Shown here one piece after another: positions 1-64,000 of a DNA stretch of 64,000 nucleotides. Made by a program: the position numbers and the translations under genes. The notes under the pieces were generated by a model. It ran no database searches. It had not been told where the DNA came from and saw only the letters and a list, made by a program, of their open reading frames with translations. Positions within the stretch are counted from its first letter, which is position 1; every line of letters starts with the position of its first letter. This stretch comes from a virus: positions 33,492-97,491 of the IMG/VR virus record IMGVR_UViG_3300036790_000034. One strand, written 5' to 3'.

Positions 1-552
1 GTGACACAAGTCAAGGATGCGTTCGGCAACCTCTGGATTGTCACGGTCTATGGGACGTGCGGCAACACAAATCCTTTCATCACCAATCTCAATCCTGTCT
101 TCCCGTCACTCGCGAATCCGACGCAAGTCGCGACGACCGCGACCGACGGCGGCGTCACATGGACCGCAGTCAACCCCAAGGGGCAAGGCTTCCGGCTCAA
201 CCCGATGCCAACCCAGACCGGACCAGTGTGGCAGGTTGCACCTGTGGGCCAAGCCCGCATTGCACAGTTCACTACGCTTGACCAGTTCCTTGAACCAGTC
301 CCCGACGACTACTTCTCGTATCTCAAGACTGGTTTCTTCGCACAGTGCTATCGCTTCCATCCCGACCCAAAACAACGAGGGAAGTTTCAGACAGAGTTCA
401 CTCTGTGGATGCAGGCACTCGACAACGCAGTTCGTCAAGGTTCTCGTGAAGAGGACGATTGGAGTTTCGTGCCATCATCGAATGTGCTCGATACAGGTTG
501 GGCCTTTAATCCAGTAAATCCCGCGATGCCCTATGGTCCTTGGGCCGGTTAG
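1..552 (+). CDS. Virion structural protein, C-terminal part (putative head-tail adaptor; 5'-truncated by the window)
   Basis: Open from base 1. Contains the TDGGVTW motif also seen in the large tail protein, and lies at the head of the structural module. Confidence 0.5.
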   Translation: MTQVKDAFGNLWIVTVYGTCGNTNPFITNLNPVFPSLANPTQVATTATDGGVTWTAVNPKGQGFRLNPMPTQTGPVWQVAPVGQARIAQFTTLDQFLEPVPDDYFSYLKTGFFAQCYRFHPDPKQRGKFQTEFTLWMQALDNAVRQGSREEDDWSFVPSSNVLDTGWAFNPVNPAMPYGPWAG

Positions 553-606
553 AATAAACAACTTACGGGGATTATCGAAAATAATTGAGGCGAATAGAAA
601 TAGAAC

Positions 607-635
607 TTGCTACGGGGTGGATTCTGTGTTATGAT
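607..635 (+). promoter_or_regulatory. Sigma70-like promoter for the downstream endonuclease
   Basis: TTGCTA-17 nt-TATGAT with a TG extension, followed by an AGGAGG RBS before ATG 653. Confidence 0.55.
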
Positions 636-652
636 GAGGGTTAGGAGGAACT

Positions 653-1090
653 ATGCCTTCAGAAGTAACACAATTCAAATCGGGTTCGGCTCACCATTTT
701 GGTCAAAGGGACCGCTGTTCTAGTGGTCATCTATACCTTGAGGGTTCGTTCAAAATTGTTGATAAGGACGGGTACTCATACCGACATTGTCGAGTGTGTA
801 GTCGTCTCGCGACAAAACGTGCTCATCAGATGAGGTACTACGGTATCACACAAGAACAGCGGGACGATATTTTCGTCAAGCAAGGCTCTTGTTGTGCTAT
901 CTGTAAGTCGAAGTATCACGGCGGACGAGGTTGGCATACCGACCACGACCACGTAACGAAGAAGGTGCGGGGCATTCTTTGCCATCCGTGCAATCTCGCA
1001 TTGGGGAACGTTAAGGACAATGTAGAGATTCTACAGGCACTCATCGAGTACCTGCGTGGAACAGAGGGCCGTGAACAACGGGCCACGTAA
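653..1090 (+). CDS. Endonuclease VII-family (HNH) homing endonuclease
   Basis: QGSCCAIC...DHDH.T.KVRGILCHPCNLALG motif and an N-terminal C..GH...CRVC Zn module. Confidence 0.85.
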   Translation: MPSEVTQFKSGSAHHFGQRDRCSSGHLYLEGSFKIVDKDGYSYRHCRVCSRLATKRAHQMRYYGITQEQRDDIFVKQGSCCAICKSKYHGGRGWHTDHDHVTKKVRGILCHPCNLALGNVKDNVEILQALIEYLRGTEGREQRAT

Positions 1091-1114
1091 TATGGATGCT
1101 CTGTCGGATAAGCC

Positions 1115-1531
1115 ATGTTGAATTTCTTTCGTAAAACCGCCCTATGGATTGTCGCTATCCCGATGCTTTGTTTTTTCCTCGGTGCCGCGTCGAATCAAGC
1201 CGTCCTTGTTGCTAATCATGACAAATTTCCCGTCATGTGGAATGACGCCAAGGTCAACCTCTACCGACTCGAAGCGACCAAAGCCGCCGAAGCTGGAAAT
1301 GAAGATGCCGAAATTGCTCTCGCCCTCTTGGAGCATGGCTACCTCGACGATACACATTGTTTGATGACAAAAGAGACGCATCTCAATTTTCTCGCAGACT
1401 GGATTGACTTGAAGTCCGCGACATACAGCCTCGGAGACCTCCTACTTGAATTAGGTGAGCGAGGAATGGGATACTCCTCGGTCGCATGGGTGGTTGTTGT
1501 CCTCGGAGGACTCCGCAAGAAAGAAGAATAA
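1115..1531 (+). CDS. DUF5317-like membrane protein
   Basis: Hydrophobic termini; NQAVLVAN..KFPV ... L.FLADWI.....YSLGD pattern. Confidence 0.55.
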   Translation: MLNFFRKTALWIVAIPMLCFFLGAASNQAVLVANHDKFPVMWNDAKVNLYRLEATKAAEAGNEDAEIALALLEHGYLDDTHCLMTKETHLNFLADWIDLKSATYSLGDLLLELGERGMGYSSVAWVVVVLGGLRKKEE

Positions 1532-1535
1532 AGAC

Positions 1536-1913
1536 ATGGCATTGGCAACTTGTAGAAACGGACATTATCGTACTTCCTCGAATTCCAGAACCCGCTCGAA
1601 TGGTGATGTTCGTTGTCTACAATGCGAACGTGAGAACAAACGTTTTCATAGATACGGCTTATCCGGCAAAGAATGGGAGGAGTTGTTTGATTCGCAAGGT
1701 CGATGTTGTGCTGTTTGTAAACGCACAGAAACTAAGGGTTGGGATTGGCATACCGACCACAGTCATACAACCAGCATAGTTCGTGGCATCTTGTGTGATG
1801 GATGTAATCGTGCTCTTGGAGCCGTCGATGATAATATCGACATTCTGCTGGCTCTTGTTGAATATCTTAAACGGAGTTCTTATGGCGTTGGCAACGTATA
1901 CGATTGCAAATAG
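1536..1913 (+). CDS. Endonuclease VII-family homing endonuclease
   Basis: CRNGH..CLQC; QGRCCAVC; DHSH...VRGILCDGCNRALG. Start taken at ATG 1536. Confidence 0.85.
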   Translation: MALATCRNGHYRTSSNSRTRSNGDVRCLQCERENKRFHRYGLSGKEWEELFDSQGRCCAVCKRTETKGWDWHTDHSHTTSIVRGILCDGCNRALGAVDDNIDILLALVEYLKRSSYGVGNVYDCK

Positions 1914-2826
1914 TATTGAGTGGGCAAAGAAGTTTGCATTTGCACGCGGAATGGTTTTGGGAAATTCGTTGGAGCCTGCTCTTACGAGTGCGTATTTGGT
2001 TACTCAAACGATACTCAGCCCCCCTTTCGAGTGGTGGTGGAACAATGAGGAGTTGGTGTTCACTTGCAATCCGACACCGAACTCCGCGACGAGCACTGCA
2101 ATCAGCATCTCTGCGGGTATCGTCACTGTGACAGCGGCGAACACCTTCGCTGTCGGCAATCTCTTGATGCCCTCGCTCATCGCGGGCGGCTCAATCGCAC
2201 TCAACGGTCAAATCATCGAAGTGCTGACTGCGACAGGCTCCAGCTTCACGGCCGAAATCAATCTGCCGAATTCGACAGATACTGTCGGCACCTTTACGAA
2301 CCTGACCACTCAGGATTACACGATTCCGACGCCGGAATTTTCGCACATCGAACACGCAAGTGTCCTCGACCTAGATGCGACGGGCAATCCGATTAAGTGG
2401 TACGAACTCACGGTCAAGAACATGCTGAGTCTCGAAACCTCAAAAGGCCGTCCTGAGTTCATCTCTCCGCACACGGAAGATGGAGCAGGAAACACGACCT
2501 TCCGCGTCTCGGCAGCACCTTCCAAGAAATTCCCTGTCTCTGTTCACATTCAGAAAGTCGCACCACTTTACACGAGCATTAACCAAGTGTGGGCCGTGCC
2601 GGATTTCATGATGAACATTTACAATTGGGGATTCCTATCCTTGATGTGGCAGTTCGCTGATGATCCGCGTGCTGCATTCGCCAATAACCAGTTCAAGGCG
2701 GCTCTGCTCGGTCGGGCCGAAGGTTTGACAGAGGAACAGAAGAACATCTTCCTCAACAATTGGCAGGACTTGCAAATGGGCTTCATGGCAAAGATGCAGC
2801 AAGGCATAGCAGCACGAGGCCAGTAG
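1882..2826 (+). CDS. Putative head-tail adaptor protein with an inserted beta-rich domain
   Basis: GGAG RBS before ATG 1882; position in the structural module; helical ends flanking a Thr/Ser-rich insert. Confidence 0.5.
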   Translation: MALATYTIANSIEWAKKFAFARGMVLGNSLEPALTSAYLVTQTILSPPFEWWWNNEELVFTCNPTPNSATSTAISISAGIVTVTAANTFAVGNLLMPSLIAGGSIALNGQIIEVLTATGSSFTAEINLPNSTDTVGTFTNLTTQDYTIPTPEFSHIEHASVLDLDATGNPIKWYELTVKNMLSLETSKGRPEFISPHTEDGAGNTTFRVSAAPSKKFPVSVHIQKVAPLYTSINQVWAVPDFMMNIYNWGFLSLMWQFADDPRAAFANNQFKAALLGRAEGLTEEQKNIFLNNWQDLQMGFMAKMQQGIAARGQ

Positions 2827-2835
2827 GAGTTTTGG

Positions 2836-3129
2836 ATGTCCGCACCCACTAAGCAGTCAGTCACCTTCAATTTTCAAGACCCTGCTGGACGCCCTCTTGC
2901 TTTAGGGTCAGTGACTTTTCGTCTTCAAGTAGATATTTCAACTTTTTCTGATAGCGGACCCCAGATATCTGCTGGGCGGCTGGTGACGGCCTCTCTTGAT
3001 TCAAGCGGTTCTTGCACTGTCCTGCTCTGGCCCAATAATCTTCTTGCCCCTGCCTCGATTTATTTCGTGGTGGCGTATACCGCTCAAGGGCAACCCGCGT
3101 GGCGGGGAGAATTGACCGTCACTGAATAG
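2836..3129 (+). CDS. Stand-alone copy of the tail-fibre N-terminal attachment domain
   Basis: FQD..G..L..G...FRL..D...LD..G...LW.N..L.P...Y...GQPAW is shared with the N-terminus of the next gene. Confidence 0.6.
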   Translation: MSAPTKQSVTFNFQDPAGRPLALGSVTFRLQVDISTFSDSGPQISAGRLVTASLDSSGSCTVLLWPNNLLAPASIYFVVAYTAQGQPAWRGELTVTE

Positions 3130-3135
3130 AGGTTT

Positions 3136-4296
3136 ATGCCTTCCAAAGTACAACTTATCGGTGGTGCCTTTCAGGATAGCGAAGGCAACATTCTCACTAA
3201 CGGCCAGCTTAAATTTCGACTCTCCCAAGACGCTTCGGTGTCCGGGGTAGGAAATATATGTTCCGGGGTAGAGGTTATCATCCAGCTTGACGCAGATGGC
3301 AACGTGGTCAGTTCTCCGGCCCAATACCTTTGGGGGAATGACAGCCTTCTCCCTATTAACACTTACTATCGTGTGACGGGATATACCTTCGCTGGCCAGC
3401 CCGCGTGGGGGCCGAATAATCAACAAGTCGAGGGTTCGGGGACTTTTGATCTCGGAACGTGGGTGCCTAACAGTGTGATTAGCTGGCTGCCTGTCGTAAA
3501 CCAGCCTCTCGTGCTGAAGAATAACGGCGTGCTGAATAGCAGCCAAGCACTTCTCAATTTGGAATCCTCTGACTCCAGCGTGACTATTACCGACGAGGGT
3601 GGAGGAAATATCAATCTTCAAGCGGGTGGTGGAACATTCCAAAACACCATCGGCAGTACGGCGGCTGGGGTAGTGGGTAATTCTTTCAGTCAAGGTTCCA
3701 ACATCGGCATGGCTCTTACCCCCATCGGAAATTCTGCACTAGGGATCAGTAGTGGCCCGTCCGCAACCGAGGGCTGCTTCGTCCCGCTACAGGGCTCTTC
3801 CAGCGATCAAGTAGGAGCGTTGATTGATGTGACTTTCAATATCTCATTGGGGATTTTGAAAGACTGGTTTTGCAAAGTCACCTTAGTGGGTACAACGTCT
3901 TCTCGATATTGGATGGGAATTTCGGATACCACATCATCGAATGTCGGCAACGTATTATTTTCTGATACACCCGCCGCGAACTTCGTTGGATTCTTGTGGT
4001 CCAGTAGCGTCGGGGGTGGGGGAAACTACAACGCTGTCTGCCAGACAGATGCAACTCATCAAACGCTGGTAGACACCGGAGTATCCCTTGGCGTTGGGGA
4101 TAAATTGGAATTCAAATCATCTGGTAGCTCCGTGTTGTTCTACATCAACGGCTCCCTCGTTGCGACGATTAGCACCAATGTTCCTTCGACATCTCTAGGA
4201 CTATCTTCTGTGCTTACCAACGACTGCGATGGAAATGTTGAGGCGTCAAACTACCAGATGAACTGGTATTACGTCTACGCTATCCTGAATTATTAA
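3136..4296 (+). CDS. Tail fibre / receptor-binding protein
   Basis: N-terminal attachment domain; Gly/Ser-rich beta C-terminus ending in a lectin-like FYING..VATI.TN.P segment. Confidence 0.65.
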   Translation: MPSKVQLIGGAFQDSEGNILTNGQLKFRLSQDASVSGVGNICSGVEVIIQLDADGNVVSSPAQYLWGNDSLLPINTYYRVTGYTFAGQPAWGPNNQQVEGSGTFDLGTWVPNSVISWLPVVNQPLVLKNNGVLNSSQALLNLESSDSSVTITDEGGGNINLQAGGGTFQNTIGSTAAGVVGNSFSQGSNIGMALTPIGNSALGISSGPSATEGCFVPLQGSSSDQVGALIDVTFNISLGILKDWFCKVTLVGTTSSRYWMGISDTTSSNVGNVLFSDTPAANFVGFLWSSSVGGGGNYNAVCQTDATHQTLVDTGVSLGVGDKLEFKSSGSSVLFYINGSLVATISTNVPSTSLGLSSVLTNDCDGNVEASNYQMNWYYVYAILNY

Positions 4297-4308
4297 CGAA
4301 AGGCCACT

Positions 4309-7300
4309 ATGAGTCAGCTTGCAGCGAACGGCGGACAGCCGCAAAAAGCACCGAAGTACGCTCCAATCTATCAGGGACGTTTCTTCAACGGCATCAACAC
4401 AAATCGTTCCCCGTTGCGTGCAGCCAGTGCAAGCCACATCGCTGAGAAGTTCTACTCGGATAACTCCGGCGATGCGATGATTGCAGGGTCTAACATCGAA
4501 GTTACTAACCGTCTGACTCTCGGTCGGCGTCCCGGTAACCCGATTTTCGATTTGGCCCATCAGTACAATGACCCGGATGCGTTCGATGAATTCCGCGTCA
4601 ATAAAGCACAGAGCGATGTGTTCGGTACGACTATCGAACAGATTTTTACGATGATTGACGAAACGGGTTCGGGGAATTTCCTCTACTCTTTCGACGCATC
4701 GAGTGGCAAACGTGGCGGTGATTCAGCTTACAAATATGGACTGAAATTCCAGAAAGCCTCTGGAGCCGGACAAACGTTCATGCAGGAAGTGGGCAACTCG
4801 CTCTATCTCGCGAACGGCGTCCAGAACAAGAAGTGGTTGACCAGTCTCTTCGTTCGTAATTCCGCAGGAAACAATCAGTTCCTCCAAGGTTCTGACGGTC
4901 TCGCTGGGACGTATCCTTTTGGCACTTATCTTATCGACCCTGCCACGGGGAATATCCAGCAATTCATCGGCATTAGCATCGGCAACGTCACCAACGTCAA
5001 CGTCTCGAACAACATCTTGACGTTGACCATCACTGTCACGGACGACACTCGCGACTACCCAATCGGAACATCCTTCCAGTTGTGGGGTATGACAAGTAAT
5101 CCGTGGCTCAATGGTGCGACCATCACGCTGACCTCGGAGTATGACCATACGCTTTTCGGTCGAACATTCGTCGGAACAACGACGCACGCGAATACGAACA
5201 CGCCGGAGTCCGGTCAAGCGTTCGTCATTCAGACAGGCACTCAAGGCGGCGGCAGCACGATTTACGTCGCTGAGACGGGCAACAGTGTTCCGACATGGGG
5301 CACGACTCTCCCCGCTATCTCGAATGACTTCCAAGGAAGTTTGACCGAAGATGGCAACACCATCTGGCTCAATCGTGGCGTTAACTACCCGAATGAGTCT
5401 CCTGTCCAGCAGCCTAGCGTCATGAATTGGGGAATTAAAGCCCCGAAGACGGCTCCAGCTTTCACATCTTCAGGTGCAGCGGTCTCGTGGCAGACCAACA
5501 CGTATTATTCTCCGGTCTCAGTCTTCATTGACCCTACGTTCGGAAACCTCTGGCAGATTACAACGCCGGGAACGACGGGGTCCGCACAACCGACATGGCC
5601 CGCGTCACCCGTGCATCAGCAGAAGGTCATCATCACTGGCCTCTATGCCGATGGCACGAACATCTTCGTTAAGACGGACACACAGTCCCCAGCTCTTGTA
5701 GCGGGCGACACGGTCGTCTTCCAGAACATGTGTACCTTCGCCAACGGTCAAGGTTCATTCCCTGACCTCGAAGGCGTATCCGTGACGGTGTCCGCGACTG
5801 GTCTCACCACGACGGCCTTCCAAGCACCTTACACTGCGAACGTCATCGGCTCCGGCTCACCTATCGCGGAGTACGGACAAGCAATTAAGACCGCCGGAAC
5901 GAACCCTCCGACTACAGTGTCGGAATCAGGTCACGGTGGAACTGCGGTGTGGACGAGCATTCAGTTGGCTGCATCACTGACATGGCAGGCTCACACGCAC
6001 TACAACGTCGGAGACTTCATCGTCTCTCCGACCAAGTTCTTGTTCCAGCTTGGCCGCAAGACACAACCTTTCATCAACACAGCACTCGGGCTGCATATCA
6101 ATATGAACTCTCTGAACGAGCCACAATCTCTTCAGAACAGTGCGTATCAAGGTGCGTTCCCGTATTTCAACTCTGGTGACCCAGCTATCAGCGGACTCCC
6201 TAATTGGCAAGCTGAGTCAGGCTTCTACACCAATCAGAATTTGTCATCCGTCTGGTTACAGCGTACTCAACCGCCGGGGAGTGGAAGTTCAAGCACTCCA
6301 TATGGTGAGAACGCTGTCAACGGTGCTGGAGAAGTTGGTGCGAACTCATCACTGGCCGCAGTGTCTTCAAGCTGGGTCGGCGTCATCAAGTGCTATGTCT
6401 TTATTCCTCGACCGGGAACGTACACCTTCACTTGTCAACACAACGATGGTGCGATTTTCTGTTTCGATTCACAAGGTATTGACACAGGCACCGTTGCTCC
6501 GGGTGCGTTCAAAGCATCTGGTGGAACGGACAACGTATCCCAAACAATCTCTCCCGGCTTCGGCTTCGGTCGTCCCGGTGGGGTTGACCTCTGTGGCACG
6601 AACACCAGTGACCGCACAGGTCCGGGTCCATTCGCACAATCGGCAACAAAACCCGCAGACTCCGCGACGTGGAACTTCCCGCAAGCGGGAAATTATGCGT
6701 TGGAAATTGACTACGCAAAGTGGTATCACTCCGGTGGTTACATGGTCTTTATGTGCCCCGGCTCAGGTGGTGCCCCGGCCCAGACTCTCGCAGTAGGACG
6801 CGATGAGTCAGGTACGTCCGCTCCGTCGTGGCCCGCGTTCACCAAAACAGGTGCAGGGTTCGACACAACGAATGAAGTAATCATTTGGGGTGGAAACGTA
6901 GTTGAGGTCTCGACTGCTGGACAGCAGTACCTTTGGAACAACGTCGGACCCAAGAGTGACTTCGTGTGGGTCGCGGGGAAGAATTACACCCTCCCCGGAA
7001 CAGTCATCATCGACACGAACAGCAATCAGCAAGGTGCCTACGAAACAGGCATCACCGGGACGGTTCAACCGACGTGGTCAAACACGACGGTCGGTTCGAT
7101 TCTCGCAGACCCTAACCCACCGCTTCAGTGGATTAACGAAGGGTCGGTGCCCAATTCCTCGACGCAAGGCAACACCATCACGGCGTTGTCTCAACAGGGT
7201 TGGCTCTACTGGATTGCACTGGTCAACACGCTTGACCAGACAGTGTCCAACGTCAGTCCGGTTTCTCTGCCGACTGGCCCAATCAGCAAGGGTCAAATCA

Positions 7301-8634
7301 CCTTCCCTGCTGGCTCGGGCTTGGATGTGACGCAGATTGACCCACAGGCTGATTACGTTGCGATTTTCCGTTCAGCAGATGGCTTCAGTACGCCGCTGCT
7401 CATTCCGGGGTTTGTCAACTCGCCGTACACGGTTCCGCTGGCACAATATCTGGCATACGGATATGTGGACACGGTGCCGGACGCGGAGTTGAACAACCTC
7501 GAACAAGGTGCTCAGGCTGGCGAGAACACGCCTCCTGCCACTGGTGCAAAGAATCTGTCTTACCATCTGTCCCAAATCTGGTACAGTATCGGTAACACGG
7601 TTTACTATACGACAGGCCCGCTGGCTCCCATCGGCAACGGAACTGACGGCACTGCACCGGGGAACTTCGCAGAGTGCTCATCCCAAGTTCGACGACTCGT
7701 GCCGACGGCAATCGGCATGTTGGTCTTCACGGTGAGCGATGTCTATATCATTGCTGGGAATGGAACGTCCACGAGTCCAATCCTTCCCGCGATTCCGTAC
7801 CTCACAGGCATCGGTCTCGCAAACTACAACGCCCTCGACATCAATGGCGGCCTTATCGGGTTCTTCACGACCGACAAGCAGTTCGTCATCTTTGATCCGA
7901 GTGCAGGACTTAGCTACGTGGGCTTCAACATCGGCGACCAGTTCCGTCTCAACAACGGACAACCAGGGCAGAGTTGGAACACTTCGACGGTTTACGTCAC
8001 TTGGTATGTGAACGGCGAAGACGCAGCATGGTACGTAGCTGACGGCGTGAACGGATGGTTCAAGTGCATCGCAACTCCTGCCCCCGAACAGGGCAGTGTT
8101 GCGTGGTCACCGTTTGCGACAATCGTTGGTGGTGCAGGTGCGATTAGGAGTGTCGAGACTACTCCCGGCGTTCACACGTTGCTCGTCGGACAAACAACAT
8201 CGACAAGCAATTTGCTTTACCGTAACTTGTCCGCGACCACGGACAACGGAACAGGTAACTCGAACGGTTCGACGTATAGTGCATACGGCGTCATCGGCTC
8301 AATCGTCCTAGCTCAACCGGGCCAGATTGCGAAACTCGCATTCATCACGACCGATAGCGTCAACGTTGGTTCCCCACTCATCCTTGGGGTCATTCTCGAC
8401 GAAGCCCTGCCGTATTACACGGGTTCGTTTGATATCCTCAAGGACTGGAAGACCGACCCCACGAACATGCCACAGAGCACTTCAATCCTTTCGCAAAGGT
8501 TCTATCTTGCGGAAAATACTGAAGACTCCGCGTACTGCAAGCACTTGCAGATTATGTGCCAGTGGCCTCCCGAAGCTGCGATGAACGAATTGCAGACTTT
8601 GACCGTGTTCGGGGCCTACGAAATTGAGCAATAG
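4309..8634 (+). CDS. Large tail (nozzle-like) protein with a PA14-like domain and Trp-containing carbohydrate-binding-like repeats
   Basis: 1441 aa; WQ.NT.Y and PTW repeats; PA14-like VFIPRPGTYTF...NDG...GNYALEIDY; propeller-like C-terminal region. Confidence 0.65.
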   Translation: MSQLAANGGQPQKAPKYAPIYQGRFFNGINTNRSPLRAASASHIAEKFYSDNSGDAMIAGSNIEVTNRLTLGRRPGNPIFDLAHQYNDPDAFDEFRVNKAQSDVFGTTIEQIFTMIDETGSGNFLYSFDASSGKRGGDSAYKYGLKFQKASGAGQTFMQEVGNSLYLANGVQNKKWLTSLFVRNSAGNNQFLQGSDGLAGTYPFGTYLIDPATGNIQQFIGISIGNVTNVNVSNNILTLTITVTDDTRDYPIGTSFQLWGMTSNPWLNGATITLTSEYDHTLFGRTFVGTTTHANTNTPESGQAFVIQTGTQGGGSTIYVAETGNSVPTWGTTLPAISNDFQGSLTEDGNTIWLNRGVNYPNESPVQQPSVMNWGIKAPKTAPAFTSSGAAVSWQTNTYYSPVSVFIDPTFGNLWQITTPGTTGSAQPTWPASPVHQQKVIITGLYADGTNIFVKTDTQSPALVAGDTVVFQNMCTFANGQGSFPDLEGVSVTVSATGLTTTAFQAPYTANVIGSGSPIAEYGQAIKTAGTNPPTTVSESGHGGTAVWTSIQLAASLTWQAHTHYNVGDFIVSPTKFLFQLGRKTQPFINTALGLHINMNSLNEPQSLQNSAYQGAFPYFNSGDPAISGLPNWQAESGFYTNQNLSSVWLQRTQPPGSGSSSTPYGENAVNGAGEVGANSSLAAVSSSWVGVIKCYVFIPRPGTYTFTCQHNDGAIFCFDSQGIDTGTVAPGAFKASGGTDNVSQTISPGFGFGRPGGVDLCGTNTSDRTGPGPFAQSATKPADSATWNFPQAGNYALEIDYAKWYHSGGYMVFMCPGSGGAPAQTLAVGRDESGTSAPSWPAFTKTGAGFDTTNEVIIWGGNVVEVSTAGQQYLWNNVGPKSDFVWVAGKNYTLPGTVIIDTNSNQQGAYETGITGTVQPTWSNTTVGSILADPNPPLQWINEGSVPNSSTQGNTITALSQQGWLYWIALVNTLDQTVSNVSPVSLPTGPISKGQITFPAGSGLDVTQIDPQADYVAIFRSADGFSTPLLIPGFVNSPYTVPLAQYLAYGYVDTVPDAELNNLEQGAQAGENTPPATGAKNLSYHLSQIWYSIGNTVYYTTGPLAPIGNGTDGTAPGNFAECSSQVRRLVPTAIGMLVFTVSDVYIIAGNGTSTSPILPAIPYLTGIGLANYNALDINGGLIGFFTTDKQFVIFDPSAGLSYVGFNIGDQFRLNNGQPGQSWNTSTVYVTWYVNGEDAAWYVADGVNGWFKCIATPAPEQGSVAWSPFATIVGGAGAIRSVETTPGVHTLLVGQTTSTSNLLYRNLSATTDNGTGNSNGSTYSAYGVIGSIVLAQPGQIAKLAFITTDSVNVGSPLILGVILDEALPYYTGSFDILKDWKTDPTNMPQSTSILSQRFYLAENTEDSAYCKHLQIMCQWPPEAAMNELQTLTVFGAYEIEQ

Positions 8635-8666
8635 AATCAACAACTTACGAGTTTGAATTATGCTCC

Positions 8667-8695
8667 TTGACTTTCTTGTCGCAACATGAGATACT
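8667..8695 (+). promoter_or_regulatory. Sigma70-like promoter for the downstream endonuclease
   Basis: TTGACT-17 nt-GATACT with a TG extension. Confidence 0.5.
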
Positions 8696-8711
8696 GGCGA
8701 TGGGAGAAGAT

Positions 8712-9329
8712 ATGGAGAAAAGATACAAACTTGAAGGTCATGAACAAGACGTTGTTGATGCGTATCAGAGTGGACAACCGACCACTCTGATAGCTCGAAC
8801 ATTCGGGGTGTCTGCGACCTCAGTTAATCAACTGCTAAGAAAACTCGGGGTGCCTCGTCGTGATATGAAGACGAGTCACCCTCAAAAATCGCACTGTCGG
8901 TATGGGCACCCCCTATTCGGGGATAACCTCTATACGACGCAACGTGGGACTCGGGGATGTCGAGCATGTCGTAAGGCGTGGTTCGAGAAACATACACAGA
9001 CGGAAGAACAGAAAAATCGTAGTCGTGATTGGGGGCGACGAAAGCGAGAGAGCGACCCCGAATATCAGCGTAATGCGGATTTGTGGTCTTACTATCGTTT
9101 ACGTCGGCCTGAGTACGACCAGAAACTTCAGATTCAAAAACATCAATGTGCCGTGTGTAAGCAGTTGATGGAAAAACCTTGCGTTGACCACGACCACACT
9201 ACGTTTCAAGTGCGAGATTTAGTTTGTCGAAATTGTAATCTCGCTATCGGCCACGTAAGGGAAAGTCTCGAAATCGCAGAGGCTCTCGTCGCTTACCTCA
9301 AGAAATGGAGCACTCATGCCGCCTCTTAG
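8712..9329 (+). CDS. Endonuclease VII-family homing endonuclease with N-terminal HTH
   Basis: IARTFGVSATSV HTH; HCRYGH..CRAC; QKHQCAVC; DHDH...VRDLVCRNCNLAIG. Start uncertain (8700 or 8712). Confidence 0.85.
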   Translation: MEKRYKLEGHEQDVVDAYQSGQPTTLIARTFGVSATSVNQLLRKLGVPRRDMKTSHPQKSHCRYGHPLFGDNLYTTQRGTRGCRACRKAWFEKHTQTEEQKNRSRDWGRRKRESDPEYQRNADLWSYYRLRRPEYDQKLQIQKHQCAVCKQLMEKPCVDHDHTTFQVRDLVCRNCNLAIGHVRESLEIAEALVAYLKKWSTHAAS

Positions 9330-10026
9330 TCATATGATTCGTAGTTCAAGCCCGAAAGGGTTCGAGGCTGTAGAAAATAAACCTGAAGCACCCCCGGTCG
9401 TTCAACCGGGGCGTGCTCAAGGCGGAAATCCCTACATCCGTTGTCCTCTCCCACCCTTCAATGCGACCGTCGATACAATGCGACAGTTCAATGAAGAAGG
9501 AAAGGTTCCGACACGTCGAGTTATCCCTATCCCTGTTCTACTCTCAGGCGGGGGTGGAACGACTGTAACTAAGACTTCTGTCATCAATCAAGGTGGTGGA
9601 GGTTCGGGCGGTGGCTCAACCGTAGTACCTACTAAGTTGGTCTCGGCAACAGTTACTCTGAAGGTACCTGCTTTGACTCCCGGCGGAATCTTCACGGCCA
9701 CGGTGACAATGGCAAAGTCATTCCAGCTTTTGCAATTGACATCTTCGGCACCACTTGAGATTCGCGTATACGGAGATGCACTTACTCAAGGTTCAGACGT
9801 ACCGCGTTCGACGGACACCGCTGTCCCTTTTGAGACAGTTCCCGGCGTCATTACGGATGTGGTCTTCGACACCGCCCCGTTTATTTGGTCCTGGCAAAAT
9901 AGGGTCGGAGCGAATGCCGATTCACCGATATCGACAAGCATCTATATCACGGTAATAAACCCTTCGCAAATCGTGGGTTCCTCTGCGGCTATTCTTTCTT
10001 TTTCGTATCTTCCTTTGGAGTCTTAG
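9316..10026 (+). CDS. Putative tail-associated structural protein
   Basis: Gly linker and beta-rich C-terminal domain; position in the tail module. Confidence 0.45.
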   Translation: MPPLSHMIRSSSPKGFEAVENKPEAPPVVQPGRAQGGNPYIRCPLPPFNATVDTMRQFNEEGKVPTRRVIPIPVLLSGGGGTTVTKTSVINQGGGGSGGGSTVVPTKLVSATVTLKVPALTPGGIFTATVTMAKSFQLLQLTSSAPLEIRVYGDALTQGSDVPRSTDTAVPFETVPGVITDVVFDTAPFIWSWQNRVGANADSPISTSIYITVINPSQIVGSSAAILSFSYLPLES

Positions 10027-10035
10027 GAGTCTTTT

Positions 10036-10398
10036 ATGAACAGGGAGACTTTCCCTTCGTCACAATCACCACTGACAGGCGACATCAGCGGTGCGGCTGG
10101 GCAAACGAACGTCACCGTTGTCGGCCTCCAGACAATTCCAATCGACCCCACACCGCCGACAGCGGAAGAGGAACTTTATTATGATGTGGGTCTGCTCGAA
10201 TGGTCTCCGCGATTGGACGCGAACCGCAGTATCACACTCGGAACATTCGCGACTGACAGCGGGGATATTATTTCACGCGGCCAAAAGCTGAGTGATGATT
10301 ACGATTTTCTCGTCAACTGCGTCGGCCTTGAAGTTCTTGTAGGCTGGACGTACGGGTTTAGTTTTCAAGTATTTTGCAACGGCACGGGGGTCGCATAA
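10036..10398 (+). CDS. Putative tail-associated protein
   Basis: LTGDISG...TVVGLQTIPI tail-fibre-like motif; AGGAG RBS. Confidence 0.45.
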   Translation: MNRETFPSSQSPLTGDISGAAGQTNVTVVGLQTIPIDPTPPTAEEELYYDVGLLEWSPRLDANRSITLGTFATDSGDIISRGQKLSDDYDFLVNCVGLEVLVGWTYGFSFQVFCNGTGVA

Positions 10399-10400
10399 CT

Positions 10401-10883
10401 ATGTCAATCAATTTAAGCAATACTACACCTGCTGCACCTTCCGGCGGTACGAACATCCTCTGGCAGAGTGATGGTTCCGGGAATGTCTCTGGCTATGTCC
10501 AATCCGCTGTTGAACTCGTCGGTGATGGCGTTGACCTCACTGCCCAGACAGCCGACATCGGCCCGAACACTCTGGTCACTACGCCGAACGGCTACTATCG
10601 CATTTCGGCCTACCTCATCGTGACAACCGTGGATGGTGCGTCCTCGACGCTCCCGAAGCTGACAATCACATGGAATGACCTCGACAACGGACAAACCCAG
10701 ACCTTTGATTTGACACCAACTATATCGGGGGCGGGTTCCAACCTGTTGACCACGTTTGAGCAATCTGATATGATTGTTTCAGCAGGAAGTTCCGCCACTC
10801 TCGACTACGCGACCTCTGGGTATGCTTCTGGCACGCCCGCGACCATGCAGTACGCGATTCACATCCGAGTCGAACAACTGTAA
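10401..10883 (+). CDS. Putative tail-associated beta-sandwich protein
   Basis: Thr/Ser-rich; GYYRISAYL strand; module position. Confidence 0.45.
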   Translation: MSINLSNTTPAAPSGGTNILWQSDGSGNVSGYVQSAVELVGDGVDLTAQTADIGPNTLVTTPNGYYRISAYLIVTTVDGASSTLPKLTITWNDLDNGQTQTFDLTPTISGAGSNLLTTFEQSDMIVSAGSSATLDYATSGYASGTPATMQYAIHIRVEQL

Positions 10884-10907
10884 TTCTATCAAATAGAATG
10901 GAGGAGC

Positions 10908-11324
10908 ATGGGCATCGAAATTCGTCCGTTCTCAGAAACGGACATCCCATCGTTGCAGGCTGCTATCGACCGCGACACAATCCATCCCGGCGAGTGGAGC
11001 GTCAGACACTTCTATGACGACCCCGAAGACCCGGATGCACTCAACATTCCTAAAGAAGTGACCACGATGTCGGACCAACACGGCCCGATTGCTTTCGTGC
11101 GTTACACGAAATCGCTCCGCATTTCTTGCATTTGGGATGACGAAAAAGATGTTCATAGAAATGCTCGGGCAATTGTCGCCGGCATTCTTGACGCAGTACA
11201 AAAAGCTAGAGCCAGTGGTTTTACGGAGATAGTCATCCAAACACAAAGTGAGAAACTTGCTATCTTTTTCGAGAAAGTTCTAAGAATGAAGCGTAGCCGG
11301 GAAGAATTTTTGCTGCAAGTATAG
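10908..11324 (+). CDS. GNAT-like protein preceding the ejection proteins
   Basis: IEIRPFSETD start; ARASGFTEIV..T..EKLA.FFEK pattern; same position as GNAT-like virion genes in podoviruses. Confidence 0.5.
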   Translation: MGIEIRPFSETDIPSLQAAIDRDTIHPGEWSVRHFYDDPEDPDALNIPKEVTTMSDQHGPIAFVRYTKSLRISCIWDDEKDVHRNARAIVAGILDAVQKARASGFTEIVIQTQSEKLAIFFEKVLRMKRSREEFLLQV

Positions 11325-11334
11325 AAAGGCTCTC

Positions 11335-11748
11335 GTGAAGAAATCGAAATGTAGCCGAGGGCATCTCCTAACAAAAGACAACCTCATCATTAACCGAAAA
11401 GGTCGCCAATGTAAGAAATGTCATCGAGTTACTCAGCAGAGGTATCGTAAAACCCAGCAAGGTGTTTGGACTTCTAAATCGCGAGAAATCCGGGATTCTG
11501 GGTGGACATTAGAAAGATACCAAGACTTTTTGCGTGTCCAAGATAATGCTTGTGCTATCTGCAAAACTCCGTTTGAGCAATTTACAAGAAATCCTTCTTG
11601 CGACCACGACCACGCGTGCATGACCCCGCGAGGGTTGTTGTGTGATGCTTGCAATCTGGGAATCGGAAAGTTCAAAGAGAACCCTCTGCTCTTAGAACTT
11701 GCGGCTCAATATTTGAAGAAGTGGAAGGTATACGATGTGCGGACCTAG
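11335..11748 (+). CDS. Endonuclease VII-family homing endonuclease
   Basis: CSRGH..CKKC; QDNACAIC; DHDH...RGLLCDACNLGIG. Confidence 0.85.
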   Translation: MKKSKCSRGHLLTKDNLIINRKGRQCKKCHRVTQQRYRKTQQGVWTSKSREIRDSGWTLERYQDFLRVQDNACAICKTPFEQFTRNPSCDHDHACMTPRGLLCDACNLGIGKFKENPLLLELAAQYLKKWKVYDVRT

Positions 11749-12751
11749 TTCAGCCCTGAAAGCTGTCAATACTCAGATACAGAATCTCGCCACGACCGTC
11801 GGTGACGAGGGCCAACAAATCTTCGGTGATGCCAGCACGGTATTCAATAAGATTACAGGTGCTCTTAACGGCATCATCAGCGGTGGACCCGGCCAGAATG
11901 GATGGAGTGCTTCGGAGAACGCGGCACGTACCGCAGCAACAGTTCAGGCGGGGGCTACGGAAGCACGTAACCTCAAAGGTGCAGCGGCCTCGTCGGTCGC
12001 GGCCATTGGTGGCGGTAACACAGTCGCTCCCGCAGGCAGCACCCAGCAGATTGTCCAGAATGCCAACATTCAAGCGGCGTCTGATACCGCAGCGGGCCTC
12101 AACCAAAATCAAATCGCCAACGCTGAAGCAGGACGTTCGGAATTTAATACCGCCGTCCAGCAAGAAGAAGGTGCGACCCAGATGTTCAATCCGGCGACTT
12201 CGGCAAATCAAGTATCTGTCGGTGCCAACCAGTCAGCATTCCAGTCTCAATCCCAGATGGATACCCAAAGTAATTGGGCGATGAACGACATCATGAAACT
12301 CGGTGTCGCGGGCGTTCAAGGTCTCGGAACCGCGATGTGTCCGGCTGAGGGTAGCAAGTATCTCATGGCCGACTACATGGAACTCCCGGTCGAAACGCTC
12401 AACGTTGGCGACCGCATTCTCGGTATCGACGGTCTGCCAGAAACGATTCTGGAAATCCAGTCTTCGCTCATGCCGATTGTTCGAGTCGAAACGGAAGACG
12501 GTCATGTCTCGCGAAGTTCGAGGGTTCACGCCTTTGCACTTCCTCATGGCGGATTCGTTGTCGCAACGGACTCGATGAGCAAGACGATTCGTACCTCGCT
12601 CGGCAAGAGCAAGGTCATCAACATCAAGTTTGACGGCATGGCACGCGTATTCAACGTCATCACTGACGGGTCACACACTTATCGGGCTGACGGAATTTGG
12701 GCCTTGGGTGTGGGCGAAGCCGAACGTAAGACGATGGCACAGGGAGCATAA
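11735..12751 (+). CDS. Putative DNA-ejection (internal virion) protein with a C-terminal Hint domain
   Basis: Ala/Gln/Gly-rich helical N-terminus. Hint blocks: CPAEGS..LMAD...PVE.L.VGD.I, SRVH, VFNV.TDGSHTY.ADGI. Confidence 0.75.
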   Translation: MCGPSSALKAVNTQIQNLATTVGDEGQQIFGDASTVFNKITGALNGIISGGPGQNGWSASENAARTAATVQAGATEARNLKGAAASSVAAIGGGNTVAPAGSTQQIVQNANIQAASDTAAGLNQNQIANAEAGRSEFNTAVQQEEGATQMFNPATSANQVSVGANQSAFQSQSQMDTQSNWAMNDIMKLGVAGVQGLGTAMCPAEGSKYLMADYMELPVETLNVGDRILGIDGLPETILEIQSSLMPIVRVETEDGHVSRSSRVHAFALPHGGFVVATDSMSKTIRTSLGKSKVINIKFDGMARVFNVITDGSHTYRADGIWALGVGEAERKTMAQGA

Positions 12752-12752
12752 G

Positions 12753-15071
12753 ATGACTGTCGAACAAAACGCACCACAGCAGCCAAACGCAATGGGCGGG
12801 GCATCGACCACAACGTCGGATGTCAACGACCAACTACAGCCACGCACGCCTGACCAGTTGACTGCCGGGACATCCCCCGACCAGAAGACAGCGGGCACTC
12901 CCGACGTAACGCAGGCTGCTGCGGTCAAGCAGAATCAGACTGACGGTGGGAAGAATCTTCCTCCGGCAGCCGCTCCTACGCAGGACAAACCACATCCGGT
13001 CAGCCGCATCTTCGACAGCATTCTGAAGACGATGACAGGCGGGCCTGTGATGTACACGGCTCCCGATGGCTCCCGCAAGGAAGCCCCTCAGAGTCGCGGA
13101 GCGATGGGCAAGGCGATTGTCGCCGCTGCTCTCGCGGGACTTTTCACGCCGACGCAATATCGCGAAGGTGCATTCGGTTCCAAGGTCGAAGATTTCGGTG
13201 CGACCGCAGCCGGAGCAGCCGGAGCGGGCAAAGGCGTGATGCAGGAGTTCCGCAACAAGCCTCAGCAGATTTCTGATGAGCAGCAAGCGAAGCATCTCCA
13301 GACTGTGCTCAACACGACTAACCTCGCGACCACGATGGCCGCAAGTACGATTCAGAAACACAACGCTTTGGATGCGATGGTCAAGAGTTCGACTCCTCTG
13401 CTCGACAGCATCCGAGATTATGAGAAGACTCGCGTTGACAATCAGCCACAGGCTTTGATTCAAGGTGACATGACCCACGAGGAAGCCCTCGCGAAGTTGA
13501 AGGGTCACACAGGCGAGTGGACCGCAGTTCTTTCGGGAACTAAGGCTACTCTCAATCCTGAGACGGGTGAGACTGAAGAACACCCTGTCTACTCAGTCGT
13601 CAACCCGCACGTCAAGGTTCCTTTGAACGAGGAAGCTGTCAAGTTGTATTCGACAGTCAATCCGACTTACAAAGGTGCGTGGGAAGCGACGAATGGGAAG
13701 GTTGAAGTTCCGTTGAACATGGCTGTGTCCGCACAGAACCTTGTCAATGAATCTCACGTTCTCCAAGCGTTCGCTAACAGCGACGAAATGAAGTCCGCAT
13801 TCCCGAAGGTGAAGCCTGCGAACATCGCGGCTGTCATGAGCGGGCCGGACGGCAAACGCGTTGCTCAAGCACTCGACACGACTCGCGATGCTATCGCAGC
13901 GGGTGCCCCGGCGTACCAGACGTTGAACGCATTACAGCAGGCTCCCGGTGGACGCACGCTGATGCAGGCTCTCGGACTCGACCCCGGTCAAGTCAACGAG
14001 TACGTCAAAGACCAAACGAACAAAGCCATTCGCGAACAAGCACTCGCGAAAGAAGGCGGCGTAGGCGACAAGGCTCCAGTGTCCGCAGCACAGCAACAGA
14101 CCCTCCAGTCGGCCATCAACAAAGTTGAAGACCCGACAGAGCATCAGACACTCTCGGCTCTTATCCCGCCCGACCGTCCGTTGACGATGGGCGAGTTCCA
14201 AAAGGTCGGAAACGAATTGCGTCAGACAGTCCAACGTCTGCACGAAGATAAATTGAAGACGGGTGACCCAGCGGTCCTCCAGTCTGAAGCTGATAGCATG
14301 TTGAATGGCAATGTGTCGAATCCAAAAGACCTCGCAACAATCCGGTCTGGCGGAGCACGTACGCTGATTGACAGCTTGCTCCAGAAGGGTGCTGAAGCAC
14401 GCGGCCTGAATCCTGTGAACCATACGTTCGCAACTCAGGAAGCAAAGGCTCGGGCCTTCGCAGAGTACAGTGACCCACAGAGCAAGATTGGTGCTCAGTT
14501 GAGTTCGTTCGATACCCTGATGCGACACACCGCAGAAGGTCTTGACGCGAACGAGAATTGGGTCCGGTCGGGTTCTCCTCTCATCAACGAGAAGTTGAAC
14601 TGGCTGGCAGAGAACGCGACGAACGACCAAGACTATCAGACGTTCCGCGACACCATCATCGCTCCGGCGAAAGAGTACATGAACTTCCTGAATCAGAATC
14701 GTGCAGAACACGATTCTGACATCAAGGCAATGGACGGTATTCTCGGACCTAACGCAACTGCAAAGTCCGCACTCACGGCACTTCGGGTCATCACACAAAC
14801 CGCTGATGCTCGTGCAGCGGGTCTCGGTCAAAAGTATCTCAACACGGTCAAGAACAACTACGAAGGACTCATCTCTCCGGTCGCTCTGCAAGTCATGCAG
14901 AAGTTCGGAATCAAGAGTCAATCGGGTCCGTTGTCCGTGCAGTTGCCGCGTGGCTGGCAGGGCAACTCAGCATCGCCTCTTACGCCCCAAGCGTTGGATT
15001 CGTTCTGGGAAGCATCTGGTCACAACAAGCAATACGCGATGGACCTCGCAAAAGAAAACGGCTGGCGATAA
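12753..15071 (+). CDS. Putative ejection / internal virion protein
   Basis: About 770 aa, Ala/Gln-rich and helical, Cys-free from ATG 12753; lies between the other ejection genes. Confidence 0.6.
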   Translation: MTVEQNAPQQPNAMGGASTTTSDVNDQLQPRTPDQLTAGTSPDQKTAGTPDVTQAAAVKQNQTDGGKNLPPAAAPTQDKPHPVSRIFDSILKTMTGGPVMYTAPDGSRKEAPQSRGAMGKAIVAAALAGLFTPTQYREGAFGSKVEDFGATAAGAAGAGKGVMQEFRNKPQQISDEQQAKHLQTVLNTTNLATTMAASTIQKHNALDAMVKSSTPLLDSIRDYEKTRVDNQPQALIQGDMTHEEALAKLKGHTGEWTAVLSGTKATLNPETGETEEHPVYSVVNPHVKVPLNEEAVKLYSTVNPTYKGAWEATNGKVEVPLNMAVSAQNLVNESHVLQAFANSDEMKSAFPKVKPANIAAVMSGPDGKRVAQALDTTRDAIAAGAPAYQTLNALQQAPGGRTLMQALGLDPGQVNEYVKDQTNKAIREQALAKEGGVGDKAPVSAAQQQTLQSAINKVEDPTEHQTLSALIPPDRPLTMGEFQKVGNELRQTVQRLHEDKLKTGDPAVLQSEADSMLNGNVSNPKDLATIRSGGARTLIDSLLQKGAEARGLNPVNHTFATQEAKARAFAEYSDPQSKIGAQLSSFDTLMRHTAEGLDANENWVRSGSPLINEKLNWLAENATNDQDYQTFRDTIIAPAKEYMNFLNQNRAEHDSDIKAMDGILGPNATAKSALTALRVITQTADARAAGLGQKYLNTVKNNYEGLISPVALQVMQKFGIKSQSGPLSVQLPRGWQGNSASPLTPQALDSFWEASGHNKQYAMDLAKENGWR

Positions 15072-15086
15072 CAGAAAGGGTAGCAC

Positions 15087-18000
15087 ATGGAAAGCATGTT
15101 CCAACAGAAGGAAGACCAGAGCAAGCAACCACCAACTCAACCCAATGCTACCCCTGCTCCGGCCCCAACTCCGGCTGCGGCGGCTCCTGCTGCCCAGCCT
15201 AATCCTGCCGCTGGCGGGATGGACGCCATGTTTAGCCAGAAGGAAAAATCTGAGAACCCGCCTGCTGTAGCTGCGGGTGCAACTCAGCACACCGCGAACG
15301 AGGACAACTCCGCAGCGGCGAAAGAACTCGCAAGCAAACAGGGTGCCGCAAAACACGGCATCCTTGCTCGTGCATGGGATTGGGTCAACGAACCTATTCT
15401 CGACAACGTTCTTCCTGAAGGTGTGAAGACCGCTGACATCATCAAGGGTGCAGCGTTTGAGAAGATGTACAACGAAGCGTACATCCCCGGCGTCAACGAT
15501 TTCAACACGAAGGCAGCAACTCACTTCGAGCCTGCTGAGAAGGCTCTGTCGGCTCTCGGGCCACAGGAGAAAGACGGAGCAATCAAACGAAACATTCGCC
15601 AGTTTCTCATCGACCACGCGTCTTCACTCGACGCGGCTGCGAACGCAGGCAATACGTTCGTTGCTGGTGCGACACGAGATACGGCGGACATGGGAGCGGG
15701 ATTCACTTCGCCTCTATCTCTTGGTACACTCGGACTCGGTAAGGCGGGACGTGTTGGCAAGGTGCTGGCTCCGCTCGTCGGAACCGCATTCGGCCTGCAA
15801 GGTCTCGGTCAAGCGGGTGAGGGTGCCCAGAAACTCGCACGTACAACGACGTGGGAGAATTTGAAGCACGGATACCTCGACCCAGATGCAGTTCAAGAAA
15901 TGCTCGGTGGGGCTGGACAAGCGGCATTGGCAGGTACGGCTCCTGTTCATGGGGCTGGCGACCTCGTCGATTTCGCTAAAGGGAAAGCACGTCCGGTCAT
16001 GTCTACGGTCGGCGGACAAGAAGTCCCTGTTCGTGCATCCGGCACTGTTGCGGAAGCAGTTCAGAAAGGCGTGTCGCCGGAAGTCAATCAGGCCGCGACT
16101 GCGAAGACACAAGCCGCAGTTCAGGAGGGTGTTGGCAACGTCGTTGGTGAAGGCGTCGGTTCTAAAGCCCCGACGAAGATTGCAGGACAAGACCGTCTCG
16201 GCATTCGTGCTCACGCAGCCGACCTCAAAGAAGCTGCGACTGACGCGATGGATGAACTCAATCGTCTCAGCAACGGTGATTACGAAGACGCTAAGGACAT
16301 GATGGAGAAGTCGAAACGCGACTTCACTACCAAGGGTCGTGAGGACTTCACCACTGCACAAGGACTCCACGACGACATCATCGACCAACATCGCGAAGCA
16401 ATGGCGAACGCTGGGTACGATGTCGATGAGATGAAGGCAAATTATCGCAAAGCTATTGCTCTCGAAAAGATTGCCTCTCGCATGGACACAGCCACAGGTC
16501 CGTTGGAAGGTGGGACAGGATATGAAGTCAAGGGTGAACGTCTTGCGAAAATTATCGACGACATGCGACGGGTTCCCGGCAACGAAAATCCCTCGCTCTC
16601 GAAGAACCTCTTCGAGCGTGCTGGGCTGACCGAGGACCACATCAACGCGTTGGCTGACCTCGCGGATACTCTCCGTGACCAGCAAGAGATTCCGAAGTTC
16701 GGGTCTCTGACCAAGTTGGCTGCGAAGGCAATCTCTATCGCGGCGACGACACACATCGCCGGAGCCTCCGGCTTGTCTGGACTCTTCGAGGGTCTTGCGG
16801 GCGAGAAGGCGGGCGAGGTTGTCGGCAGCAAGGTCATGACCAAACTGTTCGGTGACGCTCTGACCTCAGAGCCGTTGGCGAAGGAACTCAACCAGAAATT
16901 GAAAGGCGGTGTCGCGGCCTTGAGCACTTGGGATAAATTCCAGAGTGCCGTGAAGGACGCGTACGCAAAAGCCAAGAGCGTAGACCTCGGCGGTGAAGAA
17001 GGTGCCGTAGGTGCCAACGTCACACGTCGGAATGTCGGTGAGCCACAGACGGGGAAATTCTCCCGTGGTGCCCAGCCCGTCAATGACACGCCGATGAAGG
17101 ACATGGAAGTTAAGAAACGCGAGAACGGCGATTGGGAATTCAATCACCCGAATGGCACAAGCCAGATGGTGTTGCACCCAGAGCCGGACACGCGACCGGG
17201 ATATGAAGGTAAGACTCAGCTTCGCCAGACGGGAATCTCCGCTGTCGATGCTCCCGGTGCAGGTCAACAGATGATGGACGATGCCGTTGCTCGGATGAAG
17301 AATCTCGACAACGTCAGTCGCGTCGTCTCGGACCACCCTGACCTCCGGTCGCCGGAGAACGAAGGGCATTGGTCAAAACTCGCTCGACGCGGTCACAACG
17401 TCGAAACAGAGCCAGCGATGGATAGCGACGGCAAGCCGTTCACTGGTCCGAATGGAGAAGAGGGTAAAGCCTACTCCATCTCGAACGAGGACAACGGAGC
17501 CAGTCAAGTCGCGGCTCACGAAGAAAAGGGTGGTTCGACGTTCGACTCTAAAGGTCGCAACCTCGATGGCTCGGACAAGTATACCGTAGCTACACACCCC
17601 GAACGCACTCAGGTAGTCGATGGGAAGTTGACGCCCGAACGTCTTCGTCAATTTAAGACTTTGAATGCGGACCTTCTGAATCAGGAAGGCTACGGCATCG
17701 GGACTTGGGATGATACGGACTCAGGCAAAACGACTCTCGACATCGTGAAGTTGTTCGACGACCGTAAGGACGCGGTTCAAGCTGGAAAGTCAGCGAACCA
17801 GAAAGCAATTTATCATCTCGGTGGTGAAGGTGAAATTCCGACGGGCGGAACGGATAAGGTTCCCGGCTCGGTCGCGGATGCTGGAGCACGTTATAACAAA
17901 TCAGTCGGCAAGAACCCAGAGATTGACAACACGAAAGTGGGTGTTGACTCTCGGGCGAATGCTATCGCTGACGCGTATGACGCGTTGAAGCACAACCCTA

Positions 18001-19877
18001 ACGACCCCAAGGTGAAGGCAGCATACGACGCACTCATCAAAGAGACGAAGGCTCAGTGGAACGCGTTGAAAGACGCGGGTTATAAGTTGGAGCCGACGGC
18101 CCAAGACCCTTACAAGGGTTATGAAGAGATGCGTGATGACATCAACCAGAACAAGCGAATCAAGGTGTGGACGGGCGGACAACCTCCGGCTGACCATCCT
18201 CTGTCGGCGGTAGACCCGGAGACGGGCCTGACGCACAACACGCTGTTCCGTGCGGTTCATGACATCATGGGTCACGTCGCGGGAGACAACGACTTCTCGC
18301 AAGCCGGAGAAGAGAATGCCTATCAGCGTCACGCACAGTCTTACAGCAAAGAAGCACTCCCGGCTCTGACTACAGAGACCAAGGGTCAAACCTCGAACTT
18401 CTTCAACAGTAGTAAGGTTCGTTCGGGTGCGGCCCCGGATTTCGCAGAACAGAAAGCTGGACTGCTCCCCGATAAGTTCAACGGGCCTCAGCAATCTGCG
18501 ACGGCTGAGAGTAGTGAAATCGCAACGCGTCGTCCGACATCAAAGAAAACTGATGTGACGAACGCTCCCGGCCAACACGCAGATATGGCCGGAGTAGAAG
18601 CCGCGACCAAGGCCAACCCCGGTGGGGGTGGGAAACTTGGATACGCGGAGAAGTTGGCACGAACTGTCGCGAAGTACACAGGGATTGAATTCTCGGAAGA
18701 AGACCTCCAGAATCCGCAGAAGGTGATGGAGAAATTCATCAACCACATGACGGACAATCTCGTGTCGCTGCACGATTCGATGCCGGAGCCAATGCGTCAG
18801 CTTGCTCGTCAGTGGTACGATACTGCGAACACGATGGCAAAGCAGATGGCTCAGAAGCACGGGGTCACACCTGAGCAGTCAGCCGGAGTCTTGGCAGCGT
18901 TGTCCCCACAGAACGCGTGGGACAACAACGTCGCACTGGCCGACCGCGTCATGGACACCTACAAGAATCGCCAGAACTTTGAGTACTCTCCGAAGATGGA
19001 AGCCCAAGCAGCGAAGATTAAGCAAGGGCAACTGTCGCGGGCGGCTCAAGGGATGTTGAAAGACATCCACGGCAAGACGCTGAGTGAGATTGATGCCCAG
19101 CAGATGCCGGAGCGATTCGCAAAGAAATGGGGTGATGAAGCGGACCAAAAGTGGGCGAACGTCAAAAAGGCTCAACAGGCGATGTGGGTTCGGTTGTACG
19201 ACGAAGCACACAATTCTCCTCAGAACCCGATGTTCCACCCGAACGGCGACATAGTTGGAATGTCACCCAACTCTCGTTCGTGGATTGGTCTCGACCGCGT
19301 AGCGAAGTCTCTCCGCATCCTTGACAATGGCAGCGTCGATAACATCAACGCAGTCATGGGGGACGGAAACAAGATTCGCAACTTCTACAACAACATCATC
19401 AATCCCGATTCACCCAACGGGCACACGACGATTGATACGCCCGCAGTTGGTGCGGCTCACTTCCAGCCGTTCTCCGGCGACGATGCTGAAGTTCAACACA
19501 ACTTCGGCAACTCTCCAAAAGGAATCGCTGGTGCCCCGAAGCACGCAGGAACAGGAATGCGTGGGACGTATCCGCTTTATGCGGAGGCGTACAAGCGTGC
19601 GGCTGCGAAGCTGGGCCTCCAGCCCCGCGAATTGCAGTCAATCACTTGGGAAGGGATTCGGTCGCTGATGGGCGACGAGAAAAAGACTCCAGCGTTGAAA
19701 GCCTTCGCCCGCGAAACGTGGGATAAGGTTCAAACAAAAGAGTTGACACCGCAGCAGGCTCGTGATTTAATTATCGAGAAGGCTGGCGGATTCTCAAAAC
19801 CGTCTTGGATGACCGATGAGCAATGGGATGAGGCTATGGGTACAGGCTTCAACCCAGAGGAGTTCAACCATGAGTAA
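15087..19877 (+). CDS. Large polyvalent ejection protein (GNAT-like, GxW/QxAI, FRAVHDxxGH and DUF7178-like domains)
   Basis: 1596 aa, last gene of the ejection cluster; several recognisable enzymatic modules in the C-terminal half. Confidence 0.7.
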   Translation: MESMFQQKEDQSKQPPTQPNATPAPAPTPAAAAPAAQPNPAAGGMDAMFSQKEKSENPPAVAAGATQHTANEDNSAAAKELASKQGAAKHGILARAWDWVNEPILDNVLPEGVKTADIIKGAAFEKMYNEAYIPGVNDFNTKAATHFEPAEKALSALGPQEKDGAIKRNIRQFLIDHASSLDAAANAGNTFVAGATRDTADMGAGFTSPLSLGTLGLGKAGRVGKVLAPLVGTAFGLQGLGQAGEGAQKLARTTTWENLKHGYLDPDAVQEMLGGAGQAALAGTAPVHGAGDLVDFAKGKARPVMSTVGGQEVPVRASGTVAEAVQKGVSPEVNQAATAKTQAAVQEGVGNVVGEGVGSKAPTKIAGQDRLGIRAHAADLKEAATDAMDELNRLSNGDYEDAKDMMEKSKRDFTTKGREDFTTAQGLHDDIIDQHREAMANAGYDVDEMKANYRKAIALEKIASRMDTATGPLEGGTGYEVKGERLAKIIDDMRRVPGNENPSLSKNLFERAGLTEDHINALADLADTLRDQQEIPKFGSLTKLAAKAISIAATTHIAGASGLSGLFEGLAGEKAGEVVGSKVMTKLFGDALTSEPLAKELNQKLKGGVAALSTWDKFQSAVKDAYAKAKSVDLGGEEGAVGANVTRRNVGEPQTGKFSRGAQPVNDTPMKDMEVKKRENGDWEFNHPNGTSQMVLHPEPDTRPGYEGKTQLRQTGISAVDAPGAGQQMMDDAVARMKNLDNVSRVVSDHPDLRSPENEGHWSKLARRGHNVETEPAMDSDGKPFTGPNGEEGKAYSISNEDNGASQVAAHEEKGGSTFDSKGRNLDGSDKYTVATHPERTQVVDGKLTPERLRQFKTLNADLLNQEGYGIGTWDDTDSGKTTLDIVKLFDDRKDAVQAGKSANQKAIYHLGGEGEIPTGGTDKVPGSVADAGARYNKSVGKNPEIDNTKVGVDSRANAIADAYDALKHNPNDPKVKAAYDALIKETKAQWNALKDAGYKLEPTAQDPYKGYEEMRDDINQNKRIKVWTGGQPPADHPLSAVDPETGLTHNTLFRAVHDIMGHVAGDNDFSQAGEENAYQRHAQSYSKEALPALTTETKGQTSNFFNSSKVRSGAAPDFAEQKAGLLPDKFNGPQQSATAESSEIATRRPTSKKTDVTNAPGQHADMAGVEAATKANPGGGGKLGYAEKLARTVAKYTGIEFSEEDLQNPQKVMEKFINHMTDNLVSLHDSMPEPMRQLARQWYDTANTMAKQMAQKHGVTPEQSAGVLAALSPQNAWDNNVALADRVMDTYKNRQNFEYSPKMEAQAAKIKQGQLSRAAQGMLKDIHGKTLSEIDAQQMPERFAKKWGDEADQKWANVKKAQQAMWVRLYDEAHNSPQNPMFHPNGDIVGMSPNSRSWIGLDRVAKSLRILDNGSVDNINAVMGDGNKIRNFYNNIINPDSPNGHTTIDTPAVGAAHFQPFSGDDAEVQHNFGNSPKGIAGAPKHAGTGMRGTYPLYAEAYKRAAAKLGLQPRELQSITWEGIRSLMGDEKKTPALKAFARETWDKVQTKELTPQQARDLIIEKAGGFSKPSWMTDEQWDEAMGTGFNPEEFNHE

Positions 19878-20085
19878 CGCGATTCTCGATGTCATGGATT
19901 ATTACGGTGATGCCATGACCCGCGACAACTATCTGAAGACAGCCTACCCCGGCAAACCGCCGAGTAAGCTGGACAACGAGAGCGAAGCGGAACTCCCACA
20001 GGACGACATCCGGTTCATGGCCCACCGACCCGTGACCCACGAGGAAGAAGTTGCCGAAGCAGCGGCAAAGACCTCGAAGAAATAG
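19870..20085 (+). CDS. Hypothetical protein
   Basis: GAGGAG RBS; overlaps the stop of the upstream gene. Confidence 0.6.
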   Translation: MSNAILDVMDYYGDAMTRDNYLKTAYPGKPPSKLDNESEAELPQDDIRFMAHRPVTHEEEVAEAAAKTSKK

Positions 20086-20092
20086 CGAAGGG

Positions 20093-20122
20093 TTGACATC
20101 CGTCAGCCCTTCGTGGTAGACT
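20093..20122 (+). promoter_or_regulatory. Sigma70-like promoter of the lysis cassette, overlapping an inverted repeat
   Basis: TTGACA-18 nt-TAGACT with a TG extension; inverted repeat CGAAGGGTTGAC / GTCAGCCCTTCG. Confidence 0.55.
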
Positions 20123-20143
20123 TGTCAAAGAGGACTCCCAGAC

Positions 20144-20608
20144 ATGTTGAAGCAAGACGACTACATCAAGGGTCGTCTGGTTGAGATGGGTTGGCGTTTC
20201 GGTCAATCATACACCGGAGCAGCCGGACACATCGCAGGCCAGATGATTATGCAGACTCTCGCCAATCGCGTGCGTGCGGGTTGGGCGTCATGGCTACAGG
20301 TCATCGACCGCATCCCGAATCACATGGCAGAGAACGAAATGCCGCCTCTTGTGCATCCACCGATTCATGAGCCGACCTTCGTCAAGCTGCTTCAAGCTGT
20401 TGACGGCGTCTTCGATGGTGCCATCAACGACTTGTCGAAGGGTTCTCTCTATTGGGGCGACCTCGCGAAGATTGAACGCGAATGGTTCCGTGACAAAATC
20501 ATCCACGCAAAGAAGCACATCAACATCAGCGACGGCGGATTAGAGCTAGTCGAAGTTCCGGCACACCAACGTGTCGCGAACATGAACGGTCTGACGTTCT
20601 GGAACTAA
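20144..20608 (+). CDS. Divergent SleB-type cell wall hydrolase-like protein
   Basis: IMQTLANRVRAGW...VI and DLSKGSLYW resemble the NRV and DxTxGA.y motifs; catalytic Glu not evident. Confidence 0.45.
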   Translation: MLKQDDYIKGRLVEMGWRFGQSYTGAAGHIAGQMIMQTLANRVRAGWASWLQVIDRIPNHMAENEMPPLVHPPIHEPTFVKLLQAVDGVFDGAINDLSKGSLYWGDLAKIEREWFRDKIIHAKKHINISDGGLELVEVPAHQRVANMNGLTFWN

Positions 20609-20633
20609 GAAGTAGCCGGAGGAGAGAATTGAG

Positions 20634-20909
20634 ATGGGTATGGAGACTGTGATAGCTGGTCTCAAGAAAATGGTCAGCGACAAAACACTGTCTGACCTGA
20701 AGGACTATCATCTGCCAATCATGATTTTTATGTTTCTTGGCGGCGGGGTTCTGGCTTGGTTCGGCAAAATGACGTACGCATTCGTTGCCTTCACGGGAAC
20801 GATTGTTGGGGGAATTACGGGCCACGCTTTCTCCCCGGCCCAACGAGACAAGGACGACTCCGATGTTGCATCTTCCTCTGGCAGCACTGATTCAGGTAGT
20901 AGCAAGTAA
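20634..20909 (+). CDS. Putative holin (2 TM)
   Basis: Two hydrophobic segments, charged C-terminus, M-G-M dual-start-like N-terminus. Confidence 0.5.
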   Translation: MGMETVIAGLKKMVSDKTLSDLKDYHLPIMIFMFLGGGVLAWFGKMTYAFVAFTGTIVGGITGHAFSPAQRDKDDSDVASSSGSTDSGSSK

Positions 20910-21171
20910 CCCCACACCTTTTGAGTGGGCATCCCAACATATTCATCTCATCGCGTGGCCGACCATCGTATTCTTCGTTGCCAAGGCAGCGTGGTACGCC
21001 GCGAAATTTTTCACTGAGACAAAACAGCAGGTTGACAAGACCATCGGGCAAATCAACACGATGGCGACCAACCACTTCCCCCACATGGAGAAGAGTCTCA
21101 TCAACATGGACAAGAACGTCACTCGCCTCGTGATGCACCAGACAGGCGATGCAAGCGTAGTCGAAAACTAA
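20863..21171 (+). CDS. Single-TM coiled-coil protein (holin/antiholin-like)
   Basis: TM segment followed by a TNHFPHM coiled coil; AAGGA RBS before ATG 20863. Confidence 0.5.
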   Translation: MLHLPLAALIQVVASNPTPFEWASQHIHLIAWPTIVFFVAKAAWYAAKFFTETKQQVDKTIGQINTMATNHFPHMEKSLINMDKNVTRLVMHQTGDASVVEN

Positions 21172-21183
21172 GACGGAGGACTC

Positions 21184-22815
21184 GTGGCAAAGACGAAGGA
21201 CCAGTGGGTAACAACTGAGTTGGTTTCCGAGGAGTTTGTGAAGCAGGGTGGGAACCAGTCAGCAACGGCTCGTGCGTTGGGCATTCATCGTCGCACTGTA
21301 GACCGACACCTGAGACAGACGGGTCTTCTGAAGAAGCCTCTCGCGGGCGGCAAACGCCATGCTGAGGGACTCAAAACAAATCTCCCGGCCAAGGGAACCA
21401 TCAAACGTTTCATCCTGACATCGGCACAGAACAACACCCACGTCCACAAGGCGTTCTGGGCGAATCTGACTGCGATGGCAGACCACTATGATGCGAAGAT
21501 TCTGGTCGGCACGTTTTCGTACAACCAGAACAATTTCGGTCGCCTCGCTGTCAAGCAAGGCACGAAGAAAGCATACGAAAGCACGCTGTGGTTCGACCCA
21601 GCGGTCAAGCCGTACATCGCGGACGAGAAAATTGAACTCGCTCCGGGGTTGACATGGTGCGGCAACATGAACATTCTCCCGACGATGGACAATCCCATCA
21701 GCGGGCTAGAGACCTATGAAGGCTCTAATAGCACAATCTTCCCGCACACGAAGATTGAGATGCGGTCCATCGCGACAACGCCAGACCTCCCGACGAAGAT
21801 GATTTACACCACGGGAGCCTGCACGCTGATGAACTACATCCAGAAGAAGGAAGGCATCAAAGCAGAGCATCACCACCGTTACGCGTTCCTGCTCGTCGAA
21901 GTTGACGACAAGGGCAACTGGTGGGCACGACAGGTCGCGGCCCGTAAGAGCGGACGAGTCATCCAAGATTTGAATGTCATCGTCGAAGGCGGTGAGGTCA
22001 TCACTGACGACGCGAAGGTCGATGCGATTACGTGGGGCGATTTGCACGGCACGCTGGCCCAGCCGGAAGTTGTCGATGCTTCACAAATCATGCTCGATGA
22101 ATTGAAGCCGCGTTACCAGTTCATTCACGACATCTTTGAGGGCATCTCGGTCAATCCGCACCTTCGGAAGTACAAAGCGATTCACGAGAAATTCTCCGCA
22201 TGGAAGCGGGGTCTGCATCGTGTCGAAGAGGAGTTGAAACAGACGCGGCCAGTGCTTGAACGCTATCTGCGTCCGTGGTGTAAGACAGTTTGCCCCGATG
22301 CAAATCACGACCGTGCATGGTTTAAGAAGTGGCTTCGCGAGTACGACTATCGCCCGGACCCACCGAACACTCAAATTTTCCTGCGGATGCAGGACTTCAT
22401 GTACTCCCAATTGGATAAGGGAGTTCTGGCAAAGAACGTCAATTTGACGAAGTTCGTGCTGGAGAGAGAAGCTGGTTTGAAAGAAGGGGCTATCAAGTTC
22501 CTTCTGCCGGACGAGCCGTATCAGGTTGAAGAGGTCGAGTGCGGAATGCACGGACACCTTGGGCCGAACGGAGCGTTTGGTTCGCCATCGAACCTTGCGA
22601 AGATTGGAAAGAAGGCATCGACCGCACACACGCACTCATGCGGCATCTATCACGGGCTGTATGTCGCAGGAACGTCGTCGAAGCTGACGACCGAGTGGGA
22701 TTATACTAGCGGCCCGACATCATGGTCTCACAGCCACGTCGTGCAGTATCCGAACGGCCAGCGTGCCATCGTGACAATGAAAATTGTTGACGGGGTCGCG
22801 AAATGGCGGGCATAG
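21184..22815 (+). CDS. HTH + calcineurin-like metallophosphoesterase (T5 A1-like nuclease)
   Basis: N-terminal HTH; ILTSAQNNT.VH; WGDLH; HD; ANHD; HGHLGPNG; HTHS. Confidence 0.7.
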   Translation: MAKTKDQWVTTELVSEEFVKQGGNQSATARALGIHRRTVDRHLRQTGLLKKPLAGGKRHAEGLKTNLPAKGTIKRFILTSAQNNTHVHKAFWANLTAMADHYDAKILVGTFSYNQNNFGRLAVKQGTKKAYESTLWFDPAVKPYIADEKIELAPGLTWCGNMNILPTMDNPISGLETYEGSNSTIFPHTKIEMRSIATTPDLPTKMIYTTGACTLMNYIQKKEGIKAEHHHRYAFLLVEVDDKGNWWARQVAARKSGRVIQDLNVIVEGGEVITDDAKVDAITWGDLHGTLAQPEVVDASQIMLDELKPRYQFIHDIFEGISVNPHLRKYKAIHEKFSAWKRGLHRVEEELKQTRPVLERYLRPWCKTVCPDANHDRAWFKKWLREYDYRPDPPNTQIFLRMQDFMYSQLDKGVLAKNVNLTKFVLEREAGLKEGAIKFLLPDEPYQVEEVECGMHGHLGPNGAFGSPSNLAKIGKKASTAHTHSCGIYHGLYVAGTSSKLTTEWDYTSGPTSWSHSHVVQYPNGQRAIVTMKIVDGVAKWRA

Positions 22816-22872
22816 GCTGGGAGTCAGGGAAGTTCTACAACATATAACGTCCGGCATCTCTGGGAGGAGAAC

Positions 22873-23139
22873 ATGGCAGACGAACAGCAAGGACAGCAGC
22901 AGGGGTTCATTCAAATCCGGCTCGACGGCTCTTACGGCCCCGGCCCGATGGCTGAACTAACAATCACAACCAAGACCGAGACTGGTGGGGAAACGTCCGT
23001 ACAGTTCACGATTCCCTACCTTCTCATTGACATGAAACGTCTTCAGTACATGAGCGACATCAATCTCATTGTGGGGTACGGCGTCAAGAAACAGCCAGAG
23101 GCTCGGCTGGCCGGACTACGGGAATTGGGGCTGGGCTAA
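22873..23139 (+). CDS. Hypothetical protein
   Basis: GGAGGAG RBS; coupled to the next gene. Confidence 0.6.
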   Translation: MADEQQGQQQGFIQIRLDGSYGPGPMAELTITTKTETGGETSVQFTIPYLLIDMKRLQYMSDINLIVGYGVKKQPEARLAGLRELGLG

Positions 23140-23765
23140 TGGCACAGGCTAAAATCAATTTCCTGAAAGACCACAAGAAGGTTGTCGGTTGCGACCTTGA
23201 CGATGTCCTTGCTAACTTCATCCAGAAGTTCATGGACATTGCTCATGAGTTGCATGGCGTGGACCCGACCATCCGTCCTTCCGATTGGGAGTGGACAGGT
23301 CTCGGCAAGACGCCCGAGGAGACAATCAAAATTACAGAAGACGTGTGGGCGGCAATCATCGCTGACCCGTATTTCTGGACAACCCTCGAAGTCGAGCCGG
23401 GGGCCAGCGTGGACCTTGTCCAACGTCTGGAGTCGAAGACGAAGCTGTATTTTCCGACGGCTCGTGCAGTCACAACAGGCGGCGTTGATGTCGGCTTCCA
23501 GTCGGCACGATGGCTGCTCAACAAATTCGGAATCCCTTTCCCGACGGTCATCGTTGGCGACCAGAAGGGTCCGTTGGCGAACGCCCTGAAGTACGACTAC
23601 TTCGTGGACGACCGTCCGAAAAACTGTGTGGAAGTCAAAGCAGCCCGTCCTGAGTGTCAGGTGTTCATTAAGACCGCCTCGCACAACACGACGATTGTGC
23701 TGCCGGGAGTGCAACGCGTCGAAAACTTTGACGAGTTCGCCCGTATCGTGTTAGCTGAAGCATAG
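23139..23765 (+). CDS. HAD-family 5'(3')-deoxyribonucleotidase (NT5C-like)
   Basis: DLDDVLAN motif I; TAR; DDRPKN motif IV. Confidence 0.8.
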   Translation: MAQAKINFLKDHKKVVGCDLDDVLANFIQKFMDIAHELHGVDPTIRPSDWEWTGLGKTPEETIKITEDVWAAIIADPYFWTTLEVEPGASVDLVQRLESKTKLYFPTARAVTTGGVDVGFQSARWLLNKFGIPFPTVIVGDQKGPLANALKYDYFVDDRPKNCVEVKAARPECQVFIKTASHNTTIVLPGVQRVENFDEFARIVLAEA

Positions 23766-23774
23766 GAGGAAGCA

Positions 23775-24254
23775 TTGTCCGAGAACGAGAAGGTTGCCCC
23801 GAAGTCGAAAGCACTCGGCAGCAACCCAAAGGATTTGCTGGGCAGCAAGAAGCCCTCACTCACCAAGATTCCCAGCATCGCTCTTTTGTGGGAATCTCTC
23901 GCAATGATGGACGGCGGTGGTAAGTACGGGCCGTATAATTGGCGGGCGAACAAAGTCATCGCAAGCATCTACATCGACGCGTGCAAGCGACATCTCGACG
24001 CATGGTTCGAGGGTCAACAGTTCGCGGAAGATTCCGGCTGTCATCACCTTGGTCACGCTAGAGCGTGTCTCGGGATTCTGCTCGACGCGGAAGCGACGGG
24101 CAATTTGATTGACGACCGCCCTACAACCGACGGGTCCACTGAAGCGTATCAGCGGACGATGGACGCCGTCATCGCAAAAATCCCAGCAATGACGGAACGG
24201 CACAAGAAGTTCCATGCTGAGAAATCCGCGAAAGAAGCGGCAAAGACGACATAA
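23775..24254 (+). CDS. dATP/dGTP diphosphohydrolase (DUF5664-like)
   Basis: GKYGPYNW; YIDA.KRHL.AWFEG; DSGCHHLGHA.ACL.IL.DA. Confidence 0.8.
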   Translation: MSENEKVAPKSKALGSNPKDLLGSKKPSLTKIPSIALLWESLAMMDGGGKYGPYNWRANKVIASIYIDACKRHLDAWFEGQQFAEDSGCHHLGHARACLGILLDAEATGNLIDDRPTTDGSTEAYQRTMDAVIAKIPAMTERHKKFHAEKSAKEAAKTT

Positions 24255-24380
24255 CCCTCGTGCTCCCGGCGACCCCGGTTTGAGCGAGGGCAGCGTGACT
24301 CCCCACCAGTTAGAGACAAAGCGGGAGCGGTGGACGGGTAGACCGGAAGCGTGAGCCGAACTGCCCGACAAATTCTATGA

Positions 24381-24461
24381 CCCCGTGAAGATGAGAAATG
24401 TGGTCAGCATCGCTCATTCGAGAGCGAGGAACGAAGGGCACACCACCTTCCACGGGGACCA
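24381..24461 (+). ncRNA. Degenerate tRNA-like element with encoded CCA
   Basis: Acceptor CCCCGTG/CACGGGG + ACCA; D stem GATG/CATC; stem GCTC/GAGC around ATTCGA; T stem GAAGG/CCTTC with a non-canonical loop. Confidence 0.55.
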
Positions 24462-24542
24462 GTTTAAGCGTTCCGAGACGTAAACTCGGTGGGGTGACAC
24501 AGCACAGAGCCGCGACCTATCGTCACAAGATAGGAGTTCTTC

Positions 24543-24839
24543 GTGGGCTACAAAAGTAAGTTGGATAAACAGGCTTGGGACAAACGCCGCATGGCGGATA
24601 CCAAGCAACGAATTGAGCAGTATCTCCGTGAACATCCCTGCGTGGATTGCGGAAATGATGACATAAATGTGTTAGAGTTCGACCATGTACGAGGATGTAA
24701 GTCTTATAACGTGGGTCGATTCGGAACGCTTCGCTTTGAAACTCTATTGAAAGAAATTGCGAAGTGTGATGTTCGATGTGCGAACTGTCATCGTAAGAGA
24801 CATAGACTTTGTGGTGCGTACCGTCCGATGACGGCGTGA
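24543..24839 (+). CDS. HNH endonuclease
   Basis: PCVDCG...LEFDH...KC.VRCANCHR. Confidence 0.85.
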   Translation: MGYKSKLDKQAWDKRRMADTKQRIEQYLREHPCVDCGNDDINVLEFDHVRGCKSYNVGRFGTLRFETLLKEIAKCDVRCANCHRKRHRLCGAYRPMTA

Positions 24840-24897
24840 GCCTGTGATGCTCATCGAAAAGGGTTTGACTCCCTGCGTACCCTCCAATCGAGGAAGC

Positions 24898-25095
24898 ATG
24901 AAAGCACCATCCATTGGTCCGCAAGACGGAGCACGGTTCAACATCGCAGTTCAACGACCGACCGTCAACATCAAAGAAGCTGAGAACGTTGGTGAACAGG
25001 CTCAAGCAGCCGCCCATGTGACTCCGCGAGTATCATTCTCCAAGCACGCGACCTTCGGCCCGAAGGCCGTGACGCATCCGGGTTTGGAGAGTTAG
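24898..25095 (+). CDS. Hypothetical protein
   Basis: GAGG RBS; fills the gap between two HNH genes. Confidence 0.45.
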   Translation: MKAPSIGPQDGARFNIAVQRPTVNIKEAENVGEQAQAAAHVTPRVSFSKHATFGPKAVTHPGLES

Positions 25096-25464
25096 ATGCC
25101 TAAGGGTGTTTATAAGCATCGGAAAGGGCGTAAGTCGCCCAACTGGAAAGGCGGGGTCTACTTGTCGAACCCGCAACGATACCAGAAATCCTATCGCCAG
25201 TCTCACTATACCAGCACTTATAAACGTGACCGTTATCGTGTATTCAAGGCGATGTGGGTCGCGTACAAAGGTGGGAAATGCGAAGATTGCGGTGGGACTT
25301 TCCCCAACTGTGTATTCCAGTTTCATCATCGTAACCCCGAAGAGAAGAAGTTTACTATCGGGAGCGGGGCACACAAGGCTTATGAGGTAGTGAAGGCCGA
25401 AGTTGATAAGTGTGATTTGCTTTGTGCGAACTGTCATTTCATCCGAGAGTATGAAGATGATTAA
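25096..25464 (+). CDS. HNH endonuclease
   Basis: PNWKGG; GGKCEDCG; FQFHH; KCDLLCANCH. Confidence 0.85.
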   Translation: MPKGVYKHRKGRKSPNWKGGVYLSNPQRYQKSYRQSHYTSTYKRDRYRVFKAMWVAYKGGKCEDCGGTFPNCVFQFHHRNPEEKKFTIGSGAHKAYEVVKAEVDKCDLLCANCHFIREYEDD

Positions 25465-25939
25465 CATCAAATTCACGAAAGAACAGGTCGGGTTTGAATC
25501 CCCGGCCAAAGGGCCTCATCATTGTGGAGAGTGCCGCTATTTTCTAGGCGGTCGATGTGCTATCGTCTTCGGAGTTGTCACTTCTGGAGACTGGTGTGAA
25601 AAATTCCAAGAGAAGGAAAATATGAACGCGAAGAGTCCCGCAGAGTTGAACAAGGCCGAGGCGTGCGAAGCACGTTGCGGTGAAAAGAAGGCCGACGAGA
25701 GGTCCAACCATCCCGGCCAAGGTATCAAAGAGCATGGTTTGAAAATCAAAAGCCGGACAACCGGACGTGTCGTTGATGTGGGTTTCGGTCCACAAGGCGG
25801 CGGTCTTGTCCCGAAGAATCCGTTCGCGTCCCTCGCACAAGAGGGCTATCTGCACGCACATCCTGAGAAGCTGGGTGCGAAGAAGCTGGCCGAGTTCGAT
25901 GCGGCGACGAAGGGGAAGAAACTTCCCAAGAAGAAATAG
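25451..25939 (+). CDS. HiPIP-like 4-Cys domain fused to a basic domain (possible internal start at 25622)
   Basis: K..V.F..P.KG.HCGEC.YF....C.IV.G.V..GDWC..F. Confidence 0.5.
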   Translation: MKMINIKFTKEQVGFESPAKGPHHCGECRYFLGGRCAIVFGVVTSGDWCEKFQEKENMNAKSPAELNKAEACEARCGEKKADERSNHPGQGIKEHGLKIKSRTTGRVVDVGFGPQGGGLVPKNPFASLAQEGYLHAHPEKLGAKKLAEFDAATKGKKLPKKK

Positions 25940-25949
25940 TGGAGGAGCA

Positions 25950-26699
25950 ATGAGTACACCGACAGTGACACCAGAAACTCCCGTGGCAGGGGTCTCAGCA
26001 CAGACTTGGTTTCAGAAGCATGAGCGGATTGTCATCGCTCTCTTTGCTCTGACACTCGGCGTGTGGGGATTCAACAAGTGGGTGGATGTTTCCGCGAACA
26101 ACGCGAAGACTCAAGCAGCCGTCTCGGAGCAAGCACGAGTCGCACAAGACACGACCGTCAAGCAGTTGCAGGCTCAGATGGCAACACAGGCTCAACAGTT
26201 CTCCCAGAGCCAAGCAGAGATGAAGGCAGAGGTTCTTTCCCTTGTCTCCGCAATCGCTCAACGGGATGCGAAAGCTGCCCAACAGATTCAGATTGTGACC
26301 GCTCCGAAGACGCCGACACAAGCTGTCGCGGATTTGACGACGGCCTATCCGAAACTACCGGATGCTCCAGTTGTCACCGATGGTGGTGCGACGGTCTCGA
26401 CCGCCGATGTTCAGCAGTTCACAGTCGCTAAGATTGAAGGCGACACGGCGAAGGCGGACCTCGACGACACGAAGACTGAATTGACCAAGACGAACACGAC
26501 GCTGTCGCAAGCAGTCTCGCTCCTCGGAACGAAGGACACTGTCATCGCTGGATTACAGTTGGATGTCACGAAGCACGACAAAGCGTGCGAAGACTCGAAG
26601 ACGGAATTGAAGAGAGAAGCACGCAAGGACAAGTGGCACGCGTTCCTCGCTGGTGCAGGCACCGTCGCCGTCATCGCAATGAAGTTCATGAAATTCTGA
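25950..26699 (+). CDS. Membrane-anchored coiled-coil protein (spanin-like)
   Basis: N-terminal TM, long coiled coil, hydrophobic C-terminus; GGAGGAG RBS. Confidence 0.55.
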   Translation: MSTPTVTPETPVAGVSAQTWFQKHERIVIALFALTLGVWGFNKWVDVSANNAKTQAAVSEQARVAQDTTVKQLQAQMATQAQQFSQSQAEMKAEVLSLVSAIAQRDAKAAQQIQIVTAPKTPTQAVADLTTAYPKLPDAPVVTDGGATVSTADVQQFTVAKIEGDTAKADLDDTKTELTKTNTTLSQAVSLLGTKDTVIAGLQLDVTKHDKACEDSKTELKREARKDKWHAFLAGAGTVAVIAMKFMKF

Positions 26700-26773
26700 G
26701 CGGGTGTGGGCCATTGGTAGGCTAGTTGGCTTCCACCCAACTTATGGGAGTTCAATCCTCTCCACCCGCTCCA
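26700..26773 (+). tRNA. trnG: tRNA-Gly(TCC)
   Basis: GCGGGTG/CACCCGC acceptor, U73, CCA; GTTGG-CTTCCAC-CCAAC anticodon arm. Confidence 0.9.
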
Positions 26774-26836
26774 TCGACGTAAAGCAAGCATACCCCGGTG
26801 ATGCCGATTAAAAGGATTCGCCGGGGATTGTGATGT

Positions 26837-26923
26837 TGGCATGTAAACCGTAACTGGTAGCGGGCTGCACTGTTAATGCAGTAGCTCACGCTTCTGTAGG
26901 TTCGAGTCCTACCTTGCCAGCCA
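26837..26923 (+). tRNA. trnN: tRNA-Asn(GTT) with a long variable arm
   Basis: CTGCA-CTGTTAA-TGCAG anticodon arm; GTAGG-TTCGAGT-CCTAC T arm; G73-CCA. Confidence 0.85.
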
Positions 26924-27283
26924 ATTTGTCTGCCTCTGTTGAAACAGGCTTGCCCCGGATTCAGGGTAACGAACGCCCACGCGACACAGATGGCGTGGTG
27001 ATGGTCTGCTGCTCGGTGAAACTCCGGGCGTATCCGAGATGACGAGAAGGATTACGCACGACGCGTGCTGGCGTTGCATCGTGTGACTTCGCTCGTCGGT
27101 TCCACCAGCAAAGACTTGCCGTAGAAGACCCCTGAACTCGTCGAAGGCGTTGCAGCCGAGAGTTCATGCCTCTACGCCCCACCTTTCCGGCCCGATGCAA
27201 CTAAGGCTAGTGAGGTTGCGTGCAACGGGGAACTCGCTAGGTCCGTCGAGTGGGCATTTTATAGATGCCTGTTACGGACCCAC
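26924..27283 (+). ncRNA. Candidate ~360-nt structured non-coding RNA
   Basis: At least six stacked helices and no credible ORF; lies between two tRNAs. Confidence 0.55.
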
Positions 27284-27358
27284 GGGCCTTTATTTCAATT
27301 GGCAGAATCCCTCCCTTGCACGGAGGAGATGGGGGTTCGAGTCCCTCAAGGTCCACCA
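27284..27358 (+). tRNA. trnA: tRNA-Ala(TGC)
   Basis: G3:U70 pair; CCTCC-CTTGCAC-GGAGG; TTCGAGT loop; ACCA. Confidence 0.9.
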
Positions 27359-27396
27359 TTCTTTTTGTCCGTTACTAATGGACACGCAACGAACAC

Positions 27397-27472
27397 GGAC
27401 AGATAGCTCCAATGGTAGAGCGTCGGTTTGAAACTCCGAAGGTTCGTGGTTCAACCCCACGGCTGTCCACCA
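27397..27472 (+). tRNA. trnF: tRNA-Phe(GAA)
   Basis: TAGCTC..TGGTAGAGC D arm; TTGAAAC loop; CGTGG-TTCAACC-CCACG T arm; ACCA. Confidence 0.85.
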
Positions 27473-27490
27473 TCTTCCCGAAAGGTAATC

Positions 27491-29290
27491 ATGCCACGAG
27501 GACTCAATCGCAGCGGTGACTTCCGCAACGGCTCACCCGTAACAACTCCAATCGACTTCGGTACAGACATCACTCTGCCACATGACTTCGGGAATGACGT
27601 GACGTGGCCGACTCCTGACCCAACTCACTTCGGCAACGCGGTCACTTGGCTCCCAGACCCCGCACACTTCGGCAACAAGATTCAACCACCGTTTCCGGCT
27701 CCGACGTTCACGAGTGCAACTCCGAACAATGGACCGACGACAGGTGGAACGCCCATTGCCATCGTAGGCTCGGGCTTCACAGCGACAGGTCTCGAAGTTC
27801 TCATTGGTGGAGTACCGTGTACGAGTGTCGTCGCAAGCGATGACAACAATCTGACGTGCGACTCTCCGGCGGGTTCCGCTGGGTTGACCGACATAGAAAT
27901 TATCACGGATGGCGGCAGCGTCGATGTACCGAATGCATGGACGTACAACGTCCCGGCCATCGCAATCGTCGCTCACACGATTCAGACGGGCGTTACATTC
28001 ACTCCCGGCATCACGACTTCAGCCATCAATTCATCTGGGGCATCGTTGCTGTTTCTCGCGGTCAACGGCTACCCAGCCGTCAATGCTCAAACGAGTAACT
28101 CTATCGTCATCACGGACTCAAAGGGTAACACATTCCGTCCGGTTCCGAACGGGAACACGGCACCATCTCCCGGCATCGTTCTCTTTTATTGTTCCGAACC
28201 TGTGACTGGCTCCGGCCACACAGTCAAGGTAGCATTCGGTGATTCAGGTGCGGGCGGTTACATTGCGTTTTCTGCATGGTCGAGCACACACAATCTTGTT
28301 CCGCAAGGCCAGGTTGTCAACTCGGGCACGACGAATCATGCGGCTCCATTCCAAGGCGGTTCACTCAACAGCAACACGGGCGACCTCATTCTGTCGGTCA
28401 TCGGTGGATACAACGGCTTCAGCACGAGCACGGGTCTCCCAGCAACAGTTGACACGGGCTTCACCATTCTTGATAGTGCCTTTGACTTGACGCCCGGTGC
28501 TGGCAGCGGTTGCGGTGGACTATCATACGGATATCTATTAGCACCGAATGCAACGCCCGTCAACCCGACGTGGACAATGCAGGCATCTGTTACTGCTGCG
28601 ATGGTGGTCAATGTCGTCTTCGCGAAGGCTTCTACGGCGACGGTTCAACTCATTGTACAGGCAAAAGCTACTTCTGCGAATGCGACAACAACGACTCCGG
28701 CGGTCAATACGACAGGAGCCAACTTCCTCATCGCATCCGTTCAGAAGTTCTCAGATACGGGTGGTCCTGCGGGCATCACGGACAGTTTCGGCAATACGTG
28801 GCACAATGTCGCGTGGAGTCAATCTCAGAGCAACGGCAAACCTGCATTCTACTACGCGTTCAACGCAACGGTAGGAGCAGGGCATACGTTCACAGTGACA
28901 GATAGCGATGGAGCTATTTGTGTCATGGCCTTCTCCGGTGTCCAGTCTAATGCTGACCCGTTGGAGTCCGGTAATGACATCGCGGCTCTATCCGGGTCCG
29001 CGACATATCAAGCGGCATCACCAATTACTCCGGCGTCGGCGGGTGACCTAGTTGTCACGGCTCTCGGCAACATCTTCGCTACGACTCCTCTGACGACCTT
29101 CCTCAGTGTTGACCAGACCAATCTGTCTGGTGGTTTGACTTCACCGAACAGCAACGATTGTGCTGGAGCTATCGCGTTTAGCATCGCACAGGACAATACG
29201 ACTCCACTTCAACCGACGTGGACCGGATTGACCAGTGGTGCAGACTTCAACCGAGGTTACAACATCTTCGCCGTGTTCAAGCACGCATAA
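27491..29290 (+). CDS. IPT/TIG (Ig-like) domain virion surface protein with N-terminal repeats and two tandem beta domains
   Basis: PTFTSATPNNGPTTGGT.I.I.GSGF IPT motif; repeated ITDS.GNT / GSGHT module. Confidence 0.7.
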   Translation: MPRGLNRSGDFRNGSPVTTPIDFGTDITLPHDFGNDVTWPTPDPTHFGNAVTWLPDPAHFGNKIQPPFPAPTFTSATPNNGPTTGGTPIAIVGSGFTATGLEVLIGGVPCTSVVASDDNNLTCDSPAGSAGLTDIEIITDGGSVDVPNAWTYNVPAIAIVAHTIQTGVTFTPGITTSAINSSGASLLFLAVNGYPAVNAQTSNSIVITDSKGNTFRPVPNGNTAPSPGIVLFYCSEPVTGSGHTVKVAFGDSGAGGYIAFSAWSSTHNLVPQGQVVNSGTTNHAAPFQGGSLNSNTGDLILSVIGGYNGFSTSTGLPATVDTGFTILDSAFDLTPGAGSGCGGLSYGYLLAPNATPVNPTWTMQASVTAAMVVNVVFAKASTATVQLIVQAKATSANATTTTPAVNTTGANFLIASVQKFSDTGGPAGITDSFGNTWHNVAWSQSQSNGKPAFYYAFNATVGAGHTFTVTDSDGAICVMAFSGVQSNADPLESGNDIAALSGSATYQAASPITPASAGDLVVTALGNIFATTPLTTFLSVDQTNLSGGLTSPNSNDCAGAIAFSIAQDNTTPLQPTWTGLTSGADFNRGYNIFAVFKHA

Positions 29291-29294
29291 CACA

Positions 29295-29354
29295 AAGGCC
29301 CGCTGTCAACATGGTTCCATTACGGAACTATATTGACAGCGGGCCTTTTTCTTT
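29295..29354. terminator. Bidirectional terminator at the convergence of the two genome arms
   Basis: AAAGGCCCGCTGTCAA...TTGACAGCGGGCCTTT long hairpin followed by a T tract. Confidence 0.8.
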
Positions 29355-29431
29355 TGGTGGCTAGGGGACGATTTGAACGTCCGACGGCGGGCTTATGAGG
29401 CCCGTGCTCTACCAGACTGAGCTACCCAGCC
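29355..29431 (-). tRNA. trnM: tRNA-Met(CAT), elongator type (Ile2 not excluded)
   Basis: Reverse complement GGCTGGG..CCTAGCC-ACCA; CGGGC-CTCATAA-GCCCG. Confidence 0.88.
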
Positions 29432-29434
29432 ATG

Positions 29435-29935
29435 TCAGTAGCCGAGGTCGATGAGGACCGATTGGTCATGATTCATTCTCCTCTTCCTGACGTTCTCCGT
29501 ATGAATGTCTTGACATCGAATCCTGACGACTGCGAAGATGAGCCGCTGAATCATCTGGCCCATCGCATCTGCTTGGTCTTCAAAGCTGTCGTACTTCGGA
29601 TACTTCCGCATGACAATAATCCCTCGGGCCTTGTCGTAGTAGAAGACCTCTGGTAGATGTGGGAGCATGACGCGATGCTTCTTCAGTCGTTTCAATCGTG
29701 CCATCTCCGTCGCCGTGTGGCGTCGGCCTGACACGTACTTCTTGCGTGACAGTGGAAACTTGACGACGAGGTCACAGTTCAAAATCTCACAGCACTCGCG
29801 GAAAGCCCCGGTGCCAATCCAACGGAGCGGAAGTCCGATGGCCTTGAAGTCCTTATGCGTTTGCGGTTTCGCCGCCCGAATCTTCTTGAGTGCTCGGGCG
29901 ATTGGGATTTTGCTGCGACTTCGGCGTTTGCTCAT
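29435..29935 (-). CDS. Minimal protein-kinase-like protein
   Basis: IGTGAFR Gly loop; VVKF; helix Glu (TEM); DIHTEN catalytic loop; IDLG. Confidence 0.7.
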   Translation of the reverse strand: MSKRRSRSKIPIARALKKIRAAKPQTHKDFKAIGLPLRWIGTGAFRECCEILNCDLVVKFPLSRKKYVSGRRHTATEMARLKRLKKHRVMLPHLPEVFYYDKARGIIVMRKYPKYDSFEDQADAMGQMIQRLIFAVVRIRCQDIHTENVRKRRMNHDQSVLIDLGY

Positions 29936-30236
29936 TCGGACTCTCTGCGGTCAACTGCGGTGTGCGGTGCGGCTGGATGCGGTCTATTTCGCGTCCGAAG
30001 TCGCTGTACTGCGATGCCTCCGTCGAATAGCTGACGAGGTATGCCAGCCTCTTCTCAATCATGCCGACCGTCGTTGTCAGGTCCGCCTTCATCTTCTTGT
30101 CAGTGTCGCTGACATACGACTGGTTCATCCGGTCGATGACATCAATGCCAAGCAGGAAGACTTCCTTCAATTCCATGTAATGACTGTAGCGAGTCCCCGT
30201 CTCCATGAGATTTAGTTTGGATGCGACAGAATCCAT
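29853..30236 (-). CDS. Hypothetical protein
   Basis: AGGAGG RBS before ATG 30236. Confidence 0.55.
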   Translation of the reverse strand: MDSVASKLNLMETGTRYSHYMELKEVFLLGIDVIDRMNQSYVSDTDKKMKADLTTTVGMIEKRLAYLVSYSTEASQYSDFGREIDRIQPHRTPQLTAESPNEQTPKSQQNPNRPSTQEDSGGETANA

Positions 30237-30244
30237 CGTCCCTC

Positions 30245-30688
30245 CTAGACCCATTGCTGGGTCGCCATCTGTTGAACCAATCGTTTTGCCCTGTCACCAA
30301 CCTGAGTATACCAGAGCGATGCCCTCATGTCGGCAGCGGCTTGAACGTAGTTCCCGGCCTGTACGTCCGCCAGCATGTGGTGGAACGTTTCTTCCCCGGC
30401 CACACCCATGTTGAACGCCATGTTGACAAGGACGCCTTGGATGACGAGCGGGAGCCGCTGTATCCACGGGAGGTCTTTGAACAATTTCATCTGAATGCGG
30501 GCCACATCAGCAAGGAGCACGACGCTGGCCGTCGCTTCGTTCGCTGCCGCGATGACTGCGGCGGGCAACGGGTTGGCGTCCAGATTGTGTCCGTAATAAA
30601 TTGTGGAGAAGCCACGCGTGTCCTTGTAGGGCACGAGCCTCAGACCTTCGTCACGCTTGAGTGCGTCGATTAAATTTGTTGGTGCCAT
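30245..30688 (-). CDS. T4-type lysozyme (endolysin)
   Basis: DEGLRLVPYKDTRG..TI catalytic E/D/T; NMAFNMG; SLWY.QVG.RA.RL. Confidence 0.88.
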   Translation of the reverse strand: MAPTNLIDALKRDEGLRLVPYKDTRGFSTIYYGHNLDANPLPAAVIAAANEATASVVLLADVARIQMKLFKDLPWIQRLPLVIQGVLVNMAFNMGVAGEETFHHMLADVQAGNYVQAAADMRASLWYTQVGDRAKRLVQQMATQQWV

Positions 30689-30971
30689 GAACCCTTTCGA
30701 GAAACGTGCAATGGAACGACTGCGGAGTCTTCTGGCCATCGAAGACAATCCTGACACAACCCTGAGTGCGACTAAGGCCAACTACCTTGGCCTTCTTGCC
30801 GACGGGGAATCTCTTACTGAATCCCCAATCCTTCCACTCGCCGCCGAGGACGACTCTCCGGCCCACGCGGAAATACTTCGCGAGGCAGGAGTCGCATGGA
30901 GCGAATGTGTTGCCGACGCACTTAGGGCGTCTCTTACCTTTATACCGTGTAGAATACGAGCAAGCCTTCAT
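30651..30971 (-). CDS. Hypothetical protein (SH3-like C-terminus)
   Basis: Coupled to both neighbours. Confidence 0.5.
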   Translation of the reverse strand: MKACSYSTRYKGKRRPKCVGNTFAPCDSCLAKYFRVGRRVVLGGEWKDWGFSKRFPVGKKAKVVGLSRTQGCVRIVFDGQKTPQSFHCTFLERVHGTNKFNRRTQA

Positions 30972-31369
30972 TGCGGCCTCTCTTCCTTGACCTCATCGAC
31001 AGAGCGGAGGTCATGACAACCGATGCCTTCAATCGAACGGTGGGCTACGGTCTCGTATGTCAAGACCATCAGCCCGCGTTTGCCCGCGAACTTCTCCGCG
31101 ACGTTGTCGTAGTCGCAGAACAGAATCTCTTGCGTGAAGAGGGAGTAGACGCCGCGAGGCTGGAGTCGGAGGTTCACTCCGGTGCCGACCAGTGAGACGT
31201 TGCTGAGGCTTCCCTCGACGTACGTGAAGGGGTTCGTTTCGTACTGGATGACCCCGAGGCTGTTGCCGTGCTTCTTGCCCACGGCTCCATATGCGAAGCC
31301 GCTGAACCCGATGAGTACGACAGACAGCAGGAATAGAATCAGAGCGATTGCAGCCGCGACTCGTCGCAT
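30968..31369 (-). CDS. Exported / membrane-anchored hypothetical protein
   Basis: Signal-like hydrophobic N-terminus; GGAGG RBS. Confidence 0.6.
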   Translation of the reverse strand: MRRVAAAIALILFLLSVVLIGFSGFAYGAVGKKHGNSLGVIQYETNPFTYVEGSLSNVSLVGTGVNLRLQPRGVYSLFTQEILFCDYDNVAEKFAGKRGLMVLTYETVAHRSIEGIGCHDLRSVDEVKEERPQ

Positions 31370-31377
31370 GGTGCCTC

Positions 31378-31815
31378 CTACTTCAGAGTGAGATAACGAA
31401 CCAACTTTTTGAATTCCGCCAGAGTCCCGTCGTTCTTAAGAACGTTCGCTCGTCGCGAGATGACAAACACATTTCCTTTGACGTACCCGAGTTCGTTCTT
31501 GAATCGGTCCAACGATGGTGACGCTGGGTTCCCTTTAGAACCCGCCTTGAGCACCATGCCTAGAACCGGACACCGTTTCGGAATCTTGATGTCGCTGAGT
31601 TCAATATTGAAGGCCAACCCATCCACCTTCGCACGATGCTTCGCCCACGTCAATAGAAAAGATTCAGGTCGTTTGACCTTTCTCTCCAGTGTGATGCGTG
31701 CAAAATGCTTCTTCCGACGATTGCGATACGCTCGAACATGCGTCTTATTCTTATCGTACCATCGCTTGCTTCGTTCTGCGGAAGTCAGCGGCTTACTTGA
31801 GACTGAGGTACTCAT
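31378..31815 (-). CDS. HNH-type homing endonuclease
   Basis: AK.RAK...F.I...DI.IP..CPVLG; SPSLDR...GY.KGNV.VIS.RAN..K. Confidence 0.85.
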   Translation of the reverse strand: MSTSVSSKPLTSAERSKRWYDKNKTHVRAYRNRRKKHFARITLERKVKRPESFLLTWAKHRAKVDGLAFNIELSDIKIPKRCPVLGMVLKAGSKGNPASPSLDRFKNELGYVKGNVFVISRRANVLKNDGTLAEFKKLVRYLTLK

Positions 31816-32965
31816 TCGATACCACTTTCAATCGCTGACCTGTCTCAAGCGAACGGATGACGATGCCTTCGCGAAGGTGCTTGGCACCGGGGACGACTGA
31901 ATCACCATCGACAAGCGACAGAATCTTCGCTTCATCGAAAGGCCCAGCGTAGAGAATCGGAGCATTCAACGTCATGCCTTCGTTTCCGTCCCAAGTGAAC
32001 TTGGTGGTCTCGGGGTCATAGACATCGAATGTGAAGACGAACGTCTCGTTCTCTTTGGCTCCATAGCGAAAGCTGACCTTGCCCTTCTTCTGGCACGGGC
32101 CGACTTCAGCATAGAGAACCTTGCCGGGATTGGCGATGCACCACTGTTCAATCTCAGGAAACTGACGTGCGACGTTCCACCAAACGTTGGGTCCGTCCTT
32201 CTTCCACTGCTCGTGAGAGCCGACGTAGAAGGTGCCGGGATAGATTCCGGTCTCAGGCACGTCGTTGGGGTTGTCCGCGATGAAGACGTAGCGGGCGTTG
32301 CAGCCGTGAATCTTCTCGGTCACTTGGACATCCTCGCCGGGAGTGAACTTCCGACGAGCGTGCTTGTAAGCATTGACATCGTAAATCGGGAAGTCAAACG
32401 AGACCTCCAGCTTGTACGAGCGTCCACCCGCGTTCTTGAACCCCAGCTTGCGAAGGGTCCAATAGAACCATCCACGGAGGGACTTCGGGTACTTGCGGCG
32501 AGGAGCAGCCGTCGTGTCGGCCTTCGTGTTCTCGCGGTCGAACTCTTCGACGTAACGCGTGATGCCGAGGAGTTCAGCCACATCTTGGCCGACTTCTAGA
32601 GCCTTACCGTTGAAGTAAAGGCCCAGCATCTTGCCTGTCGTGTCAATCTGGAAACCGAGTTCGGAGATGGGCATCAGCAGACCCTCGCTCCATTCCTTGC
32701 GGAAGCGATGAGGGATGACACGACGACGGGATTCCGGCACGGTGCCATCGAGTCCGACGTGGTCCTGCCAGATGAACTTGAACGGGTCCGTCTGTGGAAC
32801 GACGCAATCTGGCTGGACAAACACCGCGAGGTCTCCCTCTTTGAACTGGCCTTTGCCGACAACCATCTGATAGCCGCCGACCATCGTCAGTTCGAGTTTG
32901 TCCGCGTTCGGATGCGGAAGGATGGAACCGACAAGGATGATGTTTGCTTCGCTCGTATTGCTCAT
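31793..32965 (-). CDS. RNA ligase, Rnl2 / DRB0094-like family
   Basis: PHPNADKLEL N-domain; TEKIHG.N motif I; REGIVI; LKVVSNEYL. Confidence 0.85.
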   Translation of the reverse strand: MSNTSEANIILVGSILPHPNADKLELTMVGGYQMVVGKGQFKEGDLAVFVQPDCVVPQTDPFKFIWQDHVGLDGTVPESRRRVIPHRFRKEWSEGLLMPISELGFQIDTTGKMLGLYFNGKALEVGQDVAELLGITRYVEEFDRENTKADTTAAPRRKYPKSLRGWFYWTLRKLGFKNAGGRSYKLEVSFDFPIYDVNAYKHARRKFTPGEDVQVTEKIHGCNARYVFIADNPNDVPETGIYPGTFYVGSHEQWKKDGPNVWWNVARQFPEIEQWCIANPGKVLYAEVGPCQKKGKVSFRYGAKENETFVFTFDVYDPETTKFTWDGNEGMTLNAPILYAGPFDEAKILSLVDGDSVVPGAKHLREGIVIRSLETGQRLKVVSNEYLSLK

Positions 32966-33053
32966 GATTTTTTCTCCCGAGTTATCCACATCCCGAGGAG
33001 CCAACCGCCCGCGAGTGCAGAAATTACGACAACGATTTTGAGGACGACGTGCA

Positions 33054-33329
33054 TTACGCCGTCAGTTCAGCTTGGACCGGGACGACTTCTTTCTTTGCCG
33101 TCCGCTGGACCTTGCAGGGTTTACGACATGTGGAACAACGCCACGAGCCAAGTCCGACCAATCGGTCGTCTGGCGGAATCGCACCGAGGTAGGTGCCGAT
33201 GCGGACGTTCTGCGGCACGCCGCACGGAGGCTTCTCCGCGATGGCGTTGCAGCAGACAGAGAAGTACGCGAACTTCGCGTCCTTCAGGTTGACGGTCTTG
33301 GGCACACTACGATTCCGACCTTTGCTCAT
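33054..33329 (-). CDS. Zn-binding hypothetical protein
   Basis: SVCCNA ... CSTCRKPC. Confidence 0.6.
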   Translation of the reverse strand: MSKGRNRSVPKTVNLKDAKFAYFSVCCNAIAEKPPCGVPQNVRIGTYLGAIPPDDRLVGLGSWRCSTCRKPCKVQRTAKKEVVPVQAELTA

Positions 33330-33340
33330 GGCGTTCCTCC

Positions 33341-34504
33341 CTAACTGTTGACAGCAATCTTTGCGTCGATGACCTTCTTGGCCTCTTTCGCAATCTTATC
33401 AAAAACCTCGTCCTCTGTCAAGAACTGGTCGTGACGGTAGGGCTGGCCTTCAAAGCCCCAGAATCCCTTCCCGATGCCGTTCCCCTCGTCGGTCTTGGTC
33501 TTGTCTCCGGCGACGATGATGCCTTGATTCTCTGCATATTGCACCATGTCGGCCCGTTTGTCAAATCCGGTGTCGTAGAGCAAATCCACGACGGTCTCAC
33601 GGAACGGGTTGCCGACTTTGTTCTTGATGCACTTGACCCTCATGCGATGGCCGACGTGCAGCTTGGTCGCGGGGTCAATCAGTTGCCCGCCGTCAGTGTT
33701 ACTCAGACGCCGGACCTCGAAGCGGAGCGAGGCATAGAACTTCAGAGCCTTGCCGCCCGTCGTCGTTTCGGGGTTGCCGAACATGACGCCGATTTTCTCG
33801 CGAACCTGATTGATGAAGATGAGAATCGTGCCGCTCTTTGCAGTGGCACCAGTCAACTTCCGCATCGCTTGCGACATCAGTCTCGCTTGGAGACCCATGT
33901 GGCTGTCGCCCATATCTCCGTCAAGTTCGGCTTTCGGTACGAGAGCAGACACCGAATCAACGACAATGACATCAAGAGCACGAGAGTTGACCAACGCCTC
34001 GACAATCTCCAAAGCCTGCTCACCGTAGTCCGGCTGCGAGATGATGAGGTCTTCAATGTTCACTCCGATGCTGCGTGCGTGACTCAGCATCAATGCGTGC
34101 TCCGCGTCCACGATGGCCGCGAGTCCGCCTTCACGTTGGGCCTGTGCAATGACGTGGAGAGAGAAGGCAGTCTTGCCCGCTGACTCCGGCCCATAGATTT
34201 CGATGATACGACCGCGAGGGATTCCACCGCAACCGACGGTCTCCTCATCCACTGTCGGCAATCCGAGAGAAAGCGAAGGCACTCTGACCGCGAGTGCCTT
34301 CTTTCCGAATCGCTGAATCAGCTTATTGTCCTTCGTGTTAAATGAGGCCGCTACTGATGCGACCGCTTTCAACTTTTCTTCCTTGGTCATCACCACTGCT
34401 GGCGTCACCAACTCCACTTGCTCCGGCTTCGTCGTTGAGACCTTGAGCGTTGCCTTCACCGTTGACGCTATCTGCGTCGGTTCCTTGCTGATTGTCAGAC
34501 TCAC
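33341..34504 (-). CDS. recA: Recombinase RecA
   Basis: [15 protein letters not shown]; DAEHAL; VVDSVSAL; [12 protein letters not shown]; [22 protein letters not shown]. Confidence 0.97.
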
Positions 34505-35063
34505 TTGGGATTCGTCCTTCCTGTTTCATCAGGTGAATGATGGTCGCCATGTAGCGAAGGAACATCTTGACGAACTTCTCGCCACGCATTCCGACCATCG
34601 GCTTCTTGCCGTGGGTGCGGAAGAACTGGTCCGCGACCTCGACAAGCTGCGGGTGAGTGTTGAAGAACTGAAACCAACACTGTTCGCAGTTGTTCTTGGG
34701 CTGGTTAATCATGTCGAGCAGATGGCCGCACACGCCCAGCCGGACGTGCTTGACCGTGAAGTATTTGCCTCGTAGAGAGCGAAGCAACCGTTCCGTTATG
34801 ACTGGAGGGTTGCCGTCTTTGTCTGGCCAGAGTTCGGGCGGAACGCCCTCGTATCCCTTGGGCGAGGCTGCTGGGTCTGGTTCCGTTGCTGGTGCCTCTG
34901 TTGTGCCTGTGGGTTCTTGAACTGAATCTCCCTCCACGGCTTTGAGGTTTTCTGCGAACGTGGGTCCACAGGCGAGGACGGTCGAGGCTGGAAGGTCCGA
35001 CGTTGCTGCGGGACTACCAGTCCCTTCGTCGATTTGTACCAATCGTTCAGTTTGCGTTTCCAT
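34338..35063 (-). CDS. Hypothetical Zn-binding protein
   Basis: CGH ... CEQCW; overlaps the start of recA. Confidence 0.6.
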
Positions 35064-35332
35064 TCAGCCACCCCCATCCAATTTGGTTTTGTCATCAAGC
35101 GGTCGATTCTGGGTGCCGCCACACCGTACTTCTGGAGCAGTTGAAACCGCTCGTCCTTCTGTGGTTCGTCTTCTCCGAGGTCAAAGGCGACTTGCCGTCG
35201 AATGACCACATCGAGACTCACGCTCGTCTTGCCGCGTGCCTTGCGTTCTCGTTTCTGTTGCGTTTTGGTTGTGGAGTCACAGACCTTGCACTCCGCGAGT
35301 AGCCCCTTGTGGAGCACTGCACCTTGATTCAT
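34796..35332 (-). CDS. Hypothetical protein
   Basis: GAGG RBS; CKVC; long overlap with the next gene. Confidence 0.5.
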   Translation of the reverse strand: MNQGAVLHKGLLAECKVCDSTTKTQQKRERKARGKTSVSLDVVIRRQVAFDLGEDEPQKDERFQLLQKYGVAAPRIDRLMTKPNWMGVAEWKRKLNDWYKSTKGLVVPQQRRTFQPRPSSPVDPRSQKTSKPWREIQFKNPQAQQRHQQRNQTQQPRPRDTRAFRPNSGQTKTATLQS

Positions 35333-35361
35333 ACTGCCTCTTGCTGCGTTGGATTTAACAC

Positions 35362-35802
35362 CTAACCTTTTCGCGGAGCGTAAAAGTAGCCCCGACCCTG
35401 AACCGGAAAAATTTTGCGACGGAGGAACTCAGCACCGAGGCGTTGCTCGACACTGTGACGCCTGTCGTGCAGAACCTTCTGTGCCCATAGCTCACGGTCT
35501 ATCGCATCGTCGCTGTCGTATAGAGTGTAGGCTATATGAAACTGAACGAGGTCGATGTCCCGAGGCACCGCGACCTTGATTGCGAGAAAGACATCAGCCC
35601 AGAAGTCAACCATGCTGGGCTTTGCGGGATTCTTTACAGCGGGCTTGCCGCCGCTTTGGGCCTGAATGTTGACAGCCCCGACGTGTCCGAGTGTCGGGCG
35701 TCCCATCCGGCGAAGGTGACTCATCACTCCGTCAAACGCCTCTTTGTTTTTGCGATACCCTTCTGGCTTTGGGCCGCGTTTTTTCTTTTGGGGCATATCC
35801 AC
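35362..35802 (-). CDS. Hypothetical protein
   Basis: AAGGT RBS; typical phage codon usage. Confidence 0.6.
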   Translation of the reverse strand: MDMPQKKKRGPKPEGYRKNKEAFDGVMSHLRRMGRPTLGHVGAVNIQAQSGGKPAVKNPAKPSMVDFWADVFLAIKVAVPRDIDLVQFHIAYTLYDSDDAIDRELWAQKVLHDRRHSVEQRLGAEFLRRKIFPVQGRGYFYAPRKG

Positions 35803-36145
35803 CTTTCGCCGCGATGACCACGTTCCATTCTTTGTAGTAGTCCACGACCTTCTGCGGGTCGATGTCCAGCTTGATTAGGTACTCGATGATGCCGACTGCT
35901 TTCTTGTTACAGATGTAACAAAGCAGAGACCTGTTGCACTTGCCACAATAACGTTTCTGTCGCCGGGGACAGCACTTGTGGTCATGGTCTTGATAGGCTT
36001 GATACTGGCTGAAGGGGCGTCGGCAGATTTGACAGGCGTTTTTCTGAGTTCGGCGTTGCTCATTCTGGGCCTCCAGTGTCGTGTTATAAATCTCTCGAAG
36101 GCGTTTGTCCTTCGCAATCTCACTCTTAGTCAGTTTAGCGTCCAT
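35732..36145 (-). CDS. Endonuclease VII-family homing endonuclease
   Basis: QKNACQIC; DHDH.CC....CGKC.R.LLCYICN. Confidence 0.85.
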   Translation of the reverse strand: MDAKLTKSEIAKDKRLREIYNTTLEAQNEQRRTQKNACQICRRPFSQYQAYQDHDHKCCPRRQKRYCGKCNRSLLCYICNKKAVGIIEYLIKLDIDPQKVVDYYKEWNVVIAAKGGYAPKEKTRPKARRVSQKQRGV

Positions 36146-36570
36146 ATCGAACCCGCCCTACCTTTCTCCATCCGATGACGTGGAACGCGGGAGGGAATTC
36201 GATATAAGCCATGAAGCAACTCAACAGTTGAATGTCGTCTTGCACCTTACCAAGAACGTCGTTGCATCTCCAGCACAGCAGCCCGCGTATCAGTTTCGTA
36301 TCGTGGTTGTGGTCAACTGCCAATCGCCGCTTCCTAGAAGGCTTTCGATTGCAAATCGCACAACGCCCTTTCTGGGACTTCAGAATTTTCTTGTACTCCG
36401 CGACAGTGATATTGAACAATCGCTTCAATCGGCACGCGGTCACAACTCGCTGGTGGGTCTTAGACCGCGAGGCAGCAGCGTGCTTTCTACAGTGGACCCC
36501 CGCCCTTCGCTCTGGACTTGCACTTCAAACAGATTCCTGCCTTACGACGTTTCCGTCGATACTCTTTCAT
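36135..36570 (-). pseudogene. Endonuclease VII-family gene with a frameshift in a G run
   Basis: The catalytic part 36135-36443 is intact (CAIC, VDHNH, RGLLCWRCN). The ATG 36570 frame joins it only if one G is removed at 36497-36501. Confidence 0.65.
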
Positions 36571-36574
36571 GTAC

Positions 36575-36895
36575 TCAGTTCGTCCACCGCTCATGTGCAG
36601 TCCTCTTGAACATCACATCACCAATCTTGTTGAGGACGACGATGACAATCTCGCGTCCCTCTCCCGAGTAGCGGTCCACCAACTCGGTGTACTTCGGCCA
36701 GCATGTTGCATCGCTCATGAGACCCAACTCGCAAAGACGGAGCGTAGCGTTGAAGTCGAGAGTGATTTCATCTCGCCTCTTGTCGCTGTCCGTCCCGGCG
36801 GGCTGGCAATAGACCTTGACCTGACTATTAGCCAGCCGTCGCAACAGTTTGAACTGGTGTAACGTCAGTTGCTCGGTGGTGTCGGTTGGCTGCAT
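36575..36895 (-). CDS. Hypothetical protein
   Basis: GAGG RBS; coupled to neighbours. Confidence 0.55.
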   Translation of the reverse strand: MQPTDTTEQLTLHQFKLLRRLANSQVKVYCQPAGTDSDKRRDEITLDFNATLRLCELGLMSDATCWPKYTELVDRYSGEGREIVIVVLNKIGDVMFKRTAHERWTN

Positions 36896-37308
36896 GGTTG
36901 GGCCTCGTAGTGCTTTCCGAAGTCAATCGTATCGAGAATCGCTCGGACGCTCATCGCGGCCAACTGCACCAATTCCTCTCGCTGGCGGGGACGTGTGTCC
37001 CGATTCTTGCGAGGGTTATATTTCCAAACTTCTTCCTTGTACTCTTCCCACTCTTCCTCGATTACTCCGAGGGCTTCGTGCGGGGAGTTCATGGGGTTGA
37101 ACATCTTCGAGGCACGGACTACTTCATCCGCGACCTCTTTGGCGATTTTCCAGATGCCGTCTTCTTTCTCCGGTGTCAGGTTCGTCAGTTCGAGTTCACC
37201 CAAAAAGTTGATGATGAATTCTTGTGCCGCTGGACCTCGCAGGTCGCGGCCCGCTGCCGCTTGAAACGCCATGCGAATATACTCGGGCTTGAGATTTTCA
37301 ATCTTCAT
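36865..37308 (-). CDS. MazG-like NTP pyrophosphatase domain protein
   Basis: SPHEALGVIEEEWEE ... EELVQLAAM. Confidence 0.65.
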   Translation of the reverse strand: MKIENLKPEYIRMAFQAAAGRDLRGPAAQEFIINFLGELELTNLTPEKEDGIWKIAKEVADEVVRASKMFNPMNSPHEALGVIEEEWEEYKEEVWKYNPRKNRDTRPRQREELVQLAAMSVRAILDTIDFGKHYEAQPCSQPTPPSN

Positions 37309-37309
37309 T

Positions 37310-37759
37310 TCACTCTCCACACTTCAAGAAGCCCCACGCGTGGGACTTACGTCCAGTCACCACAAGGGACCACGACCGACCGTACGGCGTGATGACATCG
37401 TGTGCGTGACTTGCTGGCCTATAAAGAATCTGGCCGGGGTAGCGACGTTTCCTTCGAGCCTCGTCGCCGTGATTCTGTTTTTCGAGGTATCCGCCCTTCA
37501 AGAGCACCGTGACGAACCACCACGGATGGTCGTGACAACCGACCGGATGCCATTGTGGTGCATCAAGCTGGTGCAGGTAGACGTTGACCCATTTCGTCTT
37601 CAGCAGTTGATAACGATAGAAAACCTCACCGATGTCTTGCCAGCCAATCTCTTTGTGCGGTAAGAAGCGACGGAGAGTTCTCTCGAACCAACTTTTCGGA
37701 GTGAGGTCTCTGCCCGAGTGCGTCGGACTTGACATCACAATCTTGTCAGTAGCCTCCAT
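37310..37759 (-). CDS. Cupin-fold protein
   Basis: YLH...HDHPW.F....L.GGY.E ... H.V...W.L..TG....WGF. Confidence 0.7.
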   Translation of the reverse strand: MEATDKIVMSSPTHSGRDLTPKSWFERTLRRFLPHKEIGWQDIGEVFYRYQLLKTKWVNVYLHQLDAPQWHPVGCHDHPWWFVTVLLKGGYLEKQNHGDEARRKRRYPGQILYRPASHAHDVITPYGRSWSLVVTGRKSHAWGFLKCGE

Positions 37760-37889
37760 TATATCGTCCTTCCCACGGATTTTCAGGGCTTCTGTACTCC
37801 CAACCTAGCTCCGAATCCCGTTTCGGTTTTGGTTTCGGCTTCGGCTTCGGTTTATTAGTTGTGGTAGAGGTACTTTTTAACTCGTTCAC
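37746..37889 (-). CDS. Small protein with a KP repeat
   Basis: GGAG RBS before GTG 37889; KPKPKPKPKPK tract. Confidence 0.4.
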   Translation of the reverse strand: MNELKSTSTTTNKPKPKPKPKPKRDSELGWEYRSPENPWEGRYNGGY

Positions 37890-38145
37890 GTTTGGACTCC
37901 AGTGAGGCTTGGATTTTCTTCGAGCGAACATCTCCAGCTTCGACCAACATCTCAACCGCGTTGAGCACATTGCCAATCTCTTCTTCGAGATGGCCGCGAT
38001 TCGTCGGCCCCGGCTTACGTGGGTGCTTCCTGTCGTAGCCCCGGCGTATGACCTTCATCGCCGCTTGAACTGTCTCGCCGCACTCCTCTGCGAGAATCGC
38101 CAACCGCTCAATTTGGGCCGCTGATAGTTTGTTGAATGATTTCAT
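37855..38145 (-). CDS. MazG-like NTP pyrophosphohydrolase
   Basis: LAEECGE.VQA..K..R.G ... LEEEIGNV. Confidence 0.75.
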   Translation of the reverse strand: MKSFNKLSAAQIERLAILAEECGETVQAAMKVIRRGYDRKHPRKPGPTNRGHLEEEIGNVLNAVEMLVEAGDVRSKKIQASLESKRERVKKYLYHN

Positions 38146-39821
38146 TTCTTGCCTTTTCTGTTCAAACGTTCGGCAATCATCTTCGACGCCATCCCGCTTG
38201 TCATCTGGTCGTACGGGAAGACTTTGTGCGGGAACAATCGCCCTAGCATTTTCTTCTGTCCCGTCGTCACTGGCTTGCCGTGCCACGTTGCCTGTCTCAG
38301 CACGAAGCTGAGTGCCATCTTCGACAGGCGTTTGCGAATCTGTTCATCCGCTGCCTTGAATGCTTCCTCCAGCGTAGGCCGGATGCCCCGCAGATTCACA
38401 TCTTTGATGCGGCCAACGCATTCCCATTGCCCTAACTGGTTCTCGAAGACGTGCATGAAGCCTGTCTTCTCTGGACCATCCTTCGGGACAATCATCTTGT
38501 ATCCGCCTTCGACAGCACGGAACCAGATGAGTTCTGAGTTTTCTTCCACTTCCTTCGGGAAGCGAATCTCGAACATGTTAATCTGCTGCACGAGGGTCTT
38601 CAACTCATCGACATCTTTCAATGTCGTAAAGTCGATGCCGGGGTGTTCCTCTTGCAGTGCTTCAATCTCTTCGACAACTTCGATGAGGTCTCGGCCCTTG
38701 AGGTCGAGAATATTTTGTAGACCCATCAATGTCGGCAACGTGATGAGCGAGTGACCGATGGACGCATCGACAACGTCTAGAACGATGAGGTCTTTCTTGC
38801 CAGTAGCAAGAGACAGCCGAGTACCACGTCCCACCATCTGGACATAGAGCACACCACTCGCGGTAGGACGAGCAAGTATGATGCACGAAATGCTCGGGTC
38901 GTCGTATCCTTCCACGAGGACAGAGCAGTTGCAGAGGACGGTGATTGTTCCGGCACGATGTGCCTCCAGTTTCTCTTCGCGTTTCGGGTCATCACCCCAG
39001 ATAGCTTCTGCGGCGACACCTTCATTGCGAAACTCTTCAGCCAGCTTTTCAGCGTGGTCGATATCGACTGTGAATGCGACAGTCTTGCGATTCTCTCCCA
39101 GCTTCAGCCACGATGAAACAATTTGGCGATTCCGGCTCGGAGTGTTAACACTCTTGACGAGTTCGCTCTTGACAAAATCGCCATTCGACTTTCCAACTTC
39201 GCTGAGGGAAGTGTCGGTCGAAATCCGATACCCCCGCACTGGCACGAGCCATCCATCTTTGATGGCTTGCCGCATTGAATACACGTAGGAAATTCGTTCG
39301 TAAATATCGGATAGAGCCTTACCATCAGGTCGTTGCGACGTTGCTGTAACACCCAGCAATAGTTTGTCGCAGTTCTGAGTGAGGACTCCAGTCGCCTCAA
39401 ACACTCGCCCGTAAGCATCAGCAGTCGAATGGTGGGCTTCATCCACCACGAGTTTGTCAATCTGGCTGAACGCGGCGAGTCGCTTACTTCCCATGCGGCC
39501 AACTGTCGCAACAGATGCCGATACGATATCTGAGTTCGGGTCCGCGTACTCACCAGCCATTTCCTTTCCGACTTTCAGAGTCGGATTGACGCTTTGCATC
39601 TTCTCGCGGTTCTGCTCTACGAGTTCTTCCGTGTGAGCGAGAACCATCATCTGGCCCTTGAGCCGAGAGCGGAACTTCTCGAACATCTTGGCGAACACGA
39701 TGGTCTTGCCCGTGCCAGTCGCCATGTTCAACATCATCCGGCGGAAGCCTTTGTCGTAGTCTGAGATGGACGAGCCGATGGCTTCATCCTGATAGTGCCT
39801 GTCCTGTAATTCGAGTTGCAT
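38142..39821 (-). CDS. SF2 DEAH helicase (ResIII / Irc3-like)
   Basis: ATGTGKT; VVDEAHH; GVTAT; EGYD.P; QMVGRGTR. GGAGG RBS before ATG 39821. Confidence 0.92.
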   Translation of the reverse strand: MQLELQDRHYQDEAIGSSISDYDKGFRRMMLNMATGTGKTIVFAKMFEKFRSRLKGQMMVLAHTEELVEQNREKMQSVNPTLKVGKEMAGEYADPNSDIVSASVATVGRMGSKRLAAFSQIDKLVVDEAHHSTADAYGRVFEATGVLTQNCDKLLLGVTATSQRPDGKALSDIYERISYVYSMRQAIKDGWLVPVRGYRISTDTSLSEVGKSNGDFVKSELVKSVNTPSRNRQIVSSWLKLGENRKTVAFTVDIDHAEKLAEEFRNEGVAAEAIWGDDPKREEKLEAHRAGTITVLCNCSVLVEGYDDPSISCIILARPTASGVLYVQMVGRGTRLSLATGKKDLIVLDVVDASIGHSLITLPTLMGLQNILDLKGRDLIEVVEEIEALQEEHPGIDFTTLKDVDELKTLVQQINMFEIRFPKEVEENSELIWFRAVEGGYKMIVPKDGPEKTGFMHVFENQLGQWECVGRIKDVNLRGIRPTLEEAFKAADEQIRKRLSKMALSFVLRQATWHGKPVTTGQKKMLGRLFPHKVFPYDQMTSGMASKMIAERLNRKGKK

Positions 39822-39822
39822 C

Positions 39823-40248
39823 CTACCTCCGAAATTTACGAATGACAAGACCGATGGCTTTCCACTCAGCATACGTGAAGTGGTAAGATTTGGCTCGATT
39901 GCATCGACTACAGCAGACGACGCAGTTTCGTTTCGAGTAACCCTTCGCGTTGTTCTTTCGGTCGAGGTAGTAGCAACGGGAATTCTTCGTTGCATGTGGG
40001 TGCCACTCAATCCCAGCGTTGCAATAGTGGCAAGCGGTCACGCTGGTGAAAGCGATGAGTTGAGTGTAAGTCAAACTGCAAGGACGGCCCGCCTTCCTCG
40101 CTTCGTATCGAATCTTGTTGAGCAACCAGCCGAAGGCCCGTTTCTTATGCCCTTGCTTTCCTAAGCTGCATTCCCGTCCGCAATATTTTCTCTTCTTGCA
40201 CGGCCACGCCTCGAAGGGCTTGTGGCATGTCAAACATGTCGTTTCCAT
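39823..40248 (-). CDS. HNH-type homing endonuclease
   Basis: CLTC..YC..EC; CHYC; LDRKNN.KGY...NCVVCCSRCN.AK. Confidence 0.85.
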   Translation of the reverse strand: METTCLTCHKPFEAWPCKKRKYCGRECSLGKQGHKKRAFGWLLNKIRYEARKAGRPCSLTYTQLIAFTSVTACHYCNAGIEWHPHATKNSRCYYLDRKNNAKGYSKRNCVVCCSRCNRAKSYHFTYAEWKAIGLVIRKFRR

Positions 40249-40499
40249 TTATCCGTCTTCCAAAACTTCACTACTATGTCGTTGGGTAGTTTCTCCACGA
40301 CTTCGATTCTCAATCGACCTGCATGAATGTCATCGTGGCAACGACGGCAGAGTGCAATGAGGTTGTCTAGTTCTTCCGACCCACCTTGACTCGCAAAGAT
40401 GACGTGATGCGGGTCAAGGCCGTTCGAGTTGTTGCAATGGCGGCAGTGCCAACCATCACGCTGATATACTGCTCTTGAAACCGTGGCTGGGACTGGCAT
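40230..40499 (-). CDS. HNH endonuclease
   Basis: RDGWHCRHC; HH...SQGG....NLIALC..CH..IH. Confidence 0.85.
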   Translation of the reverse strand: MPVPATVSRAVYQRDGWHCRHCNNSNGLDPHHVIFASQGGSEELDNLIALCRRCHDDIHAGRLRIEVVEKLPNDIVVKFWKTDKWKRHV

Positions 40500-41529
40500 C
40501 TTCCCTCGCGACCGCGATGTATCGCCACTCCCCTTTGTCCTTCAGGTAGTCGCAGACAATGACATCGTTGTCCTGAATCTGGCCCGTGGTCACCAGTCGC
40601 GTCAACGGCAGAGATATGTTGTTCTCTATCGTCCGGCTCAGATGGCGGGCATTGTAACGCTTGTCGTATCCGTCGAGCAACAGCTTGTCGAGTCCCGCGT
40701 TCGTCACACGAATCTCGAAGAGAACCTTCGAGCCGAGGACAATCCGCATTTGAACTTTTTCGAGCATCAACGCCCGAACTAGAGCGAGGTCGTCTTTCGT
40801 CAACGACCGGAACATAATAATCTTATCGAGACGATTGAGGAACTCTGGCATGAACTTGCGACGTGCCGCGTTCATCGCGATGTCCTTCATCTTGGCATCA
40901 TCGACTGCGACCTCCGGCTTGTTGAAGCCGATAGCGTCGTCGTCCGCTGCCATCTCCCCAGCCCCAACGTTCGAGGTCATGATGATTATACAATCACCAA
41001 AATCGACCTTCTCGTTCGTGCCCGTGGTCATCGTTTTCTTGTCGAGAATTCCCAGCAGCAATTGCCACAGAGCATCGCTGGCCTTCTCAATCTCGTCGAA
41101 TAGAATGACGGTGAACGGCATAACTTCGTTTCCGGCGGCATCGCAGCGTGCAGCCTTGATGCTGGCGTTCGTGAAGTACGGATGCGTCTCGCGATGGCCG
41201 AGATAACCCGGAGGGCTACCTTGCAACTTCGCAACCTCATGACTGTGCTGAAACTCCGCACAATCGACCTTCATCATCTTGTCAGCTAAACCGAACAGAC
41301 CTTCGACGAATGCTTCGACGGAGCCTGTCTTACCTGTGCCAGTCGGCCCGAGGAACAACAGAGAACCGATGGGTTTGGATTTGTCGTACATCCCACTCGT
41401 GTATTTATCGACGAGGTCAATCATCGCGTTGACAGCATCACTCTGGGAAACGATACGACTCGCGAATTTCTTTGCGAGAGCCGTGGCCTTGGTGCTCCGT
41501 TTGGAAACGTCCAGCGTCCGATAAGCCAT
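40456..41529 (-). CDS. Single-domain ClpA/ClpB D2-like AAA+ ATPase
   Basis: LFLGPTGTGKT; GSPPGYLG pore loop; ILFDEIEKA; IIMTSN; PEFLNRLD; YNARHL. Confidence 0.88.
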   Translation of the reverse strand: MAYRTLDVSKRSTKATALAKKFASRIVSQSDAVNAMIDLVDKYTSGMYDKSKPIGSLLFLGPTGTGKTGSVEAFVEGLFGLADKMMKVDCAEFQHSHEVAKLQGSPPGYLGHRETHPYFTNASIKAARCDAAGNEVMPFTVILFDEIEKASDALWQLLLGILDKKTMTTGTNEKVDFGDCIIIMTSNVGAGEMAADDDAIGFNKPEVAVDDAKMKDIAMNAARRKFMPEFLNRLDKIIMFRSLTKDDLALVRALMLEKVQMRIVLGSKVLFEIRVTNAGLDKLLLDGYDKRYNARHLSRTIENNISLPLTRLVTTGQIQDNDVIVCDYLKDKGEWRYIAVAREDASPSHGFKSSISA

Positions 41530-41537
41530 GCACCCTC

Positions 41538-42296
41538 CTAGAATTCGATGTCGGTTGTGGTTGCCTCCGCAGGTTCAGCGGCGGGTTCAGGTGCTTCGGG
41601 AGTGCCATTCACCGTCTCCGGCTTTGGTGCTGCGACTTCGTCGATGGCCCAATTCGGGTCTGCGAGGAAGTTCGCACAAATCATTTCGAGTGCTCGGCCA
41701 TCGCTCTCGTCTTTCTGCTGGCCTTCTTCACCCTCGACGCCCTCAGCGGGCTTGGTGCCAAGATGCTTCTTTGCCAGAGCGAGAGCAGGCTTGATGACAT
41801 CCTCGCGTGCAGACTTCTTGCAGCGAATGTTGAGCCATACCATCGACTCGTCGTCCGTCAATCCGAGAATCGTATCGACCTCGAACTGGACTTCTTCGAG
41901 CGACATGTCACTCGCCTTCATCGTCAGTTCACGGATGAGCATTGAGACGGGCGTCCCATTGTACTCCGTGTCTGGCTTCAGGCGGCTGATGACTCGCAGC
42001 TTGGCGAGACCGACGGGTTCATAGACCGGACGCTCAAGAGCAGCGGCCTTCATGTTCTCGACGATGCGGACAAGATAGTAGCTCTTGGCGACTTTGAAGT
42101 CGAGTGACTTCACGTACTTGCTGAAGGACTCGAATCCCCAGCCCGCGTAGAAGTTTTTCGACTTGGCCTCGAAGAGAAGTTCTGCGAGGTCAAACGTCGA
42201 ACTGTTCGCTGTGGAAATCAATTTGTTGATGGTGCGGCGGACTTGTGTCGCCCGCCCCGCCTCGACCTCTCCTACGATGACTTGCTGGTCTGCCAT
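41538..42296 (-). CDS. Hypothetical, probably DNA-binding protein
   Basis: L.EAK....Y..WGFESF..YV pattern; AGGAG RBS. Confidence 0.55.
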   Translation of the reverse strand: MADQQVIVGEVEAGRATQVRRTINKLISTANSSTFDLAELLFEAKSKNFYAGWGFESFSKYVKSLDFKVAKSYYLVRIVENMKAAALERPVYEPVGLAKLRVISRLKPDTEYNGTPVSMLIRELTMKASDMSLEEVQFEVDTILGLTDDESMVWLNIRCKKSAREDVIKPALALAKKHLGTKPAEGVEGEEGQQKDESDGRALEMICANFLADPNWAIDEVAAPKPETVNGTPEAPEPAAEPAEATTTDIEF

Positions 42297-42305
42297 GTGG
42301 GTCTC

Positions 42306-42854
42306 CTATGCCGACGCTACGCAAACTCCCGGCGTCAGTGTATATTCAGTCTCGACATCCACCCCACCGAATTCCTCAGCGGTGATGCTGCCGAAAATGT
42401 CTTCGTCACGCATGAACAGCAGCGTTTCGCCGTTCAGCTTGAACTGCGTACCAGAGTACTTGCCGAATGCAACGTAGGTGCCCACGGTGTGCAGTGTGCC
42501 CTTGCCTGCTTCAACGATGACGCCTTCGGCGGGCTGTTCCTTGTTCGCTTCTTCTTGTACCAGAGTGACCTTGGACTTGTCAACATCGGCCTGCAATGCC
42601 TCTTCGACAGATGAGAATCCGTAGCCCTTCGCCACAGTCTGGCGGACGAGGTAGACGCCGGGGTGGGGGTTGAACTTGCGACGAGGCTCGACAACTTTCG
42701 GAGTCGGGTCGAATGTGTGGACGGCTTCTTCAATCTCGCCGCCCTCTGCTAATGTCTTCAAGCGTTCGAGCAACGGTGATTCACCGATGCCGCCCGCGAG
42801 AATCATCTTACGTCCGCCAGCGGCGAGAACGTCTTTCTTTCCGGGGATGCTCAA
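42306..42854 (-). CDS. groES: Co-chaperonin GroES (Cpn10) with N-terminal extension
   Basis: KEQPAEGVIVEAGKG; VG..V.FGKYSGT...L.GE..L.MRDEDI.G. Confidence 0.8.
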   Translation of the reverse strand: MSIPGKKDVLAAGGRKMILAGGIGESPLLERLKTLAEGGEIEEAVHTFDPTPKVVEPRRKFNPHPGVYLVRQTVAKGYGFSSVEEALQADVDKSKVTLVQEEANKEQPAEGVIVEAGKGTLHTVGTYVAFGKYSGTQFKLNGETLLFMRDEDIFGSITAEEFGGVDVETEYTLTPGVCVASA

Positions 42855-43180
42855 TGTTTCCTCCCGCCGTACACGATGCTGTCAGGCACCGGAACATCGG
42901 TCGTCTTCTGGACGAACACGACTTCGATGGACTTGCCGCCGTCGTACGGTGCGATGCGAGTCTCGAAGCCGAGAATTTCTCCGGCCTTAGCGGTCGCGAC
43001 GAGTTCTTCAATCGACACGATGGCTCGGCCCTTGGGCTGGCCTTCAGAGTTCGTGATGGTGACAGGTGAGGTCGAGTGACGACGCACCTTGGGGTTGCGA
43101 ACGGATGTCGCGTAAGCACGGGCCTCAGACAACAGAGTGTCGTACTTCGCTTGAACTGCTTTCAATGTGAGTTTCGGCAT
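42851..43180 (-). CDS. Hypothetical protein
   Basis: AAGGT RBS; coupled to the downstream gene. Confidence 0.55.
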   Translation of the reverse strand: MPKLTLKAVQAKYDTLLSEARAYATSVRNPKVRRHSTSPVTITNSEGQPKGRAIVSIEELVATAKAGEILGFETRIAPYDGGKSIEVVFVQKTTDVPVPDSIVYGGRKH

Positions 43181-43273
43181 GGTGAACCTTTCTATTGCGT
43201 AGAAAATAACGGGGCCGAATGCCGCCCGCGAGTCCCTTGCGGGATAGTCGCAGGCGGGTCTAGCCCCATGTCG

Positions 43274-43510
43274 TTAGCTGGCTGACGCGGCTGACGCGGT
43301 GCCAGTGGCCGGAGCCACGGAGAACTTCTTGCCCGTGCGAACGAGCGTGCCATCAGCAGTCAATTTCTGCGTGGCTTCCTGAATCTTTCGCATCGACGGC
43401 AGCGAGTTGATGCCGAAGTAGATGTTGGAGTTCGTGCTGTTGGGGTTGGCCGACAGGAAGCTGACAATCTCCTGACGAAGCGACGGGCTGACTTTCGAGG
43501 TTTGGCTCAT
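43274..43510 (-). CDS. Small winged-helix-like protein
   Basis: I..FL..NP..T...I ... L...G.L.R.G.KF; AGGAGG RBS. Confidence 0.55.
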   Translation of the reverse strand: MSQTSKVSPSLRQEIVSFLSANPNSTNSNIYFGINSLPSMRKIQEATQKLTADGTLVRTGKKFSVAPATGTASAASAS

Positions 43511-43521
43511 GGTGTATCCTC

Positions 43522-43806
43522 CTAAAATTTGTTGAGATAGTCGATTGCCTTCTGTAATCGTAACACGTCATCTTGGAAGAATCCAAGCCCTCTGTTACAG
43601 GGTCCGCAGATTGTTCCACGGAGACACTTGCCGCAACTTCTTCGACCCGGACAACACCGATGATTATGGTCGATGTGAGGCTTGACCATGAAGTCACCGC
43701 ACAATTGGCAGAGGGTTACTGCCTCACGAGCGGCTAGTTCTTTGGTCGAAAGTTTGTATCGCGACTTCTTGTTGGGAAGTCTGCGATTCGGTCGTACTCG
43801 CTTCAC
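43522..43806 (-). CDS. Endonuclease VII-family homing endonuclease
   Basis: CQLC; IDHNH.CC....SCGKCLRG.IC..CN.GLG.F.D. Confidence 0.85.
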   Translation of the reverse strand: MKRVRPNRRLPNKKSRYKLSTKELAAREAVTLCQLCGDFMVKPHIDHNHRCCPGRRSCGKCLRGTICGPCNRGLGFFQDDVLRLQKAIDYLNKF

Positions 43807-44951
43807 ATGTCTCCGTTAATCATAGGGTGCCCGTTTTGGGCCAGTTCCTTGACCTGTTTCCAGATTACCACACTTGCGTCCTTCCCGTCAAGCATGGAAA
43901 ACAAAATTGCTCGGACATCGACGTTCTCCGGCTTGGTGAACTCCAGAGCGTACGCCTTGCGGAAGGCTCCCAGATTGGCGAACTCCCCAGCGAGATGACG
44001 TGGTGCCATGTCACGAACCGTCCGCATGTAGACCTCGGTCGCTTGCTGCTGGAGTTCATCGTGACGAGCGGTCAAAGCCTTGACCCACTTGCGAACGAAC
44101 CCAGCGAACCACGGGGTCGAATTGGTGAGGTATTCCTGTAGCTCTGCCGCGAGATGCGGTTGGCTCAGGGACTCCCAGATGCGTTTCGGGCTGACTCCAC
44201 AGACCATACGATGCAGACGAAGATACTCGACGTACTTCATCTTCAGTCTGACAGGAGGCTTGCCGTCCTGATACCACGTCAGGACATAACCTTCATCGTT
44301 CTTCACGTCGTCAAGAGTGTGTTCCTTCGCCTCTTGCAACGTAATGAGATGTTGGTCCGGCGTGTTGTAGTCCGCCGACAGCGTCCGCAGTTTCACGGGC
44401 GTCATCTCTTCCCCGGTCTCGATGTTGACAAGAGCGAGGAGAACGAGTTCCTTCCGGTCGCCGTAGTTGACAACGATGCGGAGGTCGGGATGCAGACCCT
44501 CGAACATCGGAGTCCATCCCTCGGGAAAATTATTTTCATGCCGACGCAATTCAGCCGTTGCCCACTTCGCGTGAATGCTGTGGAAGCTGCTCTTGCTGGC
44601 CGCGTGCCACACGCCTTCATACTTGAACGCGGTGACCATGAAGCCATCCATCTTCTCCCAGACGGTCGGCTGGACACGAGCGTCGAACAGGACGCCCTCT
44701 GCTTGTGGAGAGCCGTAGTTGTGAAACTTCTCGAAGGGTCGGGCCACAATCTCCCCGGTCCAACGGTCCACAACGATGCCACGACACTTGGAGATGACAG
44801 AATCCCAATTGTCTTCTTGCTGACACTTCCGCGAGTACGTGAAGATGTTCAGCGGCAGCGTTTTGTGGATGCCCTCGGTGACCCACCCACCGTGCAGATA
44901 CTTCTCGGTGAACGTGTCTTGGTCGATGCCGATGTACTTGAAGAAGTTCAT
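43803..44951 (-). CDS. T4 Rnl1-type RNA ligase
   Basis: CRG.V.D...IVARPFEKF.N; EKMDG; EGYV; KMK..EY..LHR. Confidence 0.88.
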   Translation of the reverse strand: MNFFKYIGIDQDTFTEKYLHGGWVTEGIHKTLPLNIFTYSRKCQQEDNWDSVISKCRGIVVDRWTGEIVARPFEKFHNYGSPQAEGVLFDARVQPTVWEKMDGFMVTAFKYEGVWHAASKSSFHSIHAKWATAELRRHENNFPEGWTPMFEGLHPDLRIVVNYGDRKELVLLALVNIETGEEMTPVKLRTLSADYNTPDQHLITLQEAKEHTLDDVKNDEGYVLTWYQDGKPPVRLKMKYVEYLRLHRMVCGVSPKRIWESLSQPHLAAELQEYLTNSTPWFAGFVRKWVKALTARHDELQQQATEVYMRTVRDMAPRHLAGEFANLGAFRKAYALEFTKPENVDVRAILFSMLDGKDASVVIWKQVKELAQNGHPMINGDM

Positions 44952-44959
44952 GCTGGCTA

Positions 44960-45370
44960 CTAGCTGGTCAGAGGTTCGCCGTCAACCGCAGGCACGCTCA
45001 TCGCGGCGTCACACGCCTTGGTAAACGTCCGGCTGGCATCTTCGACAATCGCTTCTGCGTGCAGTTCTTTGTTGCCGGGACGGGACTTGCCTTGTATCCC
45101 GTGATGACGATACCGCTTCATGCCCGCGAACGTGAGATGCGGCGGGTTATTGAACGCAGGCTGCTCTACGACCGCAGGCAGTTCGTACTGGATGACCTTG
45201 GTCGGCTTGCCATCGACTTCAGGGCCATCGACTTCGGTCTTGATGAGCGTCTTGCCCAACTCGACGAGATTCAGACGACGTTGTTCGGCACGGACTCGCT
45301 TGCCTTCGAGATTCCGCAGTTTACGGTTGAGCCGCTTCGCTTGGCGTTGATGGTCCCTTGCTAATGTCAT
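44960..45370 (-). CDS. Hypothetical basic protein
   Basis: GGAGG RBS. Confidence 0.55.
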   Translation of the reverse strand: MTLARDHQRQAKRLNRKLRNLEGKRVRAEQRRLNLVELGKTLIKTEVDGPEVDGKPTKVIQYELPAVVEQPAFNNPPHLTFAGMKRYRHHGIQGKSRPGNKELHAEAIVEDASRTFTKACDAAMSVPAVDGEPLTS

Positions 45371-46445
45371 CGTTTGCCTCCGGGTGTTTGTCTCGATAGA
45401 TTTTCTTGCACGCCTCGCACTGGCTTCCGTCAGGCAGGCACTTACTCATTCTTGAACCTTTGTAGGCATCAGCCTTGTCGCATCGAATCTTAGCAGCCTC
45501 GGCCTTCGCCTGTCTAGCTTTTTCTTTGCGGGCCTCTTTGACATCCCGCATATCCTGCTCGGTGTCTTCGACGGACTGCTTCAGGTCCAATGCCCGCTTG
45601 AAGAACGAGAGATGCCGCTCGTGCATCTCATCTCCGAAAGAGAACCACGGCTCGAACTCAGCCGCATCATCTTTGCCCAGCCGGAGAATGACGACGCCGT
45701 CAAACTTCGTCTCGGGAAATTCTTCGACCTTCGCCTTCCAATAAAAATTTGCTTGGGCGAAGTAGGTGACTTGCACCTGATTGCTGGTCTTCAAATCGAG
45801 AACGACTCGCTTGTCTTTGAAAGCGGGGAACGCTTGGCACGGACATTCAGGACGGTCGCACGAGTCAATGAGCACGTCACCATCGAGCGTCCCGGCAACA
45901 AGCCACTCTCGCGAGACGACTCGTTGCTCTGCCGTGATGTAACGCACATTGTGGTCTGCGAAGAACGCAAGACAAGCAACAGCAGCGTTCGTAGCACGCT
46001 CATCTTCAGGAAACTTTGCCAGAATCTCCATTCGGCGTAGTTCATCGTCAGCCATCGTCGCTTTAACCAGAGATTCAACGAAAGAGTGAGCCTCATGGCC
46101 TGTGTCTCCTGCCCGTTCGAGCACATTCTTGTGTTCGTCCTTCGACGCCATCAGAATGCTGACCAACTCGTCGTAATCGACTTCGACGAATCCGTCCCGG
46201 CGGCGATTCTCTTGGAGCAGGAAGATGGCCCGTTCCATGAACAGACGAGTTGCCCAGCCAATCAACGCATTTGATTTGTCTACGATTTTAAGGGTATTGG
46301 TCACTCCGCTAATCGGAGTGAGTGAGCCGTCATCACCTTCGAGTAAATAGAGCCAGTGCTTCGGACTGAAATAAAGTCGCATCGTGTTCTGATAGTGGGA
46401 TAGTGGTCCACTCAAATCGGAGTATCTTTTCAGAATGAGGCTCAA
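45321..46445 (-). CDS. PD-(D/E)XK exonuclease (phage RecB-like)
   Basis: SGVT..L...K..L..W; G.EAH; AGTLD; DLKTS; Q..FY. GGAGG RBS before TTG 46445. Confidence 0.8.
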   Translation of the reverse strand: MSLILKRYSDLSGPLSHYQNTMRLYFSPKHWLYLLEGDDGSLTPISGVTNTLKIVDKSNALIGWATRLFMERAIFLLQENRRRDGFVEVDYDELVSILMASKDEHKNVLERAGDTGHEAHSFVESLVKATMADDELRRMEILAKFPEDERATNAAVACLAFFADHNVRYITAEQRVVSREWLVAGTLDGDVLIDSCDRPECPCQAFPAFKDKRVVLDLKTSNQVQVTYFAQANFYWKAKVEEFPETKFDGVVILRLGKDDAAEFEPWFSFGDEMHERHLSFFKRALDLKQSVEDTEQDMRDVKEARKEKARQAKAEAAKIRCDKADAYKGSRMSKCLPDGSQCEACKKIYRDKHPEANDDISKGPSTPSEAAQP

Positions 46446-46855
46446 TGATACCTCCGCAAGAACTTGACTACCATTTTCGCCATGCTCAAACGGTCTCCCA
46501 CCATAGCCAGTACGTGATTGTGTTGTGAGCAGAGCATGCACACTTGACATCGTTCGCAACCGTTTTCGCTTCGACAGCATTTCAATCGCTGCTGAAGTTG
46601 ATGGTTGTGATGTACGAATAGTCCTCGAACGCGTTTACAGCCGGGGAAACGGCATACCTGTCCAAGACGAAGAACTGTTCGTTTTCGTTTCTTTCTGTCC
46701 CAACGACGACGGTCGGCATTCCATTTCTCCCGATTTTCCGCACGGTGTTTCCGCTGCCATGCGAGTATACGGCTCACTTCCCTGCGGCGAAACGCACGAT
46801 TCTTACGTCGCTTTCGTTTGTACAGTCGTTGATACGTTTTCCGAGATGCCTTCAT
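46442..46855 (-). CDS. Endonuclease VII-like homing endonuclease (divergent)
   Basis: CRFPGC; VHHNH; CC....GC.RC...MLC..HN..L. Confidence 0.7.
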   Translation of the reverse strand: MKASRKTYQRLYKRKRRKNRAFRRREVSRILAWQRKHRAENREKWNADRRRWDRKKRKRTVLRLGQVCRFPGCKRVRGLFVHHNHQLQQRLKCCRSENGCERCQVCMLCSQHNHVLAMVGDRLSMAKMVVKFLRRYH

Positions 46856-46867
46856 CTGCCTTCCCTT

Positions 46868-47101
46868 TTACACCAACACTCTCTTCTTGATACGCGTATA
46901 CGGCAGGAGGAGAATCCACTGACGTTGGATGGCCTCACGCGTGACATGAATCGCACGATTGCGAACGAAGCGGAGTTTCTCAGCCGTCATCGGCTTCGTG
47001 ACATCAGCGAATTGGTTGACACCTGATGCGGCCTTCCGCTTGAGCGTCATCAGATGTGGCTGTTTGTCTTTGCCAGTGACTCGGTGAAGTTTCGGTTTCA
47101 T
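46868..47101 (-). CDS. Small basic protein (copy 1 of a duplicated gene)
   Basis: Coupled to the upstream gene; a second copy lies at the window end. Confidence 0.65.
   Translation of the reverse strand: MKPKLHRVTGKDKQPHLMTLKRKAASGVNQFADVTKPMTAEKLRFVRNRAIHVTREAIQRQWILLLPYTRIKKRVLV
46902..47080. repeat. 179-bp exact direct repeat, copy 1
   Basis: Identical to 63822-64000 (offset 16920). Confidence 0.95.
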
Positions 47102-47319
47102 ATTTTCTCACCTACCTTCGCAACAGCGTTGTTGAAGCGAACGTCGCTATTAACGCGGACGCGTTCGGTCTCCGCACGGAAGTGTTCGACCATTATAGCC
47201 GCGAGGTCCGCACGGAATTTCTTATCGCCCGTGCTGGCTGCGTGCATGATGTTGTTTGCGAACTCCCTTGGCGAGTAGTTCGGGCTTTTGATTTTTTGAT
47301 TTGCTTTCAGTTTTGGCAT
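47098..47319 (-). CDS. Hypothetical protein
   Basis: AGGAGG RBS. Confidence 0.6.
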   Translation of the reverse strand: MPKLKANQKIKSPNYSPREFANNIMHAASTGDKKFRADLAAIMVEHFRAETERVRVNSDVRFNNAVAKVGEKI

Positions 47320-48154
47320 TTATGCCTCCTAAAGTGTTGAGAATTTTCTTGACTGCGATACCACGTTCGAGGATACCTGATAATTCTTTTCCTGTCAAGC
47401 CGGGATGCCAGTACTTATTACTAATCCTTGTCTGGCTGCACGTTGTACACTCAGGGCTATGTAATCTATACCATTCTGATAATCTAACCCATGATGCCTT
47501 GCCACAGTCACATAGCAACTCAACTTCTTGATATATCTTAATTTTTCGTACTCGCAATACTCTCCGTCGTCCCTGCCTACGTCCTATATGCACCGGGAGT
47601 CTGCGATTAAAACTTTCACAGCTACGACAACGTAAAGCCCTCCCGCCGGAGAGAGCACCCGCTGCCTGCCATATGCGAGACCCGCAGACGCAGGAGGTTT
47701 GGACGAGAAGTTTCCCTTTGTAGCATTGTTTTTTAAGCACTGTGCGATTTCCGAAAGTCATACCAATTTTAACTTTGGAACGTCCCCGGAGTTCACATTT
47801 TGAACACCGCGAGGAACGAGGTACGGCATAAGCATATGCCCAGTTAATGGTCCCACAGTCGCACAGCATACGCCATTGAAGGTTCTTTTTCCTTCTTCTA
47901 GCTTTGATAACGGTGCGGGTTCCAAAACGTTGTCCTAACAATGTTTTTATCTGTCCTTGGCCACATTTTATGCACAACTTTGTACGACGGGCGTTCGCTA
48001 CTGTCATCCATATGGATATCTCACCACACTCGCATCGTAACTTTATCCAAGTCCCGGCGTCCTTCTTAATACTAACGACTACTCTCTTCCCGAATCTCTG
48101 GCCGACTTTTACATCTCGGGGTCTCATGTGTCGCTTTACGCGTTTAGTTATCAC
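47222..48154 (-). CDS. Protein of four tandem G.RFG.R.V...C.CG...C..C Zn repeats (homing-endonuclease-type DNA-binding modules)
   Basis: Four clear repeats; AT-richer than its neighbours; no nuclease domain seen. Confidence 0.65.
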   Translation of the reverse strand: MITKRVKRHMRPRDVKVGQRFGKRVVVSIKKDAGTWIKLRCECGEISIWMTVANARRTKLCIKCGQGQIKTLLGQRFGTRTVIKARRRKKNLQWRMLCDCGTINWAYAYAVPRSSRCSKCELRGRSKVKIGMTFGNRTVLKKQCYKGKLLVQTSCVCGSRIWQAAGALSGGRALRCRSCESFNRRLPVHIGRRQGRRRVLRVRKIKIYQEVELLCDCGKASWVRLSEWYRLHSPECTTCSQTRISNKYWHPGLTGKELSGILERGIAVKKILNTLGGINAKTESKSKNQKPELLAKGVRKQHHARSQHGR

Positions 48155-48855
48155 GCATTTGCCTTCCGTGTCTCGCCGTCCTCTTCGTAGATTCGTTCGA
48201 CAGGGAAGCCGCCGCGAATCAATTCCTGCACGACCTTGGTCGAACCGATGCGGACCTGTCGGATGTTCGGATACTGGCCGCTGTACTTCTGATGACCGAA
48301 GTTGACGCCGACTGCGTCACGTATCATGGTCGTCAGTGCCGGGAAGTTCGCGAAGTCAACATTCCACTTCGAGCCGCCTGACGTTTTGCGTTTGCGAATG
48401 GAGACGAGGTCACACGCTTGGTCGAGGTCAATCTGCTTGATGTCGGCCAACTCCTGAGCGACCTTGGAGAAATTTTTCTCGGTCGCGTAGACCGTAATCT
48501 TGCAGCCACGCGAGGCGAGTTCAATCCCCAGCCATTTGAATTCAGAGCAGGTGACATCGGGTTCATCCTTGTCGAAGGGCACGGTCATGAAGTGCGTCAG
48601 GCCGTCCGCTGTCGCCGCCTCGTACGCTTCCTGCGAGGCGTCCTTCTTGACAGCAATCTTCTTCGGTTTGGGGTCTTCGTATGGCTCCAGCTTCGCGACT
48701 TGAGCGGCGGTCTCGATGCCGGACTTGTCGAACTTGACACGCTGGTAGGTGACGGGATATTTGGCGTCGTCCTCGGGGTCTTTGAAGAACTCGCTGGTGA
48801 CCGTGCCCACGCCGTAGAACGTGCTGATGACTCGCTGTCCAATGTCAAAGGCCAT
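48151..48855 (-). CDS. Hypothetical protein with an N-terminal SH3/Tudor-like domain
   Basis: FDIGQRV....YG.GTV; AGGAGG RBS. Confidence 0.55.
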   Translation of the reverse strand: MAFDIGQRVISTFYGVGTVTSEFFKDPEDDAKYPVTYQRVKFDKSGIETAAQVAKLEPYEDPKPKKIAVKKDASQEAYEAATADGLTHFMTVPFDKDEPDVTCSEFKWLGIELASRGCKITVYATEKNFSKVAQELADIKQIDLDQACDLVSIRKRKTSGGSKWNVDFANFPALTTMIRDAVGVNFGHQKYSGQYPNIRQVRIGSTKVVQELIRGGFPVERIYEEDGETRKANA

Positions 48856-48901
48856 AGGTGTTGCCTCCTGAATCAAGATTATCACGGGGAAGGGCCGAGG
48901 G

Positions 48902-49135
48902 TCAACTAACTTCTTCTACCTCGACGTTTCTGAATCCGAACGACACAATCATTTTGACGCTGGTGATGCGACGACTTCGCAGTGCGGGCTTCTTCAGCAA
49001 ATCCTTGACGGCGTTCGCCGCCGCGACACGGATGTTCCCGCCCTCGCCTCGGCCTTGCTGATACATGTTCTTGACGAGTAGTTCGGGGAACGTCCCTTCA
49101 ATGAAACACGTCTTGATTGTCTTCGGCTTGTCCAT
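48902..49135 (-). CDS. Hypothetical protein
   Basis: GGAGG RBS. Confidence 0.55.
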   Translation of the reverse strand: MDKPKTIKTCFIEGTFPELLVKNMYQQGRGEGGNIRVAAANAVKDLLKKPALRSRRITSVKMIVSFGFRNVEVEEVS

Positions 49136-49177
49136 GAGAAATCCTCCAGACAATAGTATAGCACGCGTGTCAAGCCC

Positions 49178-49540
49178 CTAGTTTTTCGATGCGTCGGAAT
49201 TTTCCTTCGCTTCACGCTTCCGGCGGGCCGTGATGCTCTCATCGAGATACTTCGCTTCGCGGGCCGCGTGACTCTCTGTGTTGACGGAGATGAGACGCAC
49301 CGCGTTGACTTTCTCGCCACGAATGAAGGCGGGTCCGAGGTCGATGACATCATCCTGATGAATGTACTCCGGCAGCATGACGGAATTGCCTTGTCGTGTC
49401 GGCGGGTTGTATGTGAACTTCGGAGTGTCAGCGGGCATACGGAATCCAGTGTCGCGAGTTGGACTCACGCTCTTGTCGCCGTTGACGTGTCGGCCTGTCT
49501 TCGTGTCGGCAGGGTTCTGCAAATTCGGAATCGTGAACAT
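49178..49540 (-). CDS. Hypothetical protein
   Basis: AGGAG RBS. Confidence 0.55.
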   Translation of the reverse strand: MFTIPNLQNPADTKTGRHVNGDKSVSPTRDTGFRMPADTPKFTYNPPTRQGNSVMLPEYIHQDDVIDLGPAFIRGEKVNAVRLISVNTESHAAREAKYLDESITARRKREAKENSDASKN

Positions 49541-49614
49541 GGGGTCTCCTAGAGTCTTAGGTCGCTACCCGATTTATTCGTATCGCATTCTAGCCCTCGG
49601 AGGGCCAAAATCAC

Positions 49615-49833
49615 TTACAGATTTTTCCAGCGTTGCTGCATTGCCTCGAACTCAACCTTCGCCGCATCCCATCCACGTTCCCATATTACGCGTGGTGTCG
49701 GTGCGTTCTCCGGGTTGTTGCGTCGTTCGATTCCCATGCGATAGGCCAGCTTGCCCTTCGCAGCGATGGCATCGTTGACAACGGCTTCCCGTTGCAGGTT
49801 CGCCTTGACTTGCTCCAGTGCTGCACTCTTCAT
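49615..49833 (-). CDS. Rmf-fold-like small protein
   Basis: G..AY..G....NP......W.RGW..A; AGGAGG RBS before ATG 49833. Confidence 0.55.
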   Translation of the reverse strand: MKSAALEQVKANLQREAVVNDAIAAKGKLAYRMGIERRNNPENAPTPRVIWERGWDAAKVEFEAMQQRWKNL

Positions 49834-49841
49834 GTTGCCTC

Positions 49842-50003
49842 CTAGCCGATTTTCGGCTTCTGTGAATTCGGGTTCAGCTTTCGCCACTTCAGATTCGGGC
49901 AGCGGCACCACCATCCATCAAGTCGCTCAACGTACTTGTGCAAGCAGCCGAGACAACGACCACACGCAGGGCACCGATGCTCTACATCATGTCCGCAAGT
50001 CAT
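49842..50003 (-). CDS. 53-aa Cys-rich protein (not in the ORF track)
   Basis: MTCGH...CPACGRCLGC...CRC; ATGA overlap with the upstream gene. Confidence 0.5.
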   Translation of the reverse strand: MTCGHDVEHRCPACGRCLGCLHKYVERLDGWWCRCPNLKWRKLNPNSQKPKIG

Positions 50004-50410
50004 ACGTACTTCCTCAGATAGACAGCAAGACCGAGAATCTTGTCGATTGAATCATCCAGCAATCCCAACGCTCTGTTACACCTACCACATAATAGTCCGC
50101 GAAGTTTCTTGGACTCGTGATTGTGGTCCTGCTGTGCGTCTGAACATGAATCGAAGTAATATCCGCACGCAGGATTGGCACATAAACTATTTTGTGTTTT
50201 GAGTAAAGACTCTTTGCCCTCCAACGTCTGTCCATAGTTCTTTTTCAACGACCAGTTCGCCATATAAAGTTGATTGGTCTTCGGGCCTCGTTGAGAATCC
50301 AAGATACACCGCCGACAACATTTTGCTGGGTTCGGACGGTTCTTCTGCTGACGCATGTAGATATTCGACGGCACCATCAGGTGACCCCGTTTGCATCGCC
50401 GTGTTGACAT
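50000..50410 (-). CDS. Endonuclease VII-family homing endonuclease
   Basis: CKRGH..CRRC; CANPAC; DHNH...LRGLLCGRCN.ALG. Confidence 0.85.
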   Translation of the reverse strand: MSTRRCKRGHLMVPSNIYMRQQKNRPNPAKCCRRCILDSQRGPKTNQLYMANWSLKKNYGQTLEGKESLLKTQNSLCANPACGYYFDSCSDAQQDHNHESKKLRGLLCGRCNRALGLLDDSIDKILGLAVYLRKYV

Positions 50411-50903
50411 TTCTATTTCCTCTCATGTACTCGTCGAACGTCAGTCGCGGGCTTATCTGTAAAATCTTGCAAAGCGTCTTCGGCCACTGCGGGGATGCTG
50501 CATAGACCTTGGCAATCTGTGCGAAGGTCATCTCGCGATTGTAGTACGCGGAATCGTCATCGAGCACCTTGCGAATTTGCTGGTAGAGTGCAGCCCATCC
50601 GAACTGGTCACCGCGAAACACGACGTAGCCGTGGTAAAGACCTATCTGGCCTTCGTATGCGTGAGGCAATCGCGACCGGATGTCCCCCGGATTATGAAGC
50701 CTGTTTGGGAGAGTTCCCCGGACGTAGAAGCCTTCCGTGCGTGCTATCGCATGAGCAAGCCGTGCGACCTTCTTGTCAATCTCCGTCTGCTGTGCCCAGC
50801 ATGTGCCGACCAGCAGAAGTCCCAGCAACTTCGCAATCACGAACCGTTTGAGAATTCTCATGCGTGCCCTCCGGTTAGGAATTTTTATTTGCGGGCCTTC
50901 CAC
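50187..50903 (-). CDS. Signal-peptide-bearing lysozyme-like protein (NPGxI family)
   Basis: AIARTEG; R.HNPGDI; F.....GW.AL..QI; T...I..VYA. Termini uncertain. Confidence 0.55.
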   Translation of the reverse strand: MEGPQIKIPNRRARMRILKRFVIAKLLGLLLVGTCWAQQTEIDKKVARLAHAIARTEGFYVRGTLPNRLHNPGDIRSRLPHAYEGQIGLYHGYVVFRGDQFGWAALYQQIRKVLDDDSAYYNREMTFAQIAKVYAASPQWPKTLCKILQISPRLTFDEYMRGNRNVNTAMQTGSPDGAVEYLHASAEEPSEPSKMLSAVYLGFSTRPEDQSTLYGELVVEKELWTDVGGQRVFTQNTK

Positions 50904-51024
50904 ATCGCCCTGTCGTCTGCGAACATTTGTCGTATACGTTGTAAACGGTACTTATGCCAGATGAGAATCAGGACGACCGCCCCGACCGCCAACGCGAACA
51001 TTGCCAGCCCTGTGATTAGTCCGT

Positions 51025-51267
51025 TCATTGTCCCATCTCCCCGGTCGTAAATGGCTCGTCCTGAAACTTGATTCGCGAGTACGCATCGGCGTCCCGCTTC
51101 AACCGCGTCAACTCCGCATCGGCCACGAGTGCCCGCTTCAGCAGTGCCAGCAGAGCCGTCCGCGAGTCTGTCAACTCTTGCAACGCCTCTGGGGAATCGT
51201 CGCCGTCACGTTCAACAGCAGAGACCGCTCCCTCCCATCGCGTCAAAACTTTCTCAAGGTCTTCCAT
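51025..51267 (-). CDS. Hypothetical protein
   Basis: GGAGG RBS. Confidence 0.5.
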   Translation of the reverse strand: MEDLEKVLTRWEGAVSAVERDGDDSPEALQELTDSRTALLALLKRALVADAELTRLKRDADAYSRIKFQDEPFTTGEMGQ

Positions 51268-51268
51268 G

Positions 51269-51799
51269 CTACCTCCCCGCCGCCGCCGCGAATGCGGACG
51301 ACGCCTGTTCTTCAGTCGCCTCAAGGTACACCATCGTGTTCTTGCCGTTGACGTGGCCCAGATACGTTTGCAATTCAGGGATGCCCATGCCGCCTTCGTA
51401 TCCGAGGCGACCACACGCGTGCTTCAATGCGTGAGCGTGGCACTTGTGCTCGGGCACGTTCGCCAGCTTGCCGTACCGACGCATCAGCCGATTGAACTGA
51501 CGACGGGCCGACTCGCGATTCTCAATCTCAGGCAGGAAGAAATAGCCTGTCGAGGTCGCGGCCAGTTTCATGAGTGCCTCACGTTCGCCGCCCAGCAATG
51601 GCTGTATCGTTCGCTTGCTGCCCTTCAGCCGTTGCACGTCGATGAGTTCCGCCGGAATGTTGTCCGCCGTCAGGCCCAGCGTCTCAGAGACGCGGAGACC
51701 ATGATTGAAAGTACACAGCAGCATAATCCAATGATTCTCGCTGTGCTTTTTGGCGACTTCCAGCAGAGCGTCTAGTTCCCCGACCGTGAGAGCCTTCAT
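51269..51799 (-). CDS. Small FimB/FimE-like tyrosine recombinase
   Basis: HGLRVSE; RLKGS; HAHALKHACG; YLGH; TMVY; catalytic domain only (176 aa). Confidence 0.85.
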   Translation of the reverse strand: MKALTVGELDALLEVAKKHSENHWIMLLCTFNHGLRVSETLGLTADNIPAELIDVQRLKGSKRTIQPLLGGEREALMKLAATSTGYFFLPEIENRESARRQFNRLMRRYGKLANVPEHKCHAHALKHACGRLGYEGGMGIPELQTYLGHVNGKNTMVYLEATEEQASSAFAAAAGR

Positions 51800-52215
51800 A
51801 AATTTCTCCTATCCCGAATATGATACCCGAGATTGCGGAGGAAGTCAACCATCTCCCGTTCACTAATCCCTGCTGGGTGGATACGGTACACGATGAGGTT
51901 CTTTATCCGGTTATCCGCCCGTTTTCCATTCCGATGATGCACAGTTTCGGATTCGCTTAACTCTCGCCCCAAGAAACGCTCCATGACGAGACGGTGGAGC
52001 ATCTTCAACTTCCCATCATACCAAATGTGAGCATACCCCTTCTTAGTAATAGGTTGTCGCGGCGTGCGTTTGTTTTTGACCAGCCTATCGAGGAGTCGCT
52101 CGATACGAAGGTTATTATGTTTTCGCTTTTCCTTCGCATTCCTGCGAAGGGCACACACTAAGCAGTATCCTTCGGGGGCCGAACATATAAATTGCCGACT
52201 TGTACCCATCGCCAT
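51796..52215 (-). CDS. HNH endonuclease (HNH_3-type)
   Basis: KGY; HRLVME..LGR.L...ETVHHRNG.R.DNR..NL. Start uncertain. Confidence 0.8.
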   Translation of the reverse strand: MAMGTSRQFICSAPEGYCLVCALRRNAKEKRKHNNLRIERLLDRLVKNKRTPRQPITKKGYAHIWYDGKLKMLHRLVMERFLGRELSESETVHHRNGKRADNRIKNLIVYRIHPAGISEREMVDFLRNLGYHIRDRRNL

Positions 52216-52327
52216 TTCTTGCAGAGGTCGCATAACAACCACACATGCCGACCCTCGGCAGCCCGAATGTGCAGATGCGGCCATCGTTTTCTAGCGGCAT
52301 CGAGGATTGAATAATTTGTCCAGCGGG

Positions 52328-53242
52328 TCATTCGCTCATATCCTTTGCATCTCTCCAGCCTTTCCAAAGCGGGTGACGCGGCTTGTCGATGGAACCGACC
52401 GGGAAATACTTGTACGTCAGAATCTTCCCGACGACCTTGCCCTTCTTATATTGCTCCCACACTGCCTTGCGTTCCGCGTGGGTCATCGGTGAGACCGCGA
52501 CATCGTGCAGGACGGTGTCGTAGGTGCCGTTGATGCTGCGGACCTCGAAGCCGCCCAGCGTGTCCTTCGCGACCTTGCCGTCCTTCGCCGCAGAGCGTGC
52601 CGTGCGTCCGAGTTCGTTCGTCGTGGCGACGTTTGTGTTCTCGTACTCAGGATAGCAGCCGACGACTCTCGCCTCGGCATCGACGAACCGTTTGACTTTG
52701 AGGAGAATGCCTTCCTTCTCCGATGAGCGACCGTGCTTGTACTCGTCGTAGAGCGAGTTGAGCATGACGCCCTCGTAGCCCTTCTCGATGCAGGCTTCCT
52801 CGAACGACATGAGTTCTTCAAGGTTCGAGATGGTCAAATGCGGAACAATGATAACGCCGTCGTCTTCGATGCTGAGGATGTGGCTGTAGCGATGAACGTA
52901 GTCGCCCGCGATTTGACGGTCGAAGATGTACCACTTCGTGTCGTCAGCGTTTGTCTTTTTGCCGGACTCCATGACGACACGACGGGTCCGGTCGTAGACG
53001 CCTTCGCCGCTGGGTGCCCCGGTAATCAACTCGCCGTCCAGCCCCGGATATTTCGCCGCAATCGCCGCGAGTTTTTCTTGGATGTGCGGGTTCGGGATGT
53101 CCTTCAGACTCCGGCTCCGCAGGATGCCGTCGTGTGCCGTCGCACGGATGCCATCCAGCTTCGGGCTTCCCAGCTTCGGAAATTGAATCGCTGCGAAGTC
53201 CTCGACGTTCGTCGCTAACATTGGCTTGGGAAATTTGCTCAT
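52328..53242 (-). CDS. Minimal ATP-dependent DNA ligase
   Basis: KPMLA; KLDGIR; DGEL; YEGVM; YKHGRS; LLKVKRF.D.EA; PRHP. Confidence 0.92.
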   Translation of the reverse strand: MSKFPKPMLATNVEDFAAIQFPKLGSPKLDGIRATAHDGILRSRSLKDIPNPHIQEKLAAIAAKYPGLDGELITGAPSGEGVYDRTRRVVMESGKKTNADDTKWYIFDRQIAGDYVHRYSHILSIEDDGVIIVPHLTISNLEELMSFEEACIEKGYEGVMLNSLYDEYKHGRSSEKEGILLKVKRFVDAEARVVGCYPEYENTNVATTNELGRTARSAAKDGKVAKDTLGGFEVRSINGTYDTVLHDVAVSPMTHAERKAVWEQYKKGKVVGKILTYKYFPVGSIDKPRHPLWKGWRDAKDMSE

Positions 53243-53421
53243 GCTGTCGCCGCCTTTGCCCTGAGAGATTCAGCGTTCGCCCATATCCACTGAGCGTGCT
53301 CCCGGTATTCCTGTCGGAGCAGCAGGTTCTTTGATTCAGACGACATCCGATGACAATATGCGAACGCCTTCTGATGGTCCTGATTAAACCGCGAGAGAAT
53401 CGCCAGCCGTGTCAGTTTCAT
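53239..53421 (-). CDS. Hypothetical protein
   Basis: GAGGT RBS; ATGA coupling on both sides. Confidence 0.5.
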   Translation of the reverse strand: MKLTRLAILSRFNQDHQKAFAYCHRMSSESKNLLLRQEYREHAQWIWANAESLRAKAATA

Positions 53422-53948
53422 TTTGTGTACCTCATAAGATTCTTGAATTCCTCGAATGTCCCATCCCTCTTGAGTTCGTTACAACGATAACATACAACTC
53501 GCACGTTGTCTAGAGTGTATCCTTTCGTATTATCCCATCGGTCGAGTGACGGGGAATCGCGTTTGTCGTAACCCCGACCTACGCTGTAGTCAAGCAGCTT
53601 TCGACAGCACGCACAATGCGTGGGTGGATTCGCTTTTAGTACATACTTCACTCGTAGCTCGAACGGATGACCCCGACGCATAGCTTTCGCAAACAACGCG
53701 ACTAAACGATTTTCTGGCTTTGAATTCCATCGCTGCCACGATGCTCTAAGTACGCGGGGACATTTCTTTTGATAGGCTCTTTGCCAAGCCCGGATTTTCT
53801 TACGATTCTTTCGACGATACGCAGCAGCTTTCTTAAGACGATTTTCTCGATGACGACGATAACTATTAGCGTCGTTTGCTGTTTTCTTATCCGGGTTACA
53901 GCCAGCCCACTGTCGCATGTATTCTCGATGTTTTGTTTTCTGGCTCAT
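53418..53948 (-). CDS. HNH-type homing endonuclease
   Basis: CACC; SPSLDR.DN.KGY..DNV.VVC.RCN..K. Confidence 0.85.
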   Translation of the reverse strand: MSQKTKHREYMRQWAGCNPDKKTANDANSYRRHRENRLKKAAAYRRKNRKKIRAWQRAYQKKCPRVLRASWQRWNSKPENRLVALFAKAMRRGHPFELRVKYVLKANPPTHCACCRKLLDYSVGRGYDKRDSPSLDRWDNTKGYTLDNVRVVCYRCNELKRDGTFEEFKNLMRYTK

Positions 53949-54790
53949 CTAAATTTCCTACCTGAATTTCCCCACAATAACAAGTCCGCATCACCGCTCG
54001 TTGGTTTCTGTTCTGCGTTTGCAACCTTCTGTCGTTTGAATTCTGCGAATGCCGCTGCTTCTTCGTTGTCGAGATTCGCTATCGCGGCCTTCGCCGGACT
54101 CACCTTGCCGAGTCCGTACGTGTGTTTGACGTTGATGATGTGCTTGCAGTCCTTGCGTGGGGAGTGCTGAGTGAATGCACGGCAAGAGCAGGCCCAGCCA
54201 TCCGCCGACGTGCCGCCGTCAACTTTGTTTTTCTTCGAGACGATGTACGGCTCTTTCGCGGAACCCTGATAGCCCCACTGCTTTGTCCACAGCGGCGAGG
54301 ACGACGCGGGAATCTCCCAGATGTCGCCTTCTTCCCGCTTCAACAGGACAGGCTTCTTGATGGGCGAGTTGAACTGGTTGGAAAAATTCGTCACGGGTTT
54401 TGCTTTCTCCATCCCGATTTCTTTCATCCAGTCATGCTTGTTCTTCATCATCGCCTTCTTGTCCTCCATGTGGCAATCGACGCATGTGTTGCCCGCGTAC
54501 GTCTCGTGAACTTTCTTGTTGCACTTCGAGCACTTCAGGTCGAGGTCGAGTCTATATTCTACCAGCATCCCGCTCGTGACGCAAGCCTGATTCCACTCCG
54601 CGATGAGAGCGACCGCATCCTCGAACGTCTTCGGCTGAAGTGCTGTGCCGAACCACTCGGTAATCCAGCCGCCGCCTTTGTAGTCCGCCGTCTTCGGGAA
54701 GACAACGCCGCCCTTTGACTTCTGGAGTAGCCGACGCTGATAGACGCTCCACTGAACGTGCTTACACTTTCCTTTTGCTGGAGCACTCAT
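53945..54790 (-). CDS. SWIM zinc-finger protein
   Basis: GS...PY.V; WACSC.AF......CKHI; C-terminal GRKFR. Confidence 0.7.
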   Translation of the reverse strand: MSAPAKGKCKHVQWSVYQRRLLQKSKGGVVFPKTADYKGGGWITEWFGTALQPKTFEDAVALIAEWNQACVTSGMLVEYRLDLDLKCSKCNKKVHETYAGNTCVDCHMEDKKAMMKNKHDWMKEIGMEKAKPVTNFSNQFNSPIKKPVLLKREEGDIWEIPASSSPLWTKQWGYQGSAKEPYIVSKKNKVDGGTSADGWACSCRAFTQHSPRKDCKHIINVKHTYGLGKVSPAKAAIANLDNEEAAAFAEFKRQKVANAEQKPTSGDADLLLWGNSGRKFR

Positions 54791-55464
54791 TCGCCTTCTC
54801 CCCGAAACCTCCGACCTTCGACAACGTTCATGACGACGCCCGCCTGCTGTGGCTTTACCTCAGCCTTCGGTGAATCTGTCGTGGGTTCGCCGGGGATGTA
54901 GTTCCCGTCGTACTCCATCTCTTTCAACATCCCGCAAAACGACTGGTCTCCCGGTTGTGTGTACGTGTCAATCCGCAGCGTACGCGTCCGGCCATCCTTG
55001 CCGACCGAATCACACAGTCGCAGCGTAATCGTTTTGTCGGCGTCCTCGCAGACCTCACAGGCCGACGTGAGCAGAGCACGCAAGGCGTCACCGTTGCATG
55101 TGAACTTAGCAACCTGTCGTTCTGGGCCGGGGAATACTTTCTTCCAGTCAGGGATGACCCATTGCGGACCCGTGATGTCTGGCTTGCCGTCCGGCAGTTC
55201 GACCAGTGTCGCACTCTCCGGTGCTGGCCGCTCAATCTTCGCGATGTCATCGTGCGGGATGATGACGCTATGCTGGTGACCCTTTGCCACGTCGGGCAGG
55301 CTTACTCTCGCTGCCAGTGCGTTCGTCACCACGCTTGTTCCCTCGGGGCCGACGTGCATGTAGCGAAGGCGTCTCAGCTTTTCCGTCATCTCCGGCGACG
55401 GATACTTTGCCTTTGCCATCAGCCGCAGCACGCTCAAACTTTTCCCGTTGACCTGATAGTTCAT
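54787..55464 (-). CDS. Beta-clamp-like hypothetical protein
   Basis: VVTN..LA.V and .PDWKKV.P patterns recall sliding-clamp domains; near-terminal GRRFR. Confidence 0.45.
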   Translation of the reverse strand: MNYQVNGKSLSVLRLMAKAKYPSPEMTEKLRRLRYMHVGPEGTSVVTNALAARVSLPDVAKGHQHSVIIPHDDIAKIERPAPESATLVELPDGKPDITGPQWVIPDWKKVFPGPERQVAKFTCNGDALRALLTSACEVCEDADKTITLRLCDSVGKDGRTRTLRIDTYTQPGDQSFCGMLKEMEYDGNYIPGEPTTDSPKAEVKPQQAGVVMNVVEGRRFRGEGE

Positions 55465-55608
55465 AAGTCTCCCCTTGGCAGAGTCCGTATTCACATCCGC
55501 AACCTTCGCACGTCCCGGTCAAGTCCAGTGTCCAGTGAGCATAGACCCAGACGTGCAGTTTCGTTTCGTGTCCGCAGTAGGGACACTTCGCATGACTCGG
55601 AACATTCT

Positions 55609-55848
55609 TCATGGTCCCGGCTCCTCGATATTCGCCAGCGGTGCGTGCTCGACACGCCACTCGTCGTACGACATCGTCGGCAGGACTTCGCCCGCGTCAC
55701 TCTCCAGCCAAGCGAACCACACGCCGCGTTCAGGATGACTCATCCGCTTGATGAACTCATCTCGCTCGAACTCAGCCGTGTGCCTGCGATTGCAGGTCGC
55801 GATTTCGTAGCGAAGGTCGCCATCACATTGCCAGTATGCAGTCCACAT
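55609..55848 (-). CDS. Hypothetical protein
   Basis: GAGGGG RBS before ATG 55848. Confidence 0.45.
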   Translation of the reverse strand: MWTAYWQCDGDLRYEIATCNRRHTAEFERDEFIKRMSHPERGVWFAWLESDAGEVLPTMSYDEWRVEHAPLANIEEPGP

Positions 55849-55918
55849 CAGTGCCCCCTCGTTGCGAACTCGAAGATGATGACGACCCACAATCCAATTT
55901 CGATTGCGTCTCGCAGTG

Positions 55919-56080
55919 TCAGCAGAATTTCGTGACCTCGACGACCCATTTGTCATTCTCCTCGTAGGCCGACTCGTAGGATACGTGGTCGGAGTCAACG
56001 AAGTCAATGCCCTCGGTGAAGGCGATTGCTTCAGCTTCGGTGTCGAACTCTTCGCGGTAGACCTGAGAATCAGTTGCCAT
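55919..56080 (-). CDS. Small acidic protein
   Basis: GGAGG RBS; FDTEAEA.AF..G pattern. Confidence 0.5.
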   Translation of the reverse strand: MATDSQVYREEFDTEAEAIAFTEGIDFVDSDHVSYESAYEENDKWVVEVTKFC

Positions 56081-56333
56081 CTTCCCTCCCCTTGTTGTCG
56101 CACTTCGCACAGTTCTGGCCGTGACCGCCACAGAAGTCGCAGCAGCCATCGCCCACAAAATGCGTGACGCGGTTGCTCAACTGTTTCTGCATTCGCTTTT
56201 TATTCGCGTGGGTCCGATTGCTCTGGCACCAGCCACAGCTTCCGCCCGTCCGACAGCTACGGCTATGCTTCGCCGCACCCCGGTACGGCTTGCGGTGTTC
56301 CTTCCCCGCCGCGATAGCTTTATCCAGTGACAT
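56070..56333 (-). CDS. Small basic Cys-rich protein
   Basis: SLDKAI..GKEHRKPYRG...SCR.GG.C.WC..NR; GGAGGT RBS. Confidence 0.55.
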   Translation of the reverse strand: MSLDKAIAAGKEHRKPYRGAAKHSRSCRTGGSCGWCQSNRTHANKKRMQKQLSNRVTHFVGDGCCDFCGGHGQNCAKCDNKGREDGN

Positions 56334-56361
56334 AGAGACCTCCCTGCCGGATGGGGCACCG

Positions 56362-56805
56362 TTATGCCCACCCCGGCTTTTGCAGTTGTGGTTCATAGAC
56401 AATCTCGTCCGGTAACACCAGAGCAAAATGGTCCGCGTTGAATCGTGAGTGATTGCTGACAATGCCGCCATTCTTGCTGCGATACGCCGTCCTCACTTCG
56501 ATGCGAAGCAGCTTCCCGTCTTTCAAAATGGCGAGGTCGCATGAGCAAGCAGGACTGAGTGCTCGAAAGACCTCGTAGCCCTTCGCGAGTAGGTCCACCG
56601 AGACTCGTAATTCTGAGATGGCTCCAACCGTCCCGGTATTGATGCCGGGGTATGCCGACTGGCACCCGAGACTCTTGTTGTAGTGTGCCGTCTGGCATGG
56701 CACACTGTGGAACTTCTGATTCACGCGGCGAGTCTTGAAGGACACCCCGCATGGACAAATGACTTCTCTGAGTGGCTGGCGTTGACCGCCATAGGTATCT
56801 GGCAT
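56362..56805 (-). CDS. PD-(D/E)XK homing-type endonuclease
   Basis: G..SE..V..DL..KG..VF; DL; RIEVRT; N-terminal Zn module. Confidence 0.75.
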   Translation of the reverse strand: MPDTYGGQRQPLREVICPCGVSFKTRRVNQKFHSVPCQTAHYNKSLGCQSAYPGINTGTVGAISELRVSVDLLAKGYEVFRALSPACSCDLAILKDGKLLRIEVRTAYRSKNGGIVSNHSRFNADHFALVLPDEIVYEPQLQKPGWA

Positions 56806-57024
56806 ATAATCCTCCGTCTAAGGCCATAATAGCCGATTAACGGTCGATTGTCAATCAAATCCACCACCACCAGCACCACATTTTCCGTTCGTCCGTCTCC
56901 GATGTTTGTAGCTCGATTCTCGGGGATTCTACCTTGTAGACAAGTCCACAGATTCGACATCGAAAGCCGAACCCGTGGACCTCCAGCCTCAGTTGCCCAC
57001 AGCGTGAGCACACCATGACGCCTC

Positions 57025-57237
57025 CTATTGTGTGCATGGCTCGACGAACGAGCCGTTGAGGTAGAAGGCTTCGTGCAGTGAGCACATCGTGCCCGCGTTG
57101 ACATCCACGCGGGCATAGTCGTGTGCCACGGAGCCGTCGGCCTGTGGAGTGTCAATCCGCTGGACGACGTACGTGCGAGGATGATAGAACATCATCCCCG
57201 CAGCAATCAGCATGGCGACGAGCAGGAGCAATTTCAC
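57025..57237 (-). CDS. Small exported protein
   Basis: Hydrophobic N-terminus; GGAGG RBS before GTG. Confidence 0.45.
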   Translation of the reverse strand: MKLLLLVAMLIAAGMMFYHPRTYVVQRIDTPQADGSVAHDYARVDVNAGTMCSLHEAFYLNGSFVEPCTQ

Positions 57238-57701
57238 TTTCCCCTCCGGGTTTCGTGTCCTGTCTCGTCCTCGCCGCCGACCGTAGGCACGCGGCACTGA
57301 GTGCAGAGCAATTCGTTCTGGTTAATTTCGTCACCGCACGAACCGCAGATTGATGCGTGCTTCTTTTGCTCCGTAGCCTGCCATGACATTTTCTCCAGTG
57401 GGCTAGTTGCCCGTGACGATGTTACGCAAACGGTCTCGCTCTCCTCGATTTTACGCCGCACTTTGTCGGCAGAGATTTCGCTGTCTTTGCAGGCCAGCGT
57501 GCTTCCAGTCTGGGGAGAGTTGAAGTAAACGAGTCCTTCCATGTAACCGACCCACTGTCCGCCGCCTTCTGTGACTGCGAGACGTGCGAGTGATTCACTA
57601 GACTCGGGTGTTGGGGGAACGCTCGTCTGACGCATCCACTTGCCTGTGAATGCGACAACCAGAGCGTAGAGAATCGAACCGACGATGTAGAATGCTTTCA
57701 C
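57234..57701 (-). CDS. Membrane-anchored protein with a C-terminal Zn ribbon
   Basis: N-terminal TM; CGSCG...CTQC. Confidence 0.5.
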   Translation of the reverse strand: MKAFYIVGSILYALVVAFTGKWMRQTSVPPTPESSESLARLAVTEGGGQWVGYMEGLVYFNSPQTGSTLACKDSEISADKVRRKIEESETVCVTSSRATSPLEKMSWQATEQKKHASICGSCGDEINQNELLCTQCRVPTVGGEDETGHETRRGK

Positions 57702-57843
57702 AGTGATGCTCCTCTCGCTTTGCGGTTGGGCCGCTTCGGTGGAAATGCTAACACAACGTAGACCGAGAATCCAGAGATGGTGTCTTCGCGAAGAAAAGTT
57801 TTGAAGCCTGCTGGCTTACTGGCGTGATTCCGATGACGCAAGA

Positions 57844-58041
57844 CTACCTCGTGATGCAGGTAGTCTTGGTCGGAAGTTCGTGGTACTCCGGCTTCTGCTT
57901 CATGGCTGTCACGTCGCCGCCTAGAGCCTTCGAGACCGCCTCTTGAATCGCATGGCATCCTTTGCCGTGGAATCCTTTGAGGTCCAGTTCAACGTCGCCA
58001 GTCTCAGGGTCGATTGTTACGATTGCAATTTCGCCTGCCAT
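57844..58041 (-). CDS. DUF2997-like protein
   Basis: I.I...G.V.....GF.G..C......LG.......KPEY. Confidence 0.75.
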   Translation of the reverse strand: MAGEIAIVTIDPETGDVELDLKGFHGKGCHAIQEAVSKALGGDVTAMKQKPEYHELPTKTTCITR

Positions 58042-58060
58042 GTTGCCCTGCTTTCTGCGA

Positions 58061-58501
58061 CTAGAACGTCGCGGTCATCTTCATGTACTTGATTTGAATC
58101 TTGCCGTTGACCATCTCTTTGCCGAGATACTTGAACCCGTTCTTCGCGAGTTCTTTCTTGACTCGCTTGTCCGAGTAAGATGTCTTCAGGCCAGCCAGCC
58201 ACTTCGTGTTGTGCTTGCCGCTGTCGTACTGCGAGATGATAGCGTCATAGCACTTCGTGACGGGGTCCAGTTTGAAGCCGAGGTCGTTGGCTACTCCACC
58301 GACGTGATTGCGACGGACGATGATGTTCGCCTTGTCACCAGTCTTGTCGAGGTAATGGGTTGGACGCCCGTGCCAGTCGTAAAGCTGCTGGGGCACTTCG
58401 TGATACTCGATGTGCTCACGCTTGTAGCCCATCTCGACAAGGGCGTCGATGAGAACTTCCCGGTCCTTACATTTTGTGGTCGTCTTTCGATATTCGCTCA
58501 A
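58061..58501 (-). CDS. DUF1257 / Ycf35-like protein
   Basis: T..KD...L..AL..MG; A.I.VR.......NDLGF......Y.AI...YD; Y.......A..NGF. Confidence 0.75.
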   Translation of the reverse strand: MSEYRKTTTKCKDREVLIDALVEMGYKREHIEYHEVPQQLYDWHGRPTHYLDKTGDKANIIVRRNHVGGVANDLGFKLDPVTKCYDAIISQYDSGKHNTKWLAGLKTSYSDKRVKKELAKNGFKYLGKEMVNGKIQIKYMKMTATF

Positions 58502-58878
58502 GGCTTTGTCCTCCGATTCAGAATTTTATCCCAGCGTTGTAGATACCGCAAGGCTTTCTTTACCAGTCTTGGCGAATCCTCGAACCCGCCGAGGCTGGTA
58601 TTACATCTCGGACACAGCACCCCACGTCGGCACCGTATGCAGCCATTTCGTGGAACGTGCGTACAAAATCGTTTAGCGGTCTCGTGACTGTGGTCGAGGT
58701 TAAACTTAGTCAGTCGCCGTTCGCAAATTTCACAACGTTTGGCGATGTCACGTAACTGTTTTCTCCGTTGTCTACGACGGGCGTTGTTGTGCTCACGAAG
58801 GCGTTTCTTGTCCGCCGCGTATCGCCGCTTTCCGTATGCCCTCATCCGTGCTAAATTTTGTTCGCGTGTTAGCGGCAT
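58498..58878 (-). CDS. Endonuclease VII-family homing endonuclease
   Basis: CEIC; LDHSH; GC.RC.RGVLC.RCN..LG.FED. Confidence 0.85.
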   Translation of the reverse strand: MPLTREQNLARMRAYGKRRYAADKKRLREHNNARRRQRRKQLRDIAKRCEICERRLTKFNLDHSHETAKRFCTHVPRNGCIRCRRGVLCPRCNTSLGGFEDSPRLVKKALRYLQRWDKILNRRTKP

Positions 58879-58882
58879 TCTT

Positions 58883-59245
58883 TCACCCCTTCAGAAACCA
58901 TTCATTCAGGAATGCGACTTCGGCTTCGATAGCCTCTTGTCGATTCTTAAATCGCTGGAGTAGTATCACGCCAGCCGTTGGCCGGGTATCGACCAACCAC
59001 TCAGTCTGCCACTGCCTCGTCCAATCCGCGACACGTCCTCGCTCACCAAAGAATGTACGAAGTAAACGAAACACTTGGCGATACCCCCAATTCGTGGGGA
59101 GTACATGAGATGCACGGGCGGTCACAACTTCTCCAAGTTCCGCAAAAATATCGTGTTCGGAAGTTTTGAGGTATACTAAATTCCCCTCTTCGTCGATGGT
59201 GACCGTCAGCACTTGCTGCTCTGGCTTTGCGAATAGCTTGTCCAT
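58883..59245 (-). CDS. Conserved unknown protein of AAA/DUF1257/DUF2997 clusters (RASHV.P family)
   Basis: LG.V...RASHVLP ... W.VD..P..G.....F..R.EA..AE..FL. Confidence 0.6.
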   Translation of the reverse strand: MDKLFAKPEQQVLTVTIDEEGNLVYLKTSEHDIFAELGEVVTARASHVLPTNWGYRQVFRLLRTFFGERGRVADWTRQWQTEWLVDTRPTAGVILLQRFKNRQEAIEAEVAFLNEWFLKG

Positions 59246-59284
59246 AAGTCCTCTCTGAGAATACAGCCGGGGGAGGGCTGTTGT

Positions 59285-60202
59285 CTAGCGGAACTTGCGT
59301 CCCGTCTCTTGAACCAGAACCGCAGCCGTCTGTTTGATGACTGCGACCTTGTCTGCAACGTACTTCTTGAGGTTCTGTGACTCGCGAATCTTGTCCATCG
59401 TCACGCCCTTCAGGATGCTACGGAGTGGGGAGACGACTTTCTCCTGATACTCAGCATCACCCGCGAGGTCGCGATTCGTGAACGTGTCCAGATACTCGGT
59501 GAGGTTCGTGATTGTGGTGTCGAAAAGTTTCTTCGACTTGCCAGTGACAGGGTCAGGCGTCAACGCGTTGACCAGAGCATCGACCGCCGTCATGCCCATC
59601 ACTCGCATCGTGTCACGCCATTCAAGAACTGCCTCGTGGCGAATCGCGAGTTCCTTCTCCAGTTCCATCGCGACGATGAAGTCCGGCAGACCTTCGAGGT
59701 TGATGGCACCGACCGGACGGATGTTGAACGTGAACGAGAAGCCAGCTTCGACTTCATCTGACTTCGGATAATCACCACGGTCAAACTTATCACCGAGTGC
59801 TTCAGCGATTGGCTTGAAGTCTACCGCTTCGAGTGCTCGGTAGGTCGCCATGAACTTCGCGACCAGAGACGGACGACGAATCTCTTGATACGCACGCAGC
59901 GACTTGTATATCGCCGCGAGTTCCGTCTTCTGGATGAAGCGAGTCGCTTTGCTGTAACGTGACGACTTGCTGTCGATGTGACGCGTCATGTAGCCGTCTT
60001 GACTGCGAATCTCATCGAGTTCAGGAGAGTCAATCAACTGCTTCTGGTGACGCAGGAGAGTTTTATCTGCTGTCGTGACCACTTCGAGGTTGCGAATCTG
60101 ACGCATCCTGCCTATCCCCATCGTGGTGTGCGTTGTGATGAAAACACAAGCCTCAGTTTTCTTGAGGCTCACAGAGGCTAACGCGGGTGCGGGTGCTGAC
60201 AT
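59285..60202 (-). CDS. DUF3150-like protein
   Basis: K.L.D..EL..I; LGD.F...DYP..DEV...F.F; C-terminal GRKFR. Confidence 0.65.
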   Translation of the reverse strand: MSAPAPALASVSLKKTEACVFITTHTTMGIGRMRQIRNLEVVTTADKTLLRHQKQLIDSPELDEIRSQDGYMTRHIDSKSSRYSKATRFIQKTELAAIYKSLRAYQEIRRPSLVAKFMATYRALEAVDFKPIAEALGDKFDRGDYPKSDEVEAGFSFTFNIRPVGAINLEGLPDFIVAMELEKELAIRHEAVLEWRDTMRVMGMTAVDALVNALTPDPVTGKSKKLFDTTITNLTEYLDTFTNRDLAGDAEYQEKVVSPLRSILKGVTMDKIRESQNLKKYVADKVAVIKQTAAVLVQETGRKFR

Positions 60203-60518
60203 TGGATTCTCCTAGCCACTTTGCAGCGGCGGTTATGAGTTTGAGACTATCCTCGAACTTACCAAGCCCGAGGTTGCAACTGTGGCAGAGCAAACCACGA
60301 AACTCTTTCGTGTCATGATTGTGGTCTGCACAAGGTCGCAAGGTTTCGCTGAACTCCCGCTCACAGATGCCACAGCGATTATGTTGCTTCGCGATGGCAC
60401 CCGTGAATTGTTCAGGAGTGCAGCGTCCGTTCCTTTGTCGATAGTAGAGACTCAACCGTTCGTGGTTGCGTGCCTTATACCGACGATTCTTAGCAAGGAT
60501 GTTTGGGGGAGTTTTCAT
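60153..60518 (-). CDS. Endonuclease VII-family homing endonuclease
   Basis: QHNRCGIC; DHNH.T..FRGLLCHSCNLGLG.FED. Confidence 0.85.
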   Translation of the reverse strand: MKTPPNILAKNRRYKARNHERLSLYYRQRNGRCTPEQFTGAIAKQHNRCGICEREFSETLRPCADHNHDTKEFRGLLCHSCNLGLGKFEDSLKLITAAAKWLGESNVSTRTRVSLCEPQEN

Positions 60519-60527
60519 GAGCACATC

Positions 60528-62102
60528 CTACCTGAACTTTCTACCATCCTCACTTGGGACAATGGATGGCTCGTACTTCGTAACCGGGGGCGAGTATTTG
60601 TAGACTCCCGGCTTGCTGGCCGACAGGAAGCGGCCAGTCGCATAGTTGCGGAGGTTGTCCATCTGCTCACGGTGAGATGAGAGCAGCGGAACGACGTGCT
60701 GTCCGGCTTCGGTGAGGTCCATCCCCATTGCCTCAGCCTTGAATGCACAGTTGTTCACGTCGCGACCAGTCCAGTCGTCCATCTTCGGAAGCGGCTGTTT
60801 CGGGTCCAGTTTATACTTGGCAATCTTCAACTTCATGATGCCCTGTTTCTCAGCCTCATCGGGCACGTCGAAGAAGTAGATGCCGCCGACTTGGAACCGC
60901 GAGATTAGCTCAGGTGGCAGACCGTCGAGCGAGTTCGCGGATGCAATCAACCAGATGCGAGGATTGCTGACGCCCTCGACACCGCCGCTGATTGCGTTGA
61001 GCACCTTGTGAGCGGTGCGTTGATGACGTGACGACTTGCCAACGTGCTCGTGTTCCATCGCGGGCAGCGAGTATTCGATGACAGGTGTCTCGAACTCACC
61101 GCCGATGCAGAACACTGACCATGACTTCGACGAACCCGGAACGCCGAGGAGCAGCGTGCAGACCACGTCGTTGTCGTTGACCCACGTCAACCATTCACCA
61201 AGCAGGTTGCCCTTGGTGCCGGATGAGTCTGTGCCGTTGCCTGAGAACTGACGTTGAATCTCATCCATGCGGACGATGACGTTGGGCCGATACTTGCCCG
61301 CGAAGAACTTGTTCGCCAGCGTGCGGATGACATCGCAGCCGTACATGTCCTTCAACGTTTCGCCTTTGTTGATGTGATACGTCAGCCCCGGATTGGCAGA
61401 GACGATTGTCTTTTTGCGTGACCAGAGGGACGCGAAGTCCATCTTGCCAGTCTTCATGTCGAGCGACTGAGAGAAAGCCTGCTCTGCCGGGAATGCCGGG
61501 AGGCCGATGGTAGCGGCCACGCATTTCTCAATCACTTCAGCCGTCGCTGCATTCTTGCACGCGGGATACTTCTGTGCCGCGTACGCGAATGTGTCAGTGA
61601 CAATCTTCGCGAGTTCTTCGCGAGTGGGCAGTGGCTCCTCAAGCACCAGCATGTCCTGCTGAAGTTCGCCGGGGAGTTCATCGCCCATGCCTACAAGGTT
61701 GACCAGCATGTTGCCGCGTGCCTTGTAGAGATTGCGACAGTTCCATTCGGCCTGAATGACTCGCTGGTCTTTCTCCCAGACCAACTGCGGATTGTGAATG
61801 AATGCGATGACATCCTCTTTCGCTTTCTCAAGAGTCGTCAACGCCAGCGTGAGGTCCACAGTCGCGGCCAACTCGCCGCCGACTTCAGATGCCATCTCGT
61901 TCAGTGCCTCGCCGCCAATCTTGTTGAGGCCGACCAACCCGTGTATGCTATCCCACGACACAAGCGGAGTTAAGGCAGCTAACTCTTTGCCCAACGATTT
62001 TGTGATGCTTTGAATAGTACTTGATGGGTCAAAGGTTCGCACGGTTACTAAGGGCGTTGATATCGCTCGTGCCGAAGAGAACATATCAATGAAGGACTTC
62101 AT
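60528..62102 (-). CDS. Ycf46-like AAA+ ATPase with swapped Walker B / Walker A segments
   Basis: Inactive-looking N-domain (WD...GL; LP.EL...LP.REEL). Then VIVRMDE..DSSGT..WLTW, then LLLGVPGSSKS, then ASAN..LPPEL..RF, FFDVP. Confidence 0.8.
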   Translation of the reverse strand: MKSFIDMFSSARAISTPLVTVRTFDPSSTIQSITKSLGKELAALTPLVSWDSIHGLVGLNKIGGEALNEMASEVGGELAATVDLTLALTTLEKAKEDVIAFIHNPQLVWEKDQRVIQAEWNCRNLYKARGNMLVNLVGMGDELPGELQQDMLVLEEPLPTREELAKIVTDTFAYAAQKYPACKNAATAEVIEKCVAATIGLPAFPAEQAFSQSLDMKTGKMDFASLWSRKKTIVSANPGLTYHINKGETLKDMYGCDVIRTLANKFFAGKYRPNVIVRMDEIQRQFSGNGTDSSGTKGNLLGEWLTWVNDNDVVCTLLLGVPGSSKSWSVFCIGGEFETPVIEYSLPAMEHEHVGKSSRHQRTAHKVLNAISGGVEGVSNPRIWLIASANSLDGLPPELISRFQVGGIYFFDVPDEAEKQGIMKLKIAKYKLDPKQPLPKMDDWTGRDVNNCAFKAEAMGMDLTEAGQHVVPLLSSHREQMDNLRNYATGRFLSASKPGVYKYSPPVTKYEPSIVPSEDGRKFR

Positions 62103-62545
62103 GATTTAGCTCCTGATTGGAATTTGTAAACTTTCGCAATGTGTTCAAGATATTGGTCTTGGCTCAGAGTTCGTTTAGCGAGGTTATCGACGTTGCAACA
62201 AGGCAAACAGTTTTCTATCTGATACCCAATTGCATTGTCTGCTCTGTCGATACCTAGCGATGGTGTCTGTCCGCAATAAATGCAAGGGCTGTTCATCATC
62301 GCCACGAAAATATCATATGGCAACTCGAACACAAGGCCACGTTTGACAGCGGAATTACGGTACGAGCGGTAGACGCCCTCGGGTTTGCATCGAGGACAAT
62401 AAGAACGTTGGCGAAGGTGTGAACAGACGCCATTGCCCTTACAATCAACACATTGATATTTATGTCTACCGTGAGGACATGTCGAGGCACCACCACATTC
62501 GGCACAACGACATAATCTATGACCGTGCTTGCATTTTGTTTTCAT
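62099..62545 (-). CDS. HNH-type homing endonuclease with C.HG repeats
   Basis: CKHG/CPHG repeats; CIYCG; GIDR.DN..GY...NCLPCC..DN.AK. Confidence 0.85.
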   Translation of the reverse strand: MKTKCKHGHRLCRCAECGGASTCPHGRHKYQCVDCKGNGVCSHLRQRSYCPRCKPEGVYRSYRNSAVKRGLVFELPYDIFVAMMNSPCIYCGQTPSLGIDRADNAIGYQIENCLPCCNVDNLAKRTLSQDQYLEHIAKVYKFQSGAKS

Positions 62546-62552
62546 AAAACAC

Positions 62553-62681
62553 TTACCAGCATTTGACTACGAAATGAGTAACGACTACTGCGGTCGTCCC
62601 AATCAATATGGGCCAGAGCAACAGTCGTACGATGAACAGGGGCAACAGAATCAAACCACCTAAAAGGTTAAAAATTTTCAC
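62553..62681 (-). CDS. 42-aa membrane peptide (not in the ORF track)
   Basis: AGGAGG RBS, GTG start, almost fully hydrophobic. Confidence 0.5.
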   Translation of the reverse strand: MKIFNLLGGLILLPLFIVRLLLWPILIGTTAVVVTHFVVKCW

Positions 62682-62690
62682 GACTGCCTC

Positions 62691-62927
62691 CTATAAAGAT
62701 GCGATGTGGTTGGGTTCAGTAATTTCGCGGCTGCGTTGTTCCGCAGCATCACGGTTAATTAAACCACAACTTAGCTTGTGACCAGAGCGGCAGTCACAGT
62801 GTGGGCATTCGATGCCTTCGTTCTGCAAGGCAAGAACACGCGTGTACTCATCGACGCCGCCGTTCAGCTTCGACTTGAGTTCGTTGACGCGTGCAAAATT
62901 TCCACCGCCTTCAAAGTATCGCGACAT
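62691..62927 (-). CDS. Small Zn-binding protein
   Basis: CPHC....GH...C; AGGAG RBS. Confidence 0.55.
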   Translation of the reverse strand: MSRYFEGGGNFARVNELKSKLNGGVDEYTRVLALQNEGIECPHCDCRSGHKLSCGLINRDAAEQRSREITEPNHIASL

Positions 62928-62939
62928 TGTGTGCTCCTA

Positions 62940-63322
62940 TGGATTGAACTTACTCGCTCAGGTCACGCTTCTCATTGCTCGTCTGACACGGTCGTCTGCA
63001 CGTATCGTGTGCCATCGAAGGCAGTCAGCTTTCTAGGTTCGTGACCTGAACACGTTTTTCAATCTTGAACCGCCGATTTTAGGTATCGGGTCAACCTGCG
63101 ATTAGCCCTGCAAGTGGGCTTGCGTCTCGTGCCCTTCGCTCTTACCGTGCCGTACGCTTGTGGCGTTTCTCGCGGTTAGCATCCTCATGTGCGGCTGCTG
63201 TCCTACATCGCTGAGGCATTGGTACGGCATCTCAGCAGAGCCTAGATTAGTGCTTTACGCTGGCACAGTCCCGACGAAGGCGACTGTATCGACTATATTG
63301 TGCCAGCCCCGGTTAACCACCC
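62940..63322 (-). ncRNA. Candidate structured leader / ncRNA
   Basis: Several nested inverted repeats between a promoter and the first RBS. Confidence 0.45.
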
Positions 63323-63328
63323 ACCGGA

Positions 63329-63356
63329 AGTATGTTGCGACTGGCTAGATTGTCAA
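63329..63356 (-). promoter_or_regulatory. Sigma70-like early promoter
   Basis: Reverse complement TTGACA-16 nt-CATACT. Confidence 0.6.
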
Positions 63357-63380
63357 TGAACCAACTGAACTACAAATATC

Positions 63381-63791
63381 TTAACACAAGAGGAGAACAG
63401 CACAAGGCACTAAAGTGCTATACGAGACGATTTTAGTAACCAGCGTAAACCATAGATTCCAAAGGCGTTGTCGCTCGAAATGAAACAGGTGGACGTGTCT
63501 ATACCGTATGCACAAAGCCGCTCGATACTCATTTAGCGTCAATGCGGCCTTGTCTTGGTTGCACCGATAACAGACGAGATGGAACGCGGGCAAGTCTTTG
63601 CTTGAATGGTCACGCATGAAGTCACGGCTAACAGGAATGACGTGGTCAATTGTCGCTGCCTGATAGGAGCACTGTGAACGCTTTCGCCACATCCTGTGGC
63701 CGCAATACGCACACAGTCTCCCATCCGCCGCGTTGAGCAGCAACTTGCGTGACCAATAAACGCCGTCAACCCATCCGCCAAAGTAGCTCAT
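63381..63791 (-). CDS. HNH endonuclease
   Basis: CAYCG; TIDHVIP.SR; VC..CN..K. ATGA overlap at 63788-63791. Confidence 0.8.
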   Translation of the reverse strand: MSYFGGWVDGVYWSRKLLLNAADGRLCAYCGHRMWRKRSQCSYQAATIDHVIPVSRDFMRDHSSKDLPAFHLVCYRCNQDKAALTLNEYRAALCIRYRHVHLFHFERQRLWNLWFTLVTKIVSYSTLVPCAVLLLC

Positions 63792-64000
63792 CCGAGCACT
63801 CGTTTCTTGATACTCACGTATGGCAGGAGGAGAATCCACTGACGTTGGATGGCCTCACGCGTGACATGAATCGCACGATTGCGAACGAAGCGGAGTTTCT
63901 CAGCCGTCATCGGCTTCGTGACATCAGCGAATTGGTTGACACCTGATGCGGCCTTCCGCTTGAGCGTCATCAGATGTGGCTGTTTGTCTTTGCCAGTGAC
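63788..64000 (-). CDS. Small basic protein (copy 2 of the duplicated gene; 5'-truncated by the window)
   Basis: Same protein as 46868-47101 apart from three of the last nine residues. Confidence 0.65.
   Translation of the reverse strand, partial: VTGKDKQPHLMTLKRKAASGVNQFADVTKPMTAEKLRFVRNRAIHVTREAIQRQWILLLPYVSIKKRVLG
63822..64000. repeat. 179-bp exact direct repeat, copy 2 (may extend beyond the window)
   Basis: Identical to 46902-47080. Confidence 0.95.

Follow-up and report, generated by a model that had tools for sequence, protein, structure and literature searches.

A candidate AAA+ machine with a rearranged p97-like motor and a shared basic tail, carried by phages, plasmids and integrated elements

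HbYX and GQYL are docking tails of proteasome activators, and in this setting the same C-terminal peptide is carried by an AAA ATPase and by unrelated non-ATPase proteins. The ATPases of the Cdc48/p97/VAT type combine two stacked AAA-like domains and classical-clade motifs with dedicated partners and short shared peptides. A third point of comparison is the Ycf46, Ycf35 and DUF2997 families of cyanobacteria and plastids; DUF2997 and Ycf35 are neighbours in cyanobacteria, the published arrangement being DUF2997-Ycf35-fed7 (PMC4284462), and Ycf46 has no known mechanism (PMC7496141). Here we describe a five-gene phage module that shares features with each of these. A preliminary description had ranked it as the best candidate for an undescribed system in the window, and we found no paper describing it in the searchable literature.

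The window is the whole stretch of DNA that was analysed, 64,000 nucleotides from a soil phage whose record was treated as a complete genome of 97 kb. Positions 57844-62102 hold seven co-oriented minus-strand genes, comprising a five-gene set (an AAA+ ATPase, the DUF3150-like protein p305, the RASHVEP protein p120, DUF1257 and DUF2997) and two free-standing Endonuclease VII genes. One of the latter (60153-60524, minus strand, 123 aa; Pfam Endonuclease_7, E 1.9e-14; PHROG endonuclease VII) follows the ATPase gene and, at its 3' end, overlaps the p305 start by 50 nt, and the other (58498-58878, minus strand, 126 aa; Pfam Endonuclease_7, E 2.5e-12) separates p120 from DUF1257. Because the relatives L002, L005 and L006 lack them at the same junctions and keep the order AAA-p305-p120-DUF1257-DUF2997, both genes are regarded as insertions. 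The open reading frames and the synteny in related phages therefore bear out the earlier reading of five co-oriented genes split by two inserted endonucleases. An HNH/Endonuclease VII-like homing endonuclease gene (62099..62545, minus strand; PHROG endonuclease VII/HNH match) stands directly 5' of the ATPase gene with a 4-nt overlap; in the relative L003, the ATPase is flanked by variable HNH pieces and p305 lies upstream of it. Upstream of the gene string, the promoter proposed earlier at 63329..63356 (minus strand) stands as a sigma-70-like consensus match from a scan (TTGACA-16-CATACT, 10/12). The phage gene context of the module includes DNA ligase, exonuclease and RNA ligase. A blastn search of the region against phage records returned no match, and an NCBIfam search gave noise only. 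A peat RNA library contains contigs that resemble the genes for the ATPase, DUF1257 and DUF2997 at about 90%, a likeness that does not show transcription. Contigs from other sequencing runs left both Endonuclease VII genes uncovered, and as none of these contigs spans them, the gap carries no weight.

Of the four smaller proteins, DUF2997 (57844-58041, minus strand, 65 aa) was assigned with 27.5 bits against a cut-off of 24.1 for Pfam PF11211; it bears a G-F-x-G-x-x-C motif, in which G-x-x-C is invariant in the alignment and C29 is the one invariant cysteine. The Ycf35-type DUF1257 protein (58061-58501, minus strand, 146 aa) passed PF06868 marginally (22.5 bits, cut-off 22.2; 22.3 bits in the genome search), and the call was backed by a family alignment that includes bacterial members and has an invariant serine at position 2. 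By contrast, p305 (59285-60202, minus strand, 305 aa) matched nothing in Pfam up to E 10, including DUF3150 (PF11348). Thus, among the proposed families, AAA, DUF1257 (marginally) and DUF2997 were confirmed by Pfam, and DUF3150 was not confirmed directly. The DUF3150 call nevertheless held through other routes: a profile search found 3639 representatives, PF11348 was matched by 13 of 44 distant relatives from that search (best E 1.8e-7), an NCBI-named DUF3150 homologue aligned at E 4e-34, and the predicted fold (AF2 pLDDT 93.9), a small beta sheet with long helices and a C-terminal four-helix bundle, resembled a BFVD DUF3150 protein at TM 0.74-0.77. Fold searches of the PDB with p305 returned generic four-helix bundles only (Z about 9 over 100 residues). 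The p120 protein (58883-59245, minus strand, 120 aa) has an R[AG]SHVEP motif as well as a clade-specific insertion, and gave no match in Pfam (E up to 10) or PHROG. PDB sequence searches with DUF1257, DUF2997, p120 and DUF3150 yielded nothing significant.

These families keep close company elsewhere. DUF2997 is adjacent to DUF1257 in 51 bacterial loci, and p120 homologues lie directly 3' of a DUF3150-like gene in 32, in both cases with a median gap of -4 nt; this translational coupling in bacteria suggests two stoichiometric sub-complexes, DUF1257-DUF2997 and DUF3150-RASHVEP. Homologues of p120 were also present in the cultured Tunturiibacter phage Tunturi_3, the Manganitrophus plasmid and the IncC plasmid. 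The complete five-gene set was found in Tunturi_3, in four uncultured phages related to this one and on a Nitrospirota plasmid, and it recurs in 35-52 of the 80 bacterial loci surveyed, most of them from Planctomycetota; every carrier sampled was a mobile element. Canonical ATPase relatives, which bear the JGI name 'SpoVK/Ycf46/Vps4 family', stand beside DUF1257 and DUF2997 in 51-52 of the 80 loci, in which other recurrent families reach at most nine loci each. The earlier statement that Ycf46-type ATPases co-occur with DUF1257 and DUF2997 is therefore upheld in its bacterial part. Four of the five families are present in the IncC plasmid backbone; the module, in this four-of-five form, is carried by at least one IncC resistance plasmid, and a close ATPase relative by several hundred other enterobacterial plasmids. 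The 377-aa IncC protein at the DUF3150 position had no homology to DUF3150 detectable by hhalign. Cluster O mycobacteriophages (Catdawg) have a canonical ATPase relative, and sequence searches of Catdawg found no DUF1257, DUF2997, p120 or DUF3150; the sole hint in these phages is a weak resemblance in fold to a Dylan protein.

The gene-neighbourhood survey thus confirmed co-occurrence on phages, plasmids, integrated elements and bacterial loci, and it bears on whether the genes might be unrelated neighbours kept together only by descent in one phage lineage. The shuffled gene order in L003 and Tunturi_3 would fit such a reading, but these five families turn up together, in varied order, across unrelated phyla, be it on phages, on plasmids or on bacterial elements, and their start and stop codons overlap. 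This cross-phylum co-occurrence contradicts descent alone, and we rejected that explanation as having a close to negligible probability. The synteny in related phages marks the five genes as much more than a chance grouping, and the data support their being conserved and inherited together as a set centred on an ATP-driven remodelling motor.

The motor is encoded at 60528-62102 (minus strand, 524 aa) and was identified from Pfam AAA, invariant residues, an AF2 model and a p97 fold match. The match to PF00004 is partial, reaching 26 bits (cut-off 21.2) over profile positions 78-124 only. Residues 1 to about 250 form a degenerate AAA-like tier without a Walker A motif. In the active tier, the Walker B block (273-313, with R278, D280 and E281) precedes Walker A (GVPGSSKS, 320-327), and N390 and R402 serve as sensor 1 and arginine finger, respectively; G320, G323, K326, S327, R278, D280, E281, N390 and R402 are invariant among 65 ATPase sequences. 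The standard AAA order of Walker A, pore loop, Walker B and sensor 1 is not found in this protein, and no homologous block follows helix 2. BLASTP against a canonical homologue (24% identity over the full length, E 3e-25) located the moved Walker B block, and the Walker B-first order recurs in 119 of 120 relatives, which substantiates the rearranged ATPase noted in the preliminary description. The lower tier retains every catalytic residue, with the Walker B strand and helix encoded before Walker A.

The AF2 model (pLDDT 87.8) matched a p97-type double tier in Foldseek at E 1.7e-12, and superposed on p97 D1D2 with a VIA Z of 18.4 over 410 residues (rmsd 4.6; p97 residues 210-764). As modelled, the motor is a p97/Cdc48-like two-tier ATPase with a degenerate upper tier and no separate N domain. 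Its predicted stacked domains, classical-clade motifs, dedicated partners and short shared peptides are features in common with Cdc48, p97 and VAT; it differs from them in having no N domain, in an upper tier that lacks Walker A, in the order of the Walker motifs and in partners unrelated to any p97 cofactor. Pore loop 1 is also unlike, being H-V-G (353-355) where VAT has the aligned K-W-V-G and canonical relatives have L-V-G; given the lack of the usual aromatic residue, substrate threading is not assured. The module resembles the Ycf46/Ycf35/DUF2997 set in that its DUF1257 and DUF2997 proteins pass Pfam, and departs from it in being carried on mobile DNA, in the added DUF3150 and RASHVEP proteins, in the shared tails and in the rewired ATPase, which was compared with bacterial and plasmid relatives only. 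The modules of the Ca. Manganitrophus plasmid, the Planctomycetota integrated elements and the IncC backbone have the same families and basic tails, but place Walker A before Walker B and differ in gene order.

The second distinguishing feature is a C-terminal peptide, GR[KR]FR, which ends four proteins in the 97-kb genome, where the chance expectation is far below one. Its carriers are the ATPase, p305 and a SWIM-like protein, each ending in GRKFR, and a Cys-rich protein. The accessory SWIM-like protein (53945..54790, minus strand) had no match to the Pfam SWIM model; both its GRKFR tail and its CxCx(n)CxH motif are conserved in related phages. The tail is retained in 116 of 120 ATPase relatives and 117 of 120 p305 relatives, and the corresponding regions of the ATPase and p305 models have low pLDDT. 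Further afield, bacterial ATPases (32/80) and DUF3150-like proteins (31/35) carry a related basic tail more often than other open reading frames do (26/655), with the proviso that the motif was defined after the data had been seen and does not lie at the very end in distant relatives. The IncC proteins have KRKIILD in common. The tail is most likely a docking peptide; it resembles HbYX and GQYL in occurring on an AAA ATPase as well as on unrelated proteins, and differs from them in being basic, in lacking tyrosine and in not being strictly terminal in distant relatives. A bolder proposal, which we hold to be possible but doubtful, is that the basic tail is a portable address code, placed by mobile elements on unrelated proteins to direct them to one receptor of a dedicated p97-like machine. 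Prokaryotes would then have their own equivalent of the p97 cofactor-motif network, with an AAA+ motor core rewired by moving one strand-helix block.

The surroundings of the module differ between carriers: primase-helicase, PD-(D/E)XK nuclease and integrases in bacterial loci, and ParB, toprim and helicase on plasmids, with a DNA methyltransferase in addition on IncC. With neighbours changing from one element to the next, the genetic context does not reveal the client. Such variable flanks, together with the presence of the module on integrated elements, are reminiscent of defence islands, and ATPases of the SpoVK/Ycf46/Vps4 type serve as antitoxins in sgiAT (PMC10954446), so that the module might be a defence, exclusion or addiction module protecting the carrier cell or element, much like the toxin-antitoxin pairs of SGI1 and pTiC58, in which an AAA ATPase is paired with a protease. 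However, the module has no protease or other effector, belongs to the conserved core gene set of many phages, one of them cultured, and drew from PADLOC-DB only a weak, partial TRIP13 match on the ATPase (E 3e-4, 51 residues); we therefore consider a protective role quite improbable. A further reading, in which the motor unfolds proteins tagged by a co-encoded Ubl/E1/E2/JAB system in the manner of Cdc48, is about as improbable. A ThiF (E1-like) family does recur in the flanks of 7 of the 80 bacterial loci, and a weak Prok-JAB match lies near the module in L015, yet most loci have neither within 6 kb, and searches of the complete phage genome found no ThiF or Prok-JAB match. Searches of that genome for a beta-clamp or a Pfam SWIM match were likewise negative.

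Counter-defence or host takeover, in which adaptors steer the motor to host proteins of defence or housekeeping and have them extracted or unfolded directly after the element has entered, would suit the position of the module in what is presumed to be an early region of the phage genome, as marked by the consensus promoter, the orphan DNA methyltransferase, ParB-like protein and HU in the IncC module region, and the restriction of sampled carriers to mobile elements. Nevertheless, no likeness to any known anti-defence protein was seen, and the same core serves elements of hosts from Acidobacteriota to Enterobacteria, which speaks against a host-specific target; we judge this reading unlikely. 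Of the preliminary description's "protein-remodelling or host-takeover machine", the ATP-driven motor set stands, whereas host takeover is only one of several readings, the module being carried on plasmids, including IncC, and integrated elements and hence not phage-specific. Papers on the IncC backbone contained no functional data on the module genes.

We favour, with a probability of roughly 0.45, a candidate function in which the five genes together encode a single AAA+ machine, complete in itself, that moves with mobile DNA and remodels proteins in the entry phase. In this model the motor would form a ring, and the flexible basic tail (R-[KR]-hydrophobic-R) would act as a docking peptide. 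The tails of the ATPase, DUF3150, SWIM-like and Cys-rich proteins may all fit a single receptor, which would be the dead upper tier or else a small partner, thereby bringing adaptors and clients to the motor, which would pull apart or unfold the clients. More tentatively, the machine might act soon after the element enters the cell, and its targets could be protein or nucleoprotein complexes important for establishment or replication of the element. In favour of this model stand the wide recurrence of the set, the p97-like fold with its invariant catalytic residues, the two coupled pairs, the shared tail and the DNA- and RNA-related neighbours listed above; against it count the pore loop without an aromatic residue, the internal position of the tail motif in distant relatives, the changing neighbours and a promoter known from its consensus.

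Such a machine would provide a common functional frame for four Pfam-level orphan families and for the long-orphaned Ycf46-type ATPase. The moved Walker B block provides a natural test of the rewiring that the AAA+ fold tolerates, and the module is open to study in E. coli or in a cultured soil phage. If a role in entry or establishment is true, it would bear on the spread of mobile DNA, given how widely phages, integrated elements and conjugative plasmids carry the module.

The five-gene module lies on the minus strand of a 97,491-bp source record (window, bases 33492-97491) that IMG/VR rates as complete and that carries identical 127-bp ends. One soil metagenome covers the window from end to end and is its probable origin. 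In transcription order, an HNH-type endonuclease ORF (62099-62545) is followed by the 524-aa AAA ATPase (60528-62102; a partial Pfam AAA match, 26 bits against a cut-off of 21.2), a first Pfam-assigned Endonuclease VII gene (60153-60524), the 305-aa ORF p305 (59285-60202), the ORF p120 (58883-59245), a second Endonuclease VII gene, again assigned by Pfam (58498-58878), DUF1257 (58061-58501; 22.5 bits against 22.2) and DUF2997 (57844-58041; 27.5 bits against 24.1). The Pfam search returned no match for p305 or p120, even at an E-value of 10. ORFs, Pfam and related contigs thus agree with the preliminary description of five co-oriented genes and two inserted endonucleases; its family calls were borne out by Pfam for AAA, DUF1257 and DUF2997, while DUF3150 was reached only indirectly, by profile, NCBI name and fold.

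A consensus scan placed a sigma-70-like site, a consensus match only, at 63356-63329 on the minus strand. Just 3' of the module, at 56782-56854, are two further sigma-70-like sites facing apart, each matching 11 of 12 consensus positions. Genes for an ATP-dependent DNA ligase (52328-53242), an exonuclease (45321-46580) and a T4-type RNA ligase (43803-44951) lie downstream on the same strand. Separately, peat metatranscriptome contigs approximately 90% identical to the DUF2997 and DUF1257 genes (57851-58495) and the ATPase gene (60916-61949) hint that relatives of the module are transcribed in peat.

Five related IMG/VR contigs (L002-L006) were retrieved using the ATPase alignment. In three of them (L002, L005 and L006), the genes follow one another as AAA-p305-p120-DUF1257-DUF2997, separated by short gaps and free of endonuclease genes, so the two Endonuclease VII genes are insertions. 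In L003, p305 is located 5' of the ATPase and HNH pieces occupy other junctions; L004 stops just past the ATPase. An ATG at 60202, the upstream start of p305, falls inside the end of the first Endonuclease VII gene; public gene calls begin p305 at Met33, giving 273 aa. Since conservation among p305 relatives starts at approximately residue 13, the Met33 start is probably wrong and the upstream ATG is favoured. Free-standing homing endonucleases cluster in the minus-strand region, where at least four further HNH/Endonuclease VII-type genes were observed among its conserved genes (62099-62545, 53418-53948, 51796-52284 and 47222-48154). The last of these and an ORF at genome bases 269-1057 share the C-terminal residues HARSQHGR, the two being approximately 80 kb apart in record coordinates and approximately 17 kb apart across the record's ends.

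The ATPase has more than 200 metagenomic relatives (54-87% identity), several on contigs of approximately 95 kb. Its Walker B residues (R278, D280 and E281), Walker A residues (G320, G323, K326 and S327), sensor 1 (N390) and Arg finger (R402) were invariant in 65 relatives. In a profile search against PDB sequences, residues 318-373 aligned to the VAT segment spanning Walker A to helix 2 and residues 360-452 to the segment past Walker B, with no Walker B between these stretches. Compared with a homologue of normal order from a Ca. Manganitrophus plasmid (BLASTP E 3e-25, full length), the phage ATPase has approximately 36 additional residues before Walker A (VIVRMDE...LTWVNDND), and lacks after helix 2 the homologous block that the plasmid protein carries there (CVLFIDE...LTWLNDRTS), indicating that one strand-helix block carrying Walker B has moved ahead of Walker A. 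Tunturiibacter phage Tunturi_3 gp103 shares this order, whereas Catdawg gp97, the Manganitrophus and IncC plasmid proteins and bacterial relatives have the normal one. The AlphaFold model (pLDDT 87.8) shows a five-stranded active domain and a floppy tail; the sheet order of this domain is deduced from its secondary structure and from homology. Taken whole, the model can be superposed on D1-D2 of p97/Cdc48 (Foldseek E 1.7e-12; Z 18.4 over 410 residues, rmsd 4.6), which makes the N-terminal half an AAA tier that has degenerated. In pore loop 1, the sequence is H-V-G instead of aromatic-hydrophobic-Gly.

With respect to the partner proteins, a p305 profile built from 28 relatives matched 3639 cluster representatives at E <= 0.001. 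PF11348 (DUF3150) was matched by 13 of 44 distant relatives, one of the distant relatives matched a protein named "DUF3150 domain-containing" by NCBI, to which the p305 family HMM scored 4e-34, and the p305 model (pLDDT 93.9) resembled a BFVD "DUF3150 domain-containing protein" (TM 0.74-0.77). p305 is a remote DUF3150 protein; solved structures offered no informative relative. p120 belongs to a small family whose shared motif is R[AG]SHVEP and which bears an insertion in the phage clade; it has no relative in Pfam, PHROG or PDB. In DUF1257, Ser at position 2 is invariant across phage and bacterial proteins (M-S-H in bacteria), which suggests that the N-terminus matters in itself.

Exactly four proteins of the phage genome end in GR[KR]FR: the ATPase, p305, a SWIM-like protein (53945-54790) and a 299-aa Cys-rich protein (genome bases 4876-5775, outside the window), which is coiled-coil in its C-terminal half, terminates in GRRFR and has no Pfam or PHROG family. 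Their genes share a strand and lie within approximately 16 kb of the circular map. The tail is retained in 116 of 120 ATPase and 117 of 120 p305 relatives, and the SWIM-like protein keeps both its CxCx(n)CxH motif and the tail in L003, L005 and L006. In the wider DUF3150 family, (G/S)RKFR occurs close to the C-terminus and commonly precedes a small number of acidic residues; the Planctomycetota proteins terminate in RRRVSRDPSxN (ATPase) and RPRRNILRRPR (DUF3150-like). On the IncC plasmid pM214_AC2 (8738-11792 of the extracted locus), the ATPase ends in GRKLAIED and three hypothetical neighbours in [GD]KRKIILD, indicating that the shared-tail feature exists there too. A basic motif, loosely defined and chosen after data inspection, was present in the C-terminal 30 residues of 32/80 ATPases, 31/35 DUF3150-like proteins and 26/655 other ORFs. 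Low confidence in the tail regions of the ATPase and p305 models suggests that the tails are probably flexible, and they are most simply read as a docking peptide recognised by one common receptor. The phage genome gave no beta-clamp match.

The neighbourhood survey proposed earlier showed that the module recurs. Cultured Tunturi_3 (97.6 kb, Acidobacteriota host) encodes all five families within 4.7 kb in a different order (gp103, gp102, gp101, gp99 and gp96); gp96 (10690-11649 of its locus), labelled "HNH endonuclease" in GenBank, is in fact a DUF3150-like homologue of p305. Manganitrophus (Nitrospirota) plasmid CP114559 carries AAA-DUF1257-DUF2997-DUF3150 and then an 84-aa p120 homologue, near toprim, helicase, JAB, Fic and ParB genes. 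Plasmid records with an ATPase relative at E <= 1e-20 numbered 710, of which 592 were conjugative and chiefly enterobacterial. The one enterobacterial plasmid inspected for gene content, pM214_AC2, has in its backbone AAA, DUF1257 (E 8e-10), DUF2997, a 377-aa protein without a link to DUF3150 detectable by hhalign, and a p120 homologue (E 2e-6), with ParB and a DNA methyltransferase nearby.

Among 80 bacterial loci (one genome per species, normal-order ATPases, mostly Planctomycetota), local HMMs detected DUF1257 (51 loci), DUF2997 (52), DUF3150-like (40) and p120-like genes (35), many contigs being truncated; every further family occurred in at most nine. These loci are integrated mobile elements, flanked by DUF5906/VapE primase-helicases, PD-(D/E)XK nucleases and serine and tyrosine recombinases. 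A role of the module in defence or addiction is improbable; one in counter-defence deserves somewhat more weight, though it too is unlikely. The median gene gap of -4 nt in both DUF1257-DUF2997 and DUF3150-p120 suggests two stoichiometric pairs. A ThiF-like gene flanked 7 of the 80 loci, and the module might be imagined as a Ubl reader; however, the complete phage genome encodes neither ThiF nor Prok-JAB, which means that the module need not have a ubiquitin-like pathway encoded alongside it, and we regard this reading as improbable.

In cyanobacteria, DUF2997 and Ycf35 adjoin each other beside fed7 (PMC4284462), and Ycf46 (slr0374) belongs to a stress operon without an assigned function (PMC7496141); the papers found to mention DUF1257, DUF2997 or DUF3150 contained no description of the five-gene set. 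Collectively, the five genes are a genuine, widespread and undescribed module, which we tentatively favour (probability roughly 0.45) as a remodelling machine that would act in the entry phase with partners docked through their tails.

Follow-up and report, generated by a model that had tools for sequence, protein, structure and literature searches.

A Ycf46-like phage AAA ATPase family in which the Walker B segment precedes the Walker A segment of the catalytic core

Few enzyme folds have been studied as much as the AAA+ core, for which textbooks and profile libraries give one fixed motif order. Its sheet has the established strand order 5-1-4-3-2, with the parallel strands 1, 4 and 3 as neighbours. 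P-loop NTPases with a changed motif order are known from the GTPase class: YlqF/RbgA and YjeQ/RsgA are whole-domain circular permutations that keep the fold and the active site. A literature search, with a coverage short of every journal, found no AAA+ protein described as carrying Walker B before Walker A; the matches to "permuted" concern methyltransferases.

Some described relatives of the ATPase reported here have the normal motif order. We call them Ycf46-like, a link that rests on source names ("SpoVK/Ycf46/Vps4 family") and on an automatic ESM Atlas cluster name. These ATPases (COG0464) comprise those of Rhizobium phage RHph_I4 (QIG76105.1, the nearest annotated normal-order relative) and Aeromonas phage HJ05 (WEV89366.1) as well as P0390 and its relatives. 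They share with our protein a degenerate N-terminal domain, the DEIEKQFAG...FLTW signature, the sensor-1/Arg-finger region, the lid and the partner genes. They differ in that the block with Walker A (block A) and the block with Walker B (block B) stand in the opposite order, and a branch of length 1.2 lies between the two classes. Another described protein, gp103 of phage Tunturi_3 (XOB77284.1, annotated "ATPase"; 97.6 kb genome), is 35.6% identical to ours over 99% of the length and has the swapped order, but it carries R401/A447-like motifs (ELLRRF) and its tail ends in GRIIR. The annotation of gp103 makes no remark on the swap.

The window, that is, the whole stretch of 64,000 nucleotides analysed here, comes from a record that represents a complete soil phage of 97,491 bases with direct terminal repeats. 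Its 524-residue ATPase falls into phrog_8638, a PHROG family of "unknown function", and more than 370 full-length homologues were collected for it. Pfam AAA (PF00004) matches the protein with 26 bits (cut-off 21.2), split in two fragments, the better of which places residues 361-404 on profile positions 78-124, whereas the RHph_I4 ATPase is matched as one stretch (profile 1-129, E 1e-29). The parts of the protein and the neighbouring genes are listed in Table 1.

Table 1. Coordinates in the window of the ATPase gene, its parts and its neighbours.
Feature	Position	Strand	Basis or remark
DUF2997 partner	57844..58041	-	PF11211, E 2.8e-6; synteny
DUF1257 (Ycf35-like) partner	58061..58501	-	PF06868, 22.5 bits (cut-off 22.2); synteny
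Second endonuclease VII-type gene, between X120 and DUF1257	58498..58878	-	PF02945, E 2.5e-12
X120, partner, 120 aa	58883..59245	-	Synteny
X305, partner, 305 aa	59285..60202	-	Adjoins the ATPase in L005, L008, L009, L018 and others (synteny)
Endonuclease VII-type gene, between ATPase and X305	60153..60524	-	PF02945, E 1.9e-14
Ycf46-like AAA ATPase gene, permuted core (P0001)	60528..62102	-	Single ORF, 524 aa
C-terminal tail GRKFR, residues 520-524	60531..60545	-	
Helical lid with WTGRD, residues 413-500	60603..60866	-	AlphaFold2
Block C, residues 383-412: β4, sensor-1 N390, α4, S401-R402, β5	60867..60956	-	Profile 375-427
New α2-to-β4 junction loop, residues 372-382	60957..60989	-	Alignment; AlphaFold2 predicts no strand
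Block A, residues 313-375: β1 (314-320), Walker A, α1, β2 (341-344), pore-loop-1 region HEHVGK, α2 (356-371)	60978..61166	-	Profile match and AlphaFold2
Walker A GVPGSSKS, residues 320-327	61122..61145	-	Conservation in 382 members
Block B, residues 271-312: β3′ (275-279), Walker B, pore-loop-2 region, α3′ (296-310)	61167..61292	-	
Walker B Asp280-Glu281	61260..61265	-	
Linker and helix α0 (257-268), residues 235-270	61293..61400	-	AlphaFold2 secondary structure; now leads into the Walker B strand
N-terminal α/β domain and lid, residues 1-234	61401..62102	-	Resembles a degenerate first AAA ring, without Walker A

A sequence-only reading had located a Walker B block, a Walker A block and a sensor-1 block, and all three lie where it put them, in one open frame. 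Block B (residues 271-312, 61167-61292) reads YRPNVIVRMDEIQRQFSGNGTDSSGTKGNLLGEWLTWVNDND, with IVRMDE as Walker B and GNGTDSSGTKG as the pore-loop-2 region. GVPGSSKS and HVGKS are both contained in block A. Residues 383-402 of block C (60897-60956) read IWLIASAN...ELISRF, with N390 at 60933-60935 and R402 at 60897-60899, and R447 (60762-60764) occupies the sensor-2 position in the lid. The first domain has no nucleotide motifs. The junction loop 372-382 holds a 7-residue insertion that the alignment shows only in this ATPase and in P0002. An R[KR]xR motif not more than four residues from the C-terminus is present in 135 of 364 permuted members versus 1 of 112 normal-order proteins.

Walker B precedes Walker A by 40 residues in the 524-residue ATPase, and the usual order of Walker A, Walker B and sensor 1 is not followed; in the RHph_I4 ATPase the three lie at 303, 358 and near 398. 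Aligned separately to the RHph_I4 protein by Smith-Waterman, block B lands at the Walker B region (357-392, z 5.9), and block A lands upstream of it at 300-355 (z 9.9). With none of 2000 shuffles reaching either score, both matches far exceed chance. The extended Walker B signature IDEIEKQ[FL][AS]G...D.G.T...FLTW also occurs in the normal-order relatives, where it follows Walker A.

Alignment to AAA profiles had been proposed as a check on the unusual order, and a profile of 108 normal-order relatives indeed gave out-of-order matches. Residues 9-259, with the N-terminal domain, correspond to profile positions 9-249, residues 275-312 to 333-373 (Walker B/helix 3), residues 316-373 to 275-332 (Walker A to helix 2) and residues 382-436 to 375-427 (sensor 1). 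Without overlapping, these four pieces tile the profile in a changed order. The same pattern is seen in Tunturi_3 gp103 and in P0238, a divergent member, and two normal-order controls gave one collinear match each. Local alignment, the profile pieces and the shared signature agree that Walker B stands before Walker A. In a fourth test, a canonical Walker B after Walker A was looked for and not found: helix 356-371 and strand 383-389 of the AlphaFold2 model are separated by a loop of just 11 residues, which contains neither a strand nor an acidic pair at the end of one. BLASTP against the RHph_I4 ATPase gives E 2e-16 with a collinear alignment that gaps out the RHph_I4 Walker B block; taken alone, this alignment is misleading. 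A match to C2 toxin in the PDB (E 0.0065) was dismissed as short, of low identity and confined to the sensor-1/lid region.

The swapped order is widespread. With a threshold of E 1e-30, an exhaustive HMMER search over 1.84 billion cluster representatives returned 853 proteins. Among all the proteins collected, 372 swapped ones have Walker B 38-47 residues ahead of Walker A, 119 normal-order ones have it exactly 59 residues behind, and no protein has an intermediate spacing. Block-specific HMMs, trained only on swapped proteins, assigned the order B-A-C to 367 proteins and A-B-C to 119, and the duplication intermediates A-B-A-B and B-A-B were absent among 508 proteins. Counted as clusters at 50% identity, the family numbers about 850, from phages and from Acidobacteriota-labelled contigs, and some members are located on contigs of 170-420 kb that carry the label Terriglobia or Bryobacteraceae. 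A swapped member is also carried by the cultured Tunturiibacter phage Tunturi_3. Since this provides a cultured phage and a cultured host with a member, the family is experimentally reachable.

An artefact, whether from misassembly, from a chimeric contig or from motifs that match by chance, has next to no probability left as the source of the order. The sequence-only reading had named the lack of homologues with the same order as a sign of misassembly; 372 homologues from many sources share the order, the cultured phage Tunturi_3 among their carriers. In addition, a 429-nt contig from a different soil study, approximately 95% alike, is collinear across all three junctions, and the shuffle tests exclude a chance match (0/2000). 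Together, the homologues, Tunturi_3, the bridging soil contig and the shuffle tests refute this explanation.

Two further observations concern the ATPase gene in sequencing data. A 754-nt contig from a peat metatranscriptome library, approximately 91% alike, covers 60968-61721, which is a weak hint that a relative is transcribed. Of the sequencing runs, those other than X1, X2, X3 and X23 have small shares only, and the coverage of the gene by X3 is limited to its 3′ end.

Homologues were aligned with hmmalign (143 sequences), and for the tree the proteins were cut at three anchors and the swapped ones re-ordered N-A-B-C for the alignment only. The tree (161 taxa, 477 columns, LG+gamma) is unrooted, and its normal-order sample is centred on one query group. 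A single split with an SH-like support of 1.0 and a length of 1.2 parts 98 swapped from 63 normal-order sequences. The swapped sequences form a single clan, and the swap most likely arose once.

AlphaFold2, run on the ATPase with 78 sequences, gave a model with a mean pLDDT of 89.9 and a pTM of 0.80. The first half of the catalytic module is predicted as helix 257-268, strand 275-279, short helix 282-285, helix 296-310 and strand 314-320, and the second half as helix 326-336, strand 341-344, helix 356-371, strand 383-389, helix 397-401, strand 408-411 and the lid. The element order is β3′-α3′-β1-α1-β2-α2-β4-α4-β5. Every one of these elements, down to the short helix that follows Walker B, has its counterpart in a model of the normal-order P0390 (pLDDT 86.6), where the elements stand in the usual order. 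Structure prediction, which had been suggested for strand connectivity, thus finds the five strands and the helices in a new order; the strand connectivity would be altered and the sheet kept.

Superposition on Cdc48 (8ub4_D) spans both rings, with residues 2-492 on 220-785 (Z 17.4, 403 aligned, rmsd 4.5), and the D2 ring of p97 (3cf0_A) is matched with Z 14.7, 204 aligned residues and an rmsd of 2.7. When both models are superposed on identical PDB chains, 48-67 residues fewer can be aligned for the permuted one than for the normal-order one, and its score is approximately 10 Z units lower: 204 versus 266 aligned residues on p97 D2 and 214 versus 270 on Vps4 (6oo2_C). The remainder of the permuted model fits the PDB chains at an rmsd of 2.7-3.3 Å. 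The shortfall of 48-67 residues is about the size of block B with its loops, as an order-dependent aligner would give if nothing but block B and these loops failed to be placed.

Residue couplings were calculated by mean-field DCA from the swapped members only (Meff 205, residues 225-470, 27,048 pairs). The pair 275-372 ranks third and connects the start of the moved strand with the end of α2, which is the covalent junction in normal-order proteins. Pair 282-387 ranks sixth and, like 277-385, which also scores, it joins β3′ to the sensor-1 strand β4. The two pore-loop regions are joined by 297/299/296-350 and 299-358, and α3 is joined to α2 by 307-369 and 311-369. Other couplings are those of a usual AAA core: 318-411 is the β1-β5 pair, 317-387 the β1-β4 pair, and 259-318, 263-333 and 256-325 lay α0 on the P-loop and α1 as in normal AAA proteins. 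The lowest scores belong to direct β2-β4 and β3′-β5 pairs. The couplings agree with a sheet ordered 5-1-4-3-2 in which the moved strand occupies the place of β3, and they argue against a position at the edge. From the order of secondary structure, the couplings and the conservation we infer that the fold is retained; this is well supported, and we leave it at that grade because the strand-pair statistics are modest by themselves (p 0.03-0.09 for the three best pairs, with β3′-β2 weak at p 0.25).

The new connections could also allow strand 275-279 and helix 296-310 to be exchanged between ring subunits, with the active site built in trans. Several of the strong couplings by which helix 296-310 is tied to the lid and the Arg-finger region (308-447, 309-450, 312-450 and 308-401) may be inter-subunit contacts. 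However, the AlphaFold2 monomer packs the block within one chain, with a pLDDT of approximately 93 for residues 270-280 and 300-310. The junction loops are only 3 (α3′-β1) and 6 residues (α0-β3′) long, as short as in the normal-order relative, and therefore packing in one chain is favoured; we consider subunit exchange improbable.

Catalytic residues are conserved throughout. Among 382 swapped members, Walker B has D280 in 98% and E281 in 100%, and Walker A has G320 in 99.7%, G323 in 100%, K326 in 99.7% and S/T327 in 100%. Sensor-1 N390 is found in 100% and the Arg finger R402 in 99.7% of the same members. The description of Walker A as GxxxxSKS proved accurate (GVPGSSKS, GxxGxSKS). The residue before the Walker A lysine is Ala, Ser or Gly across the family, with Gly in approximately one quarter and Ser in the 524-residue ATPase, so that the motif is a family trait and not a defect of one gene. 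The sequence-only reading had also described a pore-loop block. The region is indeed present, but it lacks the aromatic residue of the classical AAA pore loop 1, reading H-V-G in our protein and L-V-G in most of the family.

These deviations could be taken as signs of a changed sheet, with the moved strand at the edge, in a pseudo-ATPase or scaffold that binds the nucleotide and does not hydrolyse it. The Walker A motif is non-standard (Ser or Ala before Lys), pore loop 1 is non-aromatic, and no AAA model of NCBIfam matches the protein at E 0.01 or better, whereas a normal-order relative is matched by the CDC48, PAN and FtsH models (1e-38 to 1e-22). The missing matches are, however, explained by the broken collinearity, by which the swapped protein escapes the NCBIfam models tried. 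Glu281, Asn390 and Arg402 are kept in swapped members down to approximately 32% identity, and the couplings run from β3′ to β4 and to the end of α2, not to β5. A changed sheet without hydrolysis is thus unlikely to be the answer. Judged from its residues, the swapped ATPase apparently still functions. It would be expected to hydrolyse ATP and to assemble into a ring.

Two positions of the module show an either/or use of arginine: 401, just before the invariant Arg finger, and 447, which takes the sensor-2 position within the lid motif [ST]G[AR][DE]I. R401 is combined with A447 in 221 swapped members and S401 with R447 in 133, the latter being the type of the 524-residue ATPase. This pair is the strongest coupling in the catalytic module, and the same either/or pattern is present in the normal-order relatives. 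Among the 161 taxa of the tree none is without both arginines and seven have both, and the tree implies approximately 14 switches. The exclusivity may bear on how the γ-phosphate is sensed in the Ycf46-like group.

The ATPase heads a co-oriented module with X305, X120, DUF1257 and DUF2997, which is interrupted by the two endonuclease VII-type genes. The one at the ATPase/X305 place is absent in L005, L008 and L009, and the one at the X120/DUF1257 place is absent in L005 and L009. X305 has no Pfam match, and its designation as "DUF3150-like" was not confirmed by the Pfam search. DUF1257 and DUF2997 adjoin normal-order ATPases too, in phages and in bacteria; therefore, the swap left the partnership unchanged. 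Early in infection, the ATPase probably acts as an ATP-driven protein remodeller together with DUF1257, DUF2997 and the two further small proteins. A PADLOC search gave only a weak partial TRIP13 match for the ATPase (E 3e-4, residues 152-202) and no match for the partner genes.

We conclude that the protein is probably an active, ring-forming Ycf46-like AAA ATPase of the classical AAA clade in which two core segments have been exchanged, with the ATP site as usual, a single origin and the same partners (probability roughly 0.8). The proposal that the P-loop core underwent a natural permutation within the chain is supported by homologues that share the order, by the lack of a later Walker B and by the five predicted strands. 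Of the two domains of the enzyme, the first would be AAA-like and degenerate and the second catalytic, and in the second two adjacent βα segments have exchanged places. The normal arrangement, α0-[β1-Walker A-α1-β2-α2]-[β3-Walker B-α3]-β4, has thereby become α0-[β3-Walker B-α3]-[β1-Walker A-α1-β2-α2]-β4. The three breakpoints are in the short loops just before β1, β3 and β4, whose N-terminal ends should lie within one or two strand spacings. As these ends adjoin in the order 5-1-4-3-2, only the loop connections would change and the elements could keep their places, with the P-loop lysine, the Walker B Asp-Glu, the sensor-1 asparagine and the Arg finger assembling the ATP site as usual.

The new loops are about as short as the old ones: α3′-β1 has 3 residues versus 4 for α3-β4 in P0390, and α0-β3′ has 6 versus 7. 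Since the breakpoints fall in loops of neighbouring strands and loop length has hardly changed, the ends of the combined segment A+B are expected to be close in space, and closeness of the segment ends is the usual condition for circular permutation. The likeliest route would be a tandem duplication to A-B-A-B, after which the outer A and the outer B were lost and B-A was left; an internal segment would thereby have been circularly permuted.

The type II classical AAA proteins (p97/Cdc48, NVL/Rix7, Drg1) resemble the swapped ATPase in their two-domain architecture and fold. They differ from it in sequence (approximately 12-16% identity), in the chain order of the catalytic core and in the first domain, which has no nucleotide motifs in the swapped protein. 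Where the segments are swapped, the unit joined directly to the first ring is that of Walker B and pore loop 2 and not the P-loop. If our reading is true, neither folding nor catalysis requires a particular chain order of the P-loop core, and swapped and normal-order proteins with the same partners are matched natural pairs for the study of folding pathways and ring-to-ring coupling. The pairs would likewise serve questions of loop connectivity and of the coupling between ATP hydrolysis and the pore loops.

Altogether, the swapped ATPase is apparently a new, widespread and functional topological variant of a known enzyme family, and a widespread family with two core segments exchanged means that the motif order is not obligatory. 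We think it rather likely that the swapped members are a very large, old and unremarked family that represents a natural, non-circular permutation of the AAA+ core in a motor that still works. Compared with YlqF/RbgA and YjeQ/RsgA, the 524-residue ATPase permutes an internal segment of the AAA core, with both flanks fixed.

Two positions in the window protein, the Ycf46-like AAA ATPase encoded at 60528-62102, take part in an either/or arrangement of arginines; the window protein has S401 and R447. Arginines at positions 401 and 447 are mutually exclusive among the swapped members, the homologues with the Walker B block before the Walker A block: 221 of 382 carry R401 together with A447, whereas 133 of 382 carry S401 together with R447. 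This pair is the top-ranking coupling in the co-evolution analysis (DCA). The normal-order relatives show the identical either/or at the equivalent positions, and the tree implies approximately 14 switches between the two states.

Features of the window protein and its neighborhood (positions in the window)
Feature	Position	Strand	Remark
S401	60900-60902	-	directly before the invariant Arg finger
R447	60762-60764	-	sensor-2 position in the lid
alpha2-to-beta4 junction loop with 7-residue insertion GGVEGVS	60957-60989	-	alignment
GRKFR tail	60531-60545	-	C-terminal, window protein
N-terminal 234 residues	61401-62102	-	model superposition on first ring of p97/Cdc48
Endonuclease VII-type gene 1	60153-60524	-	within five-gene module
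Endonuclease VII-type gene 2	58498-58878	-	within five-gene module

The alpha2-to-beta4 loop is four residues long in most members; the GGVEGVS insertion is present only in the window protein and in P0002, a homologue that is 87% identical. An R[KR]xR motif at the extreme C-terminus is found in 135 of 364 swapped members, but in only one of 112 normal-order relatives.

The NCBIfam AAA models gave no match to the window protein at an E-value of 0.01 or better and the Pfam AAA threshold is passed via fragments only, because these profiles are collinear. The swapped-order protein is a blind spot of profile-based annotation.

Four normal-order relatives (P0478, P0487, P0498 and P0508) are 843-891 residues long and contain a PF14528 (LAGLIDADG_3) domain; length and domain together suggest inteins within these ATPases. 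In P0498, the block-specific HMMs matched blocks B and C, and block A had no recognisable match. Both endonuclease VII-type genes look like homing-endonuclease insertions, since the five-gene module is contiguous in the related phages L005, L008 and L009.

Five swapped members (P0291, P0320, P0329, P0331 and P0356) come from contigs 137-423 kb long that carry the label Terriglobia, Bryobacteraceae or Acidobacteriota; these members are either prophage or chromosomal copies. A 754-nt contig from a peat metatranscriptome library, approximately 91% alike, spans window positions 60968-61721 including the swapped region. It weakly hints that a relative is transcribed, or may reflect DNA carry-over.

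In the predicted model, the first ring of p97/Cdc48 superposes on the N-terminal 234 residues of the window protein, in which no Walker motifs were found. This makes the Ycf46-like group look like type II AAA proteins whose first domain is degenerate.
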